NCBI GenBank assembly: GCA_041937185.1 | Contig: CP166621.1 | Span: 2,452,571 to 2,516,570 of the forward strand | DNA from: Leptolyngbya sp. BL-A-14 | Lineage (GTDB): Bacteria > Cyanobacteriota > Cyanobacteriia > Leptolyngbyales > Leptolyngbyaceae | DNA length: 64,000 nucleotides | Direction: 5' to 3' | In this document: in pieces, positions 1 to 64,000 of the stretch | Position numbering within the stretch: position 1 is the stretch's first letter | Layout of the letters: every line of letters begins with the position of its first letter | Notes under the pieces: generated by a model | The model's database searches: none | Seen by the model: the letters and a program-made list of their open reading frames with translations, nothing else | Told to the model about the DNA's origin: nothing | Translations under genes and position numbers: made by a program

Positions 1-1
1 T

Positions 2-598
2 AAGGCTATATTCTGCTGTTGTACCCGGTTTCTGCTCCTCAGGCACTATGCGTGCGCGCACCCGATAGTCTCCACTCTGGCGCAATGCAGTCGACCAGTT
101 ACGGCTACCCGTGTAAAGGATGGTGCCATTAGGCGCAAACACCTGTAGCTGTAAAAAGGAGCTAGTGCCGACAGTACTGAGGTAGAGCCCTTGACCCGCT
201 CTTGCATTCACCAAATAATCCCGGTACTGAGCGCCTTGTACCTTGCCGCCAACTGTTGCAGCGGATGTTCCGGGTGCAAAGGAGATGCGTTGGGTAGAAT
301 TGCCAGGAACCGTGCTACCGACACGCAATAAGTCGCCCCGAATCCAACCGCGTGCGCCAGAATTGGGAAACTCAACAAAGTACCAGCGGTAGCCATCGGG
401 TGCATTGGTCTGGTTGAGAATCGTGACGCGATCGCCCCCCAACCCGTAGTGTCGAATACTAGAACTGGTTGAAGGAGTGTCTCGTATATTCACACGACCG
501 CTTCCCTGAATGGTGCCTGTTTCGGCAAAGGCTGGCAATATTGTCGCCAACGAGATCACCAAGGCGGTCATCAAGGCTGAACCGTACTTAAGCTTCAT
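2..598 (-). CDS. Secreted bacterial SH3 (SH3b) domain protein, partial; the 3' end runs off the window start
   Basis: Hand translation of the minus strand from the ATG at 598-596 reads 199 codons with no stop down to position 2. An N-terminal signal peptide (MKLKYGSALMTALVISLATILPAFA) is followed by an SH3_3-like segment (RVNIRDTPSTSS...GYRWYFVEF...GARGWIRGDLL). It is absent from the ORF track because it is open at the window edge. Confidence 0.5.
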   Translation of the reverse strand, partial: MKLKYGSALMTALVISLATILPAFAETGTIQGSGRVNIRDTPSTSSSIRHYGLGGDRVTILNQTNAPDGYRWYFVEFPNSGARGWIRGDLLRVGSTVPGNSTQRISFAPGTSAATVGGKVQGAQYRDYLVNARAGQGLYLSTVGTSSFLQLQVFAPNGTILYTGSRNWSTALRQSGDYRVRARIVPEEQKPGTTAEYSL

Positions 599-670
599 CA
601 CAATAGAATCTGTTGGAAATATAGGGCTGAGACTATCTAAGCCCAGAATTCTTGAAACGACGCAATTTCC

Positions 671-1576
671 TCACGGCTGATGGTGTGCATGCCAATGATG
701 AGCAATATCGACCCGACGGCAGAGCCAGACGCGATCGTGCGTTTGCACATAGTCCAAAAATCTGGCTAGCGAGGCTGCACGACCAGGACGGCCTACCAGT
801 CGGCAATGTAAACCCACGCTCATCATTTTCGGCGCAGTTTCGCCTTCTGCATACAGGACATCAAAGGCGTCGCGCAGGTACGCAAAAAACTGATCGCCAG
901 AGTTGAAGCCCTGAATGCTCGCAAAGCGCATGTCGTTGTTATCAAGCGTGTAGGGAATGACGAGATGGGGCTTGCCGTAGTCGTGAACCCAATAGGGTAA
1001 ATCGTCCCCATAGCTGTCAGCATCGTAAAGAAAGTTGCCTTCTTCAACGACTAATCGGCGCGTATGAGGGCTGGTTCTGCCTGTATACCAACCGAGGGGA
1101 CGACTGCCTGTGACGTGCGTATGAATGGCGATCGCCTTTTGCAAATGCTCTCGTTCTGCGGCTTCGCCAAAGTATTTGTAATCAATCCATCGGTACCCGT
1201 GGCTGGCAATTTCCCAATCGGCTTCGAGCATGGCGGCTACGGCTTCGGGATTCCGTTCTAGCGCCATTGCCACGCCATAGACCGTGACAGGAATACCGCG
1301 ATCGGTAAACATGCGATGCAGTCGCCAAAAACCTGATCGGCTGCCGTACTCATAGCACGACTCCATGTTCATGTGACGAAGGCCGTGAAACGGAACAGCT
1401 CCCACAATTTCAGACAAAAAGGTTTCTGAGGCATCATCCCCATGCAGAATGCAGGTCTCGCCACCTTCTTCGTAATTGATCACAAACTGCACCGCAACCC
1501 GTGCCTGATTGGGCCATTGGGGATCGGGAGTATGGCGACCGTAGCCGACCATATCGCGTGGATAGTGTTCTGCCAT
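671..1576 (-). CDS. puuE: Allantoinase PuuE (polysaccharide deacetylase family; urate catabolism)
   Basis: ORF 671..1627. From the internal Met at 1576 (MAEHYPRD...) it is ~300 aa, and from memory it is near-collinear with Pseudomonas PuuE (...NYEEGGE...HGDD.SE.FLSE...SHGYRWIDY...PLGWYTGR...HLVIPYTLD.NDMRF...GLHCRL.GRP.R...). The start is probably at 1576 rather than 1627. Confidence 0.75.
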   Translation of the reverse strand: MAEHYPRDMVGYGRHTPDPQWPNQARVAVQFVINYEEGGETCILHGDDASETFLSEIVGAVPFHGLRHMNMESCYEYGSRSGFWRLHRMFTDRGIPVTVYGVAMALERNPEAVAAMLEADWEIASHGYRWIDYKYFGEAAEREHLQKAIAIHTHVTGSRPLGWYTGRTSPHTRRLVVEEGNFLYDADSYGDDLPYWVHDYGKPHLVIPYTLDNNDMRFASIQGFNSGDQFFAYLRDAFDVLYAEGETAPKMMSVGLHCRLVGRPGRAASLARFLDYVQTHDRVWLCRRVDIAHHWHAHHQP

Positions 1577-1680
1577 AGCGTCATTAAAATGGGTTGGCAG
1601 TGAGTTTACCGCGATCGGACACCCCAAAACGCATCACCGTACGCACGTTTGCAAGATTGAGGGGAGGAGAGGAATAAAGA

Positions 1681-1852
1681 TGAGGGATAAAAGATCAAAG
1701 TTTTGAGTTTTGAGTTTTGAGTTTAGAAGTTGGAAGGCAGCTTTTTAGCCTTTAGCCTTTAGCCTTTCATCTCTTGCCCTCTGCCTTCTGCCTCCTACCC
1801 TCTGCCTCCTGCCCTCTGCCTTCTGCCTTCTGCCTCCTCACTGTGCCAAGAT
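1681..1852. repeat. STRR-like tandem heptanucleotide arrays (GTTTTGA x3; AGCCTTT x3; CTGCCTY ~x8)
   Basis: Direct reading shows consecutive 7-nt units in an intergenic gap. Confidence 0.85.
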
Positions 1853-1882
1853 TGAATTAACGCAAGTCTCTCTGGAGGCACG

Positions 1883-2425
1883 ATGACTCTCACTGTTAAA
1901 GACCTGGAGAAACTACAGGAGCAAATCCCTGACCACCGTCTAGAACTGGTGGATGGGAAAATTATTGTGATGAGTCCATCAGGATATGAATCCGATGAAG
2001 TTGCGATCAGAATGGCGGCCAAGATGTTTAACTGGGTGGACGATCGCCGTTTGGGACGTGTGACGGGTTCAAGCGCTGGCTTTACGTTGCCAAATGCGGA
2101 CACTCGTGCGCCAGATGTTTCCTTTGTGCTGGCAGAACGGTTGCGTAAAAGCCCTCGCAGCTTTGCTGAACTGGCTCCTGATTTAATGGTTGAAGTGAAA
2201 TCGCCAACCGACAGTTTGGCAAAATTGAGGGAAAAGATTGACGAGTTCTTAAGTCTGGGCACCCGCGTAGGCATTCTCATTAACCCAGAGCAGCGGTGGG
2301 TTGAGGTGCGTCGATCGCTCCAGGAACCCATCACGTTACATGATGGCGATACGCTGACCGTTCCCGATCTCCTTTCTGGTTGGGAAGTGCAGATTTCAGA
2401 ACTGTGGGCACCAGAATTTGATTGA
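1883..2425 (+). CDS. Uma2 family (DUF820) putative restriction-endonuclease-like protein
   Basis: 180 aa with the typical Uma2 pattern: ...LELVDGKIIVMSPSGYESDEV...PDVSFV...PDLMVEVKSPTDS... Confidence 0.75.
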   Translation: MTLTVKDLEKLQEQIPDHRLELVDGKIIVMSPSGYESDEVAIRMAAKMFNWVDDRRLGRVTGSSAGFTLPNADTRAPDVSFVLAERLRKSPRSFAELAPDLMVEVKSPTDSLAKLREKIDEFLSLGTRVGILINPEQRWVEVRRSLQEPITLHDGDTLTVPDLLSGWEVQISELWAPEFD

Positions 2426-2625
2426 ATTTAGTTGCCAATCGTGCGTGCGATCTCCAGCCCCGTGCATACCCATACCCTGTCCCCTATCTCCTATCCCCTT
2501 CTTCCATAATCCAACTGGGTGACGGCTCAATCACCTTAAACGTTCGCCCTCGCAGGCGAAGGACTGACAGGCTGTTAGCCAGTATTCTAAGAGCATAGAT
2601 CAGGTACTTTCAGGTACAAAGATCT

Positions 2626-2657
2626 GAGACCTGACAGGGGGCTGTCAGGTCTTTTTT
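2626..2657 (+). terminator. Rho-independent terminator (GACCTGACAG-gggg-CTGTCAGGTC followed by T7)
   Basis: Perfect 10-bp stem, 4-nt loop and a T-run on the plus strand. Confidence 0.6.
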
Positions 2658-2675
2658 TGTTTGCAGTTTTTGGGT

Positions 2676-3200
2676 TTAACCAGGTGCAACGAGAGCTTCC
2701 AAACGGAATTGAGCAATCTGTGCAATTTCGGTAAGGGCCTGGGTTGCTTCAGCCTCAGGTGTGTTATGCAACCGCTGATCGAAGGCGTCCAGAATGCTGG
2801 CTTTAGTGTGTTTTTTGACCGCAATGATAAACGGAAAGCCAAACTTTGCTTTGTACGCTTCGTTTGCAGTGTGGAAGCGATCGTACTCAGCAGGCGTCAG
2901 GCGATCGAGCCCTACACTTGCTTGCTCCTGCACCGAGGCATCCGCCATTTTGGCCTTGCTGCCTAAATCGGGGTGTGCCCGTATCAAGGCCAGTTGTTCT
3001 GCTGGTGCCATTTGCTGGACGATCGCCACCATAGCCTGATGCAAGTCTGCCACGGTTGCAAAAGGTTTCTGCATCCAGGCTTTAGAGGCGATCGCCGGGG
3101 TATCTTCAAAGATGGCACCCAGAACGGCGACAAATTCATCCTGCGACATCTGGTTTAGCTGTGCGATCGAGTAAGGCATGGGATTAGGAGGCTTTGGCAA
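2676..3200 (-). CDS. uraD: OHCU decarboxylase (2-oxo-4-hydroxy-4-carboxy-5-ureidoimidazoline decarboxylase)
   Basis: 174 aa with the HP(D)LG motif (IRAHPDLGSKA), the family-typical size and end ...FPFII. The start is possibly the Met at 3179, which would avoid the 17-nt overlap with the upstream gene. Confidence 0.7.
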   Translation of the reverse strand: MPKPPNPMPYSIAQLNQMSQDEFVAVLGAIFEDTPAIASKAWMQKPFATVADLHQAMVAIVQQMAPAEQLALIRAHPDLGSKAKMADASVQEQASVGLDRLTPAEYDRFHTANEAYKAKFGFPFIIAVKKHTKASILDAFDQRLHNTPEAEATQALTEIAQIAQFRLEALVAPG

Positions 3201-4317
3201 ACTTGAACAGGTTCAGCGGCTGCGTTTGCAACGCCCGCTCAGGGAGGGCTAAGCCAAACCCTTGTCCATAATCCACGCCTAGTGTACGACAAAACTCAAT
3301 ATCCTCAGATGTTTCCAGCCCTTCTGCCAGCACCTCAATGTCTAACTCATGGGCTGAACCTAACAAACTTTTGAGCAACACCTGCTTCAAGGTCTGCTGG
3401 CCGCAGCCGGAAACTAAATGACGATCGAGCTTAATAATATCTGGCTGAAATTCCATAAAGTAGTGGTCAGCTGTCACATTACTGCACAAATCATCTACCG
3501 CAAACCGAAAGCCCCACGTGCGTAGATGGGTGATCAGACCATACAGGTTCGGATTGTGAATCAAGGTTTCGACTTCGGTTAGCTCAAAAACGATTTGCTG
3601 TGGTTGCAAGCCCAGTTCAATGACCTGCTGTATGCTCTGCTCAAAAGCTCTGGGATCATGAAGGATAGTATTGGGGAGAATGTTGATAAAGAACGTCGGT
3701 GGTTCTATCGTTGCTGCACGGCTCGACCCCAATTGCGCGATCGACTCAATGCAAACCCCACGTGCGGTGTCATCAAATTCTCGCAGTAAGTTTAAGGACA
3801 ACGCCGCGTCAATCAACTGTTGTCCACTAAAGTAGCGCCCTTGTACACAACGTGCCCTCGCCAGGCATTCATACCCGATCACGTGCCCCTGTTGCAAATT
3901 AAAAATGGGCTGATATTTGAAGAAGAGGCTGCGTTGCGCCAGCACTTGTAGAAACCAGGCATATCGGGCTGATTCTGTAATGGTATTGAGGGGCTGAGCA
4001 TCTAAAAACTCGACCAATAGTGCTTTAGAATCCAGAGCCGATCGCGTCATGCAGTAGCGCGAATACAACTGCCCCGCTTCTGAAAGCGTCTGGCTCATCC
4101 ACAAGAAGGTTTCTGTAAGCTGATCGCGCGTCGTGGCCAGGTACAGAAGCTGTGGCACAAACGGCAATGGTTGAAACCCAATTAAGCTAAGGTCATGAGC
4201 TGTTTTCAGGTCATGCGGTTGCACAACAAGGTTGAGCGGATTGGTTAATGGAGTTTCAGGATGAAGCAATGGAATAGCCCTCGACTTCCTGGAAAGCAAT
4301 AACGTTAGACCAAGCAT
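3184..4317 (-). CDS. EAL-domain protein (putative c-di-GMP phosphodiesterase)
   Basis: EAL signatures are present: QPIFNL..G.VIGYECLAR, ELTE, FAVDD, EVLAEGLET/EGVE-like, GVDYGQG. Confidence 0.7.
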   Translation of the reverse strand: MLGLTLLLSRKSRAIPLLHPETPLTNPLNLVVQPHDLKTAHDLSLIGFQPLPFVPQLLYLATTRDQLTETFLWMSQTLSEAGQLYSRYCMTRSALDSKALLVEFLDAQPLNTITESARYAWFLQVLAQRSLFFKYQPIFNLQQGHVIGYECLARARCVQGRYFSGQQLIDAALSLNLLREFDDTARGVCIESIAQLGSSRAATIEPPTFFINILPNTILHDPRAFEQSIQQVIELGLQPQQIVFELTEVETLIHNPNLYGLITHLRTWGFRFAVDDLCSNVTADHYFMEFQPDIIKLDRHLVSGCGQQTLKQVLLKSLLGSAHELDIEVLAEGLETSEDIEFCRTLGVDYGQGFGLALPERALQTQPLNLFKFAKAS

Positions 4318-4588
4318 CTGCTAAAACGGCCTTTCGCTAACATAGGTACTATACCGCCTTCCCTAGCAAAAAATGGCAGCAAAAGCCACAGCAAAAGCTA
4401 TGAATTTTTAAAAAGTGGCTTATGGGTTGAAACCTTATTTTCTGCAGCTGTAAAAATTTTATTGCAGACGATCGAGGCCTTCATGCCTACCGTTCTCATC
4501 ACGCTACAGGTAGCAATCGTCCTCCTTTCTCTCTGGTGTTGCTCCTTATAAGGTGGGCATAATAGCAACGTCAAAATAAGCCAGACTA

Positions 4589-7500
4589 ATGGACTATCAA
4601 CGGTTTAAACAACAGTTGCCCACGCTCTACCACCACTGGGGCAATGAAGCAGTGCAACCACAAGATCCCCAGTTTCAAGCAATCTTGCAGCGCATCCAGG
4701 GGATGACTACCGCTAATGTGCTGCAACTGTTGAACTTTGCCGTTGCTTGTATGGAACCCGGTGAGGTGTATTGTGAAGTGGGCTGCTTCCAGGGGTCTAC
4801 CTTGACTGGAGCCTTACTCAATCACCCCGATTGTCTGGCCTACGCGATCGACAATTTTTCGGAATTTGATGTCGCTCACGAAAATCAGTCGAAACTGATG
4901 CAAAACTTAGCGACGTTTGGTTTAGAAGAGCAAGTTTTCTTCTGTGATCAGGATTTTGAAGCGTTCTTTGCCGATCTGCGATCGCTCAACCCCGTTGAGC
5001 GGATTGGTGTTTACCTGTATGACGGTGCCCACGACTACCGATCGCAACTGATGGGCTTACTGCTGGCAAAACCCTTCCTTGCCGATCGTGCTCTCATCAT
5101 TGTTGACGACAGCAATTGGGATCCCGTGCAGCAAGCCAATTGGGACTTCATTGCAGCCCATCCTCAATGCAGCCTGCTGTTAGATTTGCCTACGCCTGGT
5201 AACGGTCATCCCACCTTCTGGAATGGGCTACAGATTTTAAGCTGGGATGCGCAGGCAACCCACCACTACGACTGGTCAACGCTGCAAGCAGCGAGCAAGC
5301 CTGCTTTTATTCAAGTGATGTCTCATCTTTCTGTGCCATCAGAAGCAGTGCCCGGTGGTGCGAAGGCAGATGTAACGCCAAAAACCGATGATGGCATCAA
5401 ACGACGTTATGCAGAAGCCTTACGCTTACGGGAAGCAGGGCAACTTTTAGAAGCAGCGCAAGCCTTTGAGGCCATTGTGCAGCAGGATGCCCAGCAACCC
5501 GACAGTTGGCACGGGTTAGGGGTGACGTATGCTCTGATGGCACGTGAGGATGAGGCCTTGAGCGCATTGTCTCAGGCAATCGCCCTTCAGCCTTCGATCG
5601 CCTCCTATCACTACAGTCTGGGGATCGTACTCGAAAAAATGAGCGATATTGGTGCGGCGGCTCAAGCCTATCAACAAGCGATCGCACTGGATGCTACCTT
5701 CATTGACGCCTACAACAATTTAGGAAATTTAATTCTCGCGTATGGCGACGCACCGCAGGCAGAACGGTACTATCGGCAAGCGATCGCCCTACATCCCAAA
5801 CATGCTGGCACCTACCTTAATTTAGGTAATTCACTGCTTGCACAGCAGGATTTAGACGGGGCGATCGCAACGTACCAAACTGCCCTGCAACTCAATCCTC
5901 ATGATGCAGACTTGCTAGAAAACCTGTCCTTTGCTCAACAGCTACGGCAAGACCCGCCACAAGCAGCGCTCTACTTTGGCGATCGCTGCTATCAACAGCA
6001 AAAGTATGAAGCTGCCTTAGAACACTATCAGCAAGTTGCCCAAAAGCAGGTAGGAAACGTTAATTTCTATCAATCCCTGGCAACCTGTTACAAAAAACTA
6101 GAGCAGCTTGATGCGGCGATCGAGACTTACCATCAAGGCTTGACTCATTACCCAAAAGAACTCGCTCTCTATTTAGCGCTCATTGCTGAGCTTCAAAATG
6201 CAGGCAAGTTAGAAGAAGCCATACAAATTGCAACAGACGCAACGCAATTATTTCCTGACAATATCGCCTTGAAGCTTGAAAAGCAGCGCTTGTTACCTTT
6301 GATTTATCAAACGGCTGAGGAGATTTCAGCTTATCGATCGCGCTATGCACAAGCGCTAGATGCCTTAGTCAAACAAACCACGTTTGAAACGTTTGAACAC
6401 TATCAAACAGCGTTAGAAGGCATTGGACGAGGCACCAATTTTTTGCTGTCTTACCAGGGGAAAAACGACCTCGAGTTGCAAAAGCAATATGGTGAGTTTG
6501 CCCATCAAATCATGGCAGAGAACTATCCTCAGTGGAGCCAATCTCTACCGCTAAAGCCACTTAACCCTGGTGAAAAAATTCGGGTTGGTTACGTCTCTGG
6601 TTGTCTGTGGGAGCACACTGTTGGCAAGCTCATGATTGGCTGGTTGCGTCACCACGATTCAGAAGCGTTTGAACTATACACCTACAACGTTCGTGATTGT
6701 TACGATCAATTGACTCAAGAGTATCGTGCTTATAGCGATCGTTTCTATCAAATGCCTCAAGACTTAGAACCGATTTGCAAACAGATTATTGAGAACCAAT
6801 TACACATCCTGGTCTTTTTTGATCTGGGAATGCAGGGGTTAATGACGCAACTAGCCGGACTGCGATTGGCACCGATTCAATGTTCTACCTGGGCACATCC
6901 CGTTACGTCTGGATTACCCACTGTGGACTATTTTTTATCCAGCGAGTTAATGGAACCAGAAAATGCGGAGGATCATTACTCGGAAACGCTCATTCGGTTG
7001 CCAAAGATTGGAATTTCCTATGCGCAACCCCTCATTCCACCCCCAACAAAAACACGCGCTGCTTTTGGGCTGCGTGAGGATGCCGTTGTGTATTTAGCGT
7101 GTCAGTTATTGTGTAAGCTATTGCCACAGCATGACTATCTTTTTGCCGCGATCGCCCGTCATGTACCCAACGCGCAGTTTGTTTTTATTGCCCGTCCATC
7201 CAGTGCTTACGTGTTGGAACAGTTCAACCAACGCCTGAAACGAGCCTTTGCCAGCTTTGGGTTAGAGAGTGAGGATTACTGCGTTCTGTTGCCGCCGCAA
7301 AACCAGGCAGATTACTGGGATTTGAACCAGCGATCGGATGTTTTCCTTGACAGTTTGGGTTGGTCAGGTGGACACACCACGCTAGAGGCGATCGCGTGCA
7401 ACCTGCCAGTAGTCACCTGTCCTGGCGAATTTATGCGAGGTCGCCATTCCTACGGTATTCTTCAAGCACTAGGTGTTACGGAGACGATCGCGCAAACCGA

Positions 7501-7669
7501 AGCCGCTTATATTGAAATCGCCGCGCGTTTAGGACAAGAGCCCGCCTGGAGACAGCAGCTAGGGGCAACCATGCGCGATCGCTATGCCAATTTGTATGAC
7601 GATCGTACCTGTGTTGCCGCACTGGAAGCGTTCTACCAGCAAGCGTTAAATGACGCAACCAAGCTATAA
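4589..7669 (+). CDS. Three-domain protein: TylF/MycF-type class I SAM methyltransferase (N-term), TPR repeats, OGT/SPINDLY-like GT41 glycosyltransferase (C-term)
   Basis: N-terminus has EVGCFQGST and YLYDGAHDY (Methyltransf_24-like). The central part has many 34-aa TPR-like repeats (AYNNLGN, YLNLGN...). The C-terminus has RVGYVSG...HTVGKL and WAHPVTSGLPTVDYFLSS (GT41-like). Confidence 0.65.
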   Translation: MDYQRFKQQLPTLYHHWGNEAVQPQDPQFQAILQRIQGMTTANVLQLLNFAVACMEPGEVYCEVGCFQGSTLTGALLNHPDCLAYAIDNFSEFDVAHENQSKLMQNLATFGLEEQVFFCDQDFEAFFADLRSLNPVERIGVYLYDGAHDYRSQLMGLLLAKPFLADRALIIVDDSNWDPVQQANWDFIAAHPQCSLLLDLPTPGNGHPTFWNGLQILSWDAQATHHYDWSTLQAASKPAFIQVMSHLSVPSEAVPGGAKADVTPKTDDGIKRRYAEALRLREAGQLLEAAQAFEAIVQQDAQQPDSWHGLGVTYALMAREDEALSALSQAIALQPSIASYHYSLGIVLEKMSDIGAAAQAYQQAIALDATFIDAYNNLGNLILAYGDAPQAERYYRQAIALHPKHAGTYLNLGNSLLAQQDLDGAIATYQTALQLNPHDADLLENLSFAQQLRQDPPQAALYFGDRCYQQQKYEAALEHYQQVAQKQVGNVNFYQSLATCYKKLEQLDAAIETYHQGLTHYPKELALYLALIAELQNAGKLEEAIQIATDATQLFPDNIALKLEKQRLLPLIYQTAEEISAYRSRYAQALDALVKQTTFETFEHYQTALEGIGRGTNFLLSYQGKNDLELQKQYGEFAHQIMAENYPQWSQSLPLKPLNPGEKIRVGYVSGCLWEHTVGKLMIGWLRHHDSEAFELYTYNVRDCYDQLTQEYRAYSDRFYQMPQDLEPICKQIIENQLHILVFFDLGMQGLMTQLAGLRLAPIQCSTWAHPVTSGLPTVDYFLSSELMEPENAEDHYSETLIRLPKIGISYAQPLIPPPTKTRAAFGLREDAVVYLACQLLCKLLPQHDYLFAAIARHVPNAQFVFIARPSSAYVLEQFNQRLKRAFASFGLESEDYCVLLPPQNQADYWDLNQRSDVFLDSLGWSGGHTTLEAIACNLPVVTCPGEFMRGRHSYGILQALGVTETIAQTEAAYIEIAARLGQEPAWRQQLGATMRDRYANLYDDRTCVAALEAFYQQALNDATKL

Positions 7670-7699
7670 CAACGACCCTGTTTCGTTTGGTCGTGTACG

Positions 7700-7740
7700 G
7701 CGCTGACTCCCCACTCCCGACCCTCGACTCCCCACACCCT
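7700..7740. repeat. STRR-like heptamer array (GACTCCC/CACTCCC units), reverse complement of the GGGAGTS units at 8716
   Basis: Direct reading of an intergenic tandem of 7-mers. Confidence 0.7.
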
Positions 7741-7770
7741 AATTTCCTGCTCACAACTTAGGACTGCTGT

Positions 7771-8715
7771 ATGGATAGAGAACCTGTTGCTGCTGAAACG
7801 ACCGCGTCTACTCAGACTTTGGGACAGGTTTTAGGCATTGATCTGGGCGGTAGCGCCATTAAATTAGGACGCTTTAACCAGGATGGTCGCTGCTTACAGT
7901 CGCTAACAGTGCCGACTCCTCAGCCTGCTACCCCTGATGCGGTTTTGGTGGCAATGCTTGATGCGATCGCCCAGGTTGATCCAGATCATCAGGCAATCGC
8001 GATCGGCGTGGGTACCCCCGGGCCTGCCGACGCCACCGGACGCATTGCAAGAGTAGCAATTAACCTGGCAGACTGGCACGATGTCCCCCTGGCAGAGTGG
8101 CTTGAAGTCAAGACTGACCGTCCTACCGTGTTGGCTAACGATGCTAACTGTGCGGGGTTGGGTGAAGCGTGGCTGGGCGCAGGACGTTGGTATCGCAACC
8201 TGATTTTGCTGACGTTAGGGACTGGGGTTGGAGGCGCAATTATTCTGGATGGCAGGTTGTTTACCGGGCATCACGGCGCAGCAGGCGAACTCGGTTTGAT
8301 TACGCTGAACCCAGACGGACCGCCCTGCAACAGTGGCAATCGTGGGTCGCTAGAGCAATACGCCTCCGTGCCAGCGATTCGACGACGAACCGGGATGGAA
8401 CCTGATGAGTTGAGTGCGCTAGCGATCGCAGGTGATGCCAAAGCCTTGGCATTCTGGCAGGAGTACGGGCGCGATTTAGGCGCAGGGTTGGCAAGTTTGG
8501 TATACGTGCTGACTCCAGAAGCGATCGTCATCGGTGGCGGTGTCTGCGCCAGTGCCGATCTTTTCTTTCCAGCGATCCAGGCGGAACTGGAACAGCGAGT
8601 CTTACCCAGTTCGCGAGCCGGACTGCAACTGTTGCGGGCAGAGCTAGGCAATCAGGCTGGTATGGTCGGCGCAGCGCGGTTGGCGTGGCAAAAGCATTTG
8701 GAAGCGGCACGTTAG
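7771..8715 (+). CDS. ROK family sugar kinase (glucokinase-like)
   Basis: GIDLGGSAIKLG N-terminal ATP motif and ROK-like LTLGTGVGGAIILDGRLFTGHHGAAGELG. Confidence 0.75.
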   Translation: MDREPVAAETTASTQTLGQVLGIDLGGSAIKLGRFNQDGRCLQSLTVPTPQPATPDAVLVAMLDAIAQVDPDHQAIAIGVGTPGPADATGRIARVAINLADWHDVPLAEWLEVKTDRPTVLANDANCAGLGEAWLGAGRWYRNLILLTLGTGVGGAIILDGRLFTGHHGAAGELGLITLNPDGPPCNSGNRGSLEQYASVPAIRRRTGMEPDELSALAIAGDAKALAFWQEYGRDLGAGLASLVYVLTPEAIVIGGGVCASADLFFPAIQAELEQRVLPSSRAGLQLLRAELGNQAGMVGAARLAWQKHLEAAR

Positions 8716-8852
8716 ATGTGGGGAGTGGGGAGTCGGGAGTGGGGAGTGGGGAGTCGGGAGTGGGGAAGGCTAAAGGATGAAGGCTAAAGGATGAAGGCTA
8801 AAGGCTAAAGAATTAGGTCACTTCTGCCTTCTGCCTTCTGCCCTCTGCCTTC
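8716..8852. repeat. Composite STRR-like heptamer arrays (GTGGGGA/GTCGGGA x7; AGGCTAA/AGGATGA x6; CTTCTGC x4)
   Basis: Direct reading. The AAAGGCT/AGCCTTT and CTGCC units recur at 1.7 kb and 63.05 kb. Confidence 0.85.
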
Positions 8853-8858
8853 CTCTGT

Positions 8859-9764
8859 CTATACGCCTAACTTTTCCAACACCGATCGCGTTGAGACAAT
8901 ATGCCGATCGAGTCCCAGCGCTTTTGGGTCAACGCCTAGCGCGAGCGCGATTAGCTGAGGCAAGTGAAGTACGGGCAGACCGAGCTTTTTCCCAATTACG
9001 TTCTCGACTTCGGGTTGGCGAGAGTCCAGGTTCAGGTGGCACAGGGGGCAGGGAGTGACCATGCAATCGGCTCCTTGCGCGATCGCATCCTGAAGGTGCA
9101 TCCCGGCCATCTTGAAGGACTGATCGGTGGCGTAGCTGGAGAGGGGCCAGCCGCAGCATTGGGTGCGTCCGCGATACAGGACGGGGGTAGCGCCGATCGC
9201 GCGAAAGACATTCTCCATTGACTGCGGATTGTAGGGATCGTCGTAAGGCAAGTGATCTTGAGCACGCAGCAAGTAGCAGCCGTAGAAGGCAGCGCATTTC
9301 AGCCCTGACAGTTTGCGAGTTACTTTAGCAGCAAGGGCATCCAACCCATAGTCACCGACGATCGCCCACAGCAAATGTTTGACATCCGTACTGCCTTTGT
9401 AGGGCGAGCAGCCTTCGTGTTTGAGCAAACCGTTGATGCGATCAACATAGGCAGGGTCACTTGTCTGCCTTTCTTTGAGCCGCTCATCCACATGCCCAAT
9501 CACGCCCTGACACGTGCTGCAATGCGTAAGCAGCGGCAGATTCAGCGATTCTGCCAGGGCAATATTGCGGGCATTGACCGTATCTTCTAAAAACTGAGAA
9601 TCTTCTTTGAACGTGCCCGAACCGCAGCAGGATGCCTTCTTAAGCTCAATCAGCTCGATACCGAGTGCCTGAGTCAGCGCTTGCGTTGATTGGTGCAATT
9701 CTCGACAAGCTCCCTGAGCGACACACCCTGGGAAGTAGGCGTATTTGAGAGTAGACTCTAACAT
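8859..9764 (-). CDS. Heterodisulfide reductase subunit B-like protein with two CCG domains (the cyanobacterial HdrB/SdhC-like family)
   Basis: Cys-rich CCG-type motifs are present: ...CCGSG..., ...CCGWP..., PCPLCHLNLD. Confidence 0.6.
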   Translation of the reverse strand: MLESTLKYAYFPGCVAQGACRELHQSTQALTQALGIELIELKKASCCGSGTFKEDSQFLEDTVNARNIALAESLNLPLLTHCSTCQGVIGHVDERLKERQTSDPAYVDRINGLLKHEGCSPYKGSTDVKHLLWAIVGDYGLDALAAKVTRKLSGLKCAAFYGCYLLRAQDHLPYDDPYNPQSMENVFRAIGATPVLYRGRTQCCGWPLSSYATDQSFKMAGMHLQDAIAQGADCMVTPCPLCHLNLDSRQPEVENVIGKKLGLPVLHLPQLIALALGVDPKALGLDRHIVSTRSVLEKLGV

Positions 9765-10166
9765 TATTTAACGAAGTACAAAGGACAGGTGCTCAAGGAG
9801 TCGGAGCGGCTCTTGCCTGGCTCCCTAACCACCGTTTGCCAGTTTTCACGCGGCTTTCTCCTTAATCATGCCTTTTTTCGGCAGGAACGGCACCCCCAAT
9901 TTCGACCTTGCGACCAAAGCAGCAAAATCGCCATTTGAAAGGACTTTTGCCGTTGCTTGGTTTCGTTTTTGCCCCTGATCTTCTATGCTTAGAGTTTGGC
10001 TCACTTAGGAAAGCGTCTGCGAATGATTCGGACGATCACGCTTTCAGATAAGATCAGGGAATGTTTGTGATTAGCTACTTCTGCATTGTGAGGTTTTAGA
10101 CGCCTCTAATGCCGATGAGCCAATCATCAAACAGGTTTTACTGCATAACCATCGCCGCTGCATTGA

Positions 10167-10430
10167 TTGAGGAAGTTTATGACCGAGACAGAAATTTTTG
10201 ACAAAGTTCAGAAGATCGTAGCTGAACAGTTGGGTGTTGAAACGAGTGAAGTCACGCCTCAAGCTAGCTTTGCGAACGATTTAGGAGCCGACTCTCTGGA
10301 TACCGTTGAGCTAGTGATGGCGCTTGAAGAAGAATTTGACATCGAAATTCCCGACGAAGCGGCAGAGGAAATTGCCACTGTGCAGTCGGCCGTAGACTAT
10401 ATCAACAATAAAGTAGCGGCATCGGCTTAG
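10167..10430 (+). CDS. acpP: Acyl carrier protein
   Basis: [30 protein letters not shown] carries the canonical DSLD phosphopantetheine attachment site. Confidence 0.95.
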
Positions 10431-10601
10431 GTTCAAGTGATCAGCAAACAGTGAACAGTAACGTTCTGTTCGTAATCATTGATTCCCAAGAACCACTGAT
10501 TATTGACGGTTAAAGACTGTTCACTGAAGCTTAAGCCTGCTCACTGTGTTTGTGTTCTTCTGTGTTCTGCATTCTGGGTATCGACCCCTCACGTTGAAGC
10601 C

Positions 10602-11852
10602 ATGACAAGTATCGATCGTAAACGCGTTGTCGTCACAGGACTGGGCGCGATTACCCCAATTGGAAACACCCTGCCCGAATACTGGGAAGGGTTAATGAGT
10701 GGGCGCAATGGCATTGGTCCCATTACCCTGTTTGATGCCTCTCGGCATGACTGCCGGATAGCAGGCGAGGTGAAAGGGTTTGATCCGCACGTCTATATGG
10801 ATCGGAAAGAAGCGAAGCGCATGGATCGGTTCGCTCAGTTTGGCGTTTCTGCCAGTAAGCAAGCGCTTGCCGATGCCAAATTTGTCATCAACGATCTGAA
10901 TGCAGAGCAGGTAGGTGTTCTCATTGGCACGGGCATTGGTGGGTTGAAAGTGCTGGAAGATCAGCAAGAAATCAACCTGACTAAAGGTCCCGATCGCTGT
11001 AGCCCTTTCATGATTCCCATGATGATTGCCAATATGGCAGCGGGGCTGACTGCGATTCATACGGGCGCAAAAGGTCCGAATTCCTGTTCTGTAACTGCCT
11101 GTGCGGCGGGATCAAACGCGATCGGCGACGCCTTCCGACTCGTGCAAAACGGCTATGCCCAGGCCATGATTTGTGGTGGCACCGAAGCGGCTGTTACGTC
11201 TCTCTCCGTTGCTGGGTTTGCGGCTTGTAAAGCCATGTCTACCCGCAACGACGATCCTGCCCACGCCAGTCGTCCCTTTGATCAAGACCGGGATGGCTTT
11301 GTGTTGGGCGAAGGTAGCGGTATTTTGATTCTTGAAGAACTGGAGCATGCTCTAGCTAGGGGTGCACGGATCTACGCTGAGATTGTGGGCTATGGCGCGA
11401 CCTGCGATGCGTATCACATTACCTCTCCCGTTCCCGGTGGTGAAGGTGCTGCAAGAGCCATTTCGCTCGCGCTCAAAGATGCCAACCTCACGCCTGAACA
11501 GGTGAGCTATATCAATGCCCACGGCACCAGCACGCCAGCAAATGACTCAACGGAGACGGCAGCGATGAAAAAGGCGTTGGGCGATCATGCCTACAACATT
11601 ACCGTTAGCTCGACGAAGTCCATGACGGGGCATCTGCTGGGCGGCTCTGGTGGCATCGAGGCTGTAGCAGCGGTGATGGCCGTAGCCAACGATCGCGTTC
11701 CCCCTACGATTAACCTCGTCAACCCTGACCCTGCTTGTGATCTAGACTACGTGCCCAATCACAGCCGTGAGCAGATAGTAGATGTAGCCCTATCTAACTC
11801 CTTTGGGTTTGGTGGACATAACGTCACGCTGGCATTCAGAAAGTATCGCTAA
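10602..11852 (+). CDS. fabF: 3-oxoacyl-ACP synthase II
   Basis: MTSIDRKRVVVTGLGAITPIGN..., active-site region CSVTACAAGSNAIGDA, HGTST, and GHLLGGSGG at the C-terminus. The ORF-track start at 10503 looks like an upstream in-frame extension. Confidence 0.9.
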   Translation: MTSIDRKRVVVTGLGAITPIGNTLPEYWEGLMSGRNGIGPITLFDASRHDCRIAGEVKGFDPHVYMDRKEAKRMDRFAQFGVSASKQALADAKFVINDLNAEQVGVLIGTGIGGLKVLEDQQEINLTKGPDRCSPFMIPMMIANMAAGLTAIHTGAKGPNSCSVTACAAGSNAIGDAFRLVQNGYAQAMICGGTEAAVTSLSVAGFAACKAMSTRNDDPAHASRPFDQDRDGFVLGEGSGILILEELEHALARGARIYAEIVGYGATCDAYHITSPVPGGEGAARAISLALKDANLTPEQVSYINAHGTSTPANDSTETAAMKKALGDHAYNITVSSTKSMTGHLLGGSGGIEAVAAVMAVANDRVPPTINLVNPDPACDLDYVPNHSREQIVDVALSNSFGFGGHNVTLAFRKYR

Positions 11853-11946
11853 TCTTTGCTCTTTGTCAGTTACTCGCGTGTTAAACCTTTGTGTGTTAGA
11901 CCTTCGTATCCGATCGCCTCACATTGCCCTATTCAGGATCTAAGCC

Positions 11947-13860
11947 ATGACGACAACGACCACTCGCTTTCCGATCGACCTCGGCGCTTACAAGCCGCTT
12001 AAGCTAGACCCTGCCAACAAAACGCTGACTGACGAACAGCGCGAAACCCTCAAAGCCAACATTCAGCTTTGCCGGGACGCAATTATCTTTTTCACTGCAA
12101 CGGGTGCAGCAAGAGGGGTCGGCGGTCACACGGGCGGACCTTATGACACCGTGCCTGAAGTCGTGATTTTAGATGCTCTTTTCCGCAGCGCGCCCGATCA
12201 GTTCGTGCCCATCTTCTTCGACGAGGCAGGTCATCGCGTCGCCACCCAATATTTAATGGCAACCCTTCACGGTGACTTGCCTGCCGAACAGTTGACTCGC
12301 TACCGGGAAGCACACGCGCATTTGCCTGGACACCCAGAACTCGGACTCACTCCGGGTGTGAAATTTAGCTCCGGTCGTCTCGGTCACATGTGGCCTTATG
12401 TTAACGGTGTGGCGCTGGCAAACCCTGGCAAAACGGTTTTCTGCCTTGGTTCAGATGGGTCTCAGCAAGAAGGGAACGATGCGGAAGCGGCACGGTTAGC
12501 GGTGGCTCAGCACATCAACGTCAAGCTGATCATTGATGACAACGATGTGACGATCGCTGGGCATCCCTCCAAATACCTCCCTGGTTACAGCGTTGCCAAA
12601 ACACTAGAAGGGCATGGCCTCAAGGTCTTGGAAGGCAATGGCGAAGATCTGGATGATCTGTACGCTCGCATTATTGAAGCGATCGCGACACCAGGACCGA
12701 TCGCAGTTGTTAACAAGCGCCCCATGTCCGTTGGCATCGAAGGCCTAGAAGGTTCCACTCACGGTCATGATGTTATTTCGGTAAAACTGGCGATTGCCTA
12801 CCTGGAGAAACGCGGTTTAACGGCAGCAGTGGACTTTTTGAAGGCGATCGAAACGCCCAAAAATCCCTACAAGTTCATTGGTGCAGGCGACAAGTGGGAC
12901 TCCAACCGCAACGTCTTTGGCGATGCGGTGAATGCGGTATTGGATGGCATGAGCGAAGCCGATCGCAAAGCCAAAGTGCTGGTGATCGACAGCGACCTCG
13001 AAGGCTCCTGCGGTTTGAAGAAAATCCACGATGCTCATCCCGAAGTCTTCATCCCCTCTGGCATTATGGAGCGGGGTAACATTTCGGCAGCAGCGGGCTT
13101 TGGCATGGAGAAAGGCAAACAGGGTATTTTCGCAACCTTCGCCGCCTTCTTAGAAATGTGCATCTCCGAAATCACGATGGCGCGGTTGAATTACTCCAAC
13201 CTGCTTTGTCACTTCTCCCATTCCGGCATCGACGACATGGCAGACAACACCTGCCACTTCGGCATTAACAACTTCTTTGCCGACAACGGGCTGGACGATG
13301 GCTACGAAACCCGCCTTTACTTCCCTGCCGATGCAGGCCAAATGAAAGCGGTTGTCAAAGGTGTTTTCCACGACCCAGGTCTGCGCTTCATCTTCTCCAC
13401 CCGTTCCAAAACGCCGAACATTCTCGATGCCAGTGGCAAAGACCTGTACGGCGAAGGCTATACCTTTGTACCCGGCAAAGATGAAGTGGTACGCGAAGGC
13501 ACCGCCGGCTACATCGTCAGCTTTGGTGATGGTTTGTATCGTGCGCTGGATGCTGTGCATCGCCTGAAGCAAGAAGGCATTGACGTTGGTTTGATCAACA
13601 AGCCGACGTTGAATGTGGTGGATGAAGCGACGATCGCCAAAATCGGTGCAACCCCCTTTGTCATCGTCGTCGAAGCCTTCAACCGCAAAACAGGTCTAGG
13701 CAGCCGCTTTGGCACCTGGCTTTTGGAGCGCGGCCTGACTCCCAAGTATGCTCACCTCGGCACCCACAAAGAAGGCTCCGGTGGTCTGTGGGAACAGTAT
13801 CCCCACCAGGGCATTGACTCAGACGGCATTATCGCCAAAGTCAAGGAACTGGTTGGCTAA
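11947..13860 (+). CDS. Divergent transketolase-family thiamine-diphosphate enzyme
   Basis: 637 aa with a TPP-binding GDG...N motif (GSDGSQQEGNDAEAARLA...LIIDDNDVTIAGH) and GHPE...TPGV, which resembles transketolase. It is clearly unlike canonical cyanobacterial TktA at the N-terminus. Confidence 0.5.
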   Translation: MTTTTTRFPIDLGAYKPLKLDPANKTLTDEQRETLKANIQLCRDAIIFFTATGAARGVGGHTGGPYDTVPEVVILDALFRSAPDQFVPIFFDEAGHRVATQYLMATLHGDLPAEQLTRYREAHAHLPGHPELGLTPGVKFSSGRLGHMWPYVNGVALANPGKTVFCLGSDGSQQEGNDAEAARLAVAQHINVKLIIDDNDVTIAGHPSKYLPGYSVAKTLEGHGLKVLEGNGEDLDDLYARIIEAIATPGPIAVVNKRPMSVGIEGLEGSTHGHDVISVKLAIAYLEKRGLTAAVDFLKAIETPKNPYKFIGAGDKWDSNRNVFGDAVNAVLDGMSEADRKAKVLVIDSDLEGSCGLKKIHDAHPEVFIPSGIMERGNISAAAGFGMEKGKQGIFATFAAFLEMCISEITMARLNYSNLLCHFSHSGIDDMADNTCHFGINNFFADNGLDDGYETRLYFPADAGQMKAVVKGVFHDPGLRFIFSTRSKTPNILDASGKDLYGEGYTFVPGKDEVVREGTAGYIVSFGDGLYRALDAVHRLKQEGIDVGLINKPTLNVVDEATIAKIGATPFVIVVEAFNRKTGLGSRFGTWLLERGLTPKYAHLGTHKEGSGGLWEQYPHQGIDSDGIIAKVKELVG

Positions 13861-13997
13861 CTGAAGCCACTGATTTCAATAGTCTCTACACACTAATGGA
13901 CTGAGCGTTGCGGTTAACTACCCAGCCCTCAGTCCATTGTTATAGTGAGGCTAGTCGTCCGGTATGAACTCGCTAGCAGCGTAAGCGGCTGACAGAC

Positions 13998-14546
13998 ATG
14001 ACTATCACCACGCAACGACTTACACTACAAGACTTTCTCAAGCTGCCTGACATCGAAGAATCGCCAGCCTGGGAGTTTGTGGCGGGAAACGTTAGCCAAA
14101 AACCGATGCCTACCGCTCACCACAGCATTTTGCAGAAGCGTCTGACGGCTGCGATCGATCAGGCTGATTCACCCTATGAAGCGTTTCCAGAACTGCGCTG
14201 TACACTGAGCAACAACTCTGTCGTACCTGCCATTACCGTGATTCATCGCAATCGCGTTCCGTCTGAAAATAGTCCCATTTCAGGCGCACCCGAGTGGATG
14301 ATTGAGATTCTGTCTCCTGAGCAAAGCACCACAAAATTGATTGCCAAAATTCAAGCCTGCTTGGCGGAAGGAACACAGCTTGGATGGCTAATCGATTCAA
14401 CCGAGCGCGTCATTATGGTGCTGCTACCCGATCGCCGCCTGATGCTGTTGAGCAATGGCGATCGTCTACCTGTCCTGCAAGACTTACCGCTCGTTTTAAC
14501 CGTTGATCAAGTCTTTGCCTGGCTACAACCATTATCAAAACCATAG
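13998..14546 (+). CDS. Uma2 family (DUF820) endonuclease-like protein
   Basis: ...LQDFLKLPDIEESPAWEFVAGNVSQKPMPTAHHS...PEWMIEILSPEQS... Confidence 0.7.
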   Translation: MTITTQRLTLQDFLKLPDIEESPAWEFVAGNVSQKPMPTAHHSILQKRLTAAIDQADSPYEAFPELRCTLSNNSVVPAITVIHRNRVPSENSPISGAPEWMIEILSPEQSTTKLIAKIQACLAEGTQLGWLIDSTERVIMVLLPDRRLMLLSNGDRLPVLQDLPLVLTVDQVFAWLQPLSKP

Positions 14547-14611
14547 TTATTAAGCCTGACGGGTGTTAGGTTAAAGAGTGAAAGTGCTGTTTCATCAGTC
14601 CTGGATACTAT

Positions 14612-14842
14612 ATGTCTTCGGCTACCATCACCACGATCGTCACCATGCTCGAATCCCTGCCCGACGCTATGCAGGAGCAAGTTGCAGAGCATATCCGTGA
14701 ACTCATCGCCGACTTGGAAGATGACGCACAGTGGGAGTCTTCCTTTAAACGGACTCGTAACAGTCTGGCTGCTGCAGCCCAACAAGCAAAGCGCGAAATT
14801 GCAGAGGGGCAGTCAACACCAATGGATTACGAACAACTGTGA
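14612..14842 (+). CDS. Putative type II antitoxin
   Basis: 76-aa acidic protein whose stop overlaps the start of the downstream toxin-like gene (ATGA). Confidence 0.5.
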   Translation: MSSATITTIVTMLESLPDAMQEQVAEHIRELIADLEDDAQWESSFKRTRNSLAAAAQQAKREIAEGQSTPMDYEQL

Positions 14843-15057
14843 AATCTGCAACGCTGCCGTCATTTTGGGCTGAGTATAGACAGTTGAGTGACCCAATCAG
14901 AGCGGCAGCACGAAAAGCCTATCGACTTTGGGCAGAGAATCCGTTTCATCCATCTTTGCATTTCAAATGCATTGACAGCGAGGAAGGCATTTGGTCAGTT
15001 CGTATCACCCGAAGCTGTCGTGCGCTTAACGTTTTGGAAGGGGAAACGGTGACATGA
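14839..15057 (+). CDS. ParE/RelE-family type II toxin
   Basis: 72 aa with ...AYRLWAENPFHPSLHFKCI...GIWSVRITRSCRALNVLEGETV, a RelE/ParE-like pattern. It is translationally coupled to the upstream gene. Confidence 0.6.
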   Translation: MKSATLPSFWAEYRQLSDPIRAAARKAYRLWAENPFHPSLHFKCIDSEEGIWSVRITRSCRALNVLEGETVT

Positions 15058-15890
15058 TTTTGGATCGGTAATCACGATAATGTAAGCGTTTCTACGCATG
15101 AGCTTTCAGCAGAGCGAAGACCACTCACCTCGCTTCTCAAATGCTGTTGACTCGGCTTGACGATCGCCTCAATACTCCATCACCTCAATACTCAGCTAGA
15201 CGATCGCAGCGACAGTGGTCAAATCCTAGCTGCACCCGTAGAGTTGTTGCACTCAAACAAGTGGTTGTATACCATCTGCACGCATTAACCAAGCCGTAAC
15301 TTGTGAAAGTCTTGCTTGAACGAGGACTTGACATCCCTAACTTGTAAGGCTTTTCATAAGCACCCTATCAAGTCAAGCGTTATTTGGGACTTCACCCTAA
15401 TGTATTTCCAATGTATTTCCGAATCAACACCCTGATTATGGGTATCTATAAACCAATTGTCTCCAAACCTTACAAGAAGTAGACAACTACATACTACAAT
15501 TGTAGTATATCATAGGCACTATGTAATACAAACATTACAGCTTTCTATGCTCTGTTTACTTATTGCCATCTCAGATGATGCTACATTGCGTCGTTGCGAC
15601 ATGTTCTAGTCGGAGCAGGGTGCTATTGGGGTATCAGGGAATGTATTTGTCGGGTGTTTAGCACCCATTTATATTGCGTCATTGACCGCTGAGAGTAAAC
15701 CTCGAAACACAGAAGGCCACTCCCCTCACCACCGATATTTGGTGCAGTTCAACGGCAAGGGCAATCGCCTTCGACGGACTTCAAGAAGCGATATCTCTTT
15801 CGGTGGTCTTTCTAGCTAGGGAAGTACCAACTAACCCTGTTACCAAACCCAGAATGCGAAAGCAGGAACAAGCGAATCAGGATCAAAACT

Positions 15891-17072
15891 ATGCCTTACG
15901 AAACTTTGCCATTAGACGCTCGCAATCCCGTACTCTCCTGGGCAGGCCACCCACTGGCACACGAGGAAGTAAAGATGGCACGGAATGTTGCCTCACTACC
16001 CTTTGTGTTTAAACACGTCTCCCTGATGCCGGATGTGCATTTAGGTAAAGGAGCGTTGGTTGGTTCCGTTGTGGCAACTAAGGACGCGATCGTGCCCGCT
16101 GCAGTTGGAGTAGACATCGGCTGTGGTATGGCCGCGATCAAAACGCCTTACACGGCTACTCAATTAGACGGCAAGCTGAAGCAAATCCGGTTGGATATCG
16201 AAGCGGTAATTCCCACAGGCTTCAATGAAAACAAGGAGATTGAAAAGATAGTCTCTAACTGGCAAGGATGGCAGGAATTCAAGCATATACATCCGAAAGT
16301 GCAGGGGTTGGAAGGCAAGGCAACCAAGCAGATGGGTTCACTCGGTGGTGGCAATCACTTTATTGAAATCTGCGTCGACACCGAAGAGCAAGTCTGGTTA
16401 ATGTTGCACTCTGGCTCACGGCACATTGGTAATGTGCTCGCGCAACGTCATATCGAAACCGCGAAGGAACTAGCAAAGTTGGTAGGAGCTAAACTACCCG
16501 ACCCTGACTTGGCGTATTTTGTTCAAGATACACCGGAGTTTGCTGCCTACTGGCACGATTTGCAATGGGCACAGAGCTACGCTCTTTACAATCGAGTCGT
16601 GATGATGACACGAGTCCAGCGGATCGTTGAGCAGCGCTTAGCAGGTGGTAAACCGATGAAAGCATTGCTGAAAGTCAACTGTCATCACAACTATGCTGAA
16701 CAGGAAACCCATTATGGTGAGAAAGTGTATGTGACGCGCAAAGGTGCAGTACGTGCCCGCGAGACTGACTACGGCATTATTCCTGGCAGCATGGGTGCTC
16801 AGTCGTTTATTGTAAAAGGCAAAGGCAATGCCCACAGCTATTGCTCTTGCTCGCATGGCGCAGGACGGTTAATGTCTCGCAACAAGGCAAAGCTCCACTT
16901 CAGTTTGGATGATTTGATCCAACAAACAAATGGGGTGGAATGCCGTAAAGATACTGGAATGCTTGATGAGATTCCAGGTGCTTACAAGCCGATCGCACAG
17001 GTCATGGCAAATCAGTCAGATCTGGTCGAGATTGTCGCCACGCTCAAGCAGGTTATCTGTGTGAAAGGTTAG
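15891..17072 (+). CDS. rtcB: RNA-splicing ligase RtcB
   Basis: Motifs GGGNHFIEI and HSGSRHIGN, metal-binding Cys/His residues, ~393 aa. Confidence 0.85.
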   Translation: MPYETLPLDARNPVLSWAGHPLAHEEVKMARNVASLPFVFKHVSLMPDVHLGKGALVGSVVATKDAIVPAAVGVDIGCGMAAIKTPYTATQLDGKLKQIRLDIEAVIPTGFNENKEIEKIVSNWQGWQEFKHIHPKVQGLEGKATKQMGSLGGGNHFIEICVDTEEQVWLMLHSGSRHIGNVLAQRHIETAKELAKLVGAKLPDPDLAYFVQDTPEFAAYWHDLQWAQSYALYNRVVMMTRVQRIVEQRLAGGKPMKALLKVNCHHNYAEQETHYGEKVYVTRKGAVRARETDYGIIPGSMGAQSFIVKGKGNAHSYCSCSHGAGRLMSRNKAKLHFSLDDLIQQTNGVECRKDTGMLDEIPGAYKPIAQVMANQSDLVEIVATLKQVICVKG

Positions 17073-17255
17073 ACATAGAGTTAGCAACCAGTCTTTCGTC
17101 CATCGCTTAAACCAACAAATGAGATAGCGGGACAAGAAGTACACCTTAAGGTTGAGATTTCAACCCACAGCTTTAAGTCTCGCCATTCTCTCCCTTAGTA
17201 GCCTCGTAGCCTAATTAGGCAACCACCTTCAAACTGTTAACTCAACTGCCAATTA

Positions 17256-18827
17256 TTACGCCGCTTGAAGGCTAGTGGGCACCATCCCACTGAGGATGGC
17301 TTGAAAATAAGCAACCTCGCCTCTCACAGAAGGCAGTGTAGACAGCACTAATAGTATCTCCTGAAACTCCTGGAGCGAGAGTTGACTGGCCTGCAGCAAA
17401 TCCTTAGTTAGCCTGCCGTGTAAGCTTTGTACCAGCAGTTCCACAGTATTTTGGTGTGCTCTTAAGTCAAGCTCACCTCGTTGAAACTGTTTTGGGGAAA
17501 CGCCCCACTTTAGAATTTGCAGACTGCTTTGGGGGGACGCTCCCAGAAAGCTAGATTTGGCAACTTCTTGCACCAGTTTAGCAAGCCCCCACTTCATCAT
17601 TTGCTCTGGTTCCAATAGCTTCGAATCATCGCAAAGTGTCTTAAGAATCGTAAGCTGCTGCATGAGAACGTGTCGCGAAAACGGCGTTACCTCAGCCACA
17701 ATCATGTCACCAGAACTGCTTACTTGAGCGTTGTAGGCTGTTTCAAGGACATTAATTAACGTATTAATATCTGTCTGCTTTTCCCAGTTCACCTGACCCA
17801 GAAAGAAGCATTCTTCGTAGCCAAGTTGTATCCCTTCAAAATAGATCGGTAGTTGCTTTCCAGACTCTAGAAGTTTGTATAGAGCGACTTCCAGGCTTTC
17901 TGCAGGCCATCCCAGGTTGCGAACCAACAAAAATTTGAGATGACCAAACTCCGAGTAGACTAGTGCATTCAACAGTAAATGAACCGCTTCGCCAACGTTT
18001 TGACCCAGTACGAAGCGATTTGGAGCATGAATGTTAATGGGTTGCTCCTGCTGGATTTTGTGATCAATTTGTTGGCACATAGAACTGTTGTCCAGCATGT
18101 GCGTGAACCGCACCATGCCGTAGCGCACACGTCCACGTTCCGCTGCTGCTGCCAGAAGCCATTCAGCAACTTTCTTAGTGGCAGCGTAAACTTCAGCGGT
18201 GTAGTAGCGAGACGCCTTTCCAGTCGAGGAAAACACGCACTGCTGAACACCATACTCCTCGCAAAGCCGAATGATATTTTGAGTTCCAAAGACATTGGTC
18301 GTGATTGTCTCATGAATGCGTTTCTCTGCTACGCCAGGTAAGCGCTGTGCCGCGAGATGAAACACAATATCTGGTTTTTCAGTGGCAAAAATCTGTTGCT
18401 GGGCCTCATAATCTCGAACATCAGCTGCATATAGAAGAACTCCTGGCTGTTGCCCTTCAATGGGTTGCAGAACGAGTTGAGAACAGCATCGGCCATGATC
18501 GACCGAAATAATTCGATCAACCCCTAGTTCAACCAGTCTTTGAATGAGATGGCTTCCCACACAGCCTTCACCACCCGTGACTAAGACAACCTTATGCGCG
18601 AGTTGGCTTCGTACGTCAGCCTCATATAGATGCAATTGACGTGTGCGAGCTTCCCGAAAGGGATCGTCTTGCAGTTGTCCTGCTGCCTGGTAAGCCTGAA
18701 TAAGCGACTGGGTCAATTGCTGAAGTTGTACCAATATTTGAGCGTCTTGAGGTGCCGGACTTCCAGGTGGCACTAGCGCCTGCATAGATTGGATGACCGA
18801 GCTGACGGTGGGGAGTACAGGCTGCAT
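17256..18827 (-). CDS. NAD-dependent epimerase/dehydratase (SDR) family protein with N- and C-terminal extensions
   Basis: Rossmann motif VLVTGGEGCVGSHLIQRL. The ~200-aa C-terminal region has no recognisable motif. Confidence 0.5.
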   Translation of the reverse strand: MQPVLPTVSSVIQSMQALVPPGSPAPQDAQILVQLQQLTQSLIQAYQAAGQLQDDPFREARTRQLHLYEADVRSQLAHKVVLVTGGEGCVGSHLIQRLVELGVDRIISVDHGRCCSQLVLQPIEGQQPGVLLYAADVRDYEAQQQIFATEKPDIVFHLAAQRLPGVAEKRIHETITTNVFGTQNIIRLCEEYGVQQCVFSSTGKASRYYTAEVYAATKKVAEWLLAAAAERGRVRYGMVRFTHMLDNSSMCQQIDHKIQQEQPINIHAPNRFVLGQNVGEAVHLLLNALVYSEFGHLKFLLVRNLGWPAESLEVALYKLLESGKQLPIYFEGIQLGYEECFFLGQVNWEKQTDINTLINVLETAYNAQVSSSGDMIVAEVTPFSRHVLMQQLTILKTLCDDSKLLEPEQMMKWGLAKLVQEVAKSSFLGASPQSSLQILKWGVSPKQFQRGELDLRAHQNTVELLVQSLHGRLTKDLLQASQLSLQEFQEILLVLSTLPSVRGEVAYFQAILSGMVPTSLQAA

Positions 18828-19702
18828 GGTTTGTAGGAATGAGCTTACATGGCATCAAAAAGTCCCCGATCTTTTAGATCGGGTTATTTGTTCATCCAGA
18901 AAACGTATCTCTGCCTTGGAGGTAACCGTGCAAAGCACAGCCATTAGCAATCGTGGGGACACCTTGAATGCATCCGTACACGCCACGAACGATGGAGGTC
19001 TTACGCCTTGAGGGTTGCACTCTTTGATGCGGTAAAACTGCTAGACGCAGAGCTACTTTTCACCGTTGATGCGGCTAGACGGGTTGGCAGACTAAAGCGG
19101 AGAGGTGGTCACCAACATTAACCGGGAACTAAGATGGTGGGGAGCCGATTCATCTTCGAAGAGGCTTTCAATGTCTTTGAAAAGATCATCACAGCCAAAG
19201 TGAGATTAAAGACTATTGACGGGGAACAAGTCACTATAAGCACATGATACAAGTCTGAATAGTGGTGAGACTTGAGGGATCTTACGAGATCTCAATCGGT
19301 ACGCAGAATTTCTATACTTGTATTGCTCGGTGTTTCTACGCTCTACAATTGTTAAAAGACTGAGAAGACAGCGCGAAATCTATGATGAAGGGTAGTGTAA
19401 GAGCATCGATTGCGCTCAAAATTCCTCTACAGGTTTACAAGCCAAAACGTGGTCACTCATCAACGTTTTTAGCGATCGTGTGGAACAAGCAGCAAGGTGA
19501 ATACAGGCGCTTAAGCAGTGCAATAGCAAGCAAAAATCCGTTTATTTAGAACCATTAGGAACTGAAAGATTTGCTCAGCAATGGGTTGGAGGAACTTGTC
19601 GCCTGTGTCGTTTTGCTGCATACGCCAAGGAAAACCAGAGCCTTGTTCAGTACTGTGTTAGAAGCGCTGAACGAGGCTCCGTTAAACGTTACTTAACCTC
19701 AA

Positions 19703-21736
19703 TCACTTATTGTTACTGTTAGCACTGGTGCGAACGCGTTCGGCAACCTTTTCAGGTACTTCCTGGAGGTGGTCATACTGCCAGTGGAAGAACCCAACAC
19801 CCAATGTGAGCGATCGCAATTCCACAATCAGGTCATGCATTTCTGCCTGTGGGATGTGAGCAGCGACTTGGTCCCATCCGTACCAGTCAGCTTTGGCATC
19901 GTAACCAAGAATTTGCCCACGTCGTCCACTGACTAGCCGTAACACTTTTGCCGTAAATTCTGATGGGACAGAAATTGCAACGTTCAGAATGGGTTCCAGT
20001 AGGGTCGGTTCACATTTAACCATTCCTTCTTGCATTGCCACCCGTGCGGCTTGCTTAAAGGCTTGCTCTGAACTATCGACCGAGTGGTAAGAGCCACTGG
20101 TTAGTGTAACGGCCACATCCACGATCGGAAAACCAAGCGGGCCATGAATCAGACATTCACGAACACCCGTTTCAACAGCAGGAATATACTGACGTGGCAC
20201 AACCCCGCCCACAATTTTCTCGTTAAAGTTAAAGCCTTCCCCACGCGGTAGAGGCTGGATATCAAGATAAACATCGCCAAACTGCCCGTGTCCACCTGTT
20301 TGGTGTTTGTACCGCCCATGCACGCTTGTCGTTTTGCGAATGGTTTCCTTGTAAGGTACCTGGGGAAGGTGGGTGTGCATCGGCAGATTGTATTTACGCT
20401 TGAGGCGATCGAGGGCAACCTGAAGATGAATTTCGCCCTGTCCCCAAAGGATAATTTCGTGGGTGGAGTCGTTTTGTTCCCAGGCGAGAGCGGGGTCTTC
20501 CTCTAGTAGTTTGGTGAGAGCACTGCTCAGCTTCACTTCATCACTGCGCTTTTCGGCGGCGATCGCCAGAGCGAACACGGGTGCAATCCGCTCGGCTTTG
20601 GGCAGTTCGCTGACGAGCGCTCGATCAGTGGTGAGTGTATCGCCTGTTTTGATACCATCCATGCGGCCCAACGCCACGATTTCTCCCGCAACGGCTGCGG
20701 TGAGGTTCTGCTGTTGGCTACCCATGAGTCGGTAGATCCCACCTACCCGCACGCCGTTTAGCACAATGCCATCTGTTAACGTACCTTGCCAAACGCGCAC
20801 TAGAGAGAGCTTACCGCCCTGAGGCGTGTAGTAGGTTTTCAGAACCTGCGCGAGGGGAGCCGTGGTGTGAAGAGAAATACCCCGATGATCTGCGGTCGTT
20901 TCAGGATCAGGTGCTTCGCGTAGTAAGGCTTGGAGCAAGGGACGAACCCCAAAATCACGATCGGTCACGCCAATGAACACTGGCACAATCTGATCGGCAC
21001 CCAGTTCCAGTTTCAAGTCCTGAAGGATTTCTTCTTGGGGTGGTTCGATGTCTTCCAGCAGTTCTTCAAGCAGATGGTCATCAAATTCGGCCAGGGTTTC
21101 CAGCATTTCGGCACGGGCAGTTTGCTCTTGCTCACGTAGGGTTGCTGGTAATGGCACGGGGTCAGCCGGGGCACCGGGATGGTAGTGATAGGCTTGTTCG
21201 GTCACCAAGTCGATGAATCCTACCAGCTTTTCACCCTGCCCGATCGGGTACTGGTGTGCCACCAAGGGACGACTAGAGACTTTTTTGAGCGCTTGTAGGA
21301 CATCGGTAAACGCCACGTCGGCCCGATCCATTTTGTTGATGAACACCAGATGGGGAATGTGCCAATCGTCCAGAAATTTGAAGAGGGGAGCCAGGATGAG
21401 TACGCGATCGGCAACGGGTTCACACACCACCACCACTGCATCAACGCCAATCAGTGCGTGGCATGTTTCTTGAGCAAATTCAATGGACCCAGGGCAATCC
21501 AGAAAGGTAAAACGAACGCCGTCGTACTGGGTACTGGCGGCGTTGATTTCTACAGACATTTGGCGATCGCGGGCTTCTGGGCTGCTATCCCCTACGGTAT
21601 TTTTGTCCTGGATGTTCCCTTTACGTGTAATGGCATTAGTCACCGACAGAATGCTTTCTAACAGGGTCGTTTTACCGCTGAGATAGGGACCCACGATCGC
21701 CACGTTTCGGGATCCCGGCAGTGCGTTCTCGTTCAT
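19703..21736 (-). CDS. Elongation factor G paralog (EF-G-like translational GTPase)
   Basis: G1 motif AIVGPYLSGKTTL, G3 motif DCPGSIEF, NKMD, ~680 aa with EF-G domain order. The start is probably the internal Met at 21736; the ORF begins at 21757. Confidence 0.75.
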   Translation of the reverse strand: MNENALPGSRNVAIVGPYLSGKTTLLESILSVTNAITRKGNIQDKNTVGDSSPEARDRQMSVEINAASTQYDGVRFTFLDCPGSIEFAQETCHALIGVDAVVVVCEPVADRVLILAPLFKFLDDWHIPHLVFINKMDRADVAFTDVLQALKKVSSRPLVAHQYPIGQGEKLVGFIDLVTEQAYHYHPGAPADPVPLPATLREQEQTARAEMLETLAEFDDHLLEELLEDIEPPQEEILQDLKLELGADQIVPVFIGVTDRDFGVRPLLQALLREAPDPETTADHRGISLHTTAPLAQVLKTYYTPQGGKLSLVRVWQGTLTDGIVLNGVRVGGIYRLMGSQQQNLTAAVAGEIVALGRMDGIKTGDTLTTDRALVSELPKAERIAPVFALAIAAEKRSDEVKLSSALTKLLEEDPALAWEQNDSTHEIILWGQGEIHLQVALDRLKRKYNLPMHTHLPQVPYKETIRKTTSVHGRYKHQTGGHGQFGDVYLDIQPLPRGEGFNFNEKIVGGVVPRQYIPAVETGVRECLIHGPLGFPIVDVAVTLTSGSYHSVDSSEQAFKQAARVAMQEGMVKCEPTLLEPILNVAISVPSEFTAKVLRLVSGRRGQILGYDAKADWYGWDQVAAHIPQAEMHDLIVELRSLTLGVGFFHWQYDHLQEVPEKVAERVRTSANSNNK

Positions 21737-22445
21737 AAATTCCTCGCCAGCAAACACTAAACAACAGTTGGCTGGCTTAAACGGGAACGGTTTTGGGCAA
21801 AACCTGGAGGTTAAAGCCAGTCAGTCGCCTTCCAGAAGGAGAATCAACCGTTATGCTCCATGCACTGGAATAGCTATGTCATTGATTGTGGGAGCATTAA
21901 ACGAAGCAAGCAAAAACCTCCGGTTTGTCTTAAGGAAAAGTTAAACAATAATGAAGTAGCGTGTCTATTTGTTTTCCCTGCTCAAGCTTGATGGAAAACG
22001 CAAGTTAAGGTTTGAAATGAGCCCCGTAGAAGCGAAGGCCGGCTGTCTTTAACTCTGTCCAAGCGAATTCATGCTGGGGGCTGCATTTCCTAAACGTTGG
22101 ATCTGGATTGCATTGCAATCACCCCACGTCTAGGATGGGGTTCGGATCAGCGGGATGTTATGAACTGCGTAAACTGACCTTTGCTGAAAGTGGTTCAACC
22201 AAAACCCATCCTAAACAAGGCTGACTCGACCAGGAAGTTTAGATGCTTTCTTTAGCATTCCTCGCTTTGGTGGTTTCACCTGATATTTCGTGGAGTCTCC
22301 TGCATAAGCTCATGCATCAATGTTTCAACCACTCGCGACCCAGCCCTCGCTGCCAATTCTATAGACCCAGCTACAAAGGAATGAGCTCTTTGCATTGAGT
22401 TGTTAGCCTATGAGAGTGACCACTAATCATAAAATCTAAAATCGG

Positions 22446-23420
22446 ATGGATGGATTTCTCAATCTCAGTAAACCGATCGGATTCACGTCTCACGATTGCG
22501 TTGCAAAGGTGCGGCGCTTGTTGCAGATGAAGCGAGTGGGACATGCAGGCACCTTGGATCCGTCCGCGATCGGGGTTTTGCCGATCGCGTTGGGCAAAGC
22601 GACACGTCTGCTCCAATTTCTCCGTCAGGATAAAGCCTATCGAGCCACGGTGCGGTTAGGAATCAGCACAACCACCGATGATTTGGATGGTGAAACGCTG
22701 ATGGCTCATCCAGTGACGGGGCTTGATTTGGCAAGCGTCAAAGAAGCTCTGAAGCACTTTCAAGGCACAATCCAGCAAATTCCACCGAACTATAGTGCCA
22801 TCCAGGTACAGGGAAAACGTCTGTATGATCTGGCGCGGGCAGGCGAAGTGATCGTTGCAAAACCTCGTACTGTTCACGTCTTCAGCCTTGAGGTACTGGA
22901 CTGGCGGCCAGGGGACTTTCCTGAACTAGATCTGGCGATCGCGTGTGGTCCCGGAACCTACATTCGGTCGATCGCCCGTGATCTGGGCAATGCCTTGAAA
23001 ACAGGGGGAACGTTGGCAACTCTGACACGCACAGCAAGTAGCGGCTTTGAATTGACAGACAGTCTAACGTTGGAAACGTTGGAAACACAGCAAGAACAAA
23101 AGCTTTTCCAACCCATTGAGCCAGTGAGAGCCTTACTTCACCTGAGTAGGATTGACCTGTCGGCGGCGATCGCTCGTCGCTGGTGCCAGGGGCAGCGCAT
23201 TACCATTCAACCGGATGCAGACGGTCAGTGGAAAGAAGAGGACGCAGAAAAACTGAGGGACGATACAGGAGAACTGCAAATGTATGCAGTACCACCCCTT
23301 CAGCAACCGCTGCGGGTGCATCATGAAGACGGTCGGCTTCTGGGCATTGGTATACCCACCGATACGGAAGTTGGGATTATTTTGCTCTCTCAGATGGTCT
23401 TTGAGAGTGACGTTAGCTGA
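22446..23420 (+). CDS. truB: tRNA pseudouridine(55) synthase TruB
   Basis: LNLSKP.GFTSHD...GHAGTLDP carries the catalytic Asp motif; C-terminal PUA-like extension. Confidence 0.85.
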   Translation: MDGFLNLSKPIGFTSHDCVAKVRRLLQMKRVGHAGTLDPSAIGVLPIALGKATRLLQFLRQDKAYRATVRLGISTTTDDLDGETLMAHPVTGLDLASVKEALKHFQGTIQQIPPNYSAIQVQGKRLYDLARAGEVIVAKPRTVHVFSLEVLDWRPGDFPELDLAIACGPGTYIRSIARDLGNALKTGGTLATLTRTASSGFELTDSLTLETLETQQEQKLFQPIEPVRALLHLSRIDLSAAIARRWCQGQRITIQPDADGQWKEEDAEKLRDDTGELQMYAVPPLQQPLRVHHEDGRLLGIGIPTDTEVGIILLSQMVFESDVS

Positions 23421-24033
23421 TTACTCTAGGCGATTTTCTAACCAGACTTCCAAGTCAGCCAGGGGAGAAACGTTCAGTAAGGCAACTGCCAGTACTTCTA
23501 GCTGAGTCAGGTCAAACAAATTTGCATACCGTTTGCCAATTTCAGTATCGGGGCAATCTGCTGAAACTCGTTGACTAAAGACTCAGGTGGCTTTTCCAGT
23601 CGTTCACGCGATGTAACTTAGGGAGGAAAGGCGCGATCGCCACTGGAAAGTGTTAGCGCAAAATCTCTTTCTAGGGAGAATCATGACCGGTACAAGATGT
23701 CATTGGTAAACAAGACGCATACAGTAGTGCGATCGTACCATTTAAAGGTTTTTACAATCGCTCAGCTTAGATTTCTACCTGTAGCACGAACCTAATATAA
23801 AGTGCCGTGGACAAAAAAGACACATCAGTGATTCAGGAAGGGCGTGGGTTCATTCGTGCTGAGAAAAAGTAGTGCAGCAAAAGGTGCTGGCCTGTCGCGG
23901 TCATGATCGCTCTCCTCTTAACTGAACATCTTACCCACCACTCGCTTTACATTCCTTCACAGTTCGGTTACAGTAAGTACATATTATTCCCGTGCTTCGG
24001 CACACTGTTCATTTACAACGCACTTTTCTTACC

Positions 24034-25116
24034 ATGACAACCACTTTACAGAGACGCGAGAGCGTCAACGTGTGGGAGCAGTTCTGCAACTGGGTGACCA
24101 GCACCGACAACCGCCTATATGTGGGCTGGTTCGGCGTCCTGATGGTTCCCACCCTGCTGTCTGCGACCATCTGCTTCATCATCGCCTTCATCGCTGCCCC
24201 TCCTGTGGACATCGATGGCATCCGTGAGCCCGTCGCTGGCTCCCTCATGTACGGCAACAACATCATCTCTGGTGCGGTTGTCCCTTCGTCCAACGCGATT
24301 GGTCTGCACTTCTACCCCATCTGGGAAGCCGCTTCCTTAGATGAGTGGCTGTACAACGGTGGCCCTTACCAGTTAGTGGTGTTCCACTTCCTGATTGGCG
24401 TCTTCGCTTACATGGGTCGTGAGTGGGAACTGTCCTACCGCCTCGGCATGCGCCCCTGGATCTGCGTCGCTTACAGTGCACCTGTAGCCGCAGCAACGGC
24501 AGTGTTCTTGATCTACCCGATTGGTCAAGGTTCCTTCTCTGACGGCATGCCTTTGGGTATCTCCGGTACGTTCAACTTCATGTTCGTGTTTCAGGCCGAG
24601 CACAACATTCTGATGCACCCCTTCCACATGTTGGGTGTGGCCGGTGTGTTCGGTGGCAGCTTGTTCAGTGCGATGCACGGTTCGTTGGTCACCTCCTCGT
24701 TGGTGCGTGAGACCAGCGAGAACGAGTCAGCGAATGCGGGTTACAAGTTTGGCCAAGAAGAAGAGACCTACAACATCGTCGCAGCACACGGCTACTTCGG
24801 TCGGTTGATCTTCCAATACGCGTCGTTCAACAACTCCCGCAGCTTGCACTTCTTCTTGGGTGCGTGGCCAGTGATTGGAATTTGGTTCACGGCGTTGGGC
24901 ATCAGCACGATGGCGTTCAACCTGAACGGGTTCAACTTTAACCAGAGCATCATCGACTCGCAGGGTCGTGTGGTGGGTACTTGGGCGGACATCTTGAACC
25001 GGGCGAACCTGGGGATGGAAGTGATGCACGAGCGGAATGCGCACAACTTCCCCCTCGACTTGGCAGCGGGTGAAGCGGCTCCAGTCGCTCTCTCCGCTCC
25101 CAGCATCAACGGTTAA
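24034..25116 (+). CDS. psbA: Photosystem II D1 protein (E130 form)
   Basis: 360 aa beginning [21 protein letters not shown]..., with a canonical D1 sequence throughout and E at position 130. Confidence 0.95.
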
Positions 25117-25362
25117 TTGACTGGCTCCAAGTGAGTTTGGAAGCGCCCCGTGATGGGGCGCTTTTGCTATGTCTGTCACAGTCATGTCCAACCCCTTTAT
25201 CAGCGCTCATGTGATTAGCCACTGGAAGATCCTTGATTAAAAGAGTTCTATTTTTCCGCAGCTTCAAGCAGCGCGTTAATACAAAAAGCCCCTTGAACCA
25301 AAGTTAAGGGGGCAACTACTGAGTAAAGTGAGGTGACACTGTCTACTTAATTCAAGAACTCT

Positions 25363-25698
25363 TTAGTTCGAGAACTCTAGATGAGGCTCTTTGCAAAAAT
25401 CAAAGGATGCAGGAGCGGACACTCCATCGGCATACACAGCCCGTACCTGCCAGACGCAATTTGAGTCATCAGTTGCGGGTGCCCATTCCATCGTCCCAGT
25501 TTCACCGGGTGCGATCGCGCTGCCAGTAAATTCACCCCATGTGGTGCCATCTTCTGAAGCTTCAACATGTTCAATGGAAGAATTACCGCTGTTGGTCACT
25601 TTGAATGTCCAAGCTGCCTGTGCGGATGTGTGAAGTGCGGTAAGCGCAAGAATAGTAAGCAGACTGAGACAGGGTTTCCAGTAGAGTTTGATGTGCAT
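25363..25698 (-). CDS. Small secreted hypothetical protein
   Basis: Signal peptide MHIKLYWKPCLSLLTILALTALHTSAQA followed by a ~85-aa mature part. Confidence 0.45.
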   Translation of the reverse strand: MHIKLYWKPCLSLLTILALTALHTSAQAAWTFKVTNSGNSSIEHVEASEDGTTWGEFTGSAIAPGETGTMEWAPATDDSNCVWQVRAVYADGVSAPASFDFCKEPHLEFSN

Positions 25699-25929
25699 GA
25701 GAGACTCTTCATAAGGTGAGCTTAGAGTACCCATGCAGAGTGAGAAAAAGCACATCACAAAGCAACTACTACTGAGACTCAAGCTTTTACGCTTAACTCC
25801 ACATAGCAGAACAGACGAACCAGGCTACTTACCAAACCCGATTAGATGCACAAACTTGATAAAGAATCTCTTTCTGAGAAGTAAAGCTCTACCTCCAGTG
25901 GCAAGGTTTCTCTAGCCCTAAACCTTAAG

Positions 25930-25980
25930 ACCAATCGGGATGACAGGATTCGAACCTGCGGCATCCTGCTCCCAAAGCAG
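25930..25980 (-). repeat. att core copy (3' 46 nt of tRNA-Pro plus 5 nt; partial, no 5' half)
   Basis: Matches 58455-58505 exactly. The sequence diverges immediately upstream of the anticodon stem. Confidence 0.8.
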
Positions 25981-26095
25981 TAGTACTGCATTACCAAGAA
26001 CAGCGCTAGACTAGGCAGAGTAGGGGCTATCAGCACTGTTGGCAGGGTAATTAACCATCCTGAAACGTGTTGTAACGTCCCTAATCAGACACTAA

Positions 26096-26117
26096 TTTAG
26101 GGCTGATTTAGGGCTGA
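26096..26117 (+). repeat. Tandem TTTAGGGCTGA x2, identical to 58412-58433 (putative integrase arm-type sites)
   Basis: Exact 22-nt identity at both island ends in the same orientation, each followed by nnCATG. Confidence 0.6.
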
Positions 26118-26120
26118 AAC

Positions 26121-27179
26121 ATGGATGAAATAGAGCGGGTAAACGAGCGCTTAAAAGCTGCGAATGTCCCAGTACGGGTACGTTTGAAAGGAAAAAACTT
26201 GGCGCTACGTGCCACTCTGCCCAAGAAACCTGGAGACGGACTCGGTCGCAAGCAGTACGACATCAGTTTGCTGCTGTCTGCTACCAAAGATGGGCTAAAG
26301 CGAGCCGAGCGGGAAGCGCACAAGCTAGCTCAGAACTTAGCCGAAGGGTCTTTTGATTGGAAGCTTTACATCGGCTCGCAGCATGACCCACTGGCGAAGC
26401 CTATCGCCCAGTTGGTGAATGAGTTTAAGGATGAGTATTGCCGCACTCACCGCATTCAAGAAGCTACCTGGCGGAATACGTGGGCAGGAACGTTTCGCAA
26501 GCTTCCCGTAAACGAGCCTATCAGTGAAGCATTGCTGCTGGCAGCCGTCCTATCGACAGAGCAGGATAGTCGCAATCGTGAGCTTACCTGTCAACGGTTG
26601 CAACGGTTCGCTGCCTTTGCAGGTTTACAGGTGGATCTAAGTAGTTACAGTGGCGCTTATGAGCCAGAACCGCGTGATATTCCAACGGATGAAGCGATCA
26701 TTGAATGGCGCGATCGCATCCCGAATCAAAGCTGGCAGTGGGTTTATGGCATGTTGGCAACATTTGGCTTAAGACCGCACGAAGCCTTTGCCTGCGAATT
26801 TATAGACCCGCTGACACTGAAGGTGCATCAGGACACGAAAACCGGGAGCCGTACCACCCGTGCCATCCTGCCAGAGTGGGCTAAACAGTGGCAGTTAATT
26901 GAGGTGAAGTGCCCCAACACGCGCAGTAAAAGCATCAAAGGCCGTGGTGGGTTGGTGAGCCGTCAGTTTGGCAGTGAGCGATACAACTTACCCTTTGTCC
27001 CCTACGATTTGCGCCACGCCTGGGCAGTGCGGGCATCGGTTGCGAAGGGGCTACCTGTGAGCACTGCCGCTGCGATGATGGGGCACAGTGTCACTACCCA
27101 TACTCGCGTCTATCATCGCTGGTTGAGCGATGCCCAAAATGAGCGGGTCTATCGATCGCTGATTCTGGGTGAAAGTTAA
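26121..27179 (+). CDS. Tyrosine-type site-specific integrase
   Basis: C-terminal catalytic region ...YDLRHAWAVRA...MMGHSVTTHTRVYHRW carrying the R, HxxR and Y residues. Confidence 0.8.
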   Translation: MDEIERVNERLKAANVPVRVRLKGKNLALRATLPKKPGDGLGRKQYDISLLLSATKDGLKRAEREAHKLAQNLAEGSFDWKLYIGSQHDPLAKPIAQLVNEFKDEYCRTHRIQEATWRNTWAGTFRKLPVNEPISEALLLAAVLSTEQDSRNRELTCQRLQRFAAFAGLQVDLSSYSGAYEPEPRDIPTDEAIIEWRDRIPNQSWQWVYGMLATFGLRPHEAFACEFIDPLTLKVHQDTKTGSRTTRAILPEWAKQWQLIEVKCPNTRSKSIKGRGGLVSRQFGSERYNLPFVPYDLRHAWAVRASVAKGLPVSTAAAMMGHSVTTHTRVYHRWLSDAQNERVYRSLILGES

Positions 27180-27511
27180 CCTACGGCTCGGAGCTTGCGA
27201 AAATGCCGCTGCAAGGCTTTTCTGCAACTCGGAATGTGATATTCCCACGTCGGGCGATCGCCCTTGCTGACGTTGCGAATTTCGCCCTTAGCCTCGCTGA
27301 ATGCCCCATCAAGCCGCAATCTCTGGAGATGCTTCGGATTCTTCACGCCTTCATTTTGAAGCGCTGTTGCTGCGACGTTAGGCTCAGCCCACCCTTCAAC
27401 ATGGGCAGGAGTGCCAGCGATATAGTCGCGAAGCTGTCGCACCTCAGATTTAAGCTGGGCCATTTCGAGCAACATTTGGGCAAGCATTTTTTCGGCTTCT
27501 TGGGTCATGAT
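27176..27511 (-). CDS. Hypothetical protein, last gene of the replication operon
   Basis: Its start at 27511 lies 1 nt after the stop of the 1259-aa gene. ORF-track frame 27176..27601. Confidence 0.4.
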   Translation of the reverse strand: MMTQEAEKMLAQMLLEMAQLKSEVRQLRDYIAGTPAHVEGWAEPNVAATALQNEGVKNPKHLQRLRLDGAFSEAKGEIRNVSKGDRPTWEYHIPSCRKALQRHFRKLRAVG

Positions 27512-30500
27512 GCCAAAGCCTCCCTTGTTAACTCTGGAATCGCAGCTTGAAGCGCTCTGAGAGGAATAATCTGCTTGATTGCCGATCGTGCTTCCTCGCA
27601 ATCAGCGGCATCCCACATCTGCCGGATATTATCCAATTCGTCTTTGGAAAACCAGGAAGGTGGAGGCGATGCAGGCGTGTTCTCTCCGTAAGGGGCAGAC
27701 TGCCCACTGTCACGATCAACAGCGGTTTCAACGCTGCCGGGTGGGGTTTCCTGTTTCTCCTCACACTTGCTCAAGAATCTTTCTGTGAGGGCTTTAAGGA
27801 TGGTCTCGCGATCGATGTCCTCTCGATTGGTGATGGCGTACTGGCACTCGCGATCGCTACGTTTACCCTTACGACTGACTTGATCAGCCTCGTAGCCTAA
27901 CTTGCGAAGCAGCTTGTTAACGGTTTGAGTTGGGGTATGCTTTGGCATGATGGTGAGCCGCAAAAAGCGGCGAAACTGGCGTGCACGGAGTAATGCCCAC
28001 TCATGGACCGCGATCGCTTCTGGTGTCGCACTATCCCACTCCAACACGTTGCCATCGATAAACGGTTGTAGTGGGCATTCGTGCAGTAGTTTCGCCTTAC
28101 CTGCAACAACTGATAAACGATGCGCAACAACAAACTGATGGCGCTTCGCAGCCGTGCTGACTTGATATAGCCAGTCCCATCGGTTGATCTGCTGAGCCGC
28201 TTCAGGATGTTGTGACAGCCAAAGCATCTCTGTCGTCTTCAAAAAGCGCCCGCGTTTGGCAATGACTGCCTTGAGAGCAAAATCCACATCGCTAAGCGGT
28301 ACGCCAGGCAATTTGTCTTCCAGCAGGCATTTCTTGGCGACTAACCTTTGCGCGCTTGTTGAACTTGGATCGTTAAGGGCACTACGAGCTAAGGATGGTG
28401 TCAAATGGGACGTGTCAGCTTCTGCCCACTCGATCGCTTTTTCTCGGTCGATTTGCTCTAGAACTGCTTCCCAGTCGTCCGCAATGTGATCGATTCTGCC
28501 CAGAACCTGCTGTGTAACTTCGTGCCCCTGGTTCTCCCAAATCGTCATTAAGTTGTCACGTAAAGCAGTTTTGCCGTAGGCTTCCCGTGCTTTGTAACGA
28601 CTGTAATGCCGTAGGTAAAAACCTAAATCTGTGGTGTGGTCGTTCCACTGCTCATCAACCCGCTGCCATTCCTGAACTAAATCAACATCATCCTGCTGAC
28701 GCTCAGCATGACTGGCAAAATCGATCAGCTTAGCGATGCCGTTTTTGTTACGCCGCAAGTCGCGCAGAATCAGGTCTGGACGAGAACCGCTGTAAAGATC
28801 ATCCTCCGTTGCAGCACGTTCGCAGATATAGCCAAAGCGAGGCACGTCAGTACGCAGTCGATCACAGAGTTGCTTCGCTTCACGTGGTTCCAAGTGAGTA
28901 AAGTGGAACGCCATCCCACTGAAGTAGCCCTCATCATCGTCAATGCTGACGCCACTTCCCATCGTTGGGCTATAGCCAAACACTCTGGGACGACGTTCGT
29001 AAAGCCACTCGGTCGGGTTTTGGATGCACTTGTGCGCCCAGTCCTCCTGTGAGTTTTCAGAGGTGATGAAGACGCAATCAATGCCCTGGTCTTGCAGCCA
29101 GCGCTCAATTTTTGCGAGCCATCGTTGAGAGTCGCTAGTGACAACTAGGTTTTCACCCTTATCTAGGCGGATTAAAATCTCTTCGCCTGTAATTGAGGGG
29201 GAATCGTAAACATAGTAGCTGCGCGGGTTGGTGACTTGCCTGGTGAACTTTAAATGTTCTACCACCTCTAGCCCAGAAGCCTCTCGAACAAAGTCAAGCT
29301 CCAGGTTCGTTAAACCATCCTCGGAAAGAACGATCCAGCCGTCCCGCTTTGCGACTTCCCGAAATAGCTGACGGGTTCGTTCGATCACGAAAGCATGGTA
29401 GTTCTTGCAGGTATCGCCGTAGGTAACTTGCTTAAACGCTTGCCCTGCTTCGTCAACCACAATCAACGGTGGATGATTGGGTAAATTCTCTGGACTGATG
29501 AGCCCGATCGATTCAAAACAGGAAGTACCTCTAAGCCGCCCTTTGTCTCTAGCAAAATCAACCGTCGATCGATGGGGAAGCCCTAAAGTGTTGCCTGATT
29601 GCAGTCCGAGTAAATTGCGTGGAGTAAAAAGCCACTCTAACCCCAGCGGATAGCGTTTGCGGTGCTGCCCTACCAGGTCTTTTAGAGCGGTAGCTGTTTT
29701 ACCAACGCCCATTGTTCCATCGACCAGAATAATCCCTGGTTTGTCCGGTAAGCGCATTAACCCTTTGGGTATGTAGCGCCCAGACTCCCGAATCGTTGGC
29801 TCGATCCTTAACCCGTTTAACTCAGCTTGGATGCGTTCAGTTTCTTCCCTCCAGCGATCGCGTCGTCGTTGTTCTGCTTCCTCCCGTGCCTGTTTGCGAT
29901 CGTCGCTTTCCAGAGACTCTAGAAGTTCTAGATCGCCCTCAAACTCAGCCGTATAGACAGCAACGGGCTTTTGTCTACGCTGCGTCGGCAGTTCGACAAC
30001 GTTCGATGGTCTCGATGGCTGTGGCTGCCAAACTGGAGGCTCTACGCCATGCAACGACAGAAAGGCTTTTGCTTGCTCGACGTACTCTTTACCGCGTGGG
30101 AAAGGTGCCCCTTTGCCATAGGTGGCATAACGCCAATAGGTGAAGGCATCAATCCGCTTTTCGTGCGTGCAGGCAGGGCAAACATAGCCCCATGTGCCTT
30201 TCTTCCCACTGATATAGGCAGAGTTACCAGAAGTCGAATCATGCCAATAGCAACGCCCTCTAGCGTGTTCGCCGCTGGGTTCAAACTGCCAGCTGTGGTT
30301 ATATAGCTCGAAAGCGTCTTTACCCAAGCGATCGCACGTTTGTCTTACTAAATCGCTGAGTTGTGTATCCTCTGATCGCCCTTCCGCCTGCAAGCGCTGG
30401 TTGCGTTGCTCGCGTCGTTGCTGCCGTTCGGCTTCCACTTGGGCTTTTGCTGCCTCATAGCCAGCTTGACCAACTTCTAGGGCAGCTTTCACCAGTGCTG

Positions 30501-31284
30501 CTTTCTCGGCTTCCCCATGCCCCTTGTGGTTCGGGAAGATTGGATAGAGAACTTCTTTCCACCAAATATCTGAGATGGTTTCAGGAAACGCCCAGCCTTG
30601 ATAAGCAAACCAGCGGCGAAACCCTGCGACGAGTTCCTCGTAGGTGTAACGATCGTGGCTGTAGCTGAGTAACCGTTGCTCTGCATCTTTCTCCTTACGG
30701 TGGAACCCAGCAATCCGCATCGGTTGGTGCAAGCGCTCGGTAACTGGATCGGACATGAAGGCGACGATCGCCAGTCGTCTCAGGTAGTTCGCTTGCTCCA
30801 GTGGTAGATGCTGAAACGCTTTGAGATGAGCATGAATAGACTTACCGCCGCTGGTCAAGCGCGTGGCGTAGTTTAAGCCAGCAATCTGCTTGAACTGCTC
30901 GTATTTTGCCCATTGATCCTCCATTGCTAGAGAATCCATTTCGATGCCAATATCATCGGTTTCAGTGACACATCCAGCTAAAGGAAACCCGTTCGGTTGA
31001 GTGGGGATATAGGTCACGCCCCCGTCTTGATTTTGGCACCGCTCGTTAAGGTGATTCCAAGCAGTACCGACAGGCTTAAGACGTTTTCGATCCTTACCTT
31101 GACCGATCGTTGCGCGGATTGTGAAACGACCTGACTTGTTGAAGCTGCCAACAAAAACGCTGGTATCACCTTGTTTCAGCCAGATCTCACTGTTGCCGTC
31201 TTCCCCTTTGGGCTGTAGGGTGCTGATGTGCGCTTTGAAAGCTTCAAAGCCGCTAAGTCCTTGTGGAATTGAGGAAGTGTTCAT
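27505..31284 (-). CDS. Primase-helicase-like replication protein: AEP-type primase domain + Zn-ribbon + P-loop NTPase + long C-terminal region
   Basis: N-terminal domain has an acidic motif DDIGIEMD and an sGGxSIHaH-like motif TSGGKSIHAHL. Zn-ribbon CYWHD...CPAC. Walker A DGTMGVGKTA and Walker B LIVVDEAG. Start overlaps the upstream helicase stop (ATGA). Confidence 0.6.
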   Translation of the reverse strand: MNTSSIPQGLSGFEAFKAHISTLQPKGEDGNSEIWLKQGDTSVFVGSFNKSGRFTIRATIGQGKDRKRLKPVGTAWNHLNERCQNQDGGVTYIPTQPNGFPLAGCVTETDDIGIEMDSLAMEDQWAKYEQFKQIAGLNYATRLTSGGKSIHAHLKAFQHLPLEQANYLRRLAIVAFMSDPVTERLHQPMRIAGFHRKEKDAEQRLLSYSHDRYTYEELVAGFRRWFAYQGWAFPETISDIWWKEVLYPIFPNHKGHGEAEKAALVKAALEVGQAGYEAAKAQVEAERQQRREQRNQRLQAEGRSEDTQLSDLVRQTCDRLGKDAFELYNHSWQFEPSGEHARGRCYWHDSTSGNSAYISGKKGTWGYVCPACTHEKRIDAFTYWRYATYGKGAPFPRGKEYVEQAKAFLSLHGVEPPVWQPQPSRPSNVVELPTQRRQKPVAVYTAEFEGDLELLESLESDDRKQAREEAEQRRRDRWREETERIQAELNGLRIEPTIRESGRYIPKGLMRLPDKPGIILVDGTMGVGKTATALKDLVGQHRKRYPLGLEWLFTPRNLLGLQSGNTLGLPHRSTVDFARDKGRLRGTSCFESIGLISPENLPNHPPLIVVDEAGQAFKQVTYGDTCKNYHAFVIERTRQLFREVAKRDGWIVLSEDGLTNLELDFVREASGLEVVEHLKFTRQVTNPRSYYVYDSPSITGEEILIRLDKGENLVVTSDSQRWLAKIERWLQDQGIDCVFITSENSQEDWAHKCIQNPTEWLYERRPRVFGYSPTMGSGVSIDDDEGYFSGMAFHFTHLEPREAKQLCDRLRTDVPRFGYICERAATEDDLYSGSRPDLILRDLRRNKNGIAKLIDFASHAERQQDDVDLVQEWQRVDEQWNDHTTDLGFYLRHYSRYKAREAYGKTALRDNLMTIWENQGHEVTQQVLGRIDHIADDWEAVLEQIDREKAIEWAEADTSHLTPSLARSALNDPSSTSAQRLVAKKCLLEDKLPGVPLSDVDFALKAVIAKRGRFLKTTEMLWLSQHPEAAQQINRWDWLYQVSTAAKRHQFVVAHRLSVVAGKAKLLHECPLQPFIDGNVLEWDSATPEAIAVHEWALLRARQFRRFLRLTIMPKHTPTQTVNKLLRKLGYEADQVSRKGKRSDRECQYAITNREDIDRETILKALTERFLSKCEEKQETPPGSVETAVDRDSGQSAPYGENTPASPPPSWFSKDELDNIRQMWDAADCEEARSAIKQIIPLRALQAAIPELTREALAS

Positions 31285-33044
31285 TTGACCACCTCCCGCG
31301 CATCTGATAGGGCAAGGTTTAACTGCTGCTGCAAGGCTTCTAAATCAACCCCTGCAACCTTATCAGGATCGAGCGCTTCAGCTTTGGCGATATATGCTGC
31401 TTTAACCGTCTCCCATGAGGCGTTGCGATCGACTCCCAGCGTTTCATACCAGGGTGTAATCTGAAGATCAACTTCGCCCAGTTCCAGCGTCAAATGATAG
31501 CTAATCCACTGCTGCGACCATTTGCTTGCCTGATTGCAATGCCGAAACAGGTAGTTAACGAATGCTGCTTTACGGCTAGGACTATAGCGTTGGGTCAGGC
31601 AGGCATGACGCATCCACTCACCTGGTGGGTTGTGCCCAAACTCACTCACAAAATGGGCGATCGCTTCGTCAGGTGAGCGATCGGACTCGTAAGCCTGACG
31701 CTTCAATTGCCGCAACAGTTTGATTTTTTGCCGTGTCAGAGTATCGGCAAACTCGTTCAGTTGGGCTAGGACTAGCGCTTCCTGCTGGGGTTCATCTGGT
31801 TGCGCATCACCTGTAAACTCATGCCCACAATGCGGGCAAATCTGGGCGAAGACGGTCACTTCTAGCTGACAACCAGGACAGGTCTTGGTAAGCGGCTGTA
31901 CGTCATCATCCTGAACTGGCTGACTGATGTCGTAATCCTGGAACCCCATCGGGTTGCCAAACCGCTTCAAATTGCCGCCAAAATCGAGCAGGAAGTAATC
32001 TGTTTTACCTGGATAAGGACGGCTACCACGTCCAGCTGTCTGCTGAAACAATGCCCGTGACTTGGTGGCTCGAACATACAGAATCGCGCTGATTGCAGGT
32101 AGATCAAACCCAGCCGTTAGGCAACCGACGGAGCAAATCACTTTGGTGATTCCCCGCCGAACACGCTCGATGATTGCCTCGCGTTCATGGGCAGGCGTTG
32201 ACCCGACGATCACTTCAGCCGCAATGCCGCGCTGATTGAAGCGATCGCATTGCCGTCGCGCTTGCTCAACGGTTGCCCCTACCATCAGCGTTGGGCGATC
32301 CGGGCAAAGCCTCAACCATTCGTCAATAACGTGATCCAGTGCTTCTGCTTTACAGGCTTGTTCGGCGATGTCCGAATCAACGAATGTGCCACCTCTAACG
32401 CGAAGCGTTTCTAGATCAATCGCACCTGCTAGGTGAAAGCCGCGACAGGAGACAGCGCCGCCACGCTTAATGATCTCTGGTGGCTGTGGTCCAAGAACAG
32501 CTTTGTCGTACCGTTGCCCTAGACATTCTTTAGAGCTTAAGCGCCAGGGTGTAGCCGTTAGACCGATTTTAATGGCATTGGGAAAGAAGTTATCGATCGC
32601 GGCGTAGGCTGATTGGAAGGCGCTGATATGCGCTTCATCCGCCACAATCACATCAATACAGCCCAGCAGAGCGCCTAAGTCTTGACCACGACGCAGCCTG
32701 CTGGAGATGGTCTGAAGTGAGGCAACGATAACGGGTGCCGCCTCGTCCACTGGGCGATCGCCTTGCAGGATGGTGCAGTGAACGCCAAAGGATTGTAGAG
32801 TGCGAGCCGTTTGCTCTAGCAGCACATTGAGCGAGACCAGAAACACGCAGCGTCTACCCTTGCTGATAGCATCCTGCATAATCTGGGCGGCGATGACTGT
32901 TTTCCCGGCACCCATGACGGCAATCATCAAGACACGTAGGCATTTGGAGCGGATCAGGGCGTAAACCCCAGCAATCATGGCGATTTGGTAATCGCGCAAC
33001 TGAATTGTCTGCTGCTGCGGAATGGTAATGGTTTGGGCGATCAT
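31281..33044 (-). CDS. ResIII-like SF2 (DEAH) helicase with C-terminal Zn-ribbon and degenerate J-domain-like tail
   Basis: Motif I AVMGAGKT, motif II VIVADEAH, motif VI QTAGRGSR, Zn-ribbon CPGCQ...CPHCGH, and tail WYETLGV...AAYIAKAEALDPDK. Confidence 0.7.
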   Translation of the reverse strand: MIAQTITIPQQQTIQLRDYQIAMIAGVYALIRSKCLRVLMIAVMGAGKTVIAAQIMQDAISKGRRCVFLVSLNVLLEQTARTLQSFGVHCTILQGDRPVDEAAPVIVASLQTISSRLRRGQDLGALLGCIDVIVADEAHISAFQSAYAAIDNFFPNAIKIGLTATPWRLSSKECLGQRYDKAVLGPQPPEIIKRGGAVSCRGFHLAGAIDLETLRVRGGTFVDSDIAEQACKAEALDHVIDEWLRLCPDRPTLMVGATVEQARRQCDRFNQRGIAAEVIVGSTPAHEREAIIERVRRGITKVICSVGCLTAGFDLPAISAILYVRATKSRALFQQTAGRGSRPYPGKTDYFLLDFGGNLKRFGNPMGFQDYDISQPVQDDDVQPLTKTCPGCQLEVTVFAQICPHCGHEFTGDAQPDEPQQEALVLAQLNEFADTLTRQKIKLLRQLKRQAYESDRSPDEAIAHFVSEFGHNPPGEWMRHACLTQRYSPSRKAAFVNYLFRHCNQASKWSQQWISYHLTLELGEVDLQITPWYETLGVDRNASWETVKAAYIAKAEALDPDKVAGVDLEALQQQLNLALSDAREVVK

Positions 33045-33235
33045 GCGTCACCCCCTTTACCAACCGTTGATCGCTCAAGTCTCCAAAGCTCGAAAGCTTT
33101 ACGGTAAGAGCTTTTCACAAACCCGTTATAGGCAGCACTTTGATCGAGTAAAAGCAGGCGTTGCCAAGCTTGCGGCACTTGGGAAATCGTCTTAAAGCTG
33201 GCTTCAATACGCTCAAAATCAATGGGATTACTCAC
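33041..33235 (-). CDS. Small hypothetical protein, first gene of the replication operon
   Basis: 64 aa; its stop overlaps the helicase start. Confidence 0.35.
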   Translation of the reverse strand: MSNPIDFERIEASFKTISQVPQAWQRLLLLDQSAAYNGFVKSSYRKAFELWRLERSTVGKGGDA

Positions 33236-33778
33236 TTTGCAATTCCTCCTGCTAAAGAAAGAAGTTGCAGAATGAGACTCACTAGACTAATATGAGACTG
33301 ACTAATCTTCAGGAGATAGAGTGTCATGCTACCTCCTTTCGATTCTGAGAAGTCTGAGCGTTTTGCTTGGCGGCACGCCGTTTGGCTTCCATTCGCTGCC
33401 AGCGCTGCAACAATCGTTTCTGCTGATTGTTGAGAAAAGAGCCTGTCTGCTGTCGTTGCAGTAGGGCTTGAGCCTGTCTTCGGAGTCGAGAGTGGTAGTG
33501 AGAGAGCGGTCTGAGGGCTGTTACACCCTGCGGCTTATCAGCTATCATTTCCATTGCAAAGCTACCCACTTCCTGGGTGGGTTCTAATGTTGCCTGAAGG
33601 CGATCGCTCAGTCCAGGCGTCGGAAACTTGGGAACCGAAGCGGTCGCCTTTTGATGTGCCCAGGCGTCGGACTTGGGAACACATCAGATAGCCACTTCAG
33701 CACTGCGCGATCGCGGTTATTCTTCTTTGATACTCGATTCAGAAAAAAGATAGGAAAAGTCGCGACGGTTAACACTTC

Positions 33779-34570
33779 TTAACATTTTGGGTATGGTAGC
33801 GGGCTGTGATTCTTTGTATCAAACCTCTGCCCGCCTCTCCACAAGGGGAGAATTAGTCTATATCCCTCGTCTTTTTTTGATTTACAGTAATGTGCACAAA
33901 CAGCTGCTTGTGCACACAAAAACGATTTCCAGTAAGGTCTTATGGGTGCTCTATAACGCTGCTCCCATAGAGAAGCAATCAGAAAGCTCAACCATCCTCC
34001 CTCTTTCTTGGATTGTTCTAACCAAGCTTTCACCGTCTCAGGATCGGCTCTATCTCTGTAAAGGCTACTAATAAACCTTAATCCGCTTTGCATTTCTGCG
34101 AGGGTCATCTTTGAATCCTCTGTCGTTCCAATAAGAAACTCTTGAACTTCGGACTCTACAGAGTCTGCGATAATTTCCACCAGCATCTCTCTGGGGTTTG
34201 TGAACGGAAAGGCTCTCCCATGATTTCTCGCTGTTTCTCGCGCAAAAACAAATCCGTTCATTTCGCGAGTGGGGTCGCAGACCAACAGCTGCAAAATTGA
34301 AAAGTACCAGTCGCTAGTAACTTTGATGTGTATAGATAGAGCCGGGTGCAAAATCTCGTCTTTACAGGGATCTCCTTCTCCACTTACTAAATAACCTGTT
34401 TGGACTGCTTGCAAATAATCAAGCCTCGCTGCCCACCATCCGCAAGTATTATTAAGCTCTCCCCAACGCTTCTTCTGAGGAAAGCTCCAGTCTTTTTGAA
34501 TCTGAGTTGTGGGGAGCTTCTGAATTGCTAGAAGCATCTGTTTGAAACTTGAGTCTTCTGTATTAGCCAT
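33779..34570 (-). CDS. Hypothetical protein
   Basis: ~263-aa ORF with no recognisable motif. Probable start MANTEDS at 34570; the ORF begins at 34582. Confidence 0.4.
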   Translation of the reverse strand: MANTEDSSFKQMLLAIQKLPTTQIQKDWSFPQKKRWGELNNTCGWWAARLDYLQAVQTGYLVSGEGDPCKDEILHPALSIHIKVTSDWYFSILQLLVCDPTREMNGFVFARETARNHGRAFPFTNPREMLVEIIADSVESEVQEFLIGTTEDSKMTLAEMQSGLRFISSLYRDRADPETVKAWLEQSKKEGGWLSFLIASLWEQRYRAPIRPYWKSFLCAQAAVCAHYCKSKKDEGYRLILPLWRGGQRFDTKNHSPLPYPKC

Positions 34571-34674
34571 CGCTAAAACCATTTCAATTGCTTTGCAACG
34601 CTCTGCCTTAATATCTGAAACTCTTAAACCCGCTCAAAATTGACGAGCATCGATTAATTTAGGCATTCTCACAC

Positions 34675-35253
34675 CTAAATACCCTTGCGAAACTCTTTAG
34701 CCGCCTCAAGCCTAGATGTTTCAGCCAGCAAGACGCAACGTGAAAGGTGAGCCATATCGAGAGAAGCCAGTTCAGGGATTTCACTACAATCGATGCGCTC
34801 ATAGCCATCAGCCCGCAACCTATAGAGGCTAAATAGCCCATCCTCCCAGAACCAGACCTCAGGCACACCTAACGCCTGATACCTTTGCAGTTTAGCTGTG
34901 CTGCCACTGCTAAAGATGACCTCGATCGACAGGTCTGGTGGTGTTTTCGGCTGTCCAATGCAGTACGACTCATCGGCTTGGGCAGAGACGACATTCTCGC
35001 GCTCTTGAGTAACAGAGCCAGTTGGCGCAAACTCAATGTTCTTCGCCAAAAAGAACGCCTCCAGCAGCATCCCAATCACTGACTTGAAAAACTCGTGGTC
35101 AAGACCTGGCATGAGGATTTCGATCGTCCCTTCGTAATAAGCCAACCGCACACCGGGCGAATCTTCTGACGCTTGCTGAATGAGCTTAAATTTGTCCCAA
35201 GTTCCTTGCAGAATGATGCGCTGGTCAGGGGCTTTTGAGAGTACCTGCGTCAT
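34675..35253 (-). CDS. Uma2 family (DUF820) endonuclease-like protein
   Basis: ...LQGTWDKFKLIQQ...YYEGTIEILMPG...PDLSIEVIFSSGS...YQALGVPEVWFWE. Confidence 0.7.
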   Translation of the reverse strand: MTQVLSKAPDQRIILQGTWDKFKLIQQASEDSPGVRLAYYEGTIEILMPGLDHEFFKSVIGMLLEAFFLAKNIEFAPTGSVTQERENVVSAQADESYCIGQPKTPPDLSIEVIFSSGSTAKLQRYQALGVPEVWFWEDGLFSLYRLRADGYERIDCSEIPELASLDMAHLSRCVLLAETSRLEAAKEFRKGI

Positions 35254-35259
35254 GGTGAA

Positions 35260-35469
35260 TCACTTCTCCTTCGATGGAGGCTGTTTTGCCCACTCTGCCC
35301 CTTTCTCCTTCGCTTCAATCACAGCTCTCTCTAGCAAAAAATTGCAGAGGTTGGCAAGAGGTCTTCCATCGTAATCCGCCCATTTTTGTAAGTCATCACC
35401 TATACGGTCGGGAAGTGTCACCTGAATCTTACGGGGCATGGTTCCTGCTGTCTTGGCTACATCCTGCAT
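35260..35469 (-). CDS. Ribbon-helix-helix (CopG/antitoxin-like) DNA-binding protein
   Basis: 69 aa with a beta strand PRKIQVTLPDRIGDDLQKWA followed by helices. It lies 6 nt upstream of the Uma2 gene. Confidence 0.5.
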   Translation of the reverse strand: MQDVAKTAGTMPRKIQVTLPDRIGDDLQKWADYDGRPLANLCNFLLERAVIEAKEKGAEWAKQPPSKEK

Positions 35470-35682
35470 GGTATCTCCTACAAGTTAAAGGTTTGAAATT
35501 GACACTTATAGATTGTAAATCAACAGTTGCAATACAGTTATAGCTATGTTAACACTGTAATCAGGAAGTGGAACACGACAGAAACTAAGTGAACGGTTGG
35601 TGAAACGAAAGAATCGTGTTCCTAGCCGTTCCAAAGCGTTCCAACCTGTTCCAAAGCAGTTCCCATAAGCATTTGAGGAAAT

Positions 35683-36246
35683 ATGAATACTTCGCTCTCC
35701 AAGTTTTGCAAAGATCACGACTTGCCCAAGTCCAGCGTTTATCGCCGCGCCCAAGAATTGAATATTGACACCAGCGATGGGCTATCGCCTGAAGCCTGCG
35801 ATCGACTGCTGCACGAGTTTGATGTGGTGGCTGAGACACCACCCGTAGAGCCAGCGTCGGCAGAGCAGCAAACCGTCACCGTCGAAGTTGGCAACCATCA
35901 GATCGTGCTGTCGCAGCCAACAATGCCACAGACCTATAGCCTGGAATCATTGCGACAAAGTGAAGTCGTAGCGTTTGATGATCCGCTGGCGATCGCCGCC
36001 CAGTTCCTTGAAACTGCCGATGTGCTTACCGCAGAGATGCAGCGAGACATCCGAGTACGCGAGCAGAAGTTGCAGCAGACTCAGCAAGCGAAGAATGCGA
36101 TCGCGGAGAAAGCCACTGAATTTAAGCTAGAGGCGCGTCTCTACCGGGAGCGTACGGAAATGTTAGCCACAGCGCAAAGCCAGGAAACGCAAGGCTTACA
36201 GCAGTCTCTATCAACCTTGCAAAGCCTGGGAAAGCCTCAAGAATGA
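35683..36246 (+). CDS. Hypothetical protein with N-terminal HTH-like segment and Q-rich coiled coil
   Basis: KFCKDHDLPKSSVYRRAQELNI, then a coiled-coil region. Confidence 0.4.
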   Translation: MNTSLSKFCKDHDLPKSSVYRRAQELNIDTSDGLSPEACDRLLHEFDVVAETPPVEPASAEQQTVTVEVGNHQIVLSQPTMPQTYSLESLRQSEVVAFDDPLAIAAQFLETADVLTAEMQRDIRVREQKLQQTQQAKNAIAEKATEFKLEARLYRERTEMLATAQSQETQGLQQSLSTLQSLGKPQE

Positions 36247-36416
36247 GCAGGCAGTTACACCCCATCTGGTTGGTAGCCTACCTGCTTTGCGTTCTGGCGA
36301 TCGTCGTCGTTGGCGGTGTAGCGATCGCTTATGTTCAAAAGTCCATCAAGCCAGTGCCAAGCGTCGCCCCAATCAAAGGGTTGACGCTGGTACTGACTCC
36401 CATCCATCACTCCTAA
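36243..36416 (+). CDS. Small membrane protein (57 aa), translationally coupled (ATGA)
   Basis: Hand translation: MSRQLHPIWLVAYLLCVLAIVVVGGVAIAYVQKS... It is below the ORF-track size cut-off. Confidence 0.3.
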   Translation: MSRQLHPIWLVAYLLCVLAIVVVGGVAIAYVQKSIKPVPSVAPIKGLTLVLTPIHHS

Positions 36417-36465
36417 TATTCCCTACTAATCTGATCATTTATCTCTGAAAGAGGAGTTAGCCCTT

Positions 36466-36714
36466 ATGATGACCCACCTGCCACCTTTTGCCAAGGCAAT
36501 GCTGGGGCTGTATGCCGTCGATAGCGCGATGCCTATCCCTGGCGTTTACCTGGATGTGAACTTTATCGACCTAACGCGTGAGATTCAAGCGCTAGAGCAC
36601 GTTGACGATCGCAGTCGCTACCAAATGGGCTTGCAACTGCTGACTGAAGCAGGCGAGGAGCGCTTCAAGGACGTGCAGCCCACCACTGAATTATTGAACG
36701 TTACACAAATCTAA
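36466..36714 (+). CDS. Hypothetical protein
   Basis: ORF in an ordered plus-strand gene array. Confidence 0.35.
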   Translation: MMTHLPPFAKAMLGLYAVDSAMPIPGVYLDVNFIDLTREIQALEHVDDRSRYQMGLQLLTEAGEERFKDVQPTTELLNVTQI

Positions 36715-36785
36715 GCAGAAGCCAGCGCTGAACCTTCCACAGCTTGACGCTGGCTTTGTTCTCCCAACTGCACTAGGAGTATCCC

Positions 36786-37016
36786 ATGATTACGTCCCAC
36801 TACAACGAAACGTACATTACAGACCATGTACAGCGGTTCAACCAAGCTACAGCACAGGGTAAGCACGCCCTCGCCGTGGATTCGCTGTGGAGAATCAGCA
36901 GTAACGCAGACTTGCACAGCATTGAGCAGCTGAACGAGTTCACCCGCAACGGCATGCCTGAAAACATCCAGACCGACATTATCGCCTGGTGCCGTTTGCA
37001 AGGTTTTGACATCTAA
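36786..37016 (+). CDS. Hypothetical protein
   Basis: ORF in an ordered plus-strand gene array. Confidence 0.35.
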   Translation: MITSHYNETYITDHVQRFNQATAQGKHALAVDSLWRISSNADLHSIEQLNEFTRNGMPENIQTDIIAWCRLQGFDI

Positions 37017-37095
37017 CCACGCGAAAGGGCTGCGTCCGATCAAGTCAGCAGCCCTCTAGCCTTCCCGTCCATCTACAAACAGGAATAACCCCATC

Positions 37096-37641
37096 ATGCC
37101 TGATCCAACGCCTTTAGACGGTCAATACTTCCAGCTTCATCCTGTCCAACCGCCGAAACCAAAACCCGGCATGAGCTGGGGTGTCCCACTGTCGATCGGA
37201 CTGTTATCCATTCCGTTACTCATGTTTGGCTTTGGTTTTTCGCAGCAGCAGCGATCGCCTGAACCGGCGCAAGCGCTTACGCCTTCACCGATCGCCAGTG
37301 CTGCCAACCTGGACGCACTGTTGCCGACTCCAACGCCTTCTGCAACGCCTGAAACCCAGCAATTCCCGGTCATTGAGCCTTCACCGATTGCACAGCAGCC
37401 GATCGACTCTGCCACTCTGCCAGTTGCCAAAATCAAAGCTTTTAACATGGCAGCAAACCTTCGCACCGCGCCCAGTCTCTACAGCCGCATTGAAGGCGTA
37501 TTGTTTTTTGACGACCTAGTTGAATTGCGCCCCGATCGTCGCGTGCAGCAAGACGGCGTGGTGTGGGTACCCGTGCGGTATCGGGGTGTTAACGGCTGGG
37601 TGGCTCAGAACTTTATCGGAGGATCACTCAATGGAATCTAA
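37096..37641 (+). CDS. Membrane-anchored proline-rich protein with C-terminal SH3b domain
   Basis: TM helix VPLSIGLLSIPLLMFGFGF, a Pro-rich linker, and C-terminal ANLRTAPS...VWVPVRYRGVNGWVAQNFI. Confidence 0.5.
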   Translation: MPDPTPLDGQYFQLHPVQPPKPKPGMSWGVPLSIGLLSIPLLMFGFGFSQQQRSPEPAQALTPSPIASAANLDALLPTPTPSATPETQQFPVIEPSPIAQQPIDSATLPVAKIKAFNMAANLRTAPSLYSRIEGVLFFDDLVELRPDRRVQQDGVVWVPVRYRGVNGWVAQNFIGGSLNGI

Positions 37642-37996
37642 GCAACTACCGCTTGCCACTGAACACAAGCTAGCTGTCTGGGCTGACCAGTCAGGCGTAC
37701 CCTACCTGGTCAAAAAGCAAGCCGATGGCAGTACCACTTTTACGCCACTAGAAACCGCTCTGGCTCAACCGCAAACGCCTGTAATGACTGAGCGAGTGAC
37801 AACCAATCGAGATCCGCTAGCAACGCTGCTCATCGGCGTTGCCGCTCTGCTGGGTGTGATTTTGCTCGGTTACGGTATTGGCTTTCTGGCAGGTGCCAAC
37901 GGTCAACGAGTGGTCATTGTGCCGTCTACGCCTGTCTGCGATACCCACCGCAGTTCGTTTCTGTTCTGGTCCTCTGAAAACAAGGAATGCAACTAA
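37631..37996 (+). CDS. Small membrane protein
   Basis: TM helix LLIGVAALLGVILLGYGIGFLAG. The start at 37631 overlaps the upstream gene's end. Confidence 0.4.
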   Translation: MESKQLPLATEHKLAVWADQSGVPYLVKKQADGSTTFTPLETALAQPQTPVMTERVTTNRDPLATLLIGVAALLGVILLGYGIGFLAGANGQRVVIVPSTPVCDTHRSSFLFWSSENKECN

Positions 37997-38652
37997 TGAG
38001 TGCACCAAGAGTTAAAGGCTACGGAACCACCAACCCGAAAGGGATTCAGTCCCACGTCTCCGGTCATGCTGGACTGCTGGCCGATCGTGCGGTGCGTTAT
38101 TTCGGCATCGATCCGACAGCCGTACCAGGGATGAGCGATCGTGAGCTGGGTCAACTGGCAGACCGAGCGATTGCGATGGAAAACCTTGTCAAAATTCTGC
38201 CGATCGTGGAAAAGCACTTTAAAACCCTGATTGAAGGTCAAGTCGAGTACGAGCAGTTCTGCCAGCGCGTCTATGCCGAGGTTGCTAAAGGCTCAAAATC
38301 AATCGACAAGACGGTTTTAGACGCTTGGCTACTGAGTAAAGGGTATGACAAGCATCTGCAATTGATGAATCAGAAAGCAGGTCACGGGCTGGAACGGCTC
38401 AATGCTGAGTTTCGCAGTGAGTACGACCTGAACCGCCTGGACTTCCAGAGCGCGATCAAACTCATCCACTTAAGGCATCAGACCAAAGCGAAAGCGATCG
38501 GGGAGAAAGTGCCCAGAGCTGTAGAGCAGATGAAGGTGCAAGAGGTGCTCAGGAAGCAAGCAGAGCAGCGCAAAGAGTTGCTTGAATACGGCACCAAAGG
38601 CAAGCCCGGTAAAGGCTTCATGGCTGGCGTTAGAGCGTTCTTTGGAGGCTAG
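37987..38652 (+). CDS. Hypothetical protein
   Basis: 221-aa ORF, overlaps adjacent genes in the array. Confidence 0.4.
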   Translation: MQLMSAPRVKGYGTTNPKGIQSHVSGHAGLLADRAVRYFGIDPTAVPGMSDRELGQLADRAIAMENLVKILPIVEKHFKTLIEGQVEYEQFCQRVYAEVAKGSKSIDKTVLDAWLLSKGYDKHLQLMNQKAGHGLERLNAEFRSEYDLNRLDFQSAIKLIHLRHQTKAKAIGEKVPRAVEQMKVQEVLRKQAEQRKELLEYGTKGKPGKGFMAGVRAFFGG

Positions 38653-38658
38653 AACCCC

Positions 38659-38907
38659 ATGTTTGTGAACTGCAATTTTTCGCCCGATGAAGTTTCAGCC
38701 ATTTTGTTTGAGGCTGCGTGCAAGAACCTGGGACTGAAGCGAGCCGATTTTGAGTTAACTGGCTTGAAGCCGCTTGACTACAACGACGAGGAAGTCAGCG
38801 ACGAGCCAGAAAGCTATCAAGTCTCGCTTCGTCCCAAGCCGCTTTTTGCTGAATCTGTTTTTAACCAGGAGGAGCAATCATGTTCGACCGCTATCAATCA
38901 CCCCTGA
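38659..38907 (+). CDS. Hypothetical acidic protein
   Basis: ORF in the array. Confidence 0.3.
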   Translation: MFVNCNFSPDEVSAILFEAACKNLGLKRADFELTGLKPLDYNDEEVSDEPESYQVSLRPKPLFAESVFNQEEQSCSTAINHP

Positions 38908-39248
38908 TGTTGCCTGGCTACGAGCCCGAAGACGAGCCACAGGAAGACGATCGCATTGATTACGCGCTGCAAGGGATTAGCCGTTTTACGGGGCTGTTTG
39001 CCTTGGGCGTGACCGTTACTTTAGTTGTGCGCTGGATGCCCGCACTCTTGCCCTTCTATTGGATTGGGGCGATCGCCTGCATTCTTTCCTTAGCGCTGCC
39101 TGCCTATCTTTCCCGTAGCGCAAGGTTACTGGCAATTGCAATCGCGCTCATTGTTGCCATCTTCTCAGGTTGGTTTGATGCACTCAACCACACCACACAG
39201 CAGCTCAATCAACAAGTCCAAACGCAAGTGAAGGAGGTATTGAAGTGA
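38880..39248 (+). CDS. Membrane protein (3 predicted TM segments)
   Basis: Hydrophobic segments. Its stop overlaps the start of the downstream ATPase gene. Confidence 0.4.
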   Translation: MFDRYQSPLMLPGYEPEDEPQEDDRIDYALQGISRFTGLFALGVTVTLVVRWMPALLPFYWIGAIACILSLALPAYLSRSARLLAIAIALIVAIFSGWFDALNHTTQQLNQQVQTQVKEVLK

Positions 39249-40798
39249 AAGACCCCTATCTACCGCAGATTCTAGGGCTGCTGGCTGCTGGCATGACTGC
39301 GACCGGCTTAAGCATTTCAGGCTACCTGCATCAGCCAGAAACGTTCCGCTTTCTGGGTACTGAGCTGACCTATCAAGCCGCCTATCGCAAGATTCCGCTG
39401 AGTCTGGCTGGCTCTGGTTTGTGCATCTCCGCTTGGCTACTCACTCAGACCCGCAAAGATTATCGACGGCAATACGAGCAATGGGAACGCCAAATGCTAA
39501 TGAAGCAAGGGCAAATGCAGGCGATCGCGCATCAAGCAGAACTGGAAGGGTATCAACAGGTGGCTCAGTTACAGGCTGCCGAACGGCTTTACCCCCAGAT
39601 GGCACCGTATTTGTCAGATGTCCAAGATGCCGACTATCAGGAAGTGTCAGCGCCACAACCGCAGGCTACCCCGCAGCCACAGGCATCAACCGCTGCTCCT
39701 GGACAACCAGCCATGCCTGTTACTCCCACGTCGGATTCCACGTCCGACCCGACGGCTTACCTGCAAAACTTCCTGGAATATCCAGGGCTCTTATTTGGCG
39801 GTATGGGTGCTGGGAAGAGTTGGACAGCGCGTTACCTGGTCATGCAAAAAGCCCGTGCTGGGCATCAGGTCGTCGTGCTAGACCCTCATGCGGCCAATCA
39901 CGAATGGCAAGGCATTCGGCATATCGGTGCCGGAATGGATTACCGCGCGATCGCTGAGTTCTTGTCCTGGTATCTGGATGAAATCGAGCGCCGTTACCAA
40001 GAGTTCAACAAGTCAGGGCTGAGTGAGGAAGACTGGCAGCAGAGTGTGAGACAGCAGGGGCGCATCATCAGTGTGGTGTGTGAGGAGATGACCAACTGGG
40101 CGGATCGATTGCCCGGTGACATCGGCAGCCGTTTCTTCAAGTCAGCCATGAGTGACAGCCGCAAGGTGTTGATGCCGCCATTGTTTGTGGCTCACGATCG
40201 CACCTTGTCAGCACTGGGAGATGCCAAGGGCGTTGCCCGGTTACGTGATGCAGCGCTGCTGGAATTAGAACTGATTCCCACCATTCACCCCACAACGCGG
40301 AAGCCAGTTTCAAGCGGTCAGGGCAAGTTAAAGCTGCCTGGTCATGGTGAATGGTTGCCTGTTGAACTGCCGAAGTGCGATCGCAAAATCACAGACTTTA
40401 CCGTCTATCAGCAGCCGCAACAGCAGCCCTATACTCAACCACAATCAACACAGCAACAAGCACCGCTACCAACACAGCAACCACAACCAGACTTCCGAAC
40501 TCAGGTTACTAAGTGGCTTAAAGATTGCTGGGAAGCAGAATCGCCACAAGATGAGCCAAAAGCAGCACCGAGCAGAATCGATTCTCTACCCGATGGCAAC
40601 CTGAGAAACTTAGCAGCTTATCTACGCAAGAAAAAGCAGATAGCTGTGAGAGATGTCAAGCGAAACTGGGGTAGTTCCTACTCGTTAAATGGTGAGCAGG
40701 TACAAGATTTGTTGATTGAATTAATCGAGATGAATCTAATTGAGACCTTCTTACCTGACACTTCTAAGGCTGAATGGGTGCGATGGTCTGAAACATAG
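39245..40798 (+). CDS. Membrane-anchored P-loop NTPase, TraD/VirD4/FtsK-like (putative DNA-transfer coupling protein)
   Basis: N-terminal TM segments, Walker A GGMGAGKS followed by VVVLDPH (resembles the hhhDPKG motif of coupling proteins), and a Walker-B-like IISVVCEE. Confidence 0.4.
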   Translation: MKDPYLPQILGLLAAGMTATGLSISGYLHQPETFRFLGTELTYQAAYRKIPLSLAGSGLCISAWLLTQTRKDYRRQYEQWERQMLMKQGQMQAIAHQAELEGYQQVAQLQAAERLYPQMAPYLSDVQDADYQEVSAPQPQATPQPQASTAAPGQPAMPVTPTSDSTSDPTAYLQNFLEYPGLLFGGMGAGKSWTARYLVMQKARAGHQVVVLDPHAANHEWQGIRHIGAGMDYRAIAEFLSWYLDEIERRYQEFNKSGLSEEDWQQSVRQQGRIISVVCEEMTNWADRLPGDIGSRFFKSAMSDSRKVLMPPLFVAHDRTLSALGDAKGVARLRDAALLELELIPTIHPTTRKPVSSGQGKLKLPGHGEWLPVELPKCDRKITDFTVYQQPQQQPYTQPQSTQQQAPLPTQQPQPDFRTQVTKWLKDCWEAESPQDEPKAAPSRIDSLPDGNLRNLAAYLRKKKQIAVRDVKRNWGSSYSLNGEQVQDLLIELIEMNLIETFLPDTSKAEWVRWSET

Positions 40799-40924
40799 AC
40801 AGAGAGGCTTACCCGTCAACTGTCAGGTGTCGGCTGACACTCTACCTGCCACTTACCTGACAGTACACCCGACACTTACCCGACACTCTACCTGCCACTT
40901 ACTTGATACTTTTCTTCTAACATT

Positions 40925-41203
40925 ATGTTCTCGACTCCTAATCCTAAAATCGTCCAGATTCGCCGCGAACTTAGAGGGCAGCTACCCGATAGTTGGCTTG
41001 AAGACGTGATCACAATTCTTGAATATAAATTGACATATCAAACTATTGACGAACTGGCTACAGAAGATTTATTAGCGCTACGCGTTGGAACAGGCTTTAG
41101 TGCAACGCTCAATCAGCTTTTGAATCCAGCGCAGCAGCCTGAGGTGCAGACCATAGATGTGGCAATACAGAAGCCTCAAAGCTTTCGCTTGCCCTGGCAA
41201 TAA
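40925..41203 (+). CDS. Hypothetical protein
   Basis: 92-aa ORF. Confidence 0.3.
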   Translation: MFSTPNPKIVQIRRELRGQLPDSWLEDVITILEYKLTYQTIDELATEDLLALRVGTGFSATLNQLLNPAQQPEVQTIDVAIQKPQSFRLPWQ

Positions 41204-41233
41204 ATCCTATTGAAAAACGGCAGGCTGACGGTT

Positions 41234-41500
41234 CTAATCGGCATCCAAATAACCATCGGCTTTCAGTTGGTTCCTAATTGCCTTGCGTAGCCACTCCGAA
41301 CGAAACGGCATTGGACGCACGATCGCATCCCACTCAGCAGGCAACTTCACACACAAAGAAGATTTAGCTAGCTCCACATCTTGCACATCAAAACTAGGCT
41401 TGAACTGCTGAGCTAAAAACTCTGGTGTCTTTACTGGCTGGGGATTGCCACCCTTATCGCCCTTCTTCTTAGGCATGGTAGACCTCATAAATACCCTCAC
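41234..41500 (-). CDS. Putative RHH-like DNA-binding protein
   Basis: Basic N-terminus with a C-terminal beta-strand/helix ...CVKLPAEWDAIV...SEWLRKAIRNQL. Divergently oriented to the 41701 gene across a palindrome-bearing gap. Confidence 0.35.
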   Translation of the reverse strand: MRVFMRSTMPKKKGDKGGNPQPVKTPEFLAQQFKPSFDVQDVELAKSSLCVKLPAEWDAIVRPMPFRSEWLRKAIRNQLKADGYLDAD

Positions 41501-41591
41501 TATAAGCCAGTATTCTGGGAAATATTTATCAGCTTTGTTTATATACTTCCAGGAATACAGGGTAAAACGTTCATCACCCGATTCTTATTAT

Positions 41592-41607
41592 TCCCGGAAT
41601 TCCGGGA
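41592..41607. promoter_or_regulatory. Perfect 16-bp palindrome TCCCGGAATTCCGGGA (candidate operator) in a divergent intergenic region
   Basis: Direct reading. A related half-site TTCCAGGAA lies 40 bp upstream. Confidence 0.4.
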
Positions 41608-41700
41608 TATATTAGATACATGCCAGGAGAAAGCGCTACCCCTCCGACCAAGAAGTAAGCAGCGCCTCTCAAATAAGTCCCATTACTGGAACATCTCATT

Positions 41701-41928
41701 ATGTCTCAAACAACGCTTACGACAAAGACGACAGACGATCGCGTCCTCTACGGCTCCAACGATCCAGCGTTCAACCTAGCAACTGTTCGCGCTGCTGCAA
41801 TGACCGAGGATCAGCTTTACCAGGCAGGTTTTGACGCTGCTTTCAACGGTCGCGGTATGCGCGGCTCACTGGCTGATTACCCAGCCTACCTGCAAGGACG
41901 GATCGCAGGCAGAGCAGCCCGGTTCTAG
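41701..41928 (+). CDS. Hypothetical protein
   Basis: 75-aa ORF followed by the hairpin TTTTCCGCCatgtGGCGGAAAA. Confidence 0.35.
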   Translation: MSQTTLTTKTTDDRVLYGSNDPAFNLATVRAAAMTEDQLYQAGFDAAFNGRGMRGSLADYPAYLQGRIAGRAARF

Positions 41929-42052
41929 GCTCTGATAGAGGTTTTCCGCCATGTGGCGGAAAACTGCCCTGCTTGCGAACAGGGTTAGAGATCGCGCCTC
42001 TCCCTGTGTGACTCGGCAACTGGTACGCGAACACTTTTAGAGGATTAAAGAG

Positions 42053-42262
42053 ATGAGTAAAACGACAGCACAAAAACTGATAGACCGCGCAGCCGAATTC
42101 TGGCTTGCTCAAATCGCTCAAGAAATTGCTGAGATTCCCAGCGATCAAATTTCGGGCGACCATCCGACGATCAAAAAGCTTAAAGAATACTTGGGCAAAG
42201 CAGCGAGCGACGGGGCGAGTGTGACTGAAAAGCAAAGCACTCAACAAAATCAAGACCGTTAA
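42053..42262 (+). CDS. Hypothetical protein
   Basis: 69-aa ORF preceded by the 16-mer CCCTGTGTGACTCGGC. Confidence 0.3.
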   Translation: MSKTTAQKLIDRAAEFWLAQIAQEIAEIPSDQISGDHPTIKKLKEYLGKAASDGASVTEKQSTQQNQDR

Positions 42263-42367
42263 GAGCATTCAGAAATAACTAAGAGTCTATCCCTGTTGAT
42301 GACCGCACTCTGCCGAGTTGAGTCGTTTCGGCTTAAACCCCCTACATAGCATTTAGAGGATCAAACG

Positions 42368-42958
42368 ATGGATTCTTTGAGTTTAGGAACGGAAACAGCA
42401 GCTTTTATTGATGCAGTGTTTAACGTTGCTAAAGACTACCTGGAGGACTACTACTGGGTCGATGCACACCCAGAACAACAGGAGTCGCTTGTCACTTTTG
42501 TTTGCAAGGCTCCTTACGCCCACTACGCAGACAGAGCACGTAAGGCATTGATTGAATTACCGCTTTGTTACCCTGTCTATTTTCAATTGTGGACACAAGG
42601 CGCTGTACGGGACGAAGACAAAGAGCGGCTGATCCAGCAGGGTAGACCCTACTTAGATCAGCCACACAGAACACTGGGAGCAAACATGCTGACCACGATG
42701 GATTTTGAGCGAGCCGTGGTTAATAAGTTTTTAGCTGCTCAACACCCATCAATCCGAGGGATGTTGCGATTGTGTGACTTTATTCACTTAAGAGACAACT
42801 GTCTCTTTTTTGTTTGCTCCACTGACCTTGCTTACAACTTTGTTCTGGGATTGAGAAAATTGCTTCGTGAAAATGCCGCACTCTTTGGCATTACTGAAAT
42901 CAAGATTGTTACACCTGGCGGTAAAGAGCTCTGGGGACAGCAGCATAGTTTTGACTAA
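42368..42958 (+). CDS. Hypothetical protein, paralog of the N-terminal domain of the 43010 product
   Basis: MDSLSLGTETAAFIDAVFNVAKDYLEDYYWV...KAPYAHYADRA aligns with MDFSSVGTETRRFIDAVFREAGEWLEPEYWV...KLPYAHHAEKA. Confidence 0.45.
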   Translation: MDSLSLGTETAAFIDAVFNVAKDYLEDYYWVDAHPEQQESLVTFVCKAPYAHYADRARKALIELPLCYPVYFQLWTQGAVRDEDKERLIQQGRPYLDQPHRTLGANMLTTMDFERAVVNKFLAAQHPSIRGMLRLCDFIHLRDNCLFFVCSTDLAYNFVLGLRKLLRENAALFGITEIKIVTPGGKELWGQQHSFD

Positions 42959-43009
42959 CAACCCCTGTGTGACTCGGCTATGAGCTAATCAATCTTTAGG
43001 AGCAACGCG

Positions 43010-43933
43010 ATGGATTTTTCAAGTGTAGGGACGGAGACAAGGCGCTTCATTGATGCTGTGTTTAGAGAAGCCGGAGAGTGGCTAGAACCTGAATATTGGG
43101 TCTTACCAGGCTGCGATGATGCTCATTCGCAGCACGTCATTTTTATCAGCAAGCTGCCATATGCTCATCATGCCGAGAAAGCATATCAAGCAATTCAGGA
43201 CATCAAGACTCGAGCGCAAGTCTCATTTCAAATTTGGACGCTGGGCAATGAAAAACCAGTGGTTAAGGAAGAGATGATCGCAGCCGCTAAAAGATATGGA
43301 TCTGTGCAGCAATCATTTCAAAGCTTTTCCGGTCGAAAGCAAAAGTCAGTACAAACGGAGCACGATCGCATCATTTTAGAATGGCTCAATCTTGCTGGAG
43401 AGACTGAAAAGCTTTCAGTGCAACAGTCTGACACTAGAATCACCGTCAGATGCGGAGACAGTTTACAAGCTGCTCGGCTTTCACATCGACTCGATTGGCT
43501 CGTCAAGACAGGGCTTGAGTTTGTCGAGATTCACATAGGCGATCAAGTTTTTAATAACATTGCATTAGAGCGCATCGCAAAGGACGATCGCCATCGCTTC
43601 ATTTATTCACTGCTGGAAACTCACCAGCAGATTCTTGAGGAGATTGGCGTAGCTATTGACGACGACAAAGTGAGGCTTTACTGTCGCAGCAAAGAAGAGG
43701 CGATCGCGCTGCATGATGGACGCTGGGATTTAGTCGAGCGTGCCCAAGAACAGCAGCTTCCTCAGAAGTTTGAGCTTTATTATTCCGGCGATGACCACAA
43801 GCCTCAATTGTTTAAGACTTTTTCAATCCGAGAGGGTCTGTTGGCGAAAAGATTGCAGCGTCGGGAGATTGCAGCCTTGTTCCAGGATTTCAATAATGAA
43901 GGCGAGGGAAATGACCAGAAAAAAGCAATCTGA
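43010..43933 (+). CDS. Hypothetical protein whose N-terminal domain is paralogous to the 42368 product
   Basis: See the 42368 entry. Preceded by the same 16-mer CCCTGTGTGACTCGGC. Confidence 0.45.
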   Translation: MDFSSVGTETRRFIDAVFREAGEWLEPEYWVLPGCDDAHSQHVIFISKLPYAHHAEKAYQAIQDIKTRAQVSFQIWTLGNEKPVVKEEMIAAAKRYGSVQQSFQSFSGRKQKSVQTEHDRIILEWLNLAGETEKLSVQQSDTRITVRCGDSLQAARLSHRLDWLVKTGLEFVEIHIGDQVFNNIALERIAKDDRHRFIYSLLETHQQILEEIGVAIDDDKVRLYCRSKEEAIALHDGRWDLVERAQEQQLPQKFELYYSGDDHKPQLFKTFSIREGLLAKRLQRREIAALFQDFNNEGEGNDQKKAI

Positions 43934-44123
43934 ACCAGATGTTCGTACTCGCGCTCAGATAATTCTTGAAGCTTGCGATCGCTACAACCGCAGTCAGTTG
44001 CTTGAAAAACTCGCTCAAGCGGTTAGAGAGATCGCACCGGAACTCACTGGCGAAGCTGGGGAACGGATACGCGCTCTGTTAAAAGAGTTGGATGAAAACC
44101 CAGCACCCCCACACTACGACTGA
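43896..44123 (+). CDS. Small hypothetical protein
   Basis: 75 aa, followed by a terminator hairpin. Confidence 0.3.
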   Translation: MKAREMTRKKQSEPDVRTRAQIILEACDRYNRSQLLEKLAQAVREIAPELTGEAGERIRALLKELDENPAPPHYD

Positions 44124-44156
44124 TCAACCTTAAAGCCTAGAACTAAAGAACCACTA

Positions 44157-44188
44157 GCCCTGTCGCACTGGCAGGGCTTTTTCATGTC
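44157..44188 (+). terminator. Rho-independent terminator (AGCCCTGtcgcactggCAGGGCT + T5); near-identical copy at 49036
   Basis: 7-bp stem, 9-nt loop, T-run. Confidence 0.55.
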
Positions 44189-44537
44189 GCAAAACCCGAT
44201 TACATAAGGCTAATTATGTAAGATTGGCGTCAAATCAATTTGACAATTGTCGAATTGATTCGACATTACTTTGGGCATTGCTTCGGGTCAATCTTGCACA
44301 TTGCTTTCTCGTAGCCCTTGTTAGTCTCCTGTGATGCCTTTGTTGCATCATCAGCTTGAGTCGTCTTCCAGGCTAGGACGCCTAGCAGAAGAGCGATTAA
44401 GGCAAGGGCAGACGCGATCGCAATTTGTTTTTGAGTCATTATGCCAATATCTACCAGAGGTAGACGTGCGTAGACATACCAAGCTTAAGCGATCGCCATC
44501 ATAGGAATTCTGAAGGCAGCACTCTCCCTGTCTTTGG

Positions 44538-45245
44538 ATGTCTGTCAACGCTTCAGCCTGCTGGCTCAAAATCTTAATTGGCGCTGACGCCCAGGACTGG
44601 AGCAAGACGCTCAAAAGTTTCGACGTGGGCTTACCCAAGCGCGATCGCAGTGGTTTGCTACAAACGACAGCCACGCTGCTGCTGACGTATTGGGATTATG
44701 CGCCAGAGTCAATGAATCCACGGCTTAACCCTGCACGGTGGCATCGTGGGCAGACTGTCAACGTGCTTTTATCCTTTGATGGCGTAACTTACACACCGCA
44801 CCCACTGGGGACGCTATACATCGTCAAAGAGCCGTTACCAAGCAACCCCGATACACCCGACCTTACGTTGCAGTTAGGTTGCAAGCTGGCTCTCAAGGAC
44901 TATGCCGAACCAGACAACGACAAATCAGGCGTGATCCTTGGGACGCCGACCGCACGCACGACAGCAATTAGCAACATCCTGGCAGCAGCGGGTATTAATA
45001 CGCTCACCGGCACGATCGATGCCTACCCTGTCTCGCATCCACCGCCAAAAGTCGGGAGCAGTTACGTACAGCAAGCGGGCACGGTTGCTTACCCAGGCTT
45101 CAAAGCACTGTGGCAAGACAACTTAGGCAATATTCAAGCGGTTGAAGTGGCGGCAAATGTGAGCGCGCGTAGCGATCAAGTTGCGTCTCGCCGAATGGGT
45201 CGGCAGGAGCCGTTGCCATCAAACTATTACAGATGTGTGAACTAG
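44538..45245 (+). CDS. Hypothetical protein
   Basis: 235-aa ORF. The start is uncertain. Confidence 0.35.
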   Translation: MSVNASACWLKILIGADAQDWSKTLKSFDVGLPKRDRSGLLQTTATLLLTYWDYAPESMNPRLNPARWHRGQTVNVLLSFDGVTYTPHPLGTLYIVKEPLPSNPDTPDLTLQLGCKLALKDYAEPDNDKSGVILGTPTARTTAISNILAAAGINTLTGTIDAYPVSHPPPKVGSSYVQQAGTVAYPGFKALWQDNLGNIQAVEVAANVSARSDQVASRRMGRQEPLPSNYYRCVN

Positions 45246-45586
45246 TATTAACCTTTGAAACGTAAATTATAGTCTTTGAGAGCGGTCGCTCTATTGTTTA
45301 GAAAGCACTAGCTTGAGAGCATCTCTATCGTGAGAGGGAGGTAGGTTTTGGTCACCTTCTCCAAGCATCTGCAAGGTTGTCTATTATTGAGTAAGAGGAA
45401 GCGGTCATTTGGCTCATCAACAATTCTTCAGCGGTGAATTGAAATGACAAAACACTCTCGGCGGGAGCATCGGTCGGGTTTTGTCTTGCCGGAGTGTCAG
45501 CTTTCCTCACCTGAACTTCAGCTCTAAAGGACAACATTTTTTCAAGCGCAACATTTACATACAGCACTTCAATCTTTAGGTTAAAA

Positions 45587-48451
45587 ATGAGCGTGTTACG
45601 GCCTGCAGAGGAGGTGGAGCGGCTTGCCATTCTCCATCAATATCAGATTCTTGATACTGAGCCGGAAACGGCTTTCGACGATATTGCCCGCCTCGCTGCT
45701 TACCTTTGTGGCACGTCGATCGCGATCGTTAATCTCATCGATGACCATCGTCAGTGGTTTAAAGCCAAGGTTGGACTAGCGCTGTCAGAAGTGCCACGCC
45801 ACGTCGGTCTGTCGTATCTTTGCGTCGAGCACGGGGATGTCATTGTCGTGCCGGATACGCTGGCCGATCCCATCCTGGCTCAGAATGCGCTGGTTACAGC
45901 CTATCCCTACGTGCGGTTTTACGCGGGCATACCGTTAAAAACACCAGAAGGGCATACGATCGGCACGCTCTGTGTGCTGGACGCGGTGCCCAAGCAACTC
46001 ACTCCCGAGCAGATCGATGCGTTGCGATCGCTGGGCCGTCAGGTGGTGGGTCAGCTCGAACTCCGGCGCAATGTATTCAGTCTGGCTCAAACCACACACC
46101 AATATCAGCAAGCCGAAGCCGCGCTCGAACGGGTGGCGGAAGATAACCTGAAATTGGCACAGGCAATAGCCTCTGTGTCCGACGGCGTGGTGATTACCGA
46201 TCCAAACCGACCGGACAACCCGATTATTTACGCGAACCCGGCGTTTTCCCGCATCACGGGCTACACCGAAGCGGAAATCGTGGGTCAAAACTGCCGCTTT
46301 TTGCAGGGTCACAACACTGATCGGGCGGTCGTGGCCGAAATTCGTCAAGCACTCAATGAGCAACGTGAGATTCAAGCAACGTTGCTGAATTACCGTCAGG
46401 ATGGCACACCGTTTTGGAATGAGTTAAAGCTGGCTCCGGTGCGATCGCCGCAGGGGGAACTGCTCTACTTTGTCGGGATTCAAACGGATATTACCGCTCG
46501 TAAACTGGTGGAAGCTGAGCGGAATCAACTGTTAGAGCAAGAACGACTCGCACGGACAGCTGCCGAGACCGCTAGTGAGTTGGTCACGAATATTCTCGAA
46601 AGCATTACCGATGCCTTTTTTGCACTCGATGACGACTGGCGCTTTACGTATCTGAATCATCAAGGTGAACTGTTGCTCCAGCGCTCCAAAGGCGACTTGC
46701 TCGGCAAACGCTTTTGGGATGAGTTTCCCGAAACGGTGAAAGACAGCTTCTACCAGGAATTGCAGCGGGTTGTCTTAGACCAAACCCGTGTTCAGTTTGA
46801 AACGTTTTATCAGCCGCTCAATCTCTGGTTTGCGGTGCACGCGTATCCTGCCAAGGCAGGATTGTCCGTCTATTTCCAAGACATCACAGAGCACAAGCAG
46901 GCAGCGCAGAAGATCCTGGAGCAGGCAGCGTTGCTGGATGTCGCCACCGATGCCATTTTTGTCCGCAGCCTCGACCACCGAATTCTGTATTGGAACAAAG
47001 GGTCTGAGCGGCTGTATGGCTGGCAAGCCGCCGATGTACTGGGGCAGAATGTGGTCGCGTTGCTGAATCGAGACAGCCTGGCGCAACTCGATGAAGCGCT
47101 GAGAATTGCTGTGGCACATGGCGACTGGCAGGGTGAACTCGCCCAATTCACGCAAGCGGGGAGCCCGTTGACCGTCGCCAGTCGCTGGACACTCATGCGA
47201 GACGAGTCAGGACAGCCGCAAGCCATTCTCACGGTCAATACTGACATCACTGAGAAGAAGCAGTTGGAAGCGCAGTTCCTCCGCACACAGCGGATGGAGA
47301 GTATCGGCACCCTGGCCAGTGGGATTGCTCACGACTTGAACAACATCCTGACACCCATTTTGTCTTCGGCCCAATTGTTGCTCATGCCAAACCTCCTTAC
47401 CAACGAGCGCAAGGAGCATTTTTTAAAGACGATCGAACTCAGCGCGAAACGGGGCGCGTCCCTGGTCAAGCAAGTACTGTCATTCAGCCGCGGTGTGGAA
47501 GGGAAACGTACGGCACTGCAAGCGCGTCATCTCATTGCCGAAATTCAGCACATCGCACTGGAAACCTTTCCCAAATCTATTGCGCTTAACGTCGAGGCGG
47601 CCCCTGATCTCTGGCTGGTTTCGGGTGATGCAACGCATTTGCATCAAGTGCTCATGAATCTTTGTGTCAACGCCCGCGATGCAATGCCTACTGGCGGCAC
47701 GCTGAGCATCACCGCTACCAATTTCATCATTGACGACAGCTTTGCCCGCATGCACATTGAAGCACGGGTCGGTACCTACATTCTAATTACGGTTGCCGAT
47801 ACGGGCACGGGTATTCCAGCGGCAGCATTAAACCGTATCTTCGAACCATTTTTTACCACCAAAGAACTGGGCAAAGGCACTGGTCTAGGGCTTTCAACCG
47901 TGCTGAGCATTGTCAAAAGTCATGGCGGCTTTGTCGATGTAATCAGTGCTCCCGGTCGGGGCACGCAATTCAAAGTGTATCTCCCCGCTATTCAGGCGCG
48001 AGAAGCCGTGTCAACGCAGGCGTCGGCTTTGCCTGGGGGGCACGGCGAGCTAGTCTTAGTGGTCGACGACGAAGTGATGATTCGACAAACGACCCAGGCG
48101 GCCCTGGAAGCCTACCACTACAAAGTGCTAACGGCAAGCGACGGGATTGAAGCGATCGCGCTCTACGCCCAGCATCGAGATGCCATTCGCTTGGTTTTGG
48201 TGGATATGATGATGCCATTGATGGATGGTCTGACCACGATTCGCACCCTGCAGAGAATGAACCCACAGGTCAAAACGCTGGCGCTCAGTGGCCTGCTTTC
48301 CAGGACGCAAATCCCTGAACTAGAAGACCTTCATGTCCCAACCGTACTATCTAAACCCTTTACGACAAAGGAGCTTTTGGAAGGTGTGCAGCAAGTGCTT
48401 GAGCGGTCATTGGATAGTAGACCGCCGATGCAAACACCAACAATGCCGTAG
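45587..48451 (+). CDS. Hybrid sensor histidine kinase: GAF - LOV (blue-light flavin-binding PAS) - PAS - PAS - HisKA - HATPase - REC
   Basis: LOV signature [44 protein letters not shown]...[11 protein letters not shown]...YFVGIQTD. H-box IAHDLNN. G-boxes GTGLGLS. Receiver domain with VLVDMMMP and SKPF. Confidence 0.85.
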
Positions 48452-48561
48452 CGGAAGTAGGTGTTTTGGGTTCTGTGATCTCAAGTGAAACCTGATCGCT
48501 CAAGCGCTCTAAACGCCGTTCTAATTGGCCGTTCGCTGATTGATTAGCAAGGCTAACTGGA

Positions 48562-48834
48562 GTGACCGCGATCCTCACTCGGGACCAGCGGCAAGGGCTT
48601 CGCGATGGGCAACCCTACAGCCACTGGAGTTACTACATCAACAGCCTAGCGACCACAGCACAACAATTTGCTGAAGATGCCTGCCCACTCAAGCTCGCTC
48701 AGGCACTGGAAAACTGGGGACTGATTCGCACTTGGGTAGTCAATCTCTTTCGCTTACAGGGTGAAGCGTCGATAACCAAAGCGCAGCGTCGAGTGGCACA
48801 TGATATTCATGCCCTTTTCCTACTCATACAATGA
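48562..48834 (+). CDS. Hypothetical protein
   Basis: 90-aa ORF downstream of the kinase. Confidence 0.3.
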   Translation: MTAILTRDQRQGLRDGQPYSHWSYYINSLATTAQQFAEDACPLKLAQALENWGLIRTWVVNLFRLQGEASITKAQRRVAHDIHALFLLIQ

Positions 48835-49035
48835 ATTAACCCTGCCCTTCTCCCTGGTCTGCTAGGGATGGGAGTTGCAGCGCTGCGAAAGAAGCGAAAA
48901 GAGGCATCAGAACAGGTAGCTGAAACTGTCGAAGCTTAAATCTCCTTACGTCTAGTTGCTCCTCCTGCGTGTTAACGTGGGAGGCTTTTAGTGCTTGTAG
49001 CTGGCAGGGTTGGGGTGTCCATTCATAAGCAGGGC

Positions 49036-49063
49036 TAACCCTGTCGCACTGGCAGGGCTTTTC
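49036..49063 (+). terminator. Second copy of the CCCTGTCGCACTGGCAGGG + T-run hairpin
   Basis: A 24-nt identical core to 44159-44182. Confidence 0.45.
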
Positions 49064-49292
49064 ATGCAAACGCAAACGCATCCAGAGTTTTTAGAGTCAG
49101 CTTTCAAGACTATGGATGACTGAAGCGATCGTGCTCAGTTAGGTTTTCCACCGTCTGGTGGAAAAGTCTCAAACCCTATTCCGAGTTTTCCGAGTCGAGT
49201 TCTAAGACTAAGGATGACCGGAGCGATCGCGACGAGTGCCCAGGCGCAATACCAGAAGGCGAAACCCATACGATCGGCGTTGATCCGTGCCC

Positions 49293-49652
49293 TTAGTCCA
49301 GAAACTCGCTCCATGGCACGGACTCAAGCTCGTCTAGGGTGCTGCACACCCGCACCTCAAACTTGCTGACTTCTAAGGACAACTCATTTGAAATGTGCAT
49401 CAGTCTAAGACGGAGATAGTACTCATTCAAACTCAACATGACAGCGATCGTCGGCTCGGCAGTGAATACCCGCAACTGCATTTTGGGCCCAAGGCAAATC
49501 ACCCGAAAAAGCAAGCGCTTTTCTTCAATCACATGCCTCCAGTCACCGTGCAGGCAACTGTAGAAAACGGTCTCGCAGATCCTCGACAATTTGCTCAAGC
49601 TGGAAAACATCGACGCCAGATCCTTGCCCTGGTCTGACGATTCATCCGGCAC
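49293..49652 (-). CDS. Hypothetical protein (only sizeable ORF in a 2-kb gene-poor stretch)
   Basis: 119-aa ORF with no recognisable motif. Confidence 0.25.
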   Translation of the reverse strand: MPDESSDQGKDLASMFSSLSKLSRICETVFYSCLHGDWRHVIEEKRLLFRVICLGPKMQLRVFTAEPTIAVMLSLNEYYLRLRLMHISNELSLEVSKFEVRVCSTLDELESVPWSEFLD

Positions 49653-50793
49653 TAGGATCGCACCTTCTGCATCTTTATTTTTTTAATCTCTACGGGTCCA
49701 ATTCCCCGTCTGCTTGCAGCGTTTGTAGTGGGCGGAAGTGCGTCCCGAAGGGAAAATTCCGTAATGCCTCGTCTGCTTGCAGCGAGGATAGGAATTTTAG
49801 CGCTCCGCAACTTTTACTTGGAAAACCTTTTTAAGGTATCAGACATTTTTTCTCTTCTTTCAATCAGAAAACCTACCTTTCCCCGCGCCATAAAAGCATC
49901 GTGAAGGTTTGCTAAAAGACGAGAAAGCCCGACACCAGCGATCGGGCTTGTAATGAAGAACTTACTGTATTTTTGCTGGCTAGCTTAGCGTACCCAAGCA
50001 GATTGAATCGGTGAACATTGCCAACCTACGTGTCCTCATCCTCGTTATCCCACGATTCTTGGTCATAACCGAGGCGCTGCAGCATTTTTGGGTTCTTGGG
50101 TCAAAGAGCACTGCGCAGGGAGCACCGTGCAGACAGGCGAGGGGCAGAAAATTGCCAGAAGTCTCGACAGAAGGGCTTCTAACCGCAATCAACTTGCTAA
50201 GAGTTACGTTAAGACTTAGTCGTCTCAATGTGGACTATACCTTTTTGAGGGGTCGTGCAAAGAACCCCATTTTATGCTCCTGACTACTCAACTCATCCCA
50301 ATTGTTTTCATAGGAGTCTGGTGGACGATAGCGATCACTCTGCCAGGGCAGACGGTCGTAGGCTTGAGTTCTGCTTAGGAGTTTGCCTAAAGACGAGAAA
50401 GCCCGATACCAGCGATCGGGCAAGTATTCACCTTGAAAAAACGCCAGTAACGAAACTGGCGTGCTTATTGTGCCCATTCATAAGCAGAGTTAACAGAGCG
50501 ATCGCCCTTCCCACTCTGGACTAGCTGCAAACTGGCACAATTACCGAAAGTCTTACGCAGTGCTAGTTTCACTTTTTCAGTGTCTTGCACTTCTGCCATT
50601 TAGGCAGTGAACCCAATGGACTAAATACTAACTGAAAGTGCTATTGAATAAATGTTTTAGATTTTTAGGTTAGTCCAACTTTTCAACTTTGGACTACGAT
50701 TGGACTAAACGCCTTAAATGTGACAGTTGCTGAATAAAGCGATTGTGCCAGTTACGTTAGCGCTGTTAGCCCGTTAGCAATTCAGGTTTTCTT

Positions 50794-51006
50794 ATGAGTC
50801 AGCAGCCGATGGTCGGGTGTCGAGTGCCCTCTGCTTGGCATGAGGAAATTATAGCCATCACTGAGGCAACCGGGCAGAGCAGCAGTGAAGTGGTGAGAGA
50901 GGCGATCGCTCTCTACCTAAAGAAATCGAAAGCGGTTACAGTGCGATCACGCCTGGACGACTTGGAGCAACGGTTGAACAAGCTGACGCTACTGGTAACG
51001 CAGTGA
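50794..51006 (+). CDS. Ribbon-helix-helix (CopG-family) DNA-binding protein
   Basis: ...SSEVVREAIALYLKK... RHH helix pattern, 70 aa. Confidence 0.5.
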   Translation: MSQQPMVGCRVPSAWHEEIIAITEATGQSSSEVVREAIALYLKKSKAVTVRSRLDDLEQRLNKLTLLVTQ

Positions 51007-51140
51007 TATCCAGGAAACTGAAAATCTGAGTGCGATACCGAATGAGACAAAATGAAGTGAACCCACCAATTCGACAGGGAATTGAAGAATTTAAGGTTTC
51101 GCTTCATTCCTTTTATAAAAAAGTCACAGGGACGCTGAAT

Positions 51141-52052
51141 TTAACCTGACAGGCTGAAATGGACCATCCATCCTTTCGTTTCTAACTCTTTGCCAGAGAA
51201 GGTTAGCTTACCTCGATGCCCTAGCTCAACACTGTAAAAGTCAGACTCCGGCACTTTATCAATGACAAAAGGAAACACGCACAGGTTTGAATCTCGATCT
51301 GATTTAACGACTTTGCCTTCTCCCAACGAACCAAGCGCAATCATTTTTCCGCTACTATCTAACACTGTAATTTGTGCGCCTGCATTCAAATCGTCAAACC
51401 CGCCAGACTCTACATTGTCATTACCTCGGCAAGAGTCTCCTTGATGTTTATATACAGAGACCAAGGACCCACCTGCTGGATCAATGGTTAGGTCACCAGT
51501 GACTGTGTGGGATGCTGGGGCTAAACCAGGAAGGGCGACTGGCAAAACTGTACTGTCTTTGACCTTGAAGAGTCCTACTCCGAACCAAAGAGCGCTTGTC
51601 ATGAAGAAGGTGCCCACAACTAACACAGATCGTTCTATGTTGCGGTTCCAGTAACGCTGAATGTAATTGGTACGGATACTTATGGGCTGAAGTGATGTTA
51701 TCTCAGGAATAGACTTGGGACTAGCAGCTATTGCTTGGCTTGAATTGGGTGGCTCGCTTATGGTTAAGTCAACGACCTCACGCCACTCGAAAGCGCTATT
51801 ACCCTGTTTCTTGCCTTCTACGATTAGCTTGTTAACCCCTTGGATGTTCAGCCCCCTGATTCCTGTCCAAAGAAAGTTAATCAGCGCTGAACGGTTGGTT
51901 AGTGTTTCAAACTCAACTGCTACAAGCAACCGTTCACCTACTCGTGTCGTCTTGACCTGCATTCCCTTTGGCTGAAGCGACTTGTTGATTAATGCAGCAA
52001 TTGCTTGCGGGTTACCCTGCTTTGCAAGTTCCAGAGCGTTTATCTGACTCAT
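51141..52052 (-). CDS. Membrane protein (single TM helix), last gene of the minus-strand RHH/ParA-fusion operon
   Basis: Soluble ~140-aa N-terminal domain, a TM helix VLVVGTFFMTSALWFGVGLF, then a beta-rich C-terminal domain. Confidence 0.4.
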   Translation of the reverse strand: MSQINALELAKQGNPQAIAALINKSLQPKGMQVKTTRVGERLLVAVEFETLTNRSALINFLWTGIRGLNIQGVNKLIVEGKKQGNSAFEWREVVDLTISEPPNSSQAIAASPKSIPEITSLQPISIRTNYIQRYWNRNIERSVLVVGTFFMTSALWFGVGLFKVKDSTVLPVALPGLAPASHTVTGDLTIDPAGGSLVSVYKHQGDSCRGNDNVESGGFDDLNAGAQITVLDSSGKMIALGSLGEGKVVKSDRDSNLCVFPFVIDKVPESDFYSVELGHRGKLTFSGKELETKGWMVHFSLSG

Positions 52053-52126
52053 AAAATCAAAATGAGTGGAGTTTTCTTAAAGGAGAATTGATAGACATGA
52101 CGTGAGATTCTGAGTTGCTCAGTGCT

Positions 52127-52921
52127 TCACAAAGTAAACAAGGTCTTGAAAGTTTTGACTTTAGCGGTATCAATGCCACAGTCCAGCTTTGTGAGCGGGG
52201 TCAAACTCTTCCACTTACTCCTGTTCGCACTGGCAATCAGATCAGAGACGGCTTCAGGGTCGATCGTGTCAAAGCCCCCAATTTTATAGGTGTTTAGATA
52301 GTTCAAGCGCTCAAAGATTTCGGCTTTCGATGCCTGCTTGATGCTGATGACGGACGGTGGTGCTGGCGGTGGCGGCGGCGGAGTCAAGTAAAAGACAGCG
52401 CTCAAAGCATCGAGCTTCTTGCCCTTCGTGATACCGCACCCAAGCTTAGTAATGGGTGTGAAGTCTTGCCAGGTACTGCGATCCACAGCCGCAATCTTAC
52501 TGGCAGCGATCGTGGCATCGACTGTTTTCAAGGGACTGCCAGGCTGATTAACAAGATGCTTCAAAACCGACTTGATTGTCTCTCTAGAAGCAGTTGTGAA
52601 ATTCACTTTGGGAGTCACTTCTCCAGCGAGAATGCGAGCCTGTTCAATGTCTGGCGTGCTGGACTTAATGACAAGGCACCAAAGTTCCTCTAGTCCTGCT
52701 TGAGTCGCAACGACATAGACAAAATGGTTGGTAACTGCCCTGTACGTATAATCTTCGACCTCTTCCACTAATAACGGCATCCAGTTATGCCCGCCAGTTT
52801 TGAGGAGCGCCTCAGCAGCAGCAGCAACAATGTACTCAGGGGGAGCTGCATAATCGTCAGTGGGTAGAATGCTGTCGATCGGCAGACACATGAGTTGCCC
52901 GACGTTATCAAAATCACTCAT
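52127..52921 (-). CDS. ParB-like N-terminal domain protein with a duplicated C-terminal ~45-aa repeat
   Basis: N-terminus LMCLPIDSILP...MPLLVEEVEDYTYRAVTNHFVYVVA is ParB/Srx-like but degenerate. Internal repeats RSTWQDFTPITKLGCGITKGKKL and RSKWKSLTPLTKLDCGIDTAKVK are separated by a PPPPPPAPP linker. Overlaps the upstream ParA-fusion gene by 8 nt. Confidence 0.45.
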   Translation of the reverse strand: MSDFDNVGQLMCLPIDSILPTDDYAAPPEYIVAAAAEALLKTGGHNWMPLLVEEVEDYTYRAVTNHFVYVVATQAGLEELWCLVIKSSTPDIEQARILAGEVTPKVNFTTASRETIKSVLKHLVNQPGSPLKTVDATIAASKIAAVDRSTWQDFTPITKLGCGITKGKKLDALSAVFYLTPPPPPPAPPSVISIKQASKAEIFERLNYLNTYKIGGFDTIDPEAVSDLIASANRSKWKSLTPLTKLDCGIDTAKVKTFKTLFTL

Positions 52922-54278
52922 TTAGAAAATACTCCCTGGCGAGTTCAAGATAATAGGCGTGAATTTTCTTGTTTTTGAGCACAGCAGGTACGCGTGCAAA
53001 AGCAGAACTGGAAACAACGGCATAGTCTGGGAGGTTGAACACGGTTTTGTCCACGTTGCCAGGTCGGATCTTAGGAAAAAAATACGGCAACATATTAATC
53101 CCATCTGCTGGGTTTGCCTTTAAAATTCGCTCAATCTCCTCGCGTGCCATATCGATTGAGCGACCAGCAGCAGGACTGCCATTGAAGAAAATGGGAAGCG
53201 CGATCGGCCCACCATCTTGCCTTAACGTTTTGACCTTGGGCACAAACTCCTGCACAACTCTGGCAGCATTATGGAGCGATGACAGATCATCATGGCGAGT
53301 GGGAATCAGTACAGCATCAGCTGCATAAACCCCACTCTGACTAAAAAAAACCCATTGTGTCGGACAGTCAATAAAGATGTAGTCATACTCGTTGCTAAAC
53401 GGTTGCAGCAAATCTCTGAGCCGAGCGGACGCTTTCTGTACACGGGCTTGGGTATCTTGGGTAAACGCTTCCATACCCAGATCTGCTGGTATTACATCAA
53501 AAATGTGATACACCTTCCCAGCTCTTAGAGTCACTTTATACGGCACGATGGTCGAGCGGATATCTAAAGCTCTGTCTTTTAAGCACTCAGACAGCTTGAT
53601 GTTGTTTGGCTGTAGCCCTAAAGATGTTGTCAAATCACGCTGGGAGTCGAAGTCAACCAATAGTACTTTCTTCTTCTCAGCTGCTAAAGCCGATGCCAAG
53701 TTGATAGTCGTCGTCGTTTTACCTACGCCACCCTTGTTGTTGTAGACACAAACACTGAGGCTGCGAGGAGGATTGTCAATCAGTTTCTTGATTTGATCAA
53801 CGACAGACTTAATATTCTCTCCAGTAATTTCAATGCATTTCGTTGCAGGCACAACAGCCTTGTTGTGATGTCTAAAAAGCTGAATATGAGTTGAGTTAGT
53901 AATAATACCCCAGTGGGCAGTCTTGCCTTTGGGGGAGAGCAGATACCGTTTTAGTTGTGCTCTCGTTGATAGGTATTGTCTAGAGCCCTCTGCTAGATTG
54001 ATGGGGCTGCCTCCACCTGTAAAGCGCCCTTTAATTTCAACCATTAAGAAAGGATCGGCTTTAGTAAAGCTGAAGTTGTCATCAGCTGTGTTCTTGCGAG
54101 CAGCAAAATCAACACTGTCGCTTCCTGCTCCAGTCGCCAATTCACCTACGCGCTCATTTGCGCTAAAGCCCAGCGCTTCCAACAAGTAAGGGACAAAGTG
54201 ACTACCCACGTCAGCTTCTGTTGCCTGCGGAGGAATATTGGCTAAAACTTTGCTCCAATCCATCAACGCTGACCCCAC
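52914..54278 (-). CDS. Fusion of an HSDR_N-like PD-(D/E)xK nuclease-fold domain to a ParA/MinD-type Walker ATPase
   Basis: N-terminal ~150 aa: EADVGSHFVPYLLEALGF...DSVDF...DPFLMVEIKG, a restriction-enzyme N-terminal-like D...E.K pattern. C-terminus has the deviant Walker A YNNKGGVGKTTTT, LLVDFDSQ and IFIDCP of ParA. Confidence 0.6.
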   Translation of the reverse strand: MGSALMDWSKVLANIPPQATEADVGSHFVPYLLEALGFSANERVGELATGAGSDSVDFAARKNTADDNFSFTKADPFLMVEIKGRFTGGGSPINLAEGSRQYLSTRAQLKRYLLSPKGKTAHWGIITNSTHIQLFRHHNKAVVPATKCIEITGENIKSVVDQIKKLIDNPPRSLSVCVYNNKGGVGKTTTTINLASALAAEKKKVLLVDFDSQRDLTTSLGLQPNNIKLSECLKDRALDIRSTIVPYKVTLRAGKVYHIFDVIPADLGMEAFTQDTQARVQKASARLRDLLQPFSNEYDYIFIDCPTQWVFFSQSGVYAADAVLIPTRHDDLSSLHNAARVVQEFVPKVKTLRQDGGPIALPIFFNGSPAAGRSIDMAREEIERILKANPADGINMLPYFFPKIRPGNVDKTVFNLPDYAVVSSSAFARVPAVLKNKKIHAYYLELAREYFLNE

Positions 54279-54396
54279 TCAGAATACGTGGCTAACTCTT
54301 GCGTGATCGCAAGAGCAATTTCTTTTCTAAAGTGCCCTATTTATGAGGGGGATAACAGTAAGTTCACAGGAGCATGACATTAACTTGTTGAACACT

Positions 54397-54588
54397 TCAA
54401 AGGTTGTGCTCAGTATCACGTAAAGCCGCTTCTTTGATTGCAGCTCTCAGCCACTCTGCCTGGTTCGGTCGCGATCGAACGTATTCATAAAGCTCTTTTG
54501 GAAGAAACACCGGAATCGGCTTTTCAGCCAATGGCTCTGGTCCTGAAGGTTTGAAACGGGTTAGATAATCAGCACGTTGCTCAGTCAT
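54397..54588 (-). CDS. Ribbon-helix-helix protein upstream of the ParA-fusion gene
   Basis: 63 aa with IPVFLPKELYEYV...AEWLRAAIKEAAL. Confidence 0.45.
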   Translation of the reverse strand: MTEQRADYLTRFKPSGPEPLAEKPIPVFLPKELYEYVRSRPNQAEWLRAAIKEAALRDTEHNL

Positions 54589-54682
54589 GGCTTAGTTGTA
54601 ACTTGAAGAGCATAATGCTGTCTTCTAAATGAAGTCACTACGCCATTTCTTTAAGTTGCCCCGCCACTCTAAGCCTTTGTCA

Positions 54683-55417
54683 TCAATAGCTGCGTCCATT
54701 ACCACCGTTGTAGAAAGCTGCTCTTTCGGTAGAGCTTAGCGTCCGGGTCCAGATTGCTAAGGTGTCAAGATAGCCGTTCAGGCGTTGGTTGTCGCTGAAG
54801 TTGACATCATTGCCAATCACTAGAACGTTGCTGGCTGCGTACAAACCAGTACCGGAGAACGCACTGGATTGCACCAATGTACCGTTGACTTCCAGGTTCA
54901 CGGTTTTGGCTTCAGCATCGAACCAGCCAATGCAGCAAAGCCATGTGTTGGTGGGTGGATCAGTCAAACCCGCCAGTGTGACTCCCGCTCCGGTTTGATC
55001 GCCCACATAGAAAGCTAGGCTGCCATTGTAGTAATTTAAGCCACAATGCCGTCCAAAGTTAGTATTAGAGCGATTGATAATGGCTGTTCCGCCCGCTGAG
55101 GGAACCTGCCATGCTTGGACATTAATCCAGCAAGCGAAAGTAAAGCTTTGGCTAATAGTGAACGCTGTAGCCGTGTATAACGCTGACGAAGTGCTGATGT
55201 TGAAGTAGTTAAATGATCGCCCATCCCAGCAGTGACCAGGTTTGCCATTCTCTACGATATTGCCTGACCCGCCAGCATTGTCTGTAGGCAAGTGGTAGCC
55301 ATTGGGTGAACTGTCGTTATAGTTCTCGAAGTCATACCATGCAAGCAATCCGGTTTTGAGGATGTCAGTTGCGCTCCCACCAAAGCCAGCAGGTTTGATA
55401 AACAACGGCATCGGCAT
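54683..55417 (-). CDS. LamG/concanavalin-A-like lectin-fold protein (paralog of the 55646 product)
   Basis: Gly/Ser/Thr/Asn-rich beta-sandwich-type composition. Aligns with its paralog at ...WxCxGWFDAEAKTVNLEVNGTL and ...WHYVCVSRSGTSTMQGWIDGT. Confidence 0.45.
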   Translation of the reverse strand: MPMPLFIKPAGFGGSATDILKTGLLAWYDFENYNDSSPNGYHLPTDNAGGSGNIVENGKPGHCWDGRSFNYFNISTSSALYTATAFTISQSFTFACWINVQAWQVPSAGGTAIINRSNTNFGRHCGLNYYNGSLAFYVGDQTGAGVTLAGLTDPPTNTWLCCIGWFDAEAKTVNLEVNGTLVQSSAFSGTGLYAASNVLVIGNDVNFSDNQRLNGYLDTLAIWTRTLSSTERAAFYNGGNGRSY

Positions 55418-55446
55418 AAGCTTAAATCTCCAAAACTTAAATGTTC

Positions 55447-55624
55447 TCTAAAACTCAACACGAGGGTGTATTTGCTTCATTTCGGCATGAATTTTGGCAA
55501 TAAGCTGGGTATCGGCAGGGTCAGTTTCAGCGAGCTGACGTTTCAACTCATCCAGGCGATTACGCCGATCGCGCATCTTGTTCAAAATTGCTTGTGTCTC
55601 ACTGCTTAATTTCGTTATCTTCAT
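55447..55624 (-). CDS. Small coiled-coil protein (58 aa) between the LamG paralogs
   Basis: Hand translation: MKITKLSSETQAILNKMRDRRNRLDELKRQLAETDPADTQLIAKIHAEMKQIHPRVEF. It is below the ORF-track size cut-off. Confidence 0.35.
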
Positions 55625-55645
55625 ATCTTTTAGCTGGCATTGACA

Positions 55646-56368
55646 TCAAGAGTTGGGGAACGCAGCATCCGGGACAGCCGATCCGTCTTTGCTCTGCCCT
55701 GTGGTTAGTCGAATCTCGTCCATAAAACCAGGAAAGAAGGCTGAGCCTGAAGCATCAACGCCAATACGAGCCTGAGAAAGCACTGTGGCGTAATTAGAAG
55801 CGGTTGAAGTGTTTAAGCGTCGAGTGCCATCAATCCAACCTTGCATCGTTGATGTACCTGATCGGCTCACGCAAACGTAGTGCCACTCGTTCAACGAGAA
55901 GCCACCCGTACCGCTGGCACCACCCGTATAGGAATCATCGAGATAAAACCCGTAAGTTGAATCCAGATACAGTTGCAAGATTGAGTTACCGAAGCTGGGC
56001 GAAGTTGGTTGCAAGTTGAGCCAGCTATAACGACCTGCTGCTGTCATGTAGATCCACGCTTCATAGATCCAGTTGCCGCTGCCAGGGCTAAGAGCAGCAC
56101 TGTTAGGCAGGATTAAGTAATCGGTTGAACCATTGAACGCGATCGAGCTGCTGCCGTACTTGAATTGAGCAGTGCTCGTAACTGGAGTGCCGCCAGGGGC
56201 AATATTGTGGACATAACTACTGTTATCGGTGAATGTCGAGCCACCGTTACTGCCCTCGCTATGCAGCAACAGCCTGACGTTGCTATATGAAACACCATCA
56301 GCCGTATAGCCACCACCACCTGCCGGTGGTGTACCTGATCCAAGCATCGTACCTGGGAAAGTAAACAT
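55646..56368 (-). CDS. LamG/concanavalin-A-like lectin-fold protein
   Basis: See the 54683 entry. Confidence 0.45.
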   Translation of the reverse strand: MFTFPGTMLGSGTPPAGGGGYTADGVSYSNVRLLLHSEGSNGGSTFTDNSSYVHNIAPGGTPVTSTAQFKYGSSSIAFNGSTDYLILPNSAALSPGSGNWIYEAWIYMTAAGRYSWLNLQPTSPSFGNSILQLYLDSTYGFYLDDSYTGGASGTGGFSLNEWHYVCVSRSGTSTMQGWIDGTRRLNTSTASNYATVLSQARIGVDASGSAFFPGFMDEIRLTTGQSKDGSAVPDAAFPNS

Positions 56369-56559
56369 CTAGCCAAGTCCTTTCTTGAATGTGTATGAGG
56401 TTTTCGATCGCTGCTCATTATCATGAGGTTTCCAATCGGCGAGCCTGGTTATGAGGTTTCCAATCTTCATCGTGATTGGTCAAAACTTTACGCTGCCTTC
56501 CATGCTCTACTTTGAAGCGCGAGTAAATGTTTTGAGTGGTTTCATTAACGCCCCTCAGC

Positions 56560-57057
56560 ATGAAGACTTCTCATTGCGCGATCGTCCTTCTCCTCTCTGC
56601 TGCCTCCATTTTGCCCTGTCTGAACGCTTCTGCACGATCAAAAGAGCCTGACTACCCTTGCTATATGCGAACAGTCAATGGGCGTGTGGTTGACCTCACC
56701 GCAAGCTTATGCAGGTACAAAGCGGTAGCAGTGCCGATCGCGGCTGCCACAGACACTCAAAGCATTACCGAGCCCGAATCACCCTTTATCACCAGCTACA
56801 AACAACGGGCGAGACGGGTTGAGAATGTTGCTGCTGCTAAATATTTGTTAGCCCAAGCTGATACCAACTCAGAAAAGCTACTGAGCATTGGGTCAAGCGT
56901 TTGTCGGGGCGTAAATGTCAAGTTAAGCCGCCCAGAGCTAGTCACGATCATCGAGAAGGCTTTGCCAACTGATAACGAGAATGCAGTGCTGCATTATGCC
57001 GGGTTACAGCAGATTAGCATTTTGCTCGATATGGCAGAAGCAGGTGAGTGCCCCTAG
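56560..57057 (+). CDS. Secreted protein carrying the EPDYPCYM..V.GR..DLT..LCR motif (paralog of the 59530 product)
   Basis: Signal peptide MKTSHCAIVLLLSAASILPCLNASA followed by KEPDYPCYMRTVNGRVVDLTASLCR. ORF-track frame begins at 56536. Confidence 0.45.
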   Translation: MKTSHCAIVLLLSAASILPCLNASARSKEPDYPCYMRTVNGRVVDLTASLCRYKAVAVPIAAATDTQSITEPESPFITSYKQRARRVENVAAAKYLLAQADTNSEKLLSIGSSVCRGVNVKLSRPELVTIIEKALPTDNENAVLHYAGLQQISILLDMAEAGECP

Positions 57058-57368
57058 ACCTCACTTGCGGTAGCGCACTGCTAATCTGCAAAAGCTTTTT
57101 TAGCTTGCCTGATTAAAGTTTCTGGGCATGTATCCCGATACTCAGCTTTAGTTTTATCTACCCCATCGGAAAAGTCGGATTCAATCATCCTTATGTGAAT
57201 AGTTCGTTTGCGCAGTAGTCTCTTGAAAAAATTCAGAAATTTTCAAAATAGCGATCGACCAACTCAAGCCGTCGCCGATCGAGTCGTGTGAGGAAAGCTC
57301 TTGCCCGCCGCATTTCGGCACCATACCACCCAGTCTTAAGAGCATTCTGAGCACTGGTAGCCTTGCCA

Positions 57369-58037
57369 TCAGCAGTGATTGGTCCCGTTGACGACTGCCA
57401 CGGTTGCCAGTTCTGAATCAGCTCGCGCTGTCGCTGTCGTGCTTCCGGTGTCCATCGGGGCATAGGGTGAAGCCTCTAGTGATGTGGCTGCATGGGACTC
57501 TTGCTCAACTTTCAGTTGGTTGACCTGCTTATCAACGTAGTTTTTGATGAACTGGCTCGGCTTCTTAGGATTGCGAATGTTATCCAGCGTCGTGATTGTG
57601 CGGCGGGATTGCTCCTGGCAGCGGAGTGCTAATTCGAGCAGGCGCGATCGAAGAGTCGTATTTGGCGCACTGTGAGACGCCGTAGCCATGTTGTAAAACA
57701 GAAAATCCAGCGTCGTGATTTGCACTGCTAACCGAGCCTCTAACTCTTTTTGGCTAAAGCCTTCGCCTGTCTGCAAGGCATGAAACGTGGCAATGAGGTT
57801 GTCTGGAGCCGCACCGGGGTCATTAAGTGCAGCAGCAGCTTGGAAATAAAAACTGGTACGCAAACGGGTATCGTTCTGGGCTGACTCACTAGCCTCAACA
57901 GACTCGCCATCAAGCGTCACTTGTAATTGGCGTTTGACTTGCTGCTGTGCTTGCTGCTGCTTTTGAGCCTGGTTTTCTGCCTGCTTACGTTTAGCTATCT
58001 GCAAAAGAAGATCGTGCGACGTTGGTTTTTTTGACAT
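57369..58037 (-). CDS. Hypothetical Gln-rich protein at the island's right end
   Basis: 222-aa ORF whose start is embedded in three tandem TTTTTTGACA 10-mers. Confidence 0.35.
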   Translation of the reverse strand: MSKKPTSHDLLLQIAKRKQAENQAQKQQQAQQQVKRQLQVTLDGESVEASESAQNDTRLRTSFYFQAAAALNDPGAAPDNLIATFHALQTGEGFSQKELEARLAVQITTLDFLFYNMATASHSAPNTTLRSRLLELALRCQEQSRRTITTLDNIRNPKKPSQFIKNYVDKQVNQLKVEQESHAATSLEASPYAPMDTGSTTATARADSELATVAVVNGTNHC

Positions 58038-58411
58038 TTTTTGACATTTTTTGACGTTTTCTAGCGCTTTCTGCCGATGACCCTCTTTGTCGGTTCACAA
58101 AAAACTCAAATGAGTATCACCTATGAGTTGTGCGATCGTTGTTTCAGCGATCCACTTCACGTCAGCAGACAGCTTGTTAATGAGTACCTAGAAGCTTCAT
58201 CGAACTAGGCAACGGACAACAAGATCGCGGCGTAATATTCTTTTGCCACAAGCTAGCTGAACAACTGCTCTCTTCTCTTTACAACAGACAGTTCAAGTAT
58301 AGACAGTGCCAACATAGGCAGACACACAAAGATCGTGTCATCAACTCGTATGGATAAACATACTTAGCGAGTTGTTGACACCGCTAGGGTGAAATATTCT
58401 CTTTTACTGGT

Positions 58412-58433
58412 TTTAGGGCTGATTTAGGGCTGA
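58412..58433 (+). repeat. Tandem TTTAGGGCTGA x2, identical to 26096-26117
   Basis: Exact identity with the left-end copy. It lies 22 nt from the att core. Confidence 0.6.
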
Positions 58434-58459
58434 TTCATGACCCTGATCCCCAAAACCAA

Positions 58460-58533
58460 TCGGGATGACAGGATTCGAACCTGCGGCATCCTGCTCCCAA
58501 AGCAGGCGCGCTACCAAGCTGCGCTACATCCCG
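58460..58533 (-). tRNA. tRNA-Pro (anticodon UGG), CCA not encoded
   Basis: Hand-folded cloverleaf: acceptor CGGGATG/CATCCCG, D-stem GCGC/GCGC, anticodon stem CCTGC/GCAGG with loop TTTGGGA, T-loop TTCGAAT, 74 nt. Confidence 0.9.
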
Positions 58534-58989
58534 TTATTTGCAACTTAATCAGTATAACCTGTCTCATTACGGATACGGTAACGTTTCCAAGGTTATAGCC
58601 TAATGTCACCCTTCTATTTACAGGAGGTAACGGTTTTGATCGAAAGTATACTCGTGGCTCAGATGATCATTGGGCAACCAAAGTTAAAGCCTACAGCTAA
58701 AGATTTACTGTCTGAGGGAGCCAAAATTGCAGCGGTTGGCGCGATCGCAGTGGTCTCTTCCAGAATCAAGCGTAGTAAGTAAGGCCAACTGTCTCTGTTT
58801 CACAGTGATGGTACTCTCGTCATTTTGGCAAAGACGGCTCTGGTGTTTCTATCTGCAGGCTTTGAACTCAGCCCTATGACGACTGTTGTAGGCTTCAAAC
58901 CAGGATCTTGTAGACTTTGAGCGCCTTGCTGCTTGGTTGGGCAAGCTAAAGTTTACCGACTGATCCACGAGTAAGAATCGGAGTCTTCA

Positions 58990-59340
58990 ATGAAAAAGTA
59001 TGCTTTTTTAGCCGTAGTGGCGCTCTTAGCAGTCCCTGGAATCGCTTTAAGTGAAATGGGATCGGGTGCCCCTAACGGGGATGGGATGATGAACCAGGAG
59101 AGACCCAGTGGTAGACAGGGTGGCGATCCTGCTCAGTTTCAAACACGCAAAGCTGAAATTCTCAAACGCCTTAGCGCTCGCATTACAGAACTTCAGCAAC
59201 GGCAGAGTTGTGTTCAAGCAGCGAACGATCGCCAAGCCCTCATGACCTGTATGCCCCAAAAGAAAGGGCAGCAAGGCCAACAAGGACAGCAACGGCCGCA
59301 GGGAGAGCAGGGGCCACAAGGGCAGCAGGGTCAGTATTAA
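58990..59340 (+). CDS. Small secreted protein with Gln/Gly-rich low-complexity tail
   Basis: Signal peptide MKKYAFLAVVALLAVPGIALS and a (QGQQ)n C-terminus. Confidence 0.4.
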   Translation: MKKYAFLAVVALLAVPGIALSEMGSGAPNGDGMMNQERPSGRQGGDPAQFQTRKAEILKRLSARITELQQRQSCVQAANDRQALMTCMPQKKGQQGQQGQQRPQGEQGPQGQQGQY

Positions 59341-59529
59341 TTCCGTGTAGTGGCCTTCTTTCCACTCAAGGTGAATCCCCAATCCCCGGAGCGATCGCTT
59401 GCTAAACGCTCTGGTTGGGGGCACCGTTAAGCCGTGCTTGAAAGGCTCACTATCGATGCATTGCCCGATCCCTGTGGTCGAGTTCTTTTCAATGCCTTAT
59501 TCACTCAATGATCAATTCACACACACGCA

Positions 59530-59817
59530 ATGAAACTCCTGAGGCGTCTCATCACGCTTTCCTTATTCGCATCCCTATTAGCAGCCTCCCGTGCGGCTAG
59601 TCTGCCTGTAGAACCTGATTACCCTTGCTACATGAAGAATGTAAGCGGGAGAATCATTGATCTCACACAAAAATTATGTCGTGCTAGCGAGAAAGCGACC
59701 CAAGCGACGACCAGTACGACGACCGCTAGCGTGACTGAAAGACCATCATCCAACGACACTGACGCAACTTCATCGGCAGATGATGTAGAGAGTAACTCGA
59801 ATGAAGCAGGAGAGTAA
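59530..59817 (+). CDS. Small secreted protein with EPDYPCYM motif
   Basis: Signal peptide, then VEPDYPCYMKNVSGRIIDLTQKLCR and an acidic Ser/Thr-rich tail. Confidence 0.45.
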   Translation: MKLLRRLITLSLFASLLAASRAASLPVEPDYPCYMKNVSGRIIDLTQKLCRASEKATQATTSTTTASVTERPSSNDTDATSSADDVESNSNEAGE

Positions 59818-59997
59818 ACTCTGATGTGGCAGGTTGCTTGCGTGAATGTGTTAGCGCGATCGCACAGTTACCTTCAGCCCGATAAGGAGACATAGAACGT
59901 TGTCCTGCTTTACTTAACGGCTATGTCTCCTTGAGGCCAGCGACTCTGCAATCGTCTGTGCCTAGCTCCCCTTCAGGCTTTAGCCCTAAAGCTAGAC

Positions 59998-60315
59998 CTA
60001 GTGTGTTGAGACAGCCTCGGCCTTACTGCCCTTCGCTACAACTGCAACAGTCTGCCCTTTACGTAACTTTAGCTGGCCCATTTGGCGAGGCGTTACTTGA
60101 AAGGTTTTCTGCTTACCGTTGGCTAATTTCAGCGTTAACGTTGTTTTGGTGAACGAAATGACTTGCCCTCGAAGGCGAGTACTTGTCACCATTGTGTTTT
60201 GTCCGCTCGTAGTGGCTTTTGTCGTGCTCGACATTTGACTTGCAAAGGACGGTTCGTGCAAGGCAACAGTCAACAGCAAAGGTAGAACAGCACCAAAGGC
60301 TCTTAGCTGATTCAT
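59998..60315 (-). CDS. Small secreted protein
   Basis: Signal peptide MNQLRAFGAVLPLLLTVALHEPSFA followed by a Thr/Lys-rich mature part. Confidence 0.35.
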   Translation of the reverse strand: MNQLRAFGAVLPLLLTVALHEPSFASQMSSTTKATTSGQNTMVTSTRLRGQVISFTKTTLTLKLANGKQKTFQVTPRQMGQLKLRKGQTVAVVAKGSKAEAVSTH

Positions 60316-61562
60316 TTGCGTTACTCCTTAAAAAGATTCAACGCAATATGTTCCCATACTGGCTCGAAGGCCGTATGTCACTGCATTGTCAGCAGCTTGT
60401 CACCAGGGGATGCCTTTAGAGGTGATGAAAAGCCCTCACCCTGAGCATTCCCTTCGCCCCATGTTAAGAGCAGGGAGTGGCGGATGAGGGCTGTTTTTTG
60501 ACTGCTGAGACATCCTTTAAAAGCAATGCAAACAGTCAGATTTTGGCCTCATGTTTCTGGAGGGTAAAGCATACGAAGAAAGCCAATCGCGATAAGCCAG
60601 CGCTTCGTCTTGCGAGCCAAACACGGGCGTTCTCAAAAAGGGTAAGTGTGCGATCGTGCAGGAGCGAACCAGGTAGATAGATGCCCCCCACTGCAAGTAC
60701 CAAAAGCGTTTTTGCATGGGTCTACTGAGCTCAACAGGGATAGGAAGGTTACGTTGTAATCATCCATTGGGATTTAAACTATTTCGGAAAGCTTTTCGAA
60801 AAACCACCCACACGGGTGAAGGGTTTCCCTAAGAGCCTTCAGGTTTTATTCCAGGATGACCAAGAGGAATCTAGTATTCCACAAGTGTCTCGTTACGACA
60901 ACTTGGTCTGACCCTTTTCTTTTGTAAAAGTCAGGAAAGTAGGAGGCGCTGTATGCCTGCGATCGATATCAGTAGATGAGGACATGATTGATCAGAGGCC
61001 CTTCGACTTCGCTCAAGGCTTTAAGGCCTGTGTGCAGGCAGGTTAATCACTGTTGAGCTCCGCCGTCCCTACGCGATGGACCGTATGGAAGGATTTACAG
61101 CGCTTACTGATTGGGTAAGCCGCCGCCCTGTGAATACGAGGGCAGGGTGTAGGGGTTGGGTGGTGGTGAATGCAAAGGAAAACGGCTGTAAGCCTGCAGT
61201 CGGATTGCAAAGCAGTAGCAAGGACCACCGTCAGCCTAGACTGAACAGGTGTCCTCTAAAAGTTGGTTTGAAGCCACTATCGCAAAATTTGATTGTGATA
61301 GCCGTAGATAGCCAGAGTCGAGCGATCGTGCCTGTTTGCCAACCGTCGGCGCTCTGCGACCCAATAGAAAAGCGCCTTTCTAACAGGATCCTTCGCGGTT
61401 TCTTTTAAGGTTTATCGCCAAGCATCAACACAAGCCGCCTCCCGAGGGAGCAATATTGCCTGCTGCTTGGCCGATCTCAATTCCTTGCAGGTTTCGTTGC
61501 AAAGCGCTTCAAGCGGCGGGGCCGGATGCTTGCCAGATGTTCACTCTTCAAATCCTCGATCG

Positions 61563-62084
61563 CTAATCAGGATACCAAAACATCCCTTTGATCCCCTCAG
61601 GATCAGACATAAAGCCTAAATTTCGGTAGAAATCCACTACTTGAGGGTCAGCAAAAAGCGTAATGTTACTAATATCTTCACTTCGCAGTTTCTTGATCAC
61701 CTGCTTCATAAGCGCTTTGCCCAGACCTTTATTTTGAAATTCTGGATGCACCACCACATCCCAGATTGTCGCATTGAAGGCATGGTCGGACGTGGCACGT
61801 GAAAACCCAATCAACCGTCGATGAGAGCCTCGTTGCTCCCACATAGAAACGACTAAAAAACTATGCTGAATTGCCTTTTTGACTTTTCGCAGCGGGCGGC
61901 GAGACCAGCCCACCGCATCGCACAGCTCTTCCAGCTCATACAAATCGATTTCTCGCTCTGTGCTGAAAAAAATGCGAGCTTGAGCGTGATCGCCAGCAGT
62001 CCTGCTGGTATAGTCCTCCACTTGCATCGCCTGAGATGCGGAGGGGGCATCAGAACTGCTAAACAGGCTTTTCCAAAAACCCAT
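61563..62084 (-). CDS. GNAT family N-acetyltransferase
   Basis: Acetyl-CoA-binding motif ...[16 protein letters not shown].... Confidence 0.7.
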
Positions 62085-62313
62085 GCGAGCGTGGTTGAGG
62101 TAGTAGTTAGATCTCGGTAATAGATAGTATACGCTCTGTGCCCTTTCTGCGTGCGGTTTAACTGACCAGATTCATCGACCAATCAACATTGTTCTAAGAA
62201 AATGGCAGCAGAGCTTGGAAATGAGGCGATCATTAACCTAAAGTAAAAGCTTTAATGCTGGGCGATCGGTTCACGATACAGATGGTCTTACCTAAAAAAC
62301 GAGTTTTTCGATT

Positions 62314-63039
62314 ATGGCGCTGGGCTTAAAGACATCGACGCTAGAACTATTGAAGCGCTTCAACCGAGCGTTTCCTCAGTTCTATGAGCAGTTTGTCAGC
62401 AGCGAGATTCAACTGCAAAATTTGAGGCTGGCGTATCATCTTTACAAAACAAAGCAGGCCGTCATTGAACTGAAGCCAGAAGGCAGTAAGAGCGCTTTGC
62501 ACTTCGCGTACCGTAACCAATCGTTTCTGCTGAGCGATATTTTTGGTGTGCTAGCGGCGTATGGGTTGACCATTCACAGCCTGAGCTTGTATGGGCAGAT
62601 CTACCCACCCATGCTCGTCTTCATCAAGCTGATCGTCTCTCGCAGTGGAAAAGCGCTGAGCGAAAAAACGGCTGAAAACGTTTGTCGTGCCATTCGGGAG
62701 GCACTGGCGGGGCGCTTTGAAGTCGAGGAAATGCTCGCGGTAGAGTTTAATCTTGATGCAGGGTTGGAGCAAGTGGAGACAGAGTTTTATGTTGATCCCG
62801 TCTTCCATCTGCCGGCGCTGCTGATTGAGGCAGACAACCAGCCTGGACTTTTCTACAAAGTGATGTATGCCATCTGGCAGGAAGATTTGCTCGTTGTAAA
62901 TGCGAACCTCCTGGTTTGGCGTGGCCGTACTCGCCTGATCCTCTATCTATTAGGTCCGAATGAGAGCCTCATCCCAGAGTATTTAGGGCAAAAAATTGCC
63001 GAGGGGATGAAGCAGCGGCTCCTGGGGCGGCGGTTTTAG
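62314..63039 (+). CDS. Hypothetical protein with two ACT-like repeats
   Basis: Two ~80-aa segments, each with an ACT-like beta-alpha-beta pattern (LLSDIFGVLAAYGLTIHSLSL; FYKVMYAIWQEDLLVVNANL). Confidence 0.35.
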   Translation: MALGLKTSTLELLKRFNRAFPQFYEQFVSSEIQLQNLRLAYHLYKTKQAVIELKPEGSKSALHFAYRNQSFLLSDIFGVLAAYGLTIHSLSLYGQIYPPMLVFIKLIVSRSGKALSEKTAENVCRAIREALAGRFEVEEMLAVEFNLDAGLEQVETEFYVDPVFHLPALLIEADNQPGLFYKVMYAIWQEDLLVVNANLLVWRGRTRLILYLLGPNESLIPEYLGQKIAEGMKQRLLGRRF

Positions 63040-63096
63040 CAAGGGATGAAGGATGAAGGATAAATTTTTTAGCCTTTAGCCTTTAGCCCTTAGCCT
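63040..63096. repeat. STRR-like heptamer array (GGATGAA x2; AGCCTTT x4)
   Basis: Direct reading. Same unit family as 1.7 kb and 8.76 kb. Confidence 0.8.
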
Positions 63097-63100
63097 TTCC

Positions 63101-63988
63101 ATGTCAGGGTACGATAGAGGCATGCAGACGATCGACATTCTGGGAGTGCCGCACGCTTACGAGTTGACGGCCCCCACTGCTTCAAAGGCTGTTCTGGTGT
63201 TTATTCACGGCTGGCTTCTCAGTCGTCACTACTGGCACCCGTTGGTTGAGCAATTGTCACCCGACTATCGGTGTTTATCTTACGATTTGAGGGGGTTTGG
63301 GGATTCTCAGCCATACCGCCCAGCCTGTGATACTACGCCTGTTGGTTATAGCTTGCTTGATTACGCCAATGACCTGGCGCTCTTGCTGAAGCACTTGCAG
63401 ATTGAGCATGCCTGGCTAGTGGGGCATTCGATCGGGGGGAGTGTGGCGCTGTGGGGAGCAGACCAACTGCCGCAGCAAGTCAAAGGCGTGATTTGTCTGA
63501 ATTCTGGCGGCGGTATTTATTTAAAGAAAGAGTTCGATCGCTTCCGAAGCGCAGGGCAGCAGTTAGTAAAGCTTCGTCCTCGCTGGCTGTGCCGCATTCC
63601 TTTGCTCGATTTGCCGTTTACACGCGCCAGTGTGAAGCGAGCGATCGCGCGTCAGTGGGGACGACAACGTTTGCTGGACTTTGTTGCTGCCACGCCTGAA
63701 GCCGCGTTAGGAATGCTGTTAGACACAACCACAGAAGCAGAAGTCCATCGCTTGCCTCAGGTGGTTGCACGGCTTAAGCAGCCTGTGTACTTTATTGCTG
63801 GAGCACAAGATCCAATCATGGAGCCAAAGTACGTGCGCCATCTAGCGAGCTTTCATCCCCTCTTTAAGGCCTGTGGAGATAACGTGGTCGAAATTGCCGA
63901 TTGCGGGCATCTGGCAATGGTGGAACAAACAGCCGCCGTGGCCACCCAGATTCGCACGATTCTTACTCAGCATGGCGCTTCAAAATAA
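63101..63988 (+). CDS. Alpha/beta hydrolase fold protein
   Basis: VLVFIHGWLLSRHYW..., nucleophile elbow LVGHSIGGSVAL, C-terminal IADCGHLAMVEQ. Confidence 0.75.
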   Translation: MSGYDRGMQTIDILGVPHAYELTAPTASKAVLVFIHGWLLSRHYWHPLVEQLSPDYRCLSYDLRGFGDSQPYRPACDTTPVGYSLLDYANDLALLLKHLQIEHAWLVGHSIGGSVALWGADQLPQQVKGVICLNSGGGIYLKKEFDRFRSAGQQLVKLRPRWLCRIPLLDLPFTRASVKRAIARQWGRQRLLDFVAATPEAALGMLLDTTTEAEVHRLPQVVARLKQPVYFIAGAQDPIMEPKYVRHLASFHPLFKACGDNVVEIADCGHLAMVEQTAAVATQIRTILTQHGASK

Positions 63989-64000
63989 GAAATACGGCTG

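Follow-up and report, generated by a model that had tools for sequence, protein, structure and literature searches.

Among prokaryotic LOV proteins, about one in two is a histidine kinase (PMC3684834). One of the closest known systems to the gene described here is the LOV-HK-RR hybrid of P. syringae, which binds FMN, autophosphorylates under blue light and passes the phosphate to its own receiver domain (PMC3684834). In cyanobacteria, some LOV proteins have also been shown to bind FMN and to undergo a photocycle (PMC8640849, PMC13501900). We analyzed a 64-kb stretch of the genome of Leptolyngbya sp. BL-A-14 (CP166621, BioProject PRJNA1048477; hereafter, the window), which carries an ordinary member of the well-known and well-characterised class of LOV hybrid kinases. 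Our reading is that the gene product is likely a soluble hybrid histidine kinase of the LOV class, equipped with several sensors and regulated by blue light, and that the gene was once located beside rsmH and now resides in an element at tRNA-Pro.

Domain architecture of the kinase

GenBank labels the protein XGV99636.1 only as 'PAS domain S-box protein', which we refine to probable blue-light photoreceptor kinase. A look-up of the exact protein sequence returned no entry; the accession and the strain were reached through cluster members and TruB. The gene lies where the original prediction had it (Table 1), with an ATG start and an unbroken frame of 954 codons, and a Pfam search upheld the predicted domain order, GAF-LOV-PAS-PAS-HisKA-HATPase-REC.

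A PDB sequence search with residues 190-335 had only LOV proteins as its best matches: YF1/YtvA (4gcz) at 2e-49, phototropin LOV2 at ~1e-33 and the Brucella LOV-HK at ~1e-31. The LOV domain is 43% identical to AsLOV2 and 49% identical to YtvA. The motif GQNCRFLQG occupies residues 233-241, with NCRFLQG beginning at residue 235, and its cysteine, C236 (codon TGC, 46292-46294), aligns with C450 of AsLOV2. R237, Q240, R253, N268, N278 and Q299 (codon 46481-46483) are identical to AsLOV2 R451, Q454, R467, N482, N492 and Q513, respectively; the canonical flavin-site residues are retained in seven of seven cases, adduct cysteine included. In the AlphaFold2 model, the LOV core shows the expected order of strands and helices (pLDDT 87-92). 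Both the phototropin-like LOV domain predicted at about residues 195-300 and the flavin-adduct cysteine predicted within NCRFLQG were borne out by these results. The likeness to phototropins is confined to the LOV domain, and we rejected membership of that family, which has two LOV domains and a C-terminal Ser/Thr kinase, whereas this protein has one LOV domain and a histidine kinase output.

Table 1 Positions of the features in the window.
Feature	Position	Strand	Evidence or remark
Left att repeat, displaced copy of the 3' part of tRNA-Pro	25930..25980		51/51 identical to 58455-58505
Tandem pair of the 11-mer TTTAGGGCTGA, candidate arm-type integrase site	26096..26117	+	beside left end
Divergent tyrosine integrase, 352 aa	26121..27179	+	phrog_1 3.6e-12; Pfam Phage_integrase 1.7e-3, under cut-off
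Relic of rsmH 3' end, ~64 nt	45143..45206	+	left edge of relocated block
3.3-kb block common with Oscillatoriales cyanobacterium Centralia_MAG_596	45181..48476	+	96.9% nt identity
Non-coding upstream region travelling with the gene	45207..45586	+	alignment to Centralia copy and Stenomitos-type loci
LOV hybrid histidine kinase gene, 954 aa	45587..48451	+	GenBank XGV99636.1
GAF domain, aa 26-154	45662..46048	+	Pfam GAF 2e-14
Predicted long helix from GAF to LOV, aa 140-195	46004..46171	+	AlphaFold2, pLDDT 62-85
LOV core, aa 199-304	46181..46498	+	Pfam PAS_9 7e-40
J-alpha-like helix following LOV, aa 303-325	46493..46561	+	AlphaFold2
Second PAS domain, aa ~332-433	46580..46885	+	between PAS_9 and PAS_4 matches; AlphaFold2
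Third PAS domain, aa 450-558	46934..47260	+	Pfam PAS_4; directly upstream of kinase helix
HisKA/DHp domain, aa 574-636	47306..47494	+	Pfam HisKA 1e-10
HATPase_c domain, aa 680-801	47624..47989	+	Pfam 6.5e-24
Receiver (REC) domain, aa 823-934	48053..48388	+	Pfam Response_reg 1.7e-19
Second tandem pair of the 11-mer TTTAGGGCTGA	58412..58433	+	beside right end
Right att repeat, within intact tRNA-Pro	58455..58505		51/51 identical to 25930-25980
tRNA-Pro(tgg), integration target	58460..58533	-	tRNA

In a PDB sequence search, the closest solved structure to the GAF domain was the GAF of the P. aeruginosa GAF-GGDEF cyclase 4zmu (9.5e-25), and the only other relative at E <= 0.1 was a marginal match to a Nif regulator (0.086). 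A bilin-type GAF was rejected, as no phytochrome or cyanobacteriochrome appeared in the PDB at E <= 0.1. The second PAS domain is of another type in relatives at 50-55% identity, and it is the third PAS domain, nearest the kinase, and not the LOV domain, that is kept across the whole family. AlphaFold2 places helices at residues 140-195, 303-325, 434-452 and 555-598, the last of which continues into DHp.

The phospho-acceptor H582 lies in the motif AHDLNN (codon 47330-47332), and the ATP-binding boxes are found at residues 691 (N box), 738 (G1, DTGTGI) and 762 (G2, GKGTGLGLS). The receiver carries D827/D828, the phospho-acceptor D873 (codon 48203-48205), S901 and K923. None of these residues and boxes varied among 16 full-length relatives. 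Some close family members have a non-LOV PAS in place of the LOV module, and two relatives (P0053 and P0062) carry NWRLLCG, with Trp at the position of the adduct cysteine and all else kept. Because the LOV module can be swapped or lose its cysteine in close members, light input is dispensable for the core function of the family.

The tRNA-Pro element and the rsmH scar

A perfect direct repeat of 51 nt, spanning the 3' 46 nt of tRNA-Pro, flanks 32.5 kb of the window. The integrase starts 140 nt inward of the left repeat, its ORF is intact and its C-terminal motifs read ...YDLRHAW...MGHS...VYHRW; we call it a divergent member because its Pfam match falls below the cut-off. The 11-mer found beside both ends has exactly four exact copies in 64 kb, a count reached in 0 of 100 shuffles. 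The predicted location of the LOV gene on an island was thus confirmed. psbA (24034..25116), which the prediction described as adjacent and outside the island, lies 0.8 kb beyond the left end, though 20 kb from the LOV gene.

The GC and GC3 of the island genes overlap those of the core genes, so the island has no atypical composition; base composition is a supportive and not a defining feature of islands, and a lack of contrast does not exclude membership. Among ten island proteins, PHROGs matched only the integrase and, weakly, an ATPase, which does not allow us to class the element as a prophage. PADLOC, run on the helicase pair and other genes of the island, returned nothing beyond generic helicase matches, and Rfam found only tRNA over the whole window. 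We also looked for an empty tRNA-Pro site by way of TruB homologues in Stenomitos rutilans, S. frigidus and metagenome contigs; gene order around truB/psbA is not conserved there, which made the comparison uninformative. A single metagenome scan, run with the 139-aa gene that separates psbA from the left repeat, was also uninformative: neither psbA nor a tRNA lay close to any of its three loci.

The relic of rsmH forms the tail of a chimeric ORF (44538..45245). It reads EVAANVSARS, followed by a 1-nt frameshift and KLRLAEW, against the RsmH terminus EVAANVRSRSAKLRIAERSS. In the complete genome of Stenomitos frigidus ULC029 and in four metagenome contigs, the gene order is ndhH-rsmH-LOVHK-methyltransferase. 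The kinase is 80% identical to the Stenomitos orthologue, whose upstream neighbour is rsmH, and core-gene identities are 81-88% for TruB and 88% for RsmH. The region between the relic and the start codon can be aligned to the spacer that separates rsmH from the LOV gene in Stenomitos-type loci, and ~400 nt of native upstream sequence were carried along with the gene. BL-A-14 has its own rsmH elsewhere, with unrelated sequence downstream in the 1.3-kb contig on which that locus was read.

The rsmH relic at the left edge, together with an identity that matches core-gene divergence, shows that the kinase gene was not original cargo of the island; it is secondary cargo, relocated from a normal chromosomal location. 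In our model, the gene originally stood beside rsmH, where the Stenomitos orthologue is found today, and a 3.3-kb piece made up of the terminal ~64 nt of rsmH, the spacer and the gene for the kinase was then copied or moved. In BL-A-14, this piece now lies inside the 32.5-kb element that a tyrosine integrase inserted at tRNA-Pro.

Sharing with Centralia_MAG_596 (GCA_021323955.1) is limited to the 3.3-kb block, and the Centralia copy sits in a wholly different, transposase-rich context; a tblastn search of the window with the transposases that flank it found no remnants of such genes near the block. Positions 45181-45586, which take in the final 26 nt of the relic, are 92.6% identical between the two copies. 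The genes differ by 48 synonymous and 15 nonsynonymous codon changes, which argues for purifying selection after relocation. The original prediction had also proposed that light signalling could move between strains on this island. The near-identical copy in a different context makes such mobility plausible, but the gene joined the island secondarily.

Proposed signalling and alternative explanations

Following characterised LOV kinases, we hypothesize that the LOV domain would bind FMN and that blue light would link Cys236 covalently to C4a of the flavin. Adduct formation would alter Gln299 and the beta-sheet, and this change would reach the post-LOV helix (residues 303-325) and travel onward through the two PAS domains and their helical linkers to the long helix bearing His582. 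Autophosphorylation by the HATPase domain would then be altered. The phosphoryl group would next pass intramolecularly to Asp873 in the receiver and finally to a partner whose gene lies elsewhere in the genome. Non-light inputs probably enter through the N-terminal GAF and the two additional PAS domains. For this kinase, flavin binding and a photocycle are predictions by analogy, and light may either activate or inhibit it. The coupling of LOV to kinase could be weak or depend on other signals because, unlike in characterised LOV kinases, two PAS domains separate them.

An alternative that we consider unlikely is that the protein binds flavin but serves mainly as a sensor of redox, metabolites or other chemicals, with the GAF and two PAS domains dominating and light being minor or vestigial. 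The three sensor domains besides LOV would fit such a role, as would the family-wide conservation of the kinase-proximal PAS and the relatives that have replaced LOV or lost the cysteine. In contrast, this protein retains all photochemically relevant residues, and its LOV region is almost the same in the two copies at 98%, with changes across the gene being mainly synonymous. In addition, to our knowledge, canonical LOV sequences of such quality have been photoactive in every case tested. The P. syringae hybrid (PMC3684834) is one such case. It is very improbable that the relocated copy is unexpressed or decaying baggage. A simple scan of the + strand found no sigma-70-like promoter upstream, and there is no cognate response regulator or Hpt gene near the kinase gene; however, such a scan does not span the diversity of cyanobacterial promoters, and the native upstream sequence came along. 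The intact frame, the full set of catalytic residues and the 48:15 ratio of synonymous to nonsynonymous changes relative to the other relocated copy also speak against decay.

How the gene came to its present sites is less certain. One possibility, less likely than not, is that it was captured with its rsmH scar and then moved between distinct Leptolyngbyaceae lineages, into the tRNA-Pro element in BL-A-14 and an IS-flanked locus in the Centralia MAG. If true, this movement would document that an entire blue-light input module has recently spread by horizontal transfer among cyanobacteria. Another possibility, likewise less likely than not, is that the element is an old, fixed and immobile remnant, the kinase having been inherited vertically and shuffled locally, and the 97% Centralia copy being the orthologue of the same species. 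The match between kinase and core-gene identities to Stenomitos is consistent with this, as are the indistinct composition of the island and the failure to find an empty site in Stenomitos and metagenome loci, where local synteny is not conserved. Moreover, the GTDB species representatives returned the Centralia MAG and not BL-A-14, and the two could be one species. Against a fixed remnant, the displaced att copy is still identical at all 51 positions though under no selection, which, with the intact integrase ORF and the exact paired 11-mers at both ends, argues for a recent or still competent element. Also against this reading, every TruB and RsmH in the collection holding the Centralia data is less than 90% identical to its BL-A-14 counterpart, and the psbA-neighbour gene is only 74% identical at the nucleotide level on a contig from the same metagenome. 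TruB-bearing JGI contigs did not help to place the Centralia organism, as they derive from different samples.

Comparison with known LOV systems

The current picture of LOV signalling is unchanged by these findings; what they add is a GAF-LOV-PAS-PAS-HK-REC example and the probable photoreceptor annotation for XGV99636.1. Like the P. syringae and Xanthomonas LOV-HK hybrids (~534 aa), the protein combines a canonical LOV domain bearing the adduct cysteine with a HisKA kinase and a fused receiver, and it is an orphan, with no cognate regulator adjacent. Unlike them, it comes from a cyanobacterium and not a plant pathogen. Its sensor region begins with a GAF domain, and two PAS domains are inserted between LOV and kinase, which keeps LOV from being fused directly to the DHp helix. 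Its best NCBIfam match was PRK13557 (LOV-HisKA-HATPase-REC), with 423.5 bits over residues 461-939 only. We rejected membership, although the protein may work like that family, as the cut-off of 631 bits is missed because the sensor region differs.

The LOV domain resembles that of YtvA and the kinase core is FixL-like, as in the engineered YF1 (YtvA-LOV plus FixL kinase), whose parallel-dimer, helical-linker model of signalling likely applies here by analogy. The output of YtvA, however, is a STAS domain instead of a kinase, YF1 is an artificial fusion, and both are without GAF, extra PAS and receiver; membership of the YtvA family NF052652 was rejected (186 against a cut-off of 250 bits, LOV part only). 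The LOV-HKs of Brucella, Caulobacter and Erythrobacter also match in the LOV domain, and that of Brucella (LOV-PAS-HK) likewise has a PAS between LOV and kinase. In contrast, these use HWE/HisKA_2 kinases and have no fused receiver, and the Brucella-type family of blue-light-activated histidine kinases (NF052306) was rejected as well (165 against a cut-off of 450 bits, LOV part only). Among cyanobacteria, Anabaena All2875, Alr3170 and Alr1229, Synechocystis Slr0359 and the Rec-LOV-GGDEF cyclases similarly place LOV in multi-domain sensors, often with GAF, whereas the outputs of the studied proteins are mainly GGDEF/EAL. The GAF-LOV-PAS-PAS-HK-REC architecture has many database members and is common in filamentous cyanobacteria; we found no experimental study of it in the literature.

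There is nothing unusual in a mobile replicon that carries a photoreceptor: a LOV domain search of plasmids matched 304 records, 44 of them conjugative. This count rests on a search with LOV alone; the top plasmid matches to GAF plus PAS (Sphingobium, Roseomonas) carry non-LOV PAS domains, and we rejected them as GAF-LOV kinases. As an accessory LOV sensor, the BL-A-14 kinase resembles plasmid-borne, strain-variable photoreceptors such as the Rhizobium leguminosarum LOV-HK. Unlike these, it lies in a chromosomal element integrated at a tRNA, and its rsmH-tail scar of core-locus capture provides a clean example of a sensory gene leaving a core locus for mobile DNA, a case that bears on how light-response repertoires vary from strain to strain.

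The LOV hybrid histidine kinase

The ORF listing recovered the kinase gene exactly where the original prediction had placed it (45587..48451, + strand, 954 aa, ATG start); GenBank names the product, XGV99636.1, only "PAS domain S-box protein". The proposed order, GAF-LOV-PAS-PAS-HisKA-HATPase-REC, was right, far above chance level, because it agrees with the Pfam domains and because LOV photoreceptors were the top matches of residues 190-335 in a phmmer search of all PDB chains. The best was YF1, a YtvA-LOV/FixL chimera (4gcz, 2e-49); the others included oat phototropin LOV2, Arabidopsis phot2 LOV, Brucella LOV-HK, aureochrome and short LOV proteins. Pairwise alignments over ~130-143 residues gave 43% identity to AsLOV2 and 49% to YtvA, the latter alignment also being given in the PDB phmmer output. 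The predicted flavin-adduct cysteine held up: C236 (codon TGC, 46292-46294) aligns to AsLOV2 C450, and R237, Q240, R253, N268, N278 and Q299 match R451, Q454, R467, N482, N492 and Q513. None of H582, D827/D828, D873, S901, K923 or the N, G1 and G2 boxes varies in an alignment with 16 full-length relatives. In sequence, the LOV domain has the hallmarks of photoactivity, and the HisKA kinase and the receiver those of competence.

No transmembrane segment was predicted in the kinase, so it looks soluble. The sole clear solved relative of its GAF domain is that of a P. aeruginosa GAF-GGDEF cyclase (4zmu, 9.5e-25), and the PDB search returned no phytochrome or cyanobacteriochrome relative, which indicates that this domain is not a second photosensor. 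PDB matches to the two extra PAS domains were weak and generic. In the AlphaFold2 model (mean pLDDT 73.8; LOV core 87-92), the modules are all linked by predicted continuous helices (140-195, 303-325, 434-452 and 555-598), of which the last extends into the His-bearing helix. Modules are usually arranged in this way where a signal travels along a parallel dimer.

The tRNA-Pro island

The claim that the gene is island-borne also stood: 51-nt direct repeats that cover the 3' part of tRNA-Pro enclose it, with a recombinase gene just inside the left one. ARAGORN and Rfam found one tRNA in the window; the right repeat consists of 46 nt from the 3' end of this tRNA and the first 5 nt downstream of it. 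The recombinase bears an R-H-R-Y-like motif at its C-terminus; its Pfam Phage_integrase match (1.7e-3) was under the cut-off. The exact 11-mer TTTAGGGCTGA has four copies in the 64 kb. Allowing up to one mismatch, we observed 8 against 1.1 expected, a count reached in 0 of 100 shuffles, and we infer that its pairs are candidate arm-type integrase sites. Left of the island, the genes have core functions (KAS, transketolase-like, RtcB, EF-G-like, TruB and psbA). Most ORFs between the repeats have no family; those with one encode a helicase, a Uma2 endonuclease, SH3, a HerA/AAA_10-like ATPase, RHH, a ParA-like ATPase and two LamG proteins. Together, the repeats, the recombinase, the paired 11-mers and the gene content place the LOV gene within a 32,525-bp integrative element. 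psbA does sit just outside, ending 0.8 kb beyond the left end. Base composition did not distinguish the element from its surroundings, and a search of relatives for an unoccupied tRNA-Pro site found none.

Past its 51-nt core, the left repeat runs into a degenerate tRNA-Pro 5' half (25981..26012, shared TAGCGC...TTGGTA), so the attachment site looks like a decayed whole tRNA. The RHH and ParA genes resemble plasmid partition genes, which suggests that the island may have an episomal origin or exist as an episome. Just inside the island, two genes overlap, and the pair may act as an uncharacterized module for defense or maintenance. One product, of 1259 aa, matched nothing in Pfam or PADLOC; the other, of 587 aa, combines ResIII/Helicase_C domains with a UPF0547 zinc ribbon and a DnaJ-like tail, and its PADLOC matches were only to generic helicases. 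A Centralia metagenome contig shows 65% similarity to 40514-41061, and this match adjoins a homolog of the psbA-neighboring 139-aa gene. Uma2 genes are also found next to truB and a transketolase gene in related genomes.

Features of the kinase (aa) and of the window (nt)
Feature	Position	Strand	Remarks
GAF	aa 26-154		Pfam
PAS, three stretches	aa 199-304; another aa 450-558		Pfam; strongest, PAS_9 at 199-304, 7e-40
HisKA	aa 574-636		Pfam
HATPase_c	aa 680-801		Pfam
Receiver	aa 823-934		Pfam
Uma2-family putative endonuclease genes	13998..14546; 34675..35253	+; -	core part; island
psbA	24034..25116
att repeats	25930-25980; 58455-58505		direct orientation, 51/51 identical
TTTAGGGCTGA tandem pairs	26096-26117; 58412-58433		one just inside each island end
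Divergent tyrosine recombinase, 352 aa	from 26121		140 nt inside left repeat; phrog_1 integrase, 3.6e-12
Overlapping gene pair	27505..33044	-
HerA/AAA_10-like ATPase gene	39245..40798
Tandem 24-nt pair	40438-40485		within 3' part of HerA/AAA_10-like gene
Tandem 23-nt triplet	40836-40906		just downstream of that gene
28-nt terminator-like hairpin	44154-44181; 49035-49062		either side of LOV block
Chimeric ORF	44538..45245	+	235 aa, no family match
Stretch of 2.6 kb	48480..51140		no ORF > ~120 aa
Repeated hairpin-containing elements	49907-49952 / 50381-50426; 49001-49039 / 50456-50494		within 48480..51140
Ribbon-helix-helix (CopG-type) protein	50794..51006	+
ParA-like ATPase	52914..54278	-	~170-aa N-terminal extension
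Laminin_G_3 (concanavalin-like lectin) proteins	54683..55417; 55646..56368	-	adjoining paralogs
tRNA-Pro(tgg)	58460..58533	-

Origin of the kinase gene and its second copy

An 80% ortholog of the kinase has ndhH-rsmH on one side and an O-methyltransferase on the other, with arginine decarboxylase farther downstream. Four metagenome contigs show this arrangement, as does the complete genome of Stenomitos frigidus ULC029. Aligning the upstream regions identified window 45143-45206 as an rsmH 3' end, reading EVAANVSARS, a 1-nt frameshift, then KLRLAEW, compared with an RsmH ending in EVAANVRSRSAKLRIAERSS. An intact rsmH is present elsewhere in BL-A-14, and the 286 nt downstream of it do not resemble the LOV upstream region. 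Between BL-A-14 and the Stenomitos lineage, the kinase (80% identity) has diverged to roughly the same degree as the core genome (RsmH 88%, TruB 81-88%). On this sequence evidence, the gene was relocated from a chromosomal rsmH-side locus, which qualifies the otherwise supported island-borne interpretation.

The chimeric ORF upstream is unrelated to rsmH except for its last ~20 codons, which are the relic; its real 3' end was therefore probably lost when the LOV block, the relocated 3.3-kb stretch, arrived. Past BL-A-14's own rsmH, positions 1040..1326, at the end of the short-read contig that carries it, hold short-repeat runs (GGCAGAA-type, CAAAACT heptamers); the CAAAACT-type run also matches window 1699-1733.

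Over a 3,296-nt block (45181-48476), the window shares 96.9% identity with a contig of Oscillatoriales cyanobacterium Centralia_MAG_596, as well as with a JGI metagenome contig. IS110-, DDE_3- and DDE_Tnp_1-type transposase genes flank the Centralia copy, and outside the block the Centralia contig and the window share nothing. The coding parts differ at 71 positions, with no gaps; the 48 synonymous against 15 nonsynonymous codon differences indicate that both relocated copies are under purifying selection. The collection holding the Centralia data contained no TruB or RsmH at least 90% identical to those of BL-A-14, and a Centralia metagenome contig carries an island-flanking gene at 74% nucleotide identity. 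These hints, none decisive, are that the two organisms belong to different lineages.

Relatives and known systems

The TruB encoded in the window is 100% identical to that of Leptolyngbya sp. BL-A-14, a strain isolated from the fresh water of Enid Lake, Mississippi, whose 7.19-Mb chromosome is CP166621 (PMC12341861). A protein search with the kinase returned >5,000 relatives, many of 915-949 aa at 45-55% identity and 97-98% coverage (Microseira, Scytonema, Chroococcidiopsis, Calothrix and others). Across the 16 aligned relatives the sensor region is shuffled: some have the canonical NCRFLQG, and several an unrelated PAS at that position. In two full-length relatives, among them a Chroococcidiopsis cubana protein, the motif reads NWRLLCG or DWRLLCG; these are LOV-like domains with Trp where the adduct cysteine would be.

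Cyanobacterial LOV proteins have been known since work on Anabaena and Synechocystis (PMC8640849), and the R. leguminosarum LOV-HK varies between strains (PMC8227245). A LOV domain is present in 304 plasmid records, of which 44 are of conjugative plasmids; a photoreceptor on a mobile replicon is therefore not exceptional, which is a second qualification of the island-borne interpretation. Our literature search found nothing specific on LOV receptors on genomic islands. The observation of a LOV kinase on an island is confirmed; its only mildly unusual points are the scar left by rsmH and the twin copy flanked by IS elements.

By analogy with characterized relatives, the LOV domain most likely binds FMN, and blue light would form a Cys236-flavin adduct. 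Helical linkers and two PAS domains would relay the signal to the DHp, altering autophosphorylation at H582; the phosphoryl group would then move intramolecularly to D873 and onward to a partner encoded at an unlinked site. FMN binding, altered autophosphorylation and intramolecular transfer to the receiver were reported in vitro for the P. syringae LOV-HK-RR hybrid (PMC3684834). Our kinase scored 423 bits against PRK13557, the NCBIfam subfamily model of the Pseudomonas/Xanthomonas LOV-HK-REC hybrids (cut-off 631), and was also under the cut-offs of the Brucella-type and YtvA-type equivalogs. Thus, it would be a LOV hybrid kinase by mechanism that belongs to no curated equivalog, functionally nearest to the Pseudomonas/Xanthomonas hybrids.

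Follow-up and report, generated by a model that had tools for sequence, protein, structure and literature searches.

The closest described relatives of the locus analyzed here are the type I ParA-ParB systems, which include chromosomal Soj/Spo0J and the type Ia proteins P1 ParA, F SopA, and RepA. They share with it the pairing of a ParA with a ParB-fold protein. ParA/MinD ATPases are regarded as switches for positioning that do not act enzymatically on their cargo. Type Ia ParAs carry an N-terminal winged helix-turn-helix (HTH), whereas the ParA described below carries an intact PD-(D/E)xK nuclease domain instead. Canonical ParB combines a GERRxR CTP box with an HTH centromere-binding domain; the partner protein studied here has neither and contains two (HhH)2 modules. 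In further contrast to type I systems, the pair is chromosomal, essentially restricted to cyanobacteria, and not accompanied by parS-like repeats that we could find. Related nuclease domains (HSDR_N/HSDR_N_2) are present in HsdR and in type IIG/IIL enzymes such as BpuSI and DrdV. There, they are mounted on an SF2 translocase or a methyltransferase rather than on a ParA dimerization switch, and the locus described here contains no methyltransferase or specificity subunit. Finally, McdA of the cyanobacterial carboxysome-positioning system McdA-McdB differs from our protein in having no nuclease domain. McdB is a disordered/coiled-coil carboxysome binder, whereas our partner protein is of a ParB-fold/HhH DNA-binding type and is encoded away from carboxysome genes, none of which were found in the sampled contexts of the pair.

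The window that we analyzed is a stretch of 64,000 nucleotides (nt) from Leptolyngbya sp. BL-A-14 (contig CP166621.1). All five open reading frames (ORFs) named in a preliminary description of this DNA were found at the same positions. The features relevant here are the following.

53763 to 54263, minus strand: N-terminal HsdR-type PD-(D/E)xK nuclease domain of the fusion protein (residues 6 to 172, numbered on the 454-aa ORF)
52914 to 53762 including the stop codon, minus strand: ParA/MinD-type deviant Walker A ATPase domain of the fusion protein (motifs KGGVGKTTT, DFDSQ, and IDCP)
52622 to 52921, minus strand: ParB/sulfiredoxin-fold N-terminal domain of the 264-aa partner, whose first 8 nt also belong to the fusion gene
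52388 to 52609, minus strand: first (HhH)2 module of the partner, ComEA-like and of a DNA-binding type (residues 105 to 178)
52355 to 52387, minus strand: poly-proline linker (TPPPPPPAPPS) joining the (HhH)2 modules, read from the translation
52127 to 52354 including the stop codon, minus strand: second (HhH)2 module of the partner, ComEA-like (residues 190 to 264)
54397 to 54588, minus strand: 63-aa gene upstream of the pair, a possible ribbon-helix-helix (RHH)-type regulator, lineage-specific and outside the conserved cassette

The longest ORF of the fusion encodes 454 aa. Translation probably starts at the ATG at 54263, giving a protein of 449 aa that matches the NCBI annotation (P0001). 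The 8-nt overlap between the two genes was confirmed (52914 to 52921). A CGGTGG tandem repeat at 52355 to 52381 is the DNA underlying the poly-proline linker.

The preliminary description had proposed that an HSDR_N-type nuclease fold is fused to a ParA, and this assignment proved correct. Among 38 full-length fusion homologues, 20 matched HSDR_N_2 (best E value, 1.1e-6) and 11 matched HSDR_N. The N-terminal domain of the window protein itself gave no Pfam match at an E value of ≤1, and a search of the PDB with an HMMER profile had no match. The domain adopts the nuclease fold, with an alpha-beta-beta-beta-alpha-beta core carrying D...(D/E)xK on strands 2 and 3, and its nearest relatives by structure and sequence are nuclease domains of restriction enzymes. 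Candidate catalytic residues are E21, D57, E81-x-K83, and Q108-xxx-Y112 (454-aa ORF numbering). D57, E81, and K83 were kept in 199/199 fusions, including homologues down to 26% identity. This conservation equals that of the Walker A residues K182 and K187 and the Walker B residue D304, which were also invariant in the 199 proteins. Domains that have become purely DNA binding usually lose their catalytic residues. Thus, the invariance of the triad suggests that nuclease catalysis, beyond mere DNA binding, is probably needed and under selection.

The ATPase part likewise agreed with its first description as a complete ParA/MinD deviant-Walker ATPase. All three motifs are present, the Pfam family AAA_31 was matched with an E value of 6e-33, and the domain has the three-dimensional fold of ParA. 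D209 and D211 were kept in 197 and 198 of the 199 fusions, respectively. The predicted structure of the whole fusion (pTM 0.90) points to a fixed arrangement of the nuclease and ParA domains. In rare relatives, the unit is fused to an SF1 helicase or the nuclease domain is duplicated, which fits a DNA-processing enzyme. The best NCBIfam match was partition_RepA, which scored 77 bits where the cut-off is 348. No published description of a nuclease-ParA fusion was found in a literature search that covered few subscription journals, and we found no established partition-only function for this ParA subfamily.

The N-terminal domain of the 264-aa partner has the ParB/Srx N-terminal fold. As the preliminary description had noted, it is degenerate and lacks the arginine box: box II (GERR) is replaced by (S/T)NHF, and the corresponding columns of the partner alignment contain no arginines. 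In an hhalign comparison, the conserved (S/T)NHF(V/I)Y stood opposite GERRFR of Spo0J, for which an approximate reference sequence was used. Other noncanonical proteins of this fold class are PadC, KorB, pNOB8 ParB-N, sulfiredoxin, and SbnI. The partner differs from them in having no arginine-rich nucleotide box and in its duplicated C-terminal architecture of ComEA-type (HhH)2 domains. These domains had been described as two repeats of about 45 aa with a poly-proline linker. The duplication and the linker stood, while the repeat unit proved to be an (HhH)2 domain of about 75 aa. The two modules occupy the place of a central HTH centromere-binding domain, which was not found in the partner. 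In the proteins studied, ComEA-type (HhH)2 modules bind DNA without sequence specificity. At its N terminus, the partner has a conserved peptide, MSDFDN(I/V)G(K/Q/E)LM.LPL, with an invariant G8. The ParA-stimulating peptide of ParB is LG(R/K)GL, in which a basic residue is expected; the corresponding position of the partner peptide is variable and is Q9 in the window copy.

These features bear on whether the pair truly partitions or positions DNA, with a nuclease fold whose part would be confined to DNA binding or autoregulation, like that of the winged HTH of type Ia ParAs, and with the partner as a cargo adaptor. Canonical par operons likewise have a ParA gene ahead of a ParB-fold gene, and the length of about 450 aa, the N-terminal extension, and the top match to partition_RepA, far under its cut-off, recall type Ia ParAs. 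The presence of the pair on some cyanobacterial plasmids and the reported absence of classical ParABS from cyanobacteria (PMC7766704) also agree with partition. However, the complete conservation of D, E, and K is not what is expected of a purely DNA-binding domain, and the partner has HhH modules of a nonspecific DNA-binding type and no sequence-specific HTH. Repeat finders applied to positions 48.4 to 58.7 kb of the window detected no centromere-like or operator repeat array near the operon. A k-mer enrichment analysis of 63 upstream and 67 downstream regions, a simple test that degenerate sites could escape, yielded no motif conserved across orders; all that emerged were HIP1-like palindromes and sequence shared by Nostoc genomes that are close relatives of one another. 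Moreover, few plasmids overall have the pair, and those that do also hold ordinary ParM or small ParA partition systems. Pure partition is therefore improbable in our judgment.

The RHH genes, the fusion, the ParB-like gene, and a membrane protein gene had been viewed as one module. In a comparison of 80 related loci, no gene families recurred other than those of the fusion and the partner, which contradicts this view. The fusion gene was followed by the partner gene in approximately 72 of the 80, with stop and start codons overlapping or abutting. The conserved cassette consists of these two translationally coupled genes and is self-contained. The RHH assignment held for the 70-aa protein (RHH_1, E value 2e-5), which is nevertheless not conserved with the pair; its homologues adjoin small ParA genes in two relatives. 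The 63-aa protein matched no family in Pfam, NCBIfam, or PADLOC. The 63-aa gene is limited to a few close relatives, and its homologues were found upstream of the pair in only four loci (L005, L055, L066, and L067). We discarded a 303-aa protein as a possible third component, since it had no homologues in the 80 loci and is unrelated to the product of the gene after the pair in Phormidium. Scans of Pfam, NCBIfam, PADLOC, and PHROGs gave no informative match for the 303-aa, 63-aa, and neighboring proteins.

The pair was present in the genomes of no fewer than 240 species, essentially all of them cyanobacterial. Carriers include a Nostoc punctiforme strain (L045), Gloeothece verrucosa PCC 7822 (CP002198, at about 1.74 Mb), and Leptolyngbya sp. 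JSC-1. It is located on main chromosomes, and the sampled neighborhoods were ordinary and mostly metabolic or housekeeping. Within genera, its position is syntenic: 20 loci, chiefly of Nostoc, have rtcA downstream, and 15, chiefly of Microcoleus, have a GHL10 gene. The gene tree of the pair largely tracks taxonomy. We conclude that the cassette is inherited vertically on cyanobacterial chromosomes. The pair was not found in phage records or viral contigs, and just 4 of 72,556 plasmid records contained the partner. Divergent copies or paralogues of the pair are present on some cyanobacterial plasmids.

This distribution contradicts the earlier suggestion that the pair partitions an excised element. 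The chromosomal, syntenic, and taxonomy-congruent inheritance, the ordinary neighborhoods, the absence from phage and viral collections, and the rarity on plasmids all argue against it. In the window, an integrated or excised mobile element with the RHH, fusion, ParB-like, and membrane protein genes as its partition module could be seen in a tRNA-Pro gene (the sole Rfam match) 4 kb from the pair, a 2.3-kb stretch at 48.5 to 50.8 kb without convincing ORFs, the RHH genes flanking the pair, and the linkage of RHH70 homologues to small ParA genes mentioned above. However, the window copy nests in the chromosomal Leptolyngbyales clade of the gene tree, apart from the plasmid copies, and neither the RHH genes nor the 303-aa gene are conserved with the pair. 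Near the pair, we found no integrase or phage-like gene and no direct, att-like repeat of the tRNA-Pro 3' end. This explanation is thus hardly credible.

We also considered an anti-plasmid or anti-phage defence or exclusion system, in which DNA-loaded ParA dimers would cut and the partner would mark or protect resident DNA or sense foreign DNA. The relationship of the N-terminal domain to restriction-enzyme nucleases and its invariant catalytic residues are compatible with such a function. Some loci adjoin restriction-modification and toxin-antitoxin genes; in Microcoleus, for instance, the neighbors of the pair include an Eco57I-type restriction-modification gene, a ParE toxin gene, and a SocA_Panacea gene. 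Plasmid-borne paralogues existing beside ordinary partition systems also speak for this possibility. On the other hand, no cognate methyltransferase, translocase motor, or specificity subunit recurs beside the pair in the 80 loci, nor does any other neighbor. In PADLOC-DB v2, matches of the fusion were confined to the P-loop (PDC-M28B, 40 residues), and nothing was matched by the partner or the neighbors. The positional stability within genera and the taxonomy-congruent tree are unlike typical patchy defence islands, and the mostly metabolic or housekeeping contexts and the lack of the pair in phage and viral collections point in the same direction. Thus, the distribution of the pair does not favour defence or exclusion, which we regard as possible but rather unlikely.

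The reading that we prefer, tentatively and at somewhat less than an even chance, is that of a nuclease that is gated by ATP-dependent dimerization on DNA, is regulated by a DNA-bound partner, and has a housekeeping role. In the mechanism that we infer, ATP would cause the ParA domains to form their usual nucleotide-sandwich dimer on DNA. The dimer would unite two nuclease domains and thereby license nicking or cleavage. The partner, tethered to DNA via its HhH modules, would engage ParA through the conserved N-terminal peptide and the ParB-fold domain. This contact may trigger ATP hydrolysis and dimer release, which would limit or direct the sites of cutting. The cassette would then act in housekeeping on the multi-copy DNA of the cell itself, for example, in resolution or processing coupled to the distribution of genome copies, and would serve neither mobile-element partition nor classical phage defence. 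To our knowledge, there is no precedent for a housekeeping ParA that requires an active nuclease. Observations that weigh against this reading are the lack of a cross-order DNA motif, the variable basic residue of the partner peptide, the restriction-modification and toxin-antitoxin neighbors, and the plasmid copies.

Cyanobacteria are said to lack classical ParABS, and the maintenance of their chromosome copies is unexplained (PMC7766704; 10.1101/2025.06.27.661541). Filamentous forms such as Anabaena have approximately eight genome copies, whose upkeep at cell division is likewise reported to be unexplained. A bolder proposal, which we consider doubtful, is that polyploid cyanobacteria maintain their genome copies with the pair as the missing component, or as a major one. 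It would be a gradient machine made of a nuclease-bearing ParA and a CTP-independent ParB-fold/HhH adaptor, which distributes genome copies and also cuts or resolves them.

A ParA that is permanently fused to a nuclease, with both active sites equally conserved in hundreds of cyanobacterial species, would widen the repertoire of ParA/MinD ATPases. If the cassette encodes a vertically inherited DNA-surveillance nuclease, it would represent a new design for ATP-gated DNA cleavage, and its partner would exemplify a ParB fold that works with ComEA-type modules after the loss of its CTP box and HTH. If the proposal of genome-copy maintenance is true, the pair would reveal a cleavage-requiring mode of ParA function that has no described counterpart. 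The cassette offers a concrete candidate for genome-copy upkeep in cyanobacteria that can be tested genetically, and it may bear on DNA handling in bacteria with multi-copy genomes.

Four minus-strand ORFs lie in series in the window, and a plus-strand ORF lies beyond them (coordinates from ORF translation):

54588-54397, minus strand: 63-aa ORF
54278-52914, minus strand: 454-aa fusion ORF
52921-52127, minus strand: 264-aa partner ORF, its ATG overlapping the fusion stop by 8 nt
52052-51141, minus strand: 303-aa ORF
50794-51006, plus strand: 70-aa ORF

The two core genes of the preliminary description stood, while its start codon, repeat size and module boundaries needed correction; its interpretation was borne out in part. 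The fusion is 100% identical to an annotated 449-aa "ParA family protein" on the 7.19-Mb contig of Leptolyngbya sp. BL-A-14. The annotated start is the ATG at 54263 (MDWSKVL...), and the GTG at 54278 fits the homologue alignment less well. Residues are numbered here by the originally described 454-aa ORF.

The partner family served as query against bacterial and archaeal genomes, one per species, and 80 related loci were fetched. Hits came from at least 240 species genomes, essentially all of them from cyanobacteria, ranging over Trichodesmium/Okeania, Thermosynechococcus, Nostoc, Microcoleus, Planktothrix, Snowella and Pleurocapsa. When all neighbour ORFs were clustered, just two families recurred, the fusion (77 of the 80 loci) and the partner (78). 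The next clusters reflected lineage-specific synteny; for example, rtcA lay downstream of the pair in 20 loci, chiefly from Nostoc, and 15 loci, chiefly from Microcoleus, had a GHL10 gene. The fusion preceded the partner, overlapping or abutting it, in about 72 loci, the exceptions being contig ends or fragments. No homologue of the 303-aa protein was found across the 80 loci, and the gene following the pair in Phormidium is unrelated to it. Only a few relatives, from Leptolyngbya and Stenomitos, have a homologue of the 63-aa gene upstream of the pair; this gene may be a local regulator. The 70-aa ORF encodes a genuine RHH protein (RHH_1, E 2e-5), and its homologues accompany a small ParA gene, not the fusion/partner pair. 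Thus, the module is a two-gene cassette, not the four- or five-gene unit with RHH genes and the 303-aa protein proposed earlier.

In two relatives, the 70-aa RHH homologue lies directly upstream of the small ParA (loci L004, 8048-8796, and L067, 8302-9035). The RHH gene of the window (50794-51006) has no small ParA beside it and may be what is left of a type Ib partition module.

Conservation was counted in 199 unique full-length fusions with identity down to 26%. Nuclease residues D57, E81 and K83 were present in 199/199, as were K182 and K187 of Walker A and D304 of Walker B, showing that the nuclease site is constrained as strongly as the ATPase site. E21 (196/199), Y112 (195/199) and Q108 (193/199) were nearly as constant. 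The fusion rigidly couples a ParA ATP switch to a restriction-type nuclease, both of them intact. By structure its N-domain is an HSDR_N-type nuclease, but it does not belong to a restriction-modification system. With the N-domain alone as query, an exhaustive phmmer search of 1.84 billion representatives returned only 96 proteins, the majority being fusions of about 450 aa; judged from these sequences, the N-domain subfamily occurs almost solely within the nuclease-ParA architecture. Rare elaborations include an SF1 helicase ahead of HSDR_N-ParA (protein P0287, 1268 aa) and a tandem double nuclease domain (P0298); P0278 and P0256 also belong to these variants, some of which carry added N- or C-terminal repeat domains.

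The partner has a ParB fold without a CTP box or an HTH, carries two (HhH)2 modules and is translationally coupled to the fusion. ParB_N matched weakly in 27 of 34 homologues. A conserved (S/T)NHF(V/I)Y aligned by hhalign opposite the GERRFR box II of Spo0J, a lead rather than proof, although the alignment of partner homologues contained no arginine in the columns at that position. The two C-terminal modules, 33% identical over 63 aa (E 1e-11), are a true duplication joined by a poly-Pro linker; the "~45-aa repeat" described earlier is just the conserved core of a domain of about 75 aa. The partner of a Snowella MAG (locus L080, 740-1690) carries three (HhH)2 modules and ends in a Rho_N-like tail. 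Such a tail in some homologues probably explains their NCBI label "Rho termination factor".

The cassette resembles type I ParA-ParB in layout, and the fusion shares a large N-terminal extension with type Ia ParAs. However, the fusion lacks the winged HTH that defines type Ia, none of the centromere repeats typical of that type were found near the operon, the partner lacks the GERRxR box and HTH of canonical ParB, and McdAB is a different system. Pure partition with a non-catalytic N-domain is improbable: the catalytic triad is 100% conserved, the partner has no HTH and no parS was found.

The sampled loci lie in ordinary chromosomal contexts, with these neighbours:

Phormidium ambiguum: tmk-holB
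Anabaena sphaerica: topA / ndhD
Leptolyngbya JSC-1: prmA / serA
Nostoc and Cylindrospermum: rtcA
Gloeothece PCC 7822, main chromosome: cpeT / aroA
Microcoleus: restriction-modification and toxin-antitoxin genes

A neighbor-joining tree of the fusion contained coherent Nostoc, Microcoleus, Microseira/Phormidium, Leptolyngbyales and Trichodesmium/Okeania clades, and the window fusion nested within Leptolyngbyales. Inheritance of the cassette is vertical and chromosomal. Plasmid copies (two Nostoc UHCC 0870 plasmids and Acaryochloris pREB8) branch away from the chromosomal ones, and these plasmids also bear ordinary ParM or small ParA systems. The partner occurred in just 4 of 72,556 plasmid records and on no IMG/VR contig, and no phage record covered the N-domain. 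This distribution tentatively favours housekeeping work on the multi-copy DNA of the cell itself. A defence or exclusion system, which the restriction-like nuclease would suit, is less likely: synteny and a gene tree congruent with taxonomy speak against it, as do the lack of a methyltransferase and of PADLOC matches. Partition of a local mobile element is hardly credible; the window yielded no integrase, phage-like gene, att-like repeat of the nearby tRNA-Pro or centromere-like array.

A second, distant clade of the same architecture, in Leptolyngbya FACHB-321 and Stenomitos, encodes an HSDR_N-ParA of 466 aa whose Walker A reads NQKGGVAKTT. In this system (locus L066, 4556-6756; also L052, L055 and L067) the ParB-fold/HhH partner differs at its N-terminus, and a homologue of the 63-aa gene from the window lies ahead of the pair. 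Three copies of the system in total occur in Leptolyngbya sp. FACHB-321. A contig binned as "Rhizobium sp. Q54" (MAG, locus L068) encodes a fusion and a partner of the cyanobacterial type (42-46% identity), reflecting either binning contamination or rare transfer beyond cyanobacteria.

Several features flank the cassette. Two paralogous Laminin_G_3 (concanavalin-like) proteins (244 and 240 aa; 54683-55417 and 55646-56368, minus strand) are encoded just upstream, and a 58-aa coiled-coil-like ORF separates the two; none of the 80 related loci has the paralogues. Three copies of the 16-nt motif TATGAGGTTTYCRATC, at intervals of exactly 28 nt (56394-56465), lie between the second of these genes and a divergent 173-aa ORF, with a fourth copy 1.7 kb away (58122-58137), and could form a regulator binding array. 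TTTTTTGACA is repeated 3.4 times in tandem (58027-58060) at the start of an unassigned 222-aa ORF, next to tRNA-Pro (TGG; 58460-58533), the sole tRNA in the window; neither an integrase nor an att repeat was found nearby. A 46-nt repeat containing a GC-rich stem-loop (49907-49952 and 50381-50426, 89% identical) falls in a 2.3-kb stretch without convincing ORFs (about 48.5-50.8 kb), in which Rfam gave no match.

ParA proteins form ATP-sandwich dimers, and their ATP hydrolysis is stimulated by N-terminal peptides of their partners. HsdR and type IIG nuclease domains require two copies for a double-strand break, and HhH modules contact the DNA backbone irrespective of sequence. From this family knowledge we infer how the cassette functions: ATP-dependent dimerisation on DNA would pair two nuclease domains and so license cutting or nicking, and the DNA-tethered partner would set off ATP hydrolysis and dimer release and in this way limit or direct the activity.

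A search of the literature, incomplete in coverage, found no description of the nuclease-ParA architecture. Public labels are "ParA family protein / AAA family ATPase" for the fusion and "hypothetical protein / Rho termination factor" for the partner; the cassette is widespread and uncharacterised. A ParA with a nuclease site conserved as strictly as its ATPase site is unexpected in this family. According to a 2020 review (PMC7766704), the classical ParA/B/S mechanism is missing in cyanobacteria, and a 2025 preprint (10.1101/2025.06.27.661541) describes the upkeep of the ~8 chromosome copies of Anabaena as unexplained. The cassette offers a concrete handle on this open problem in cyanobacterial cell biology.
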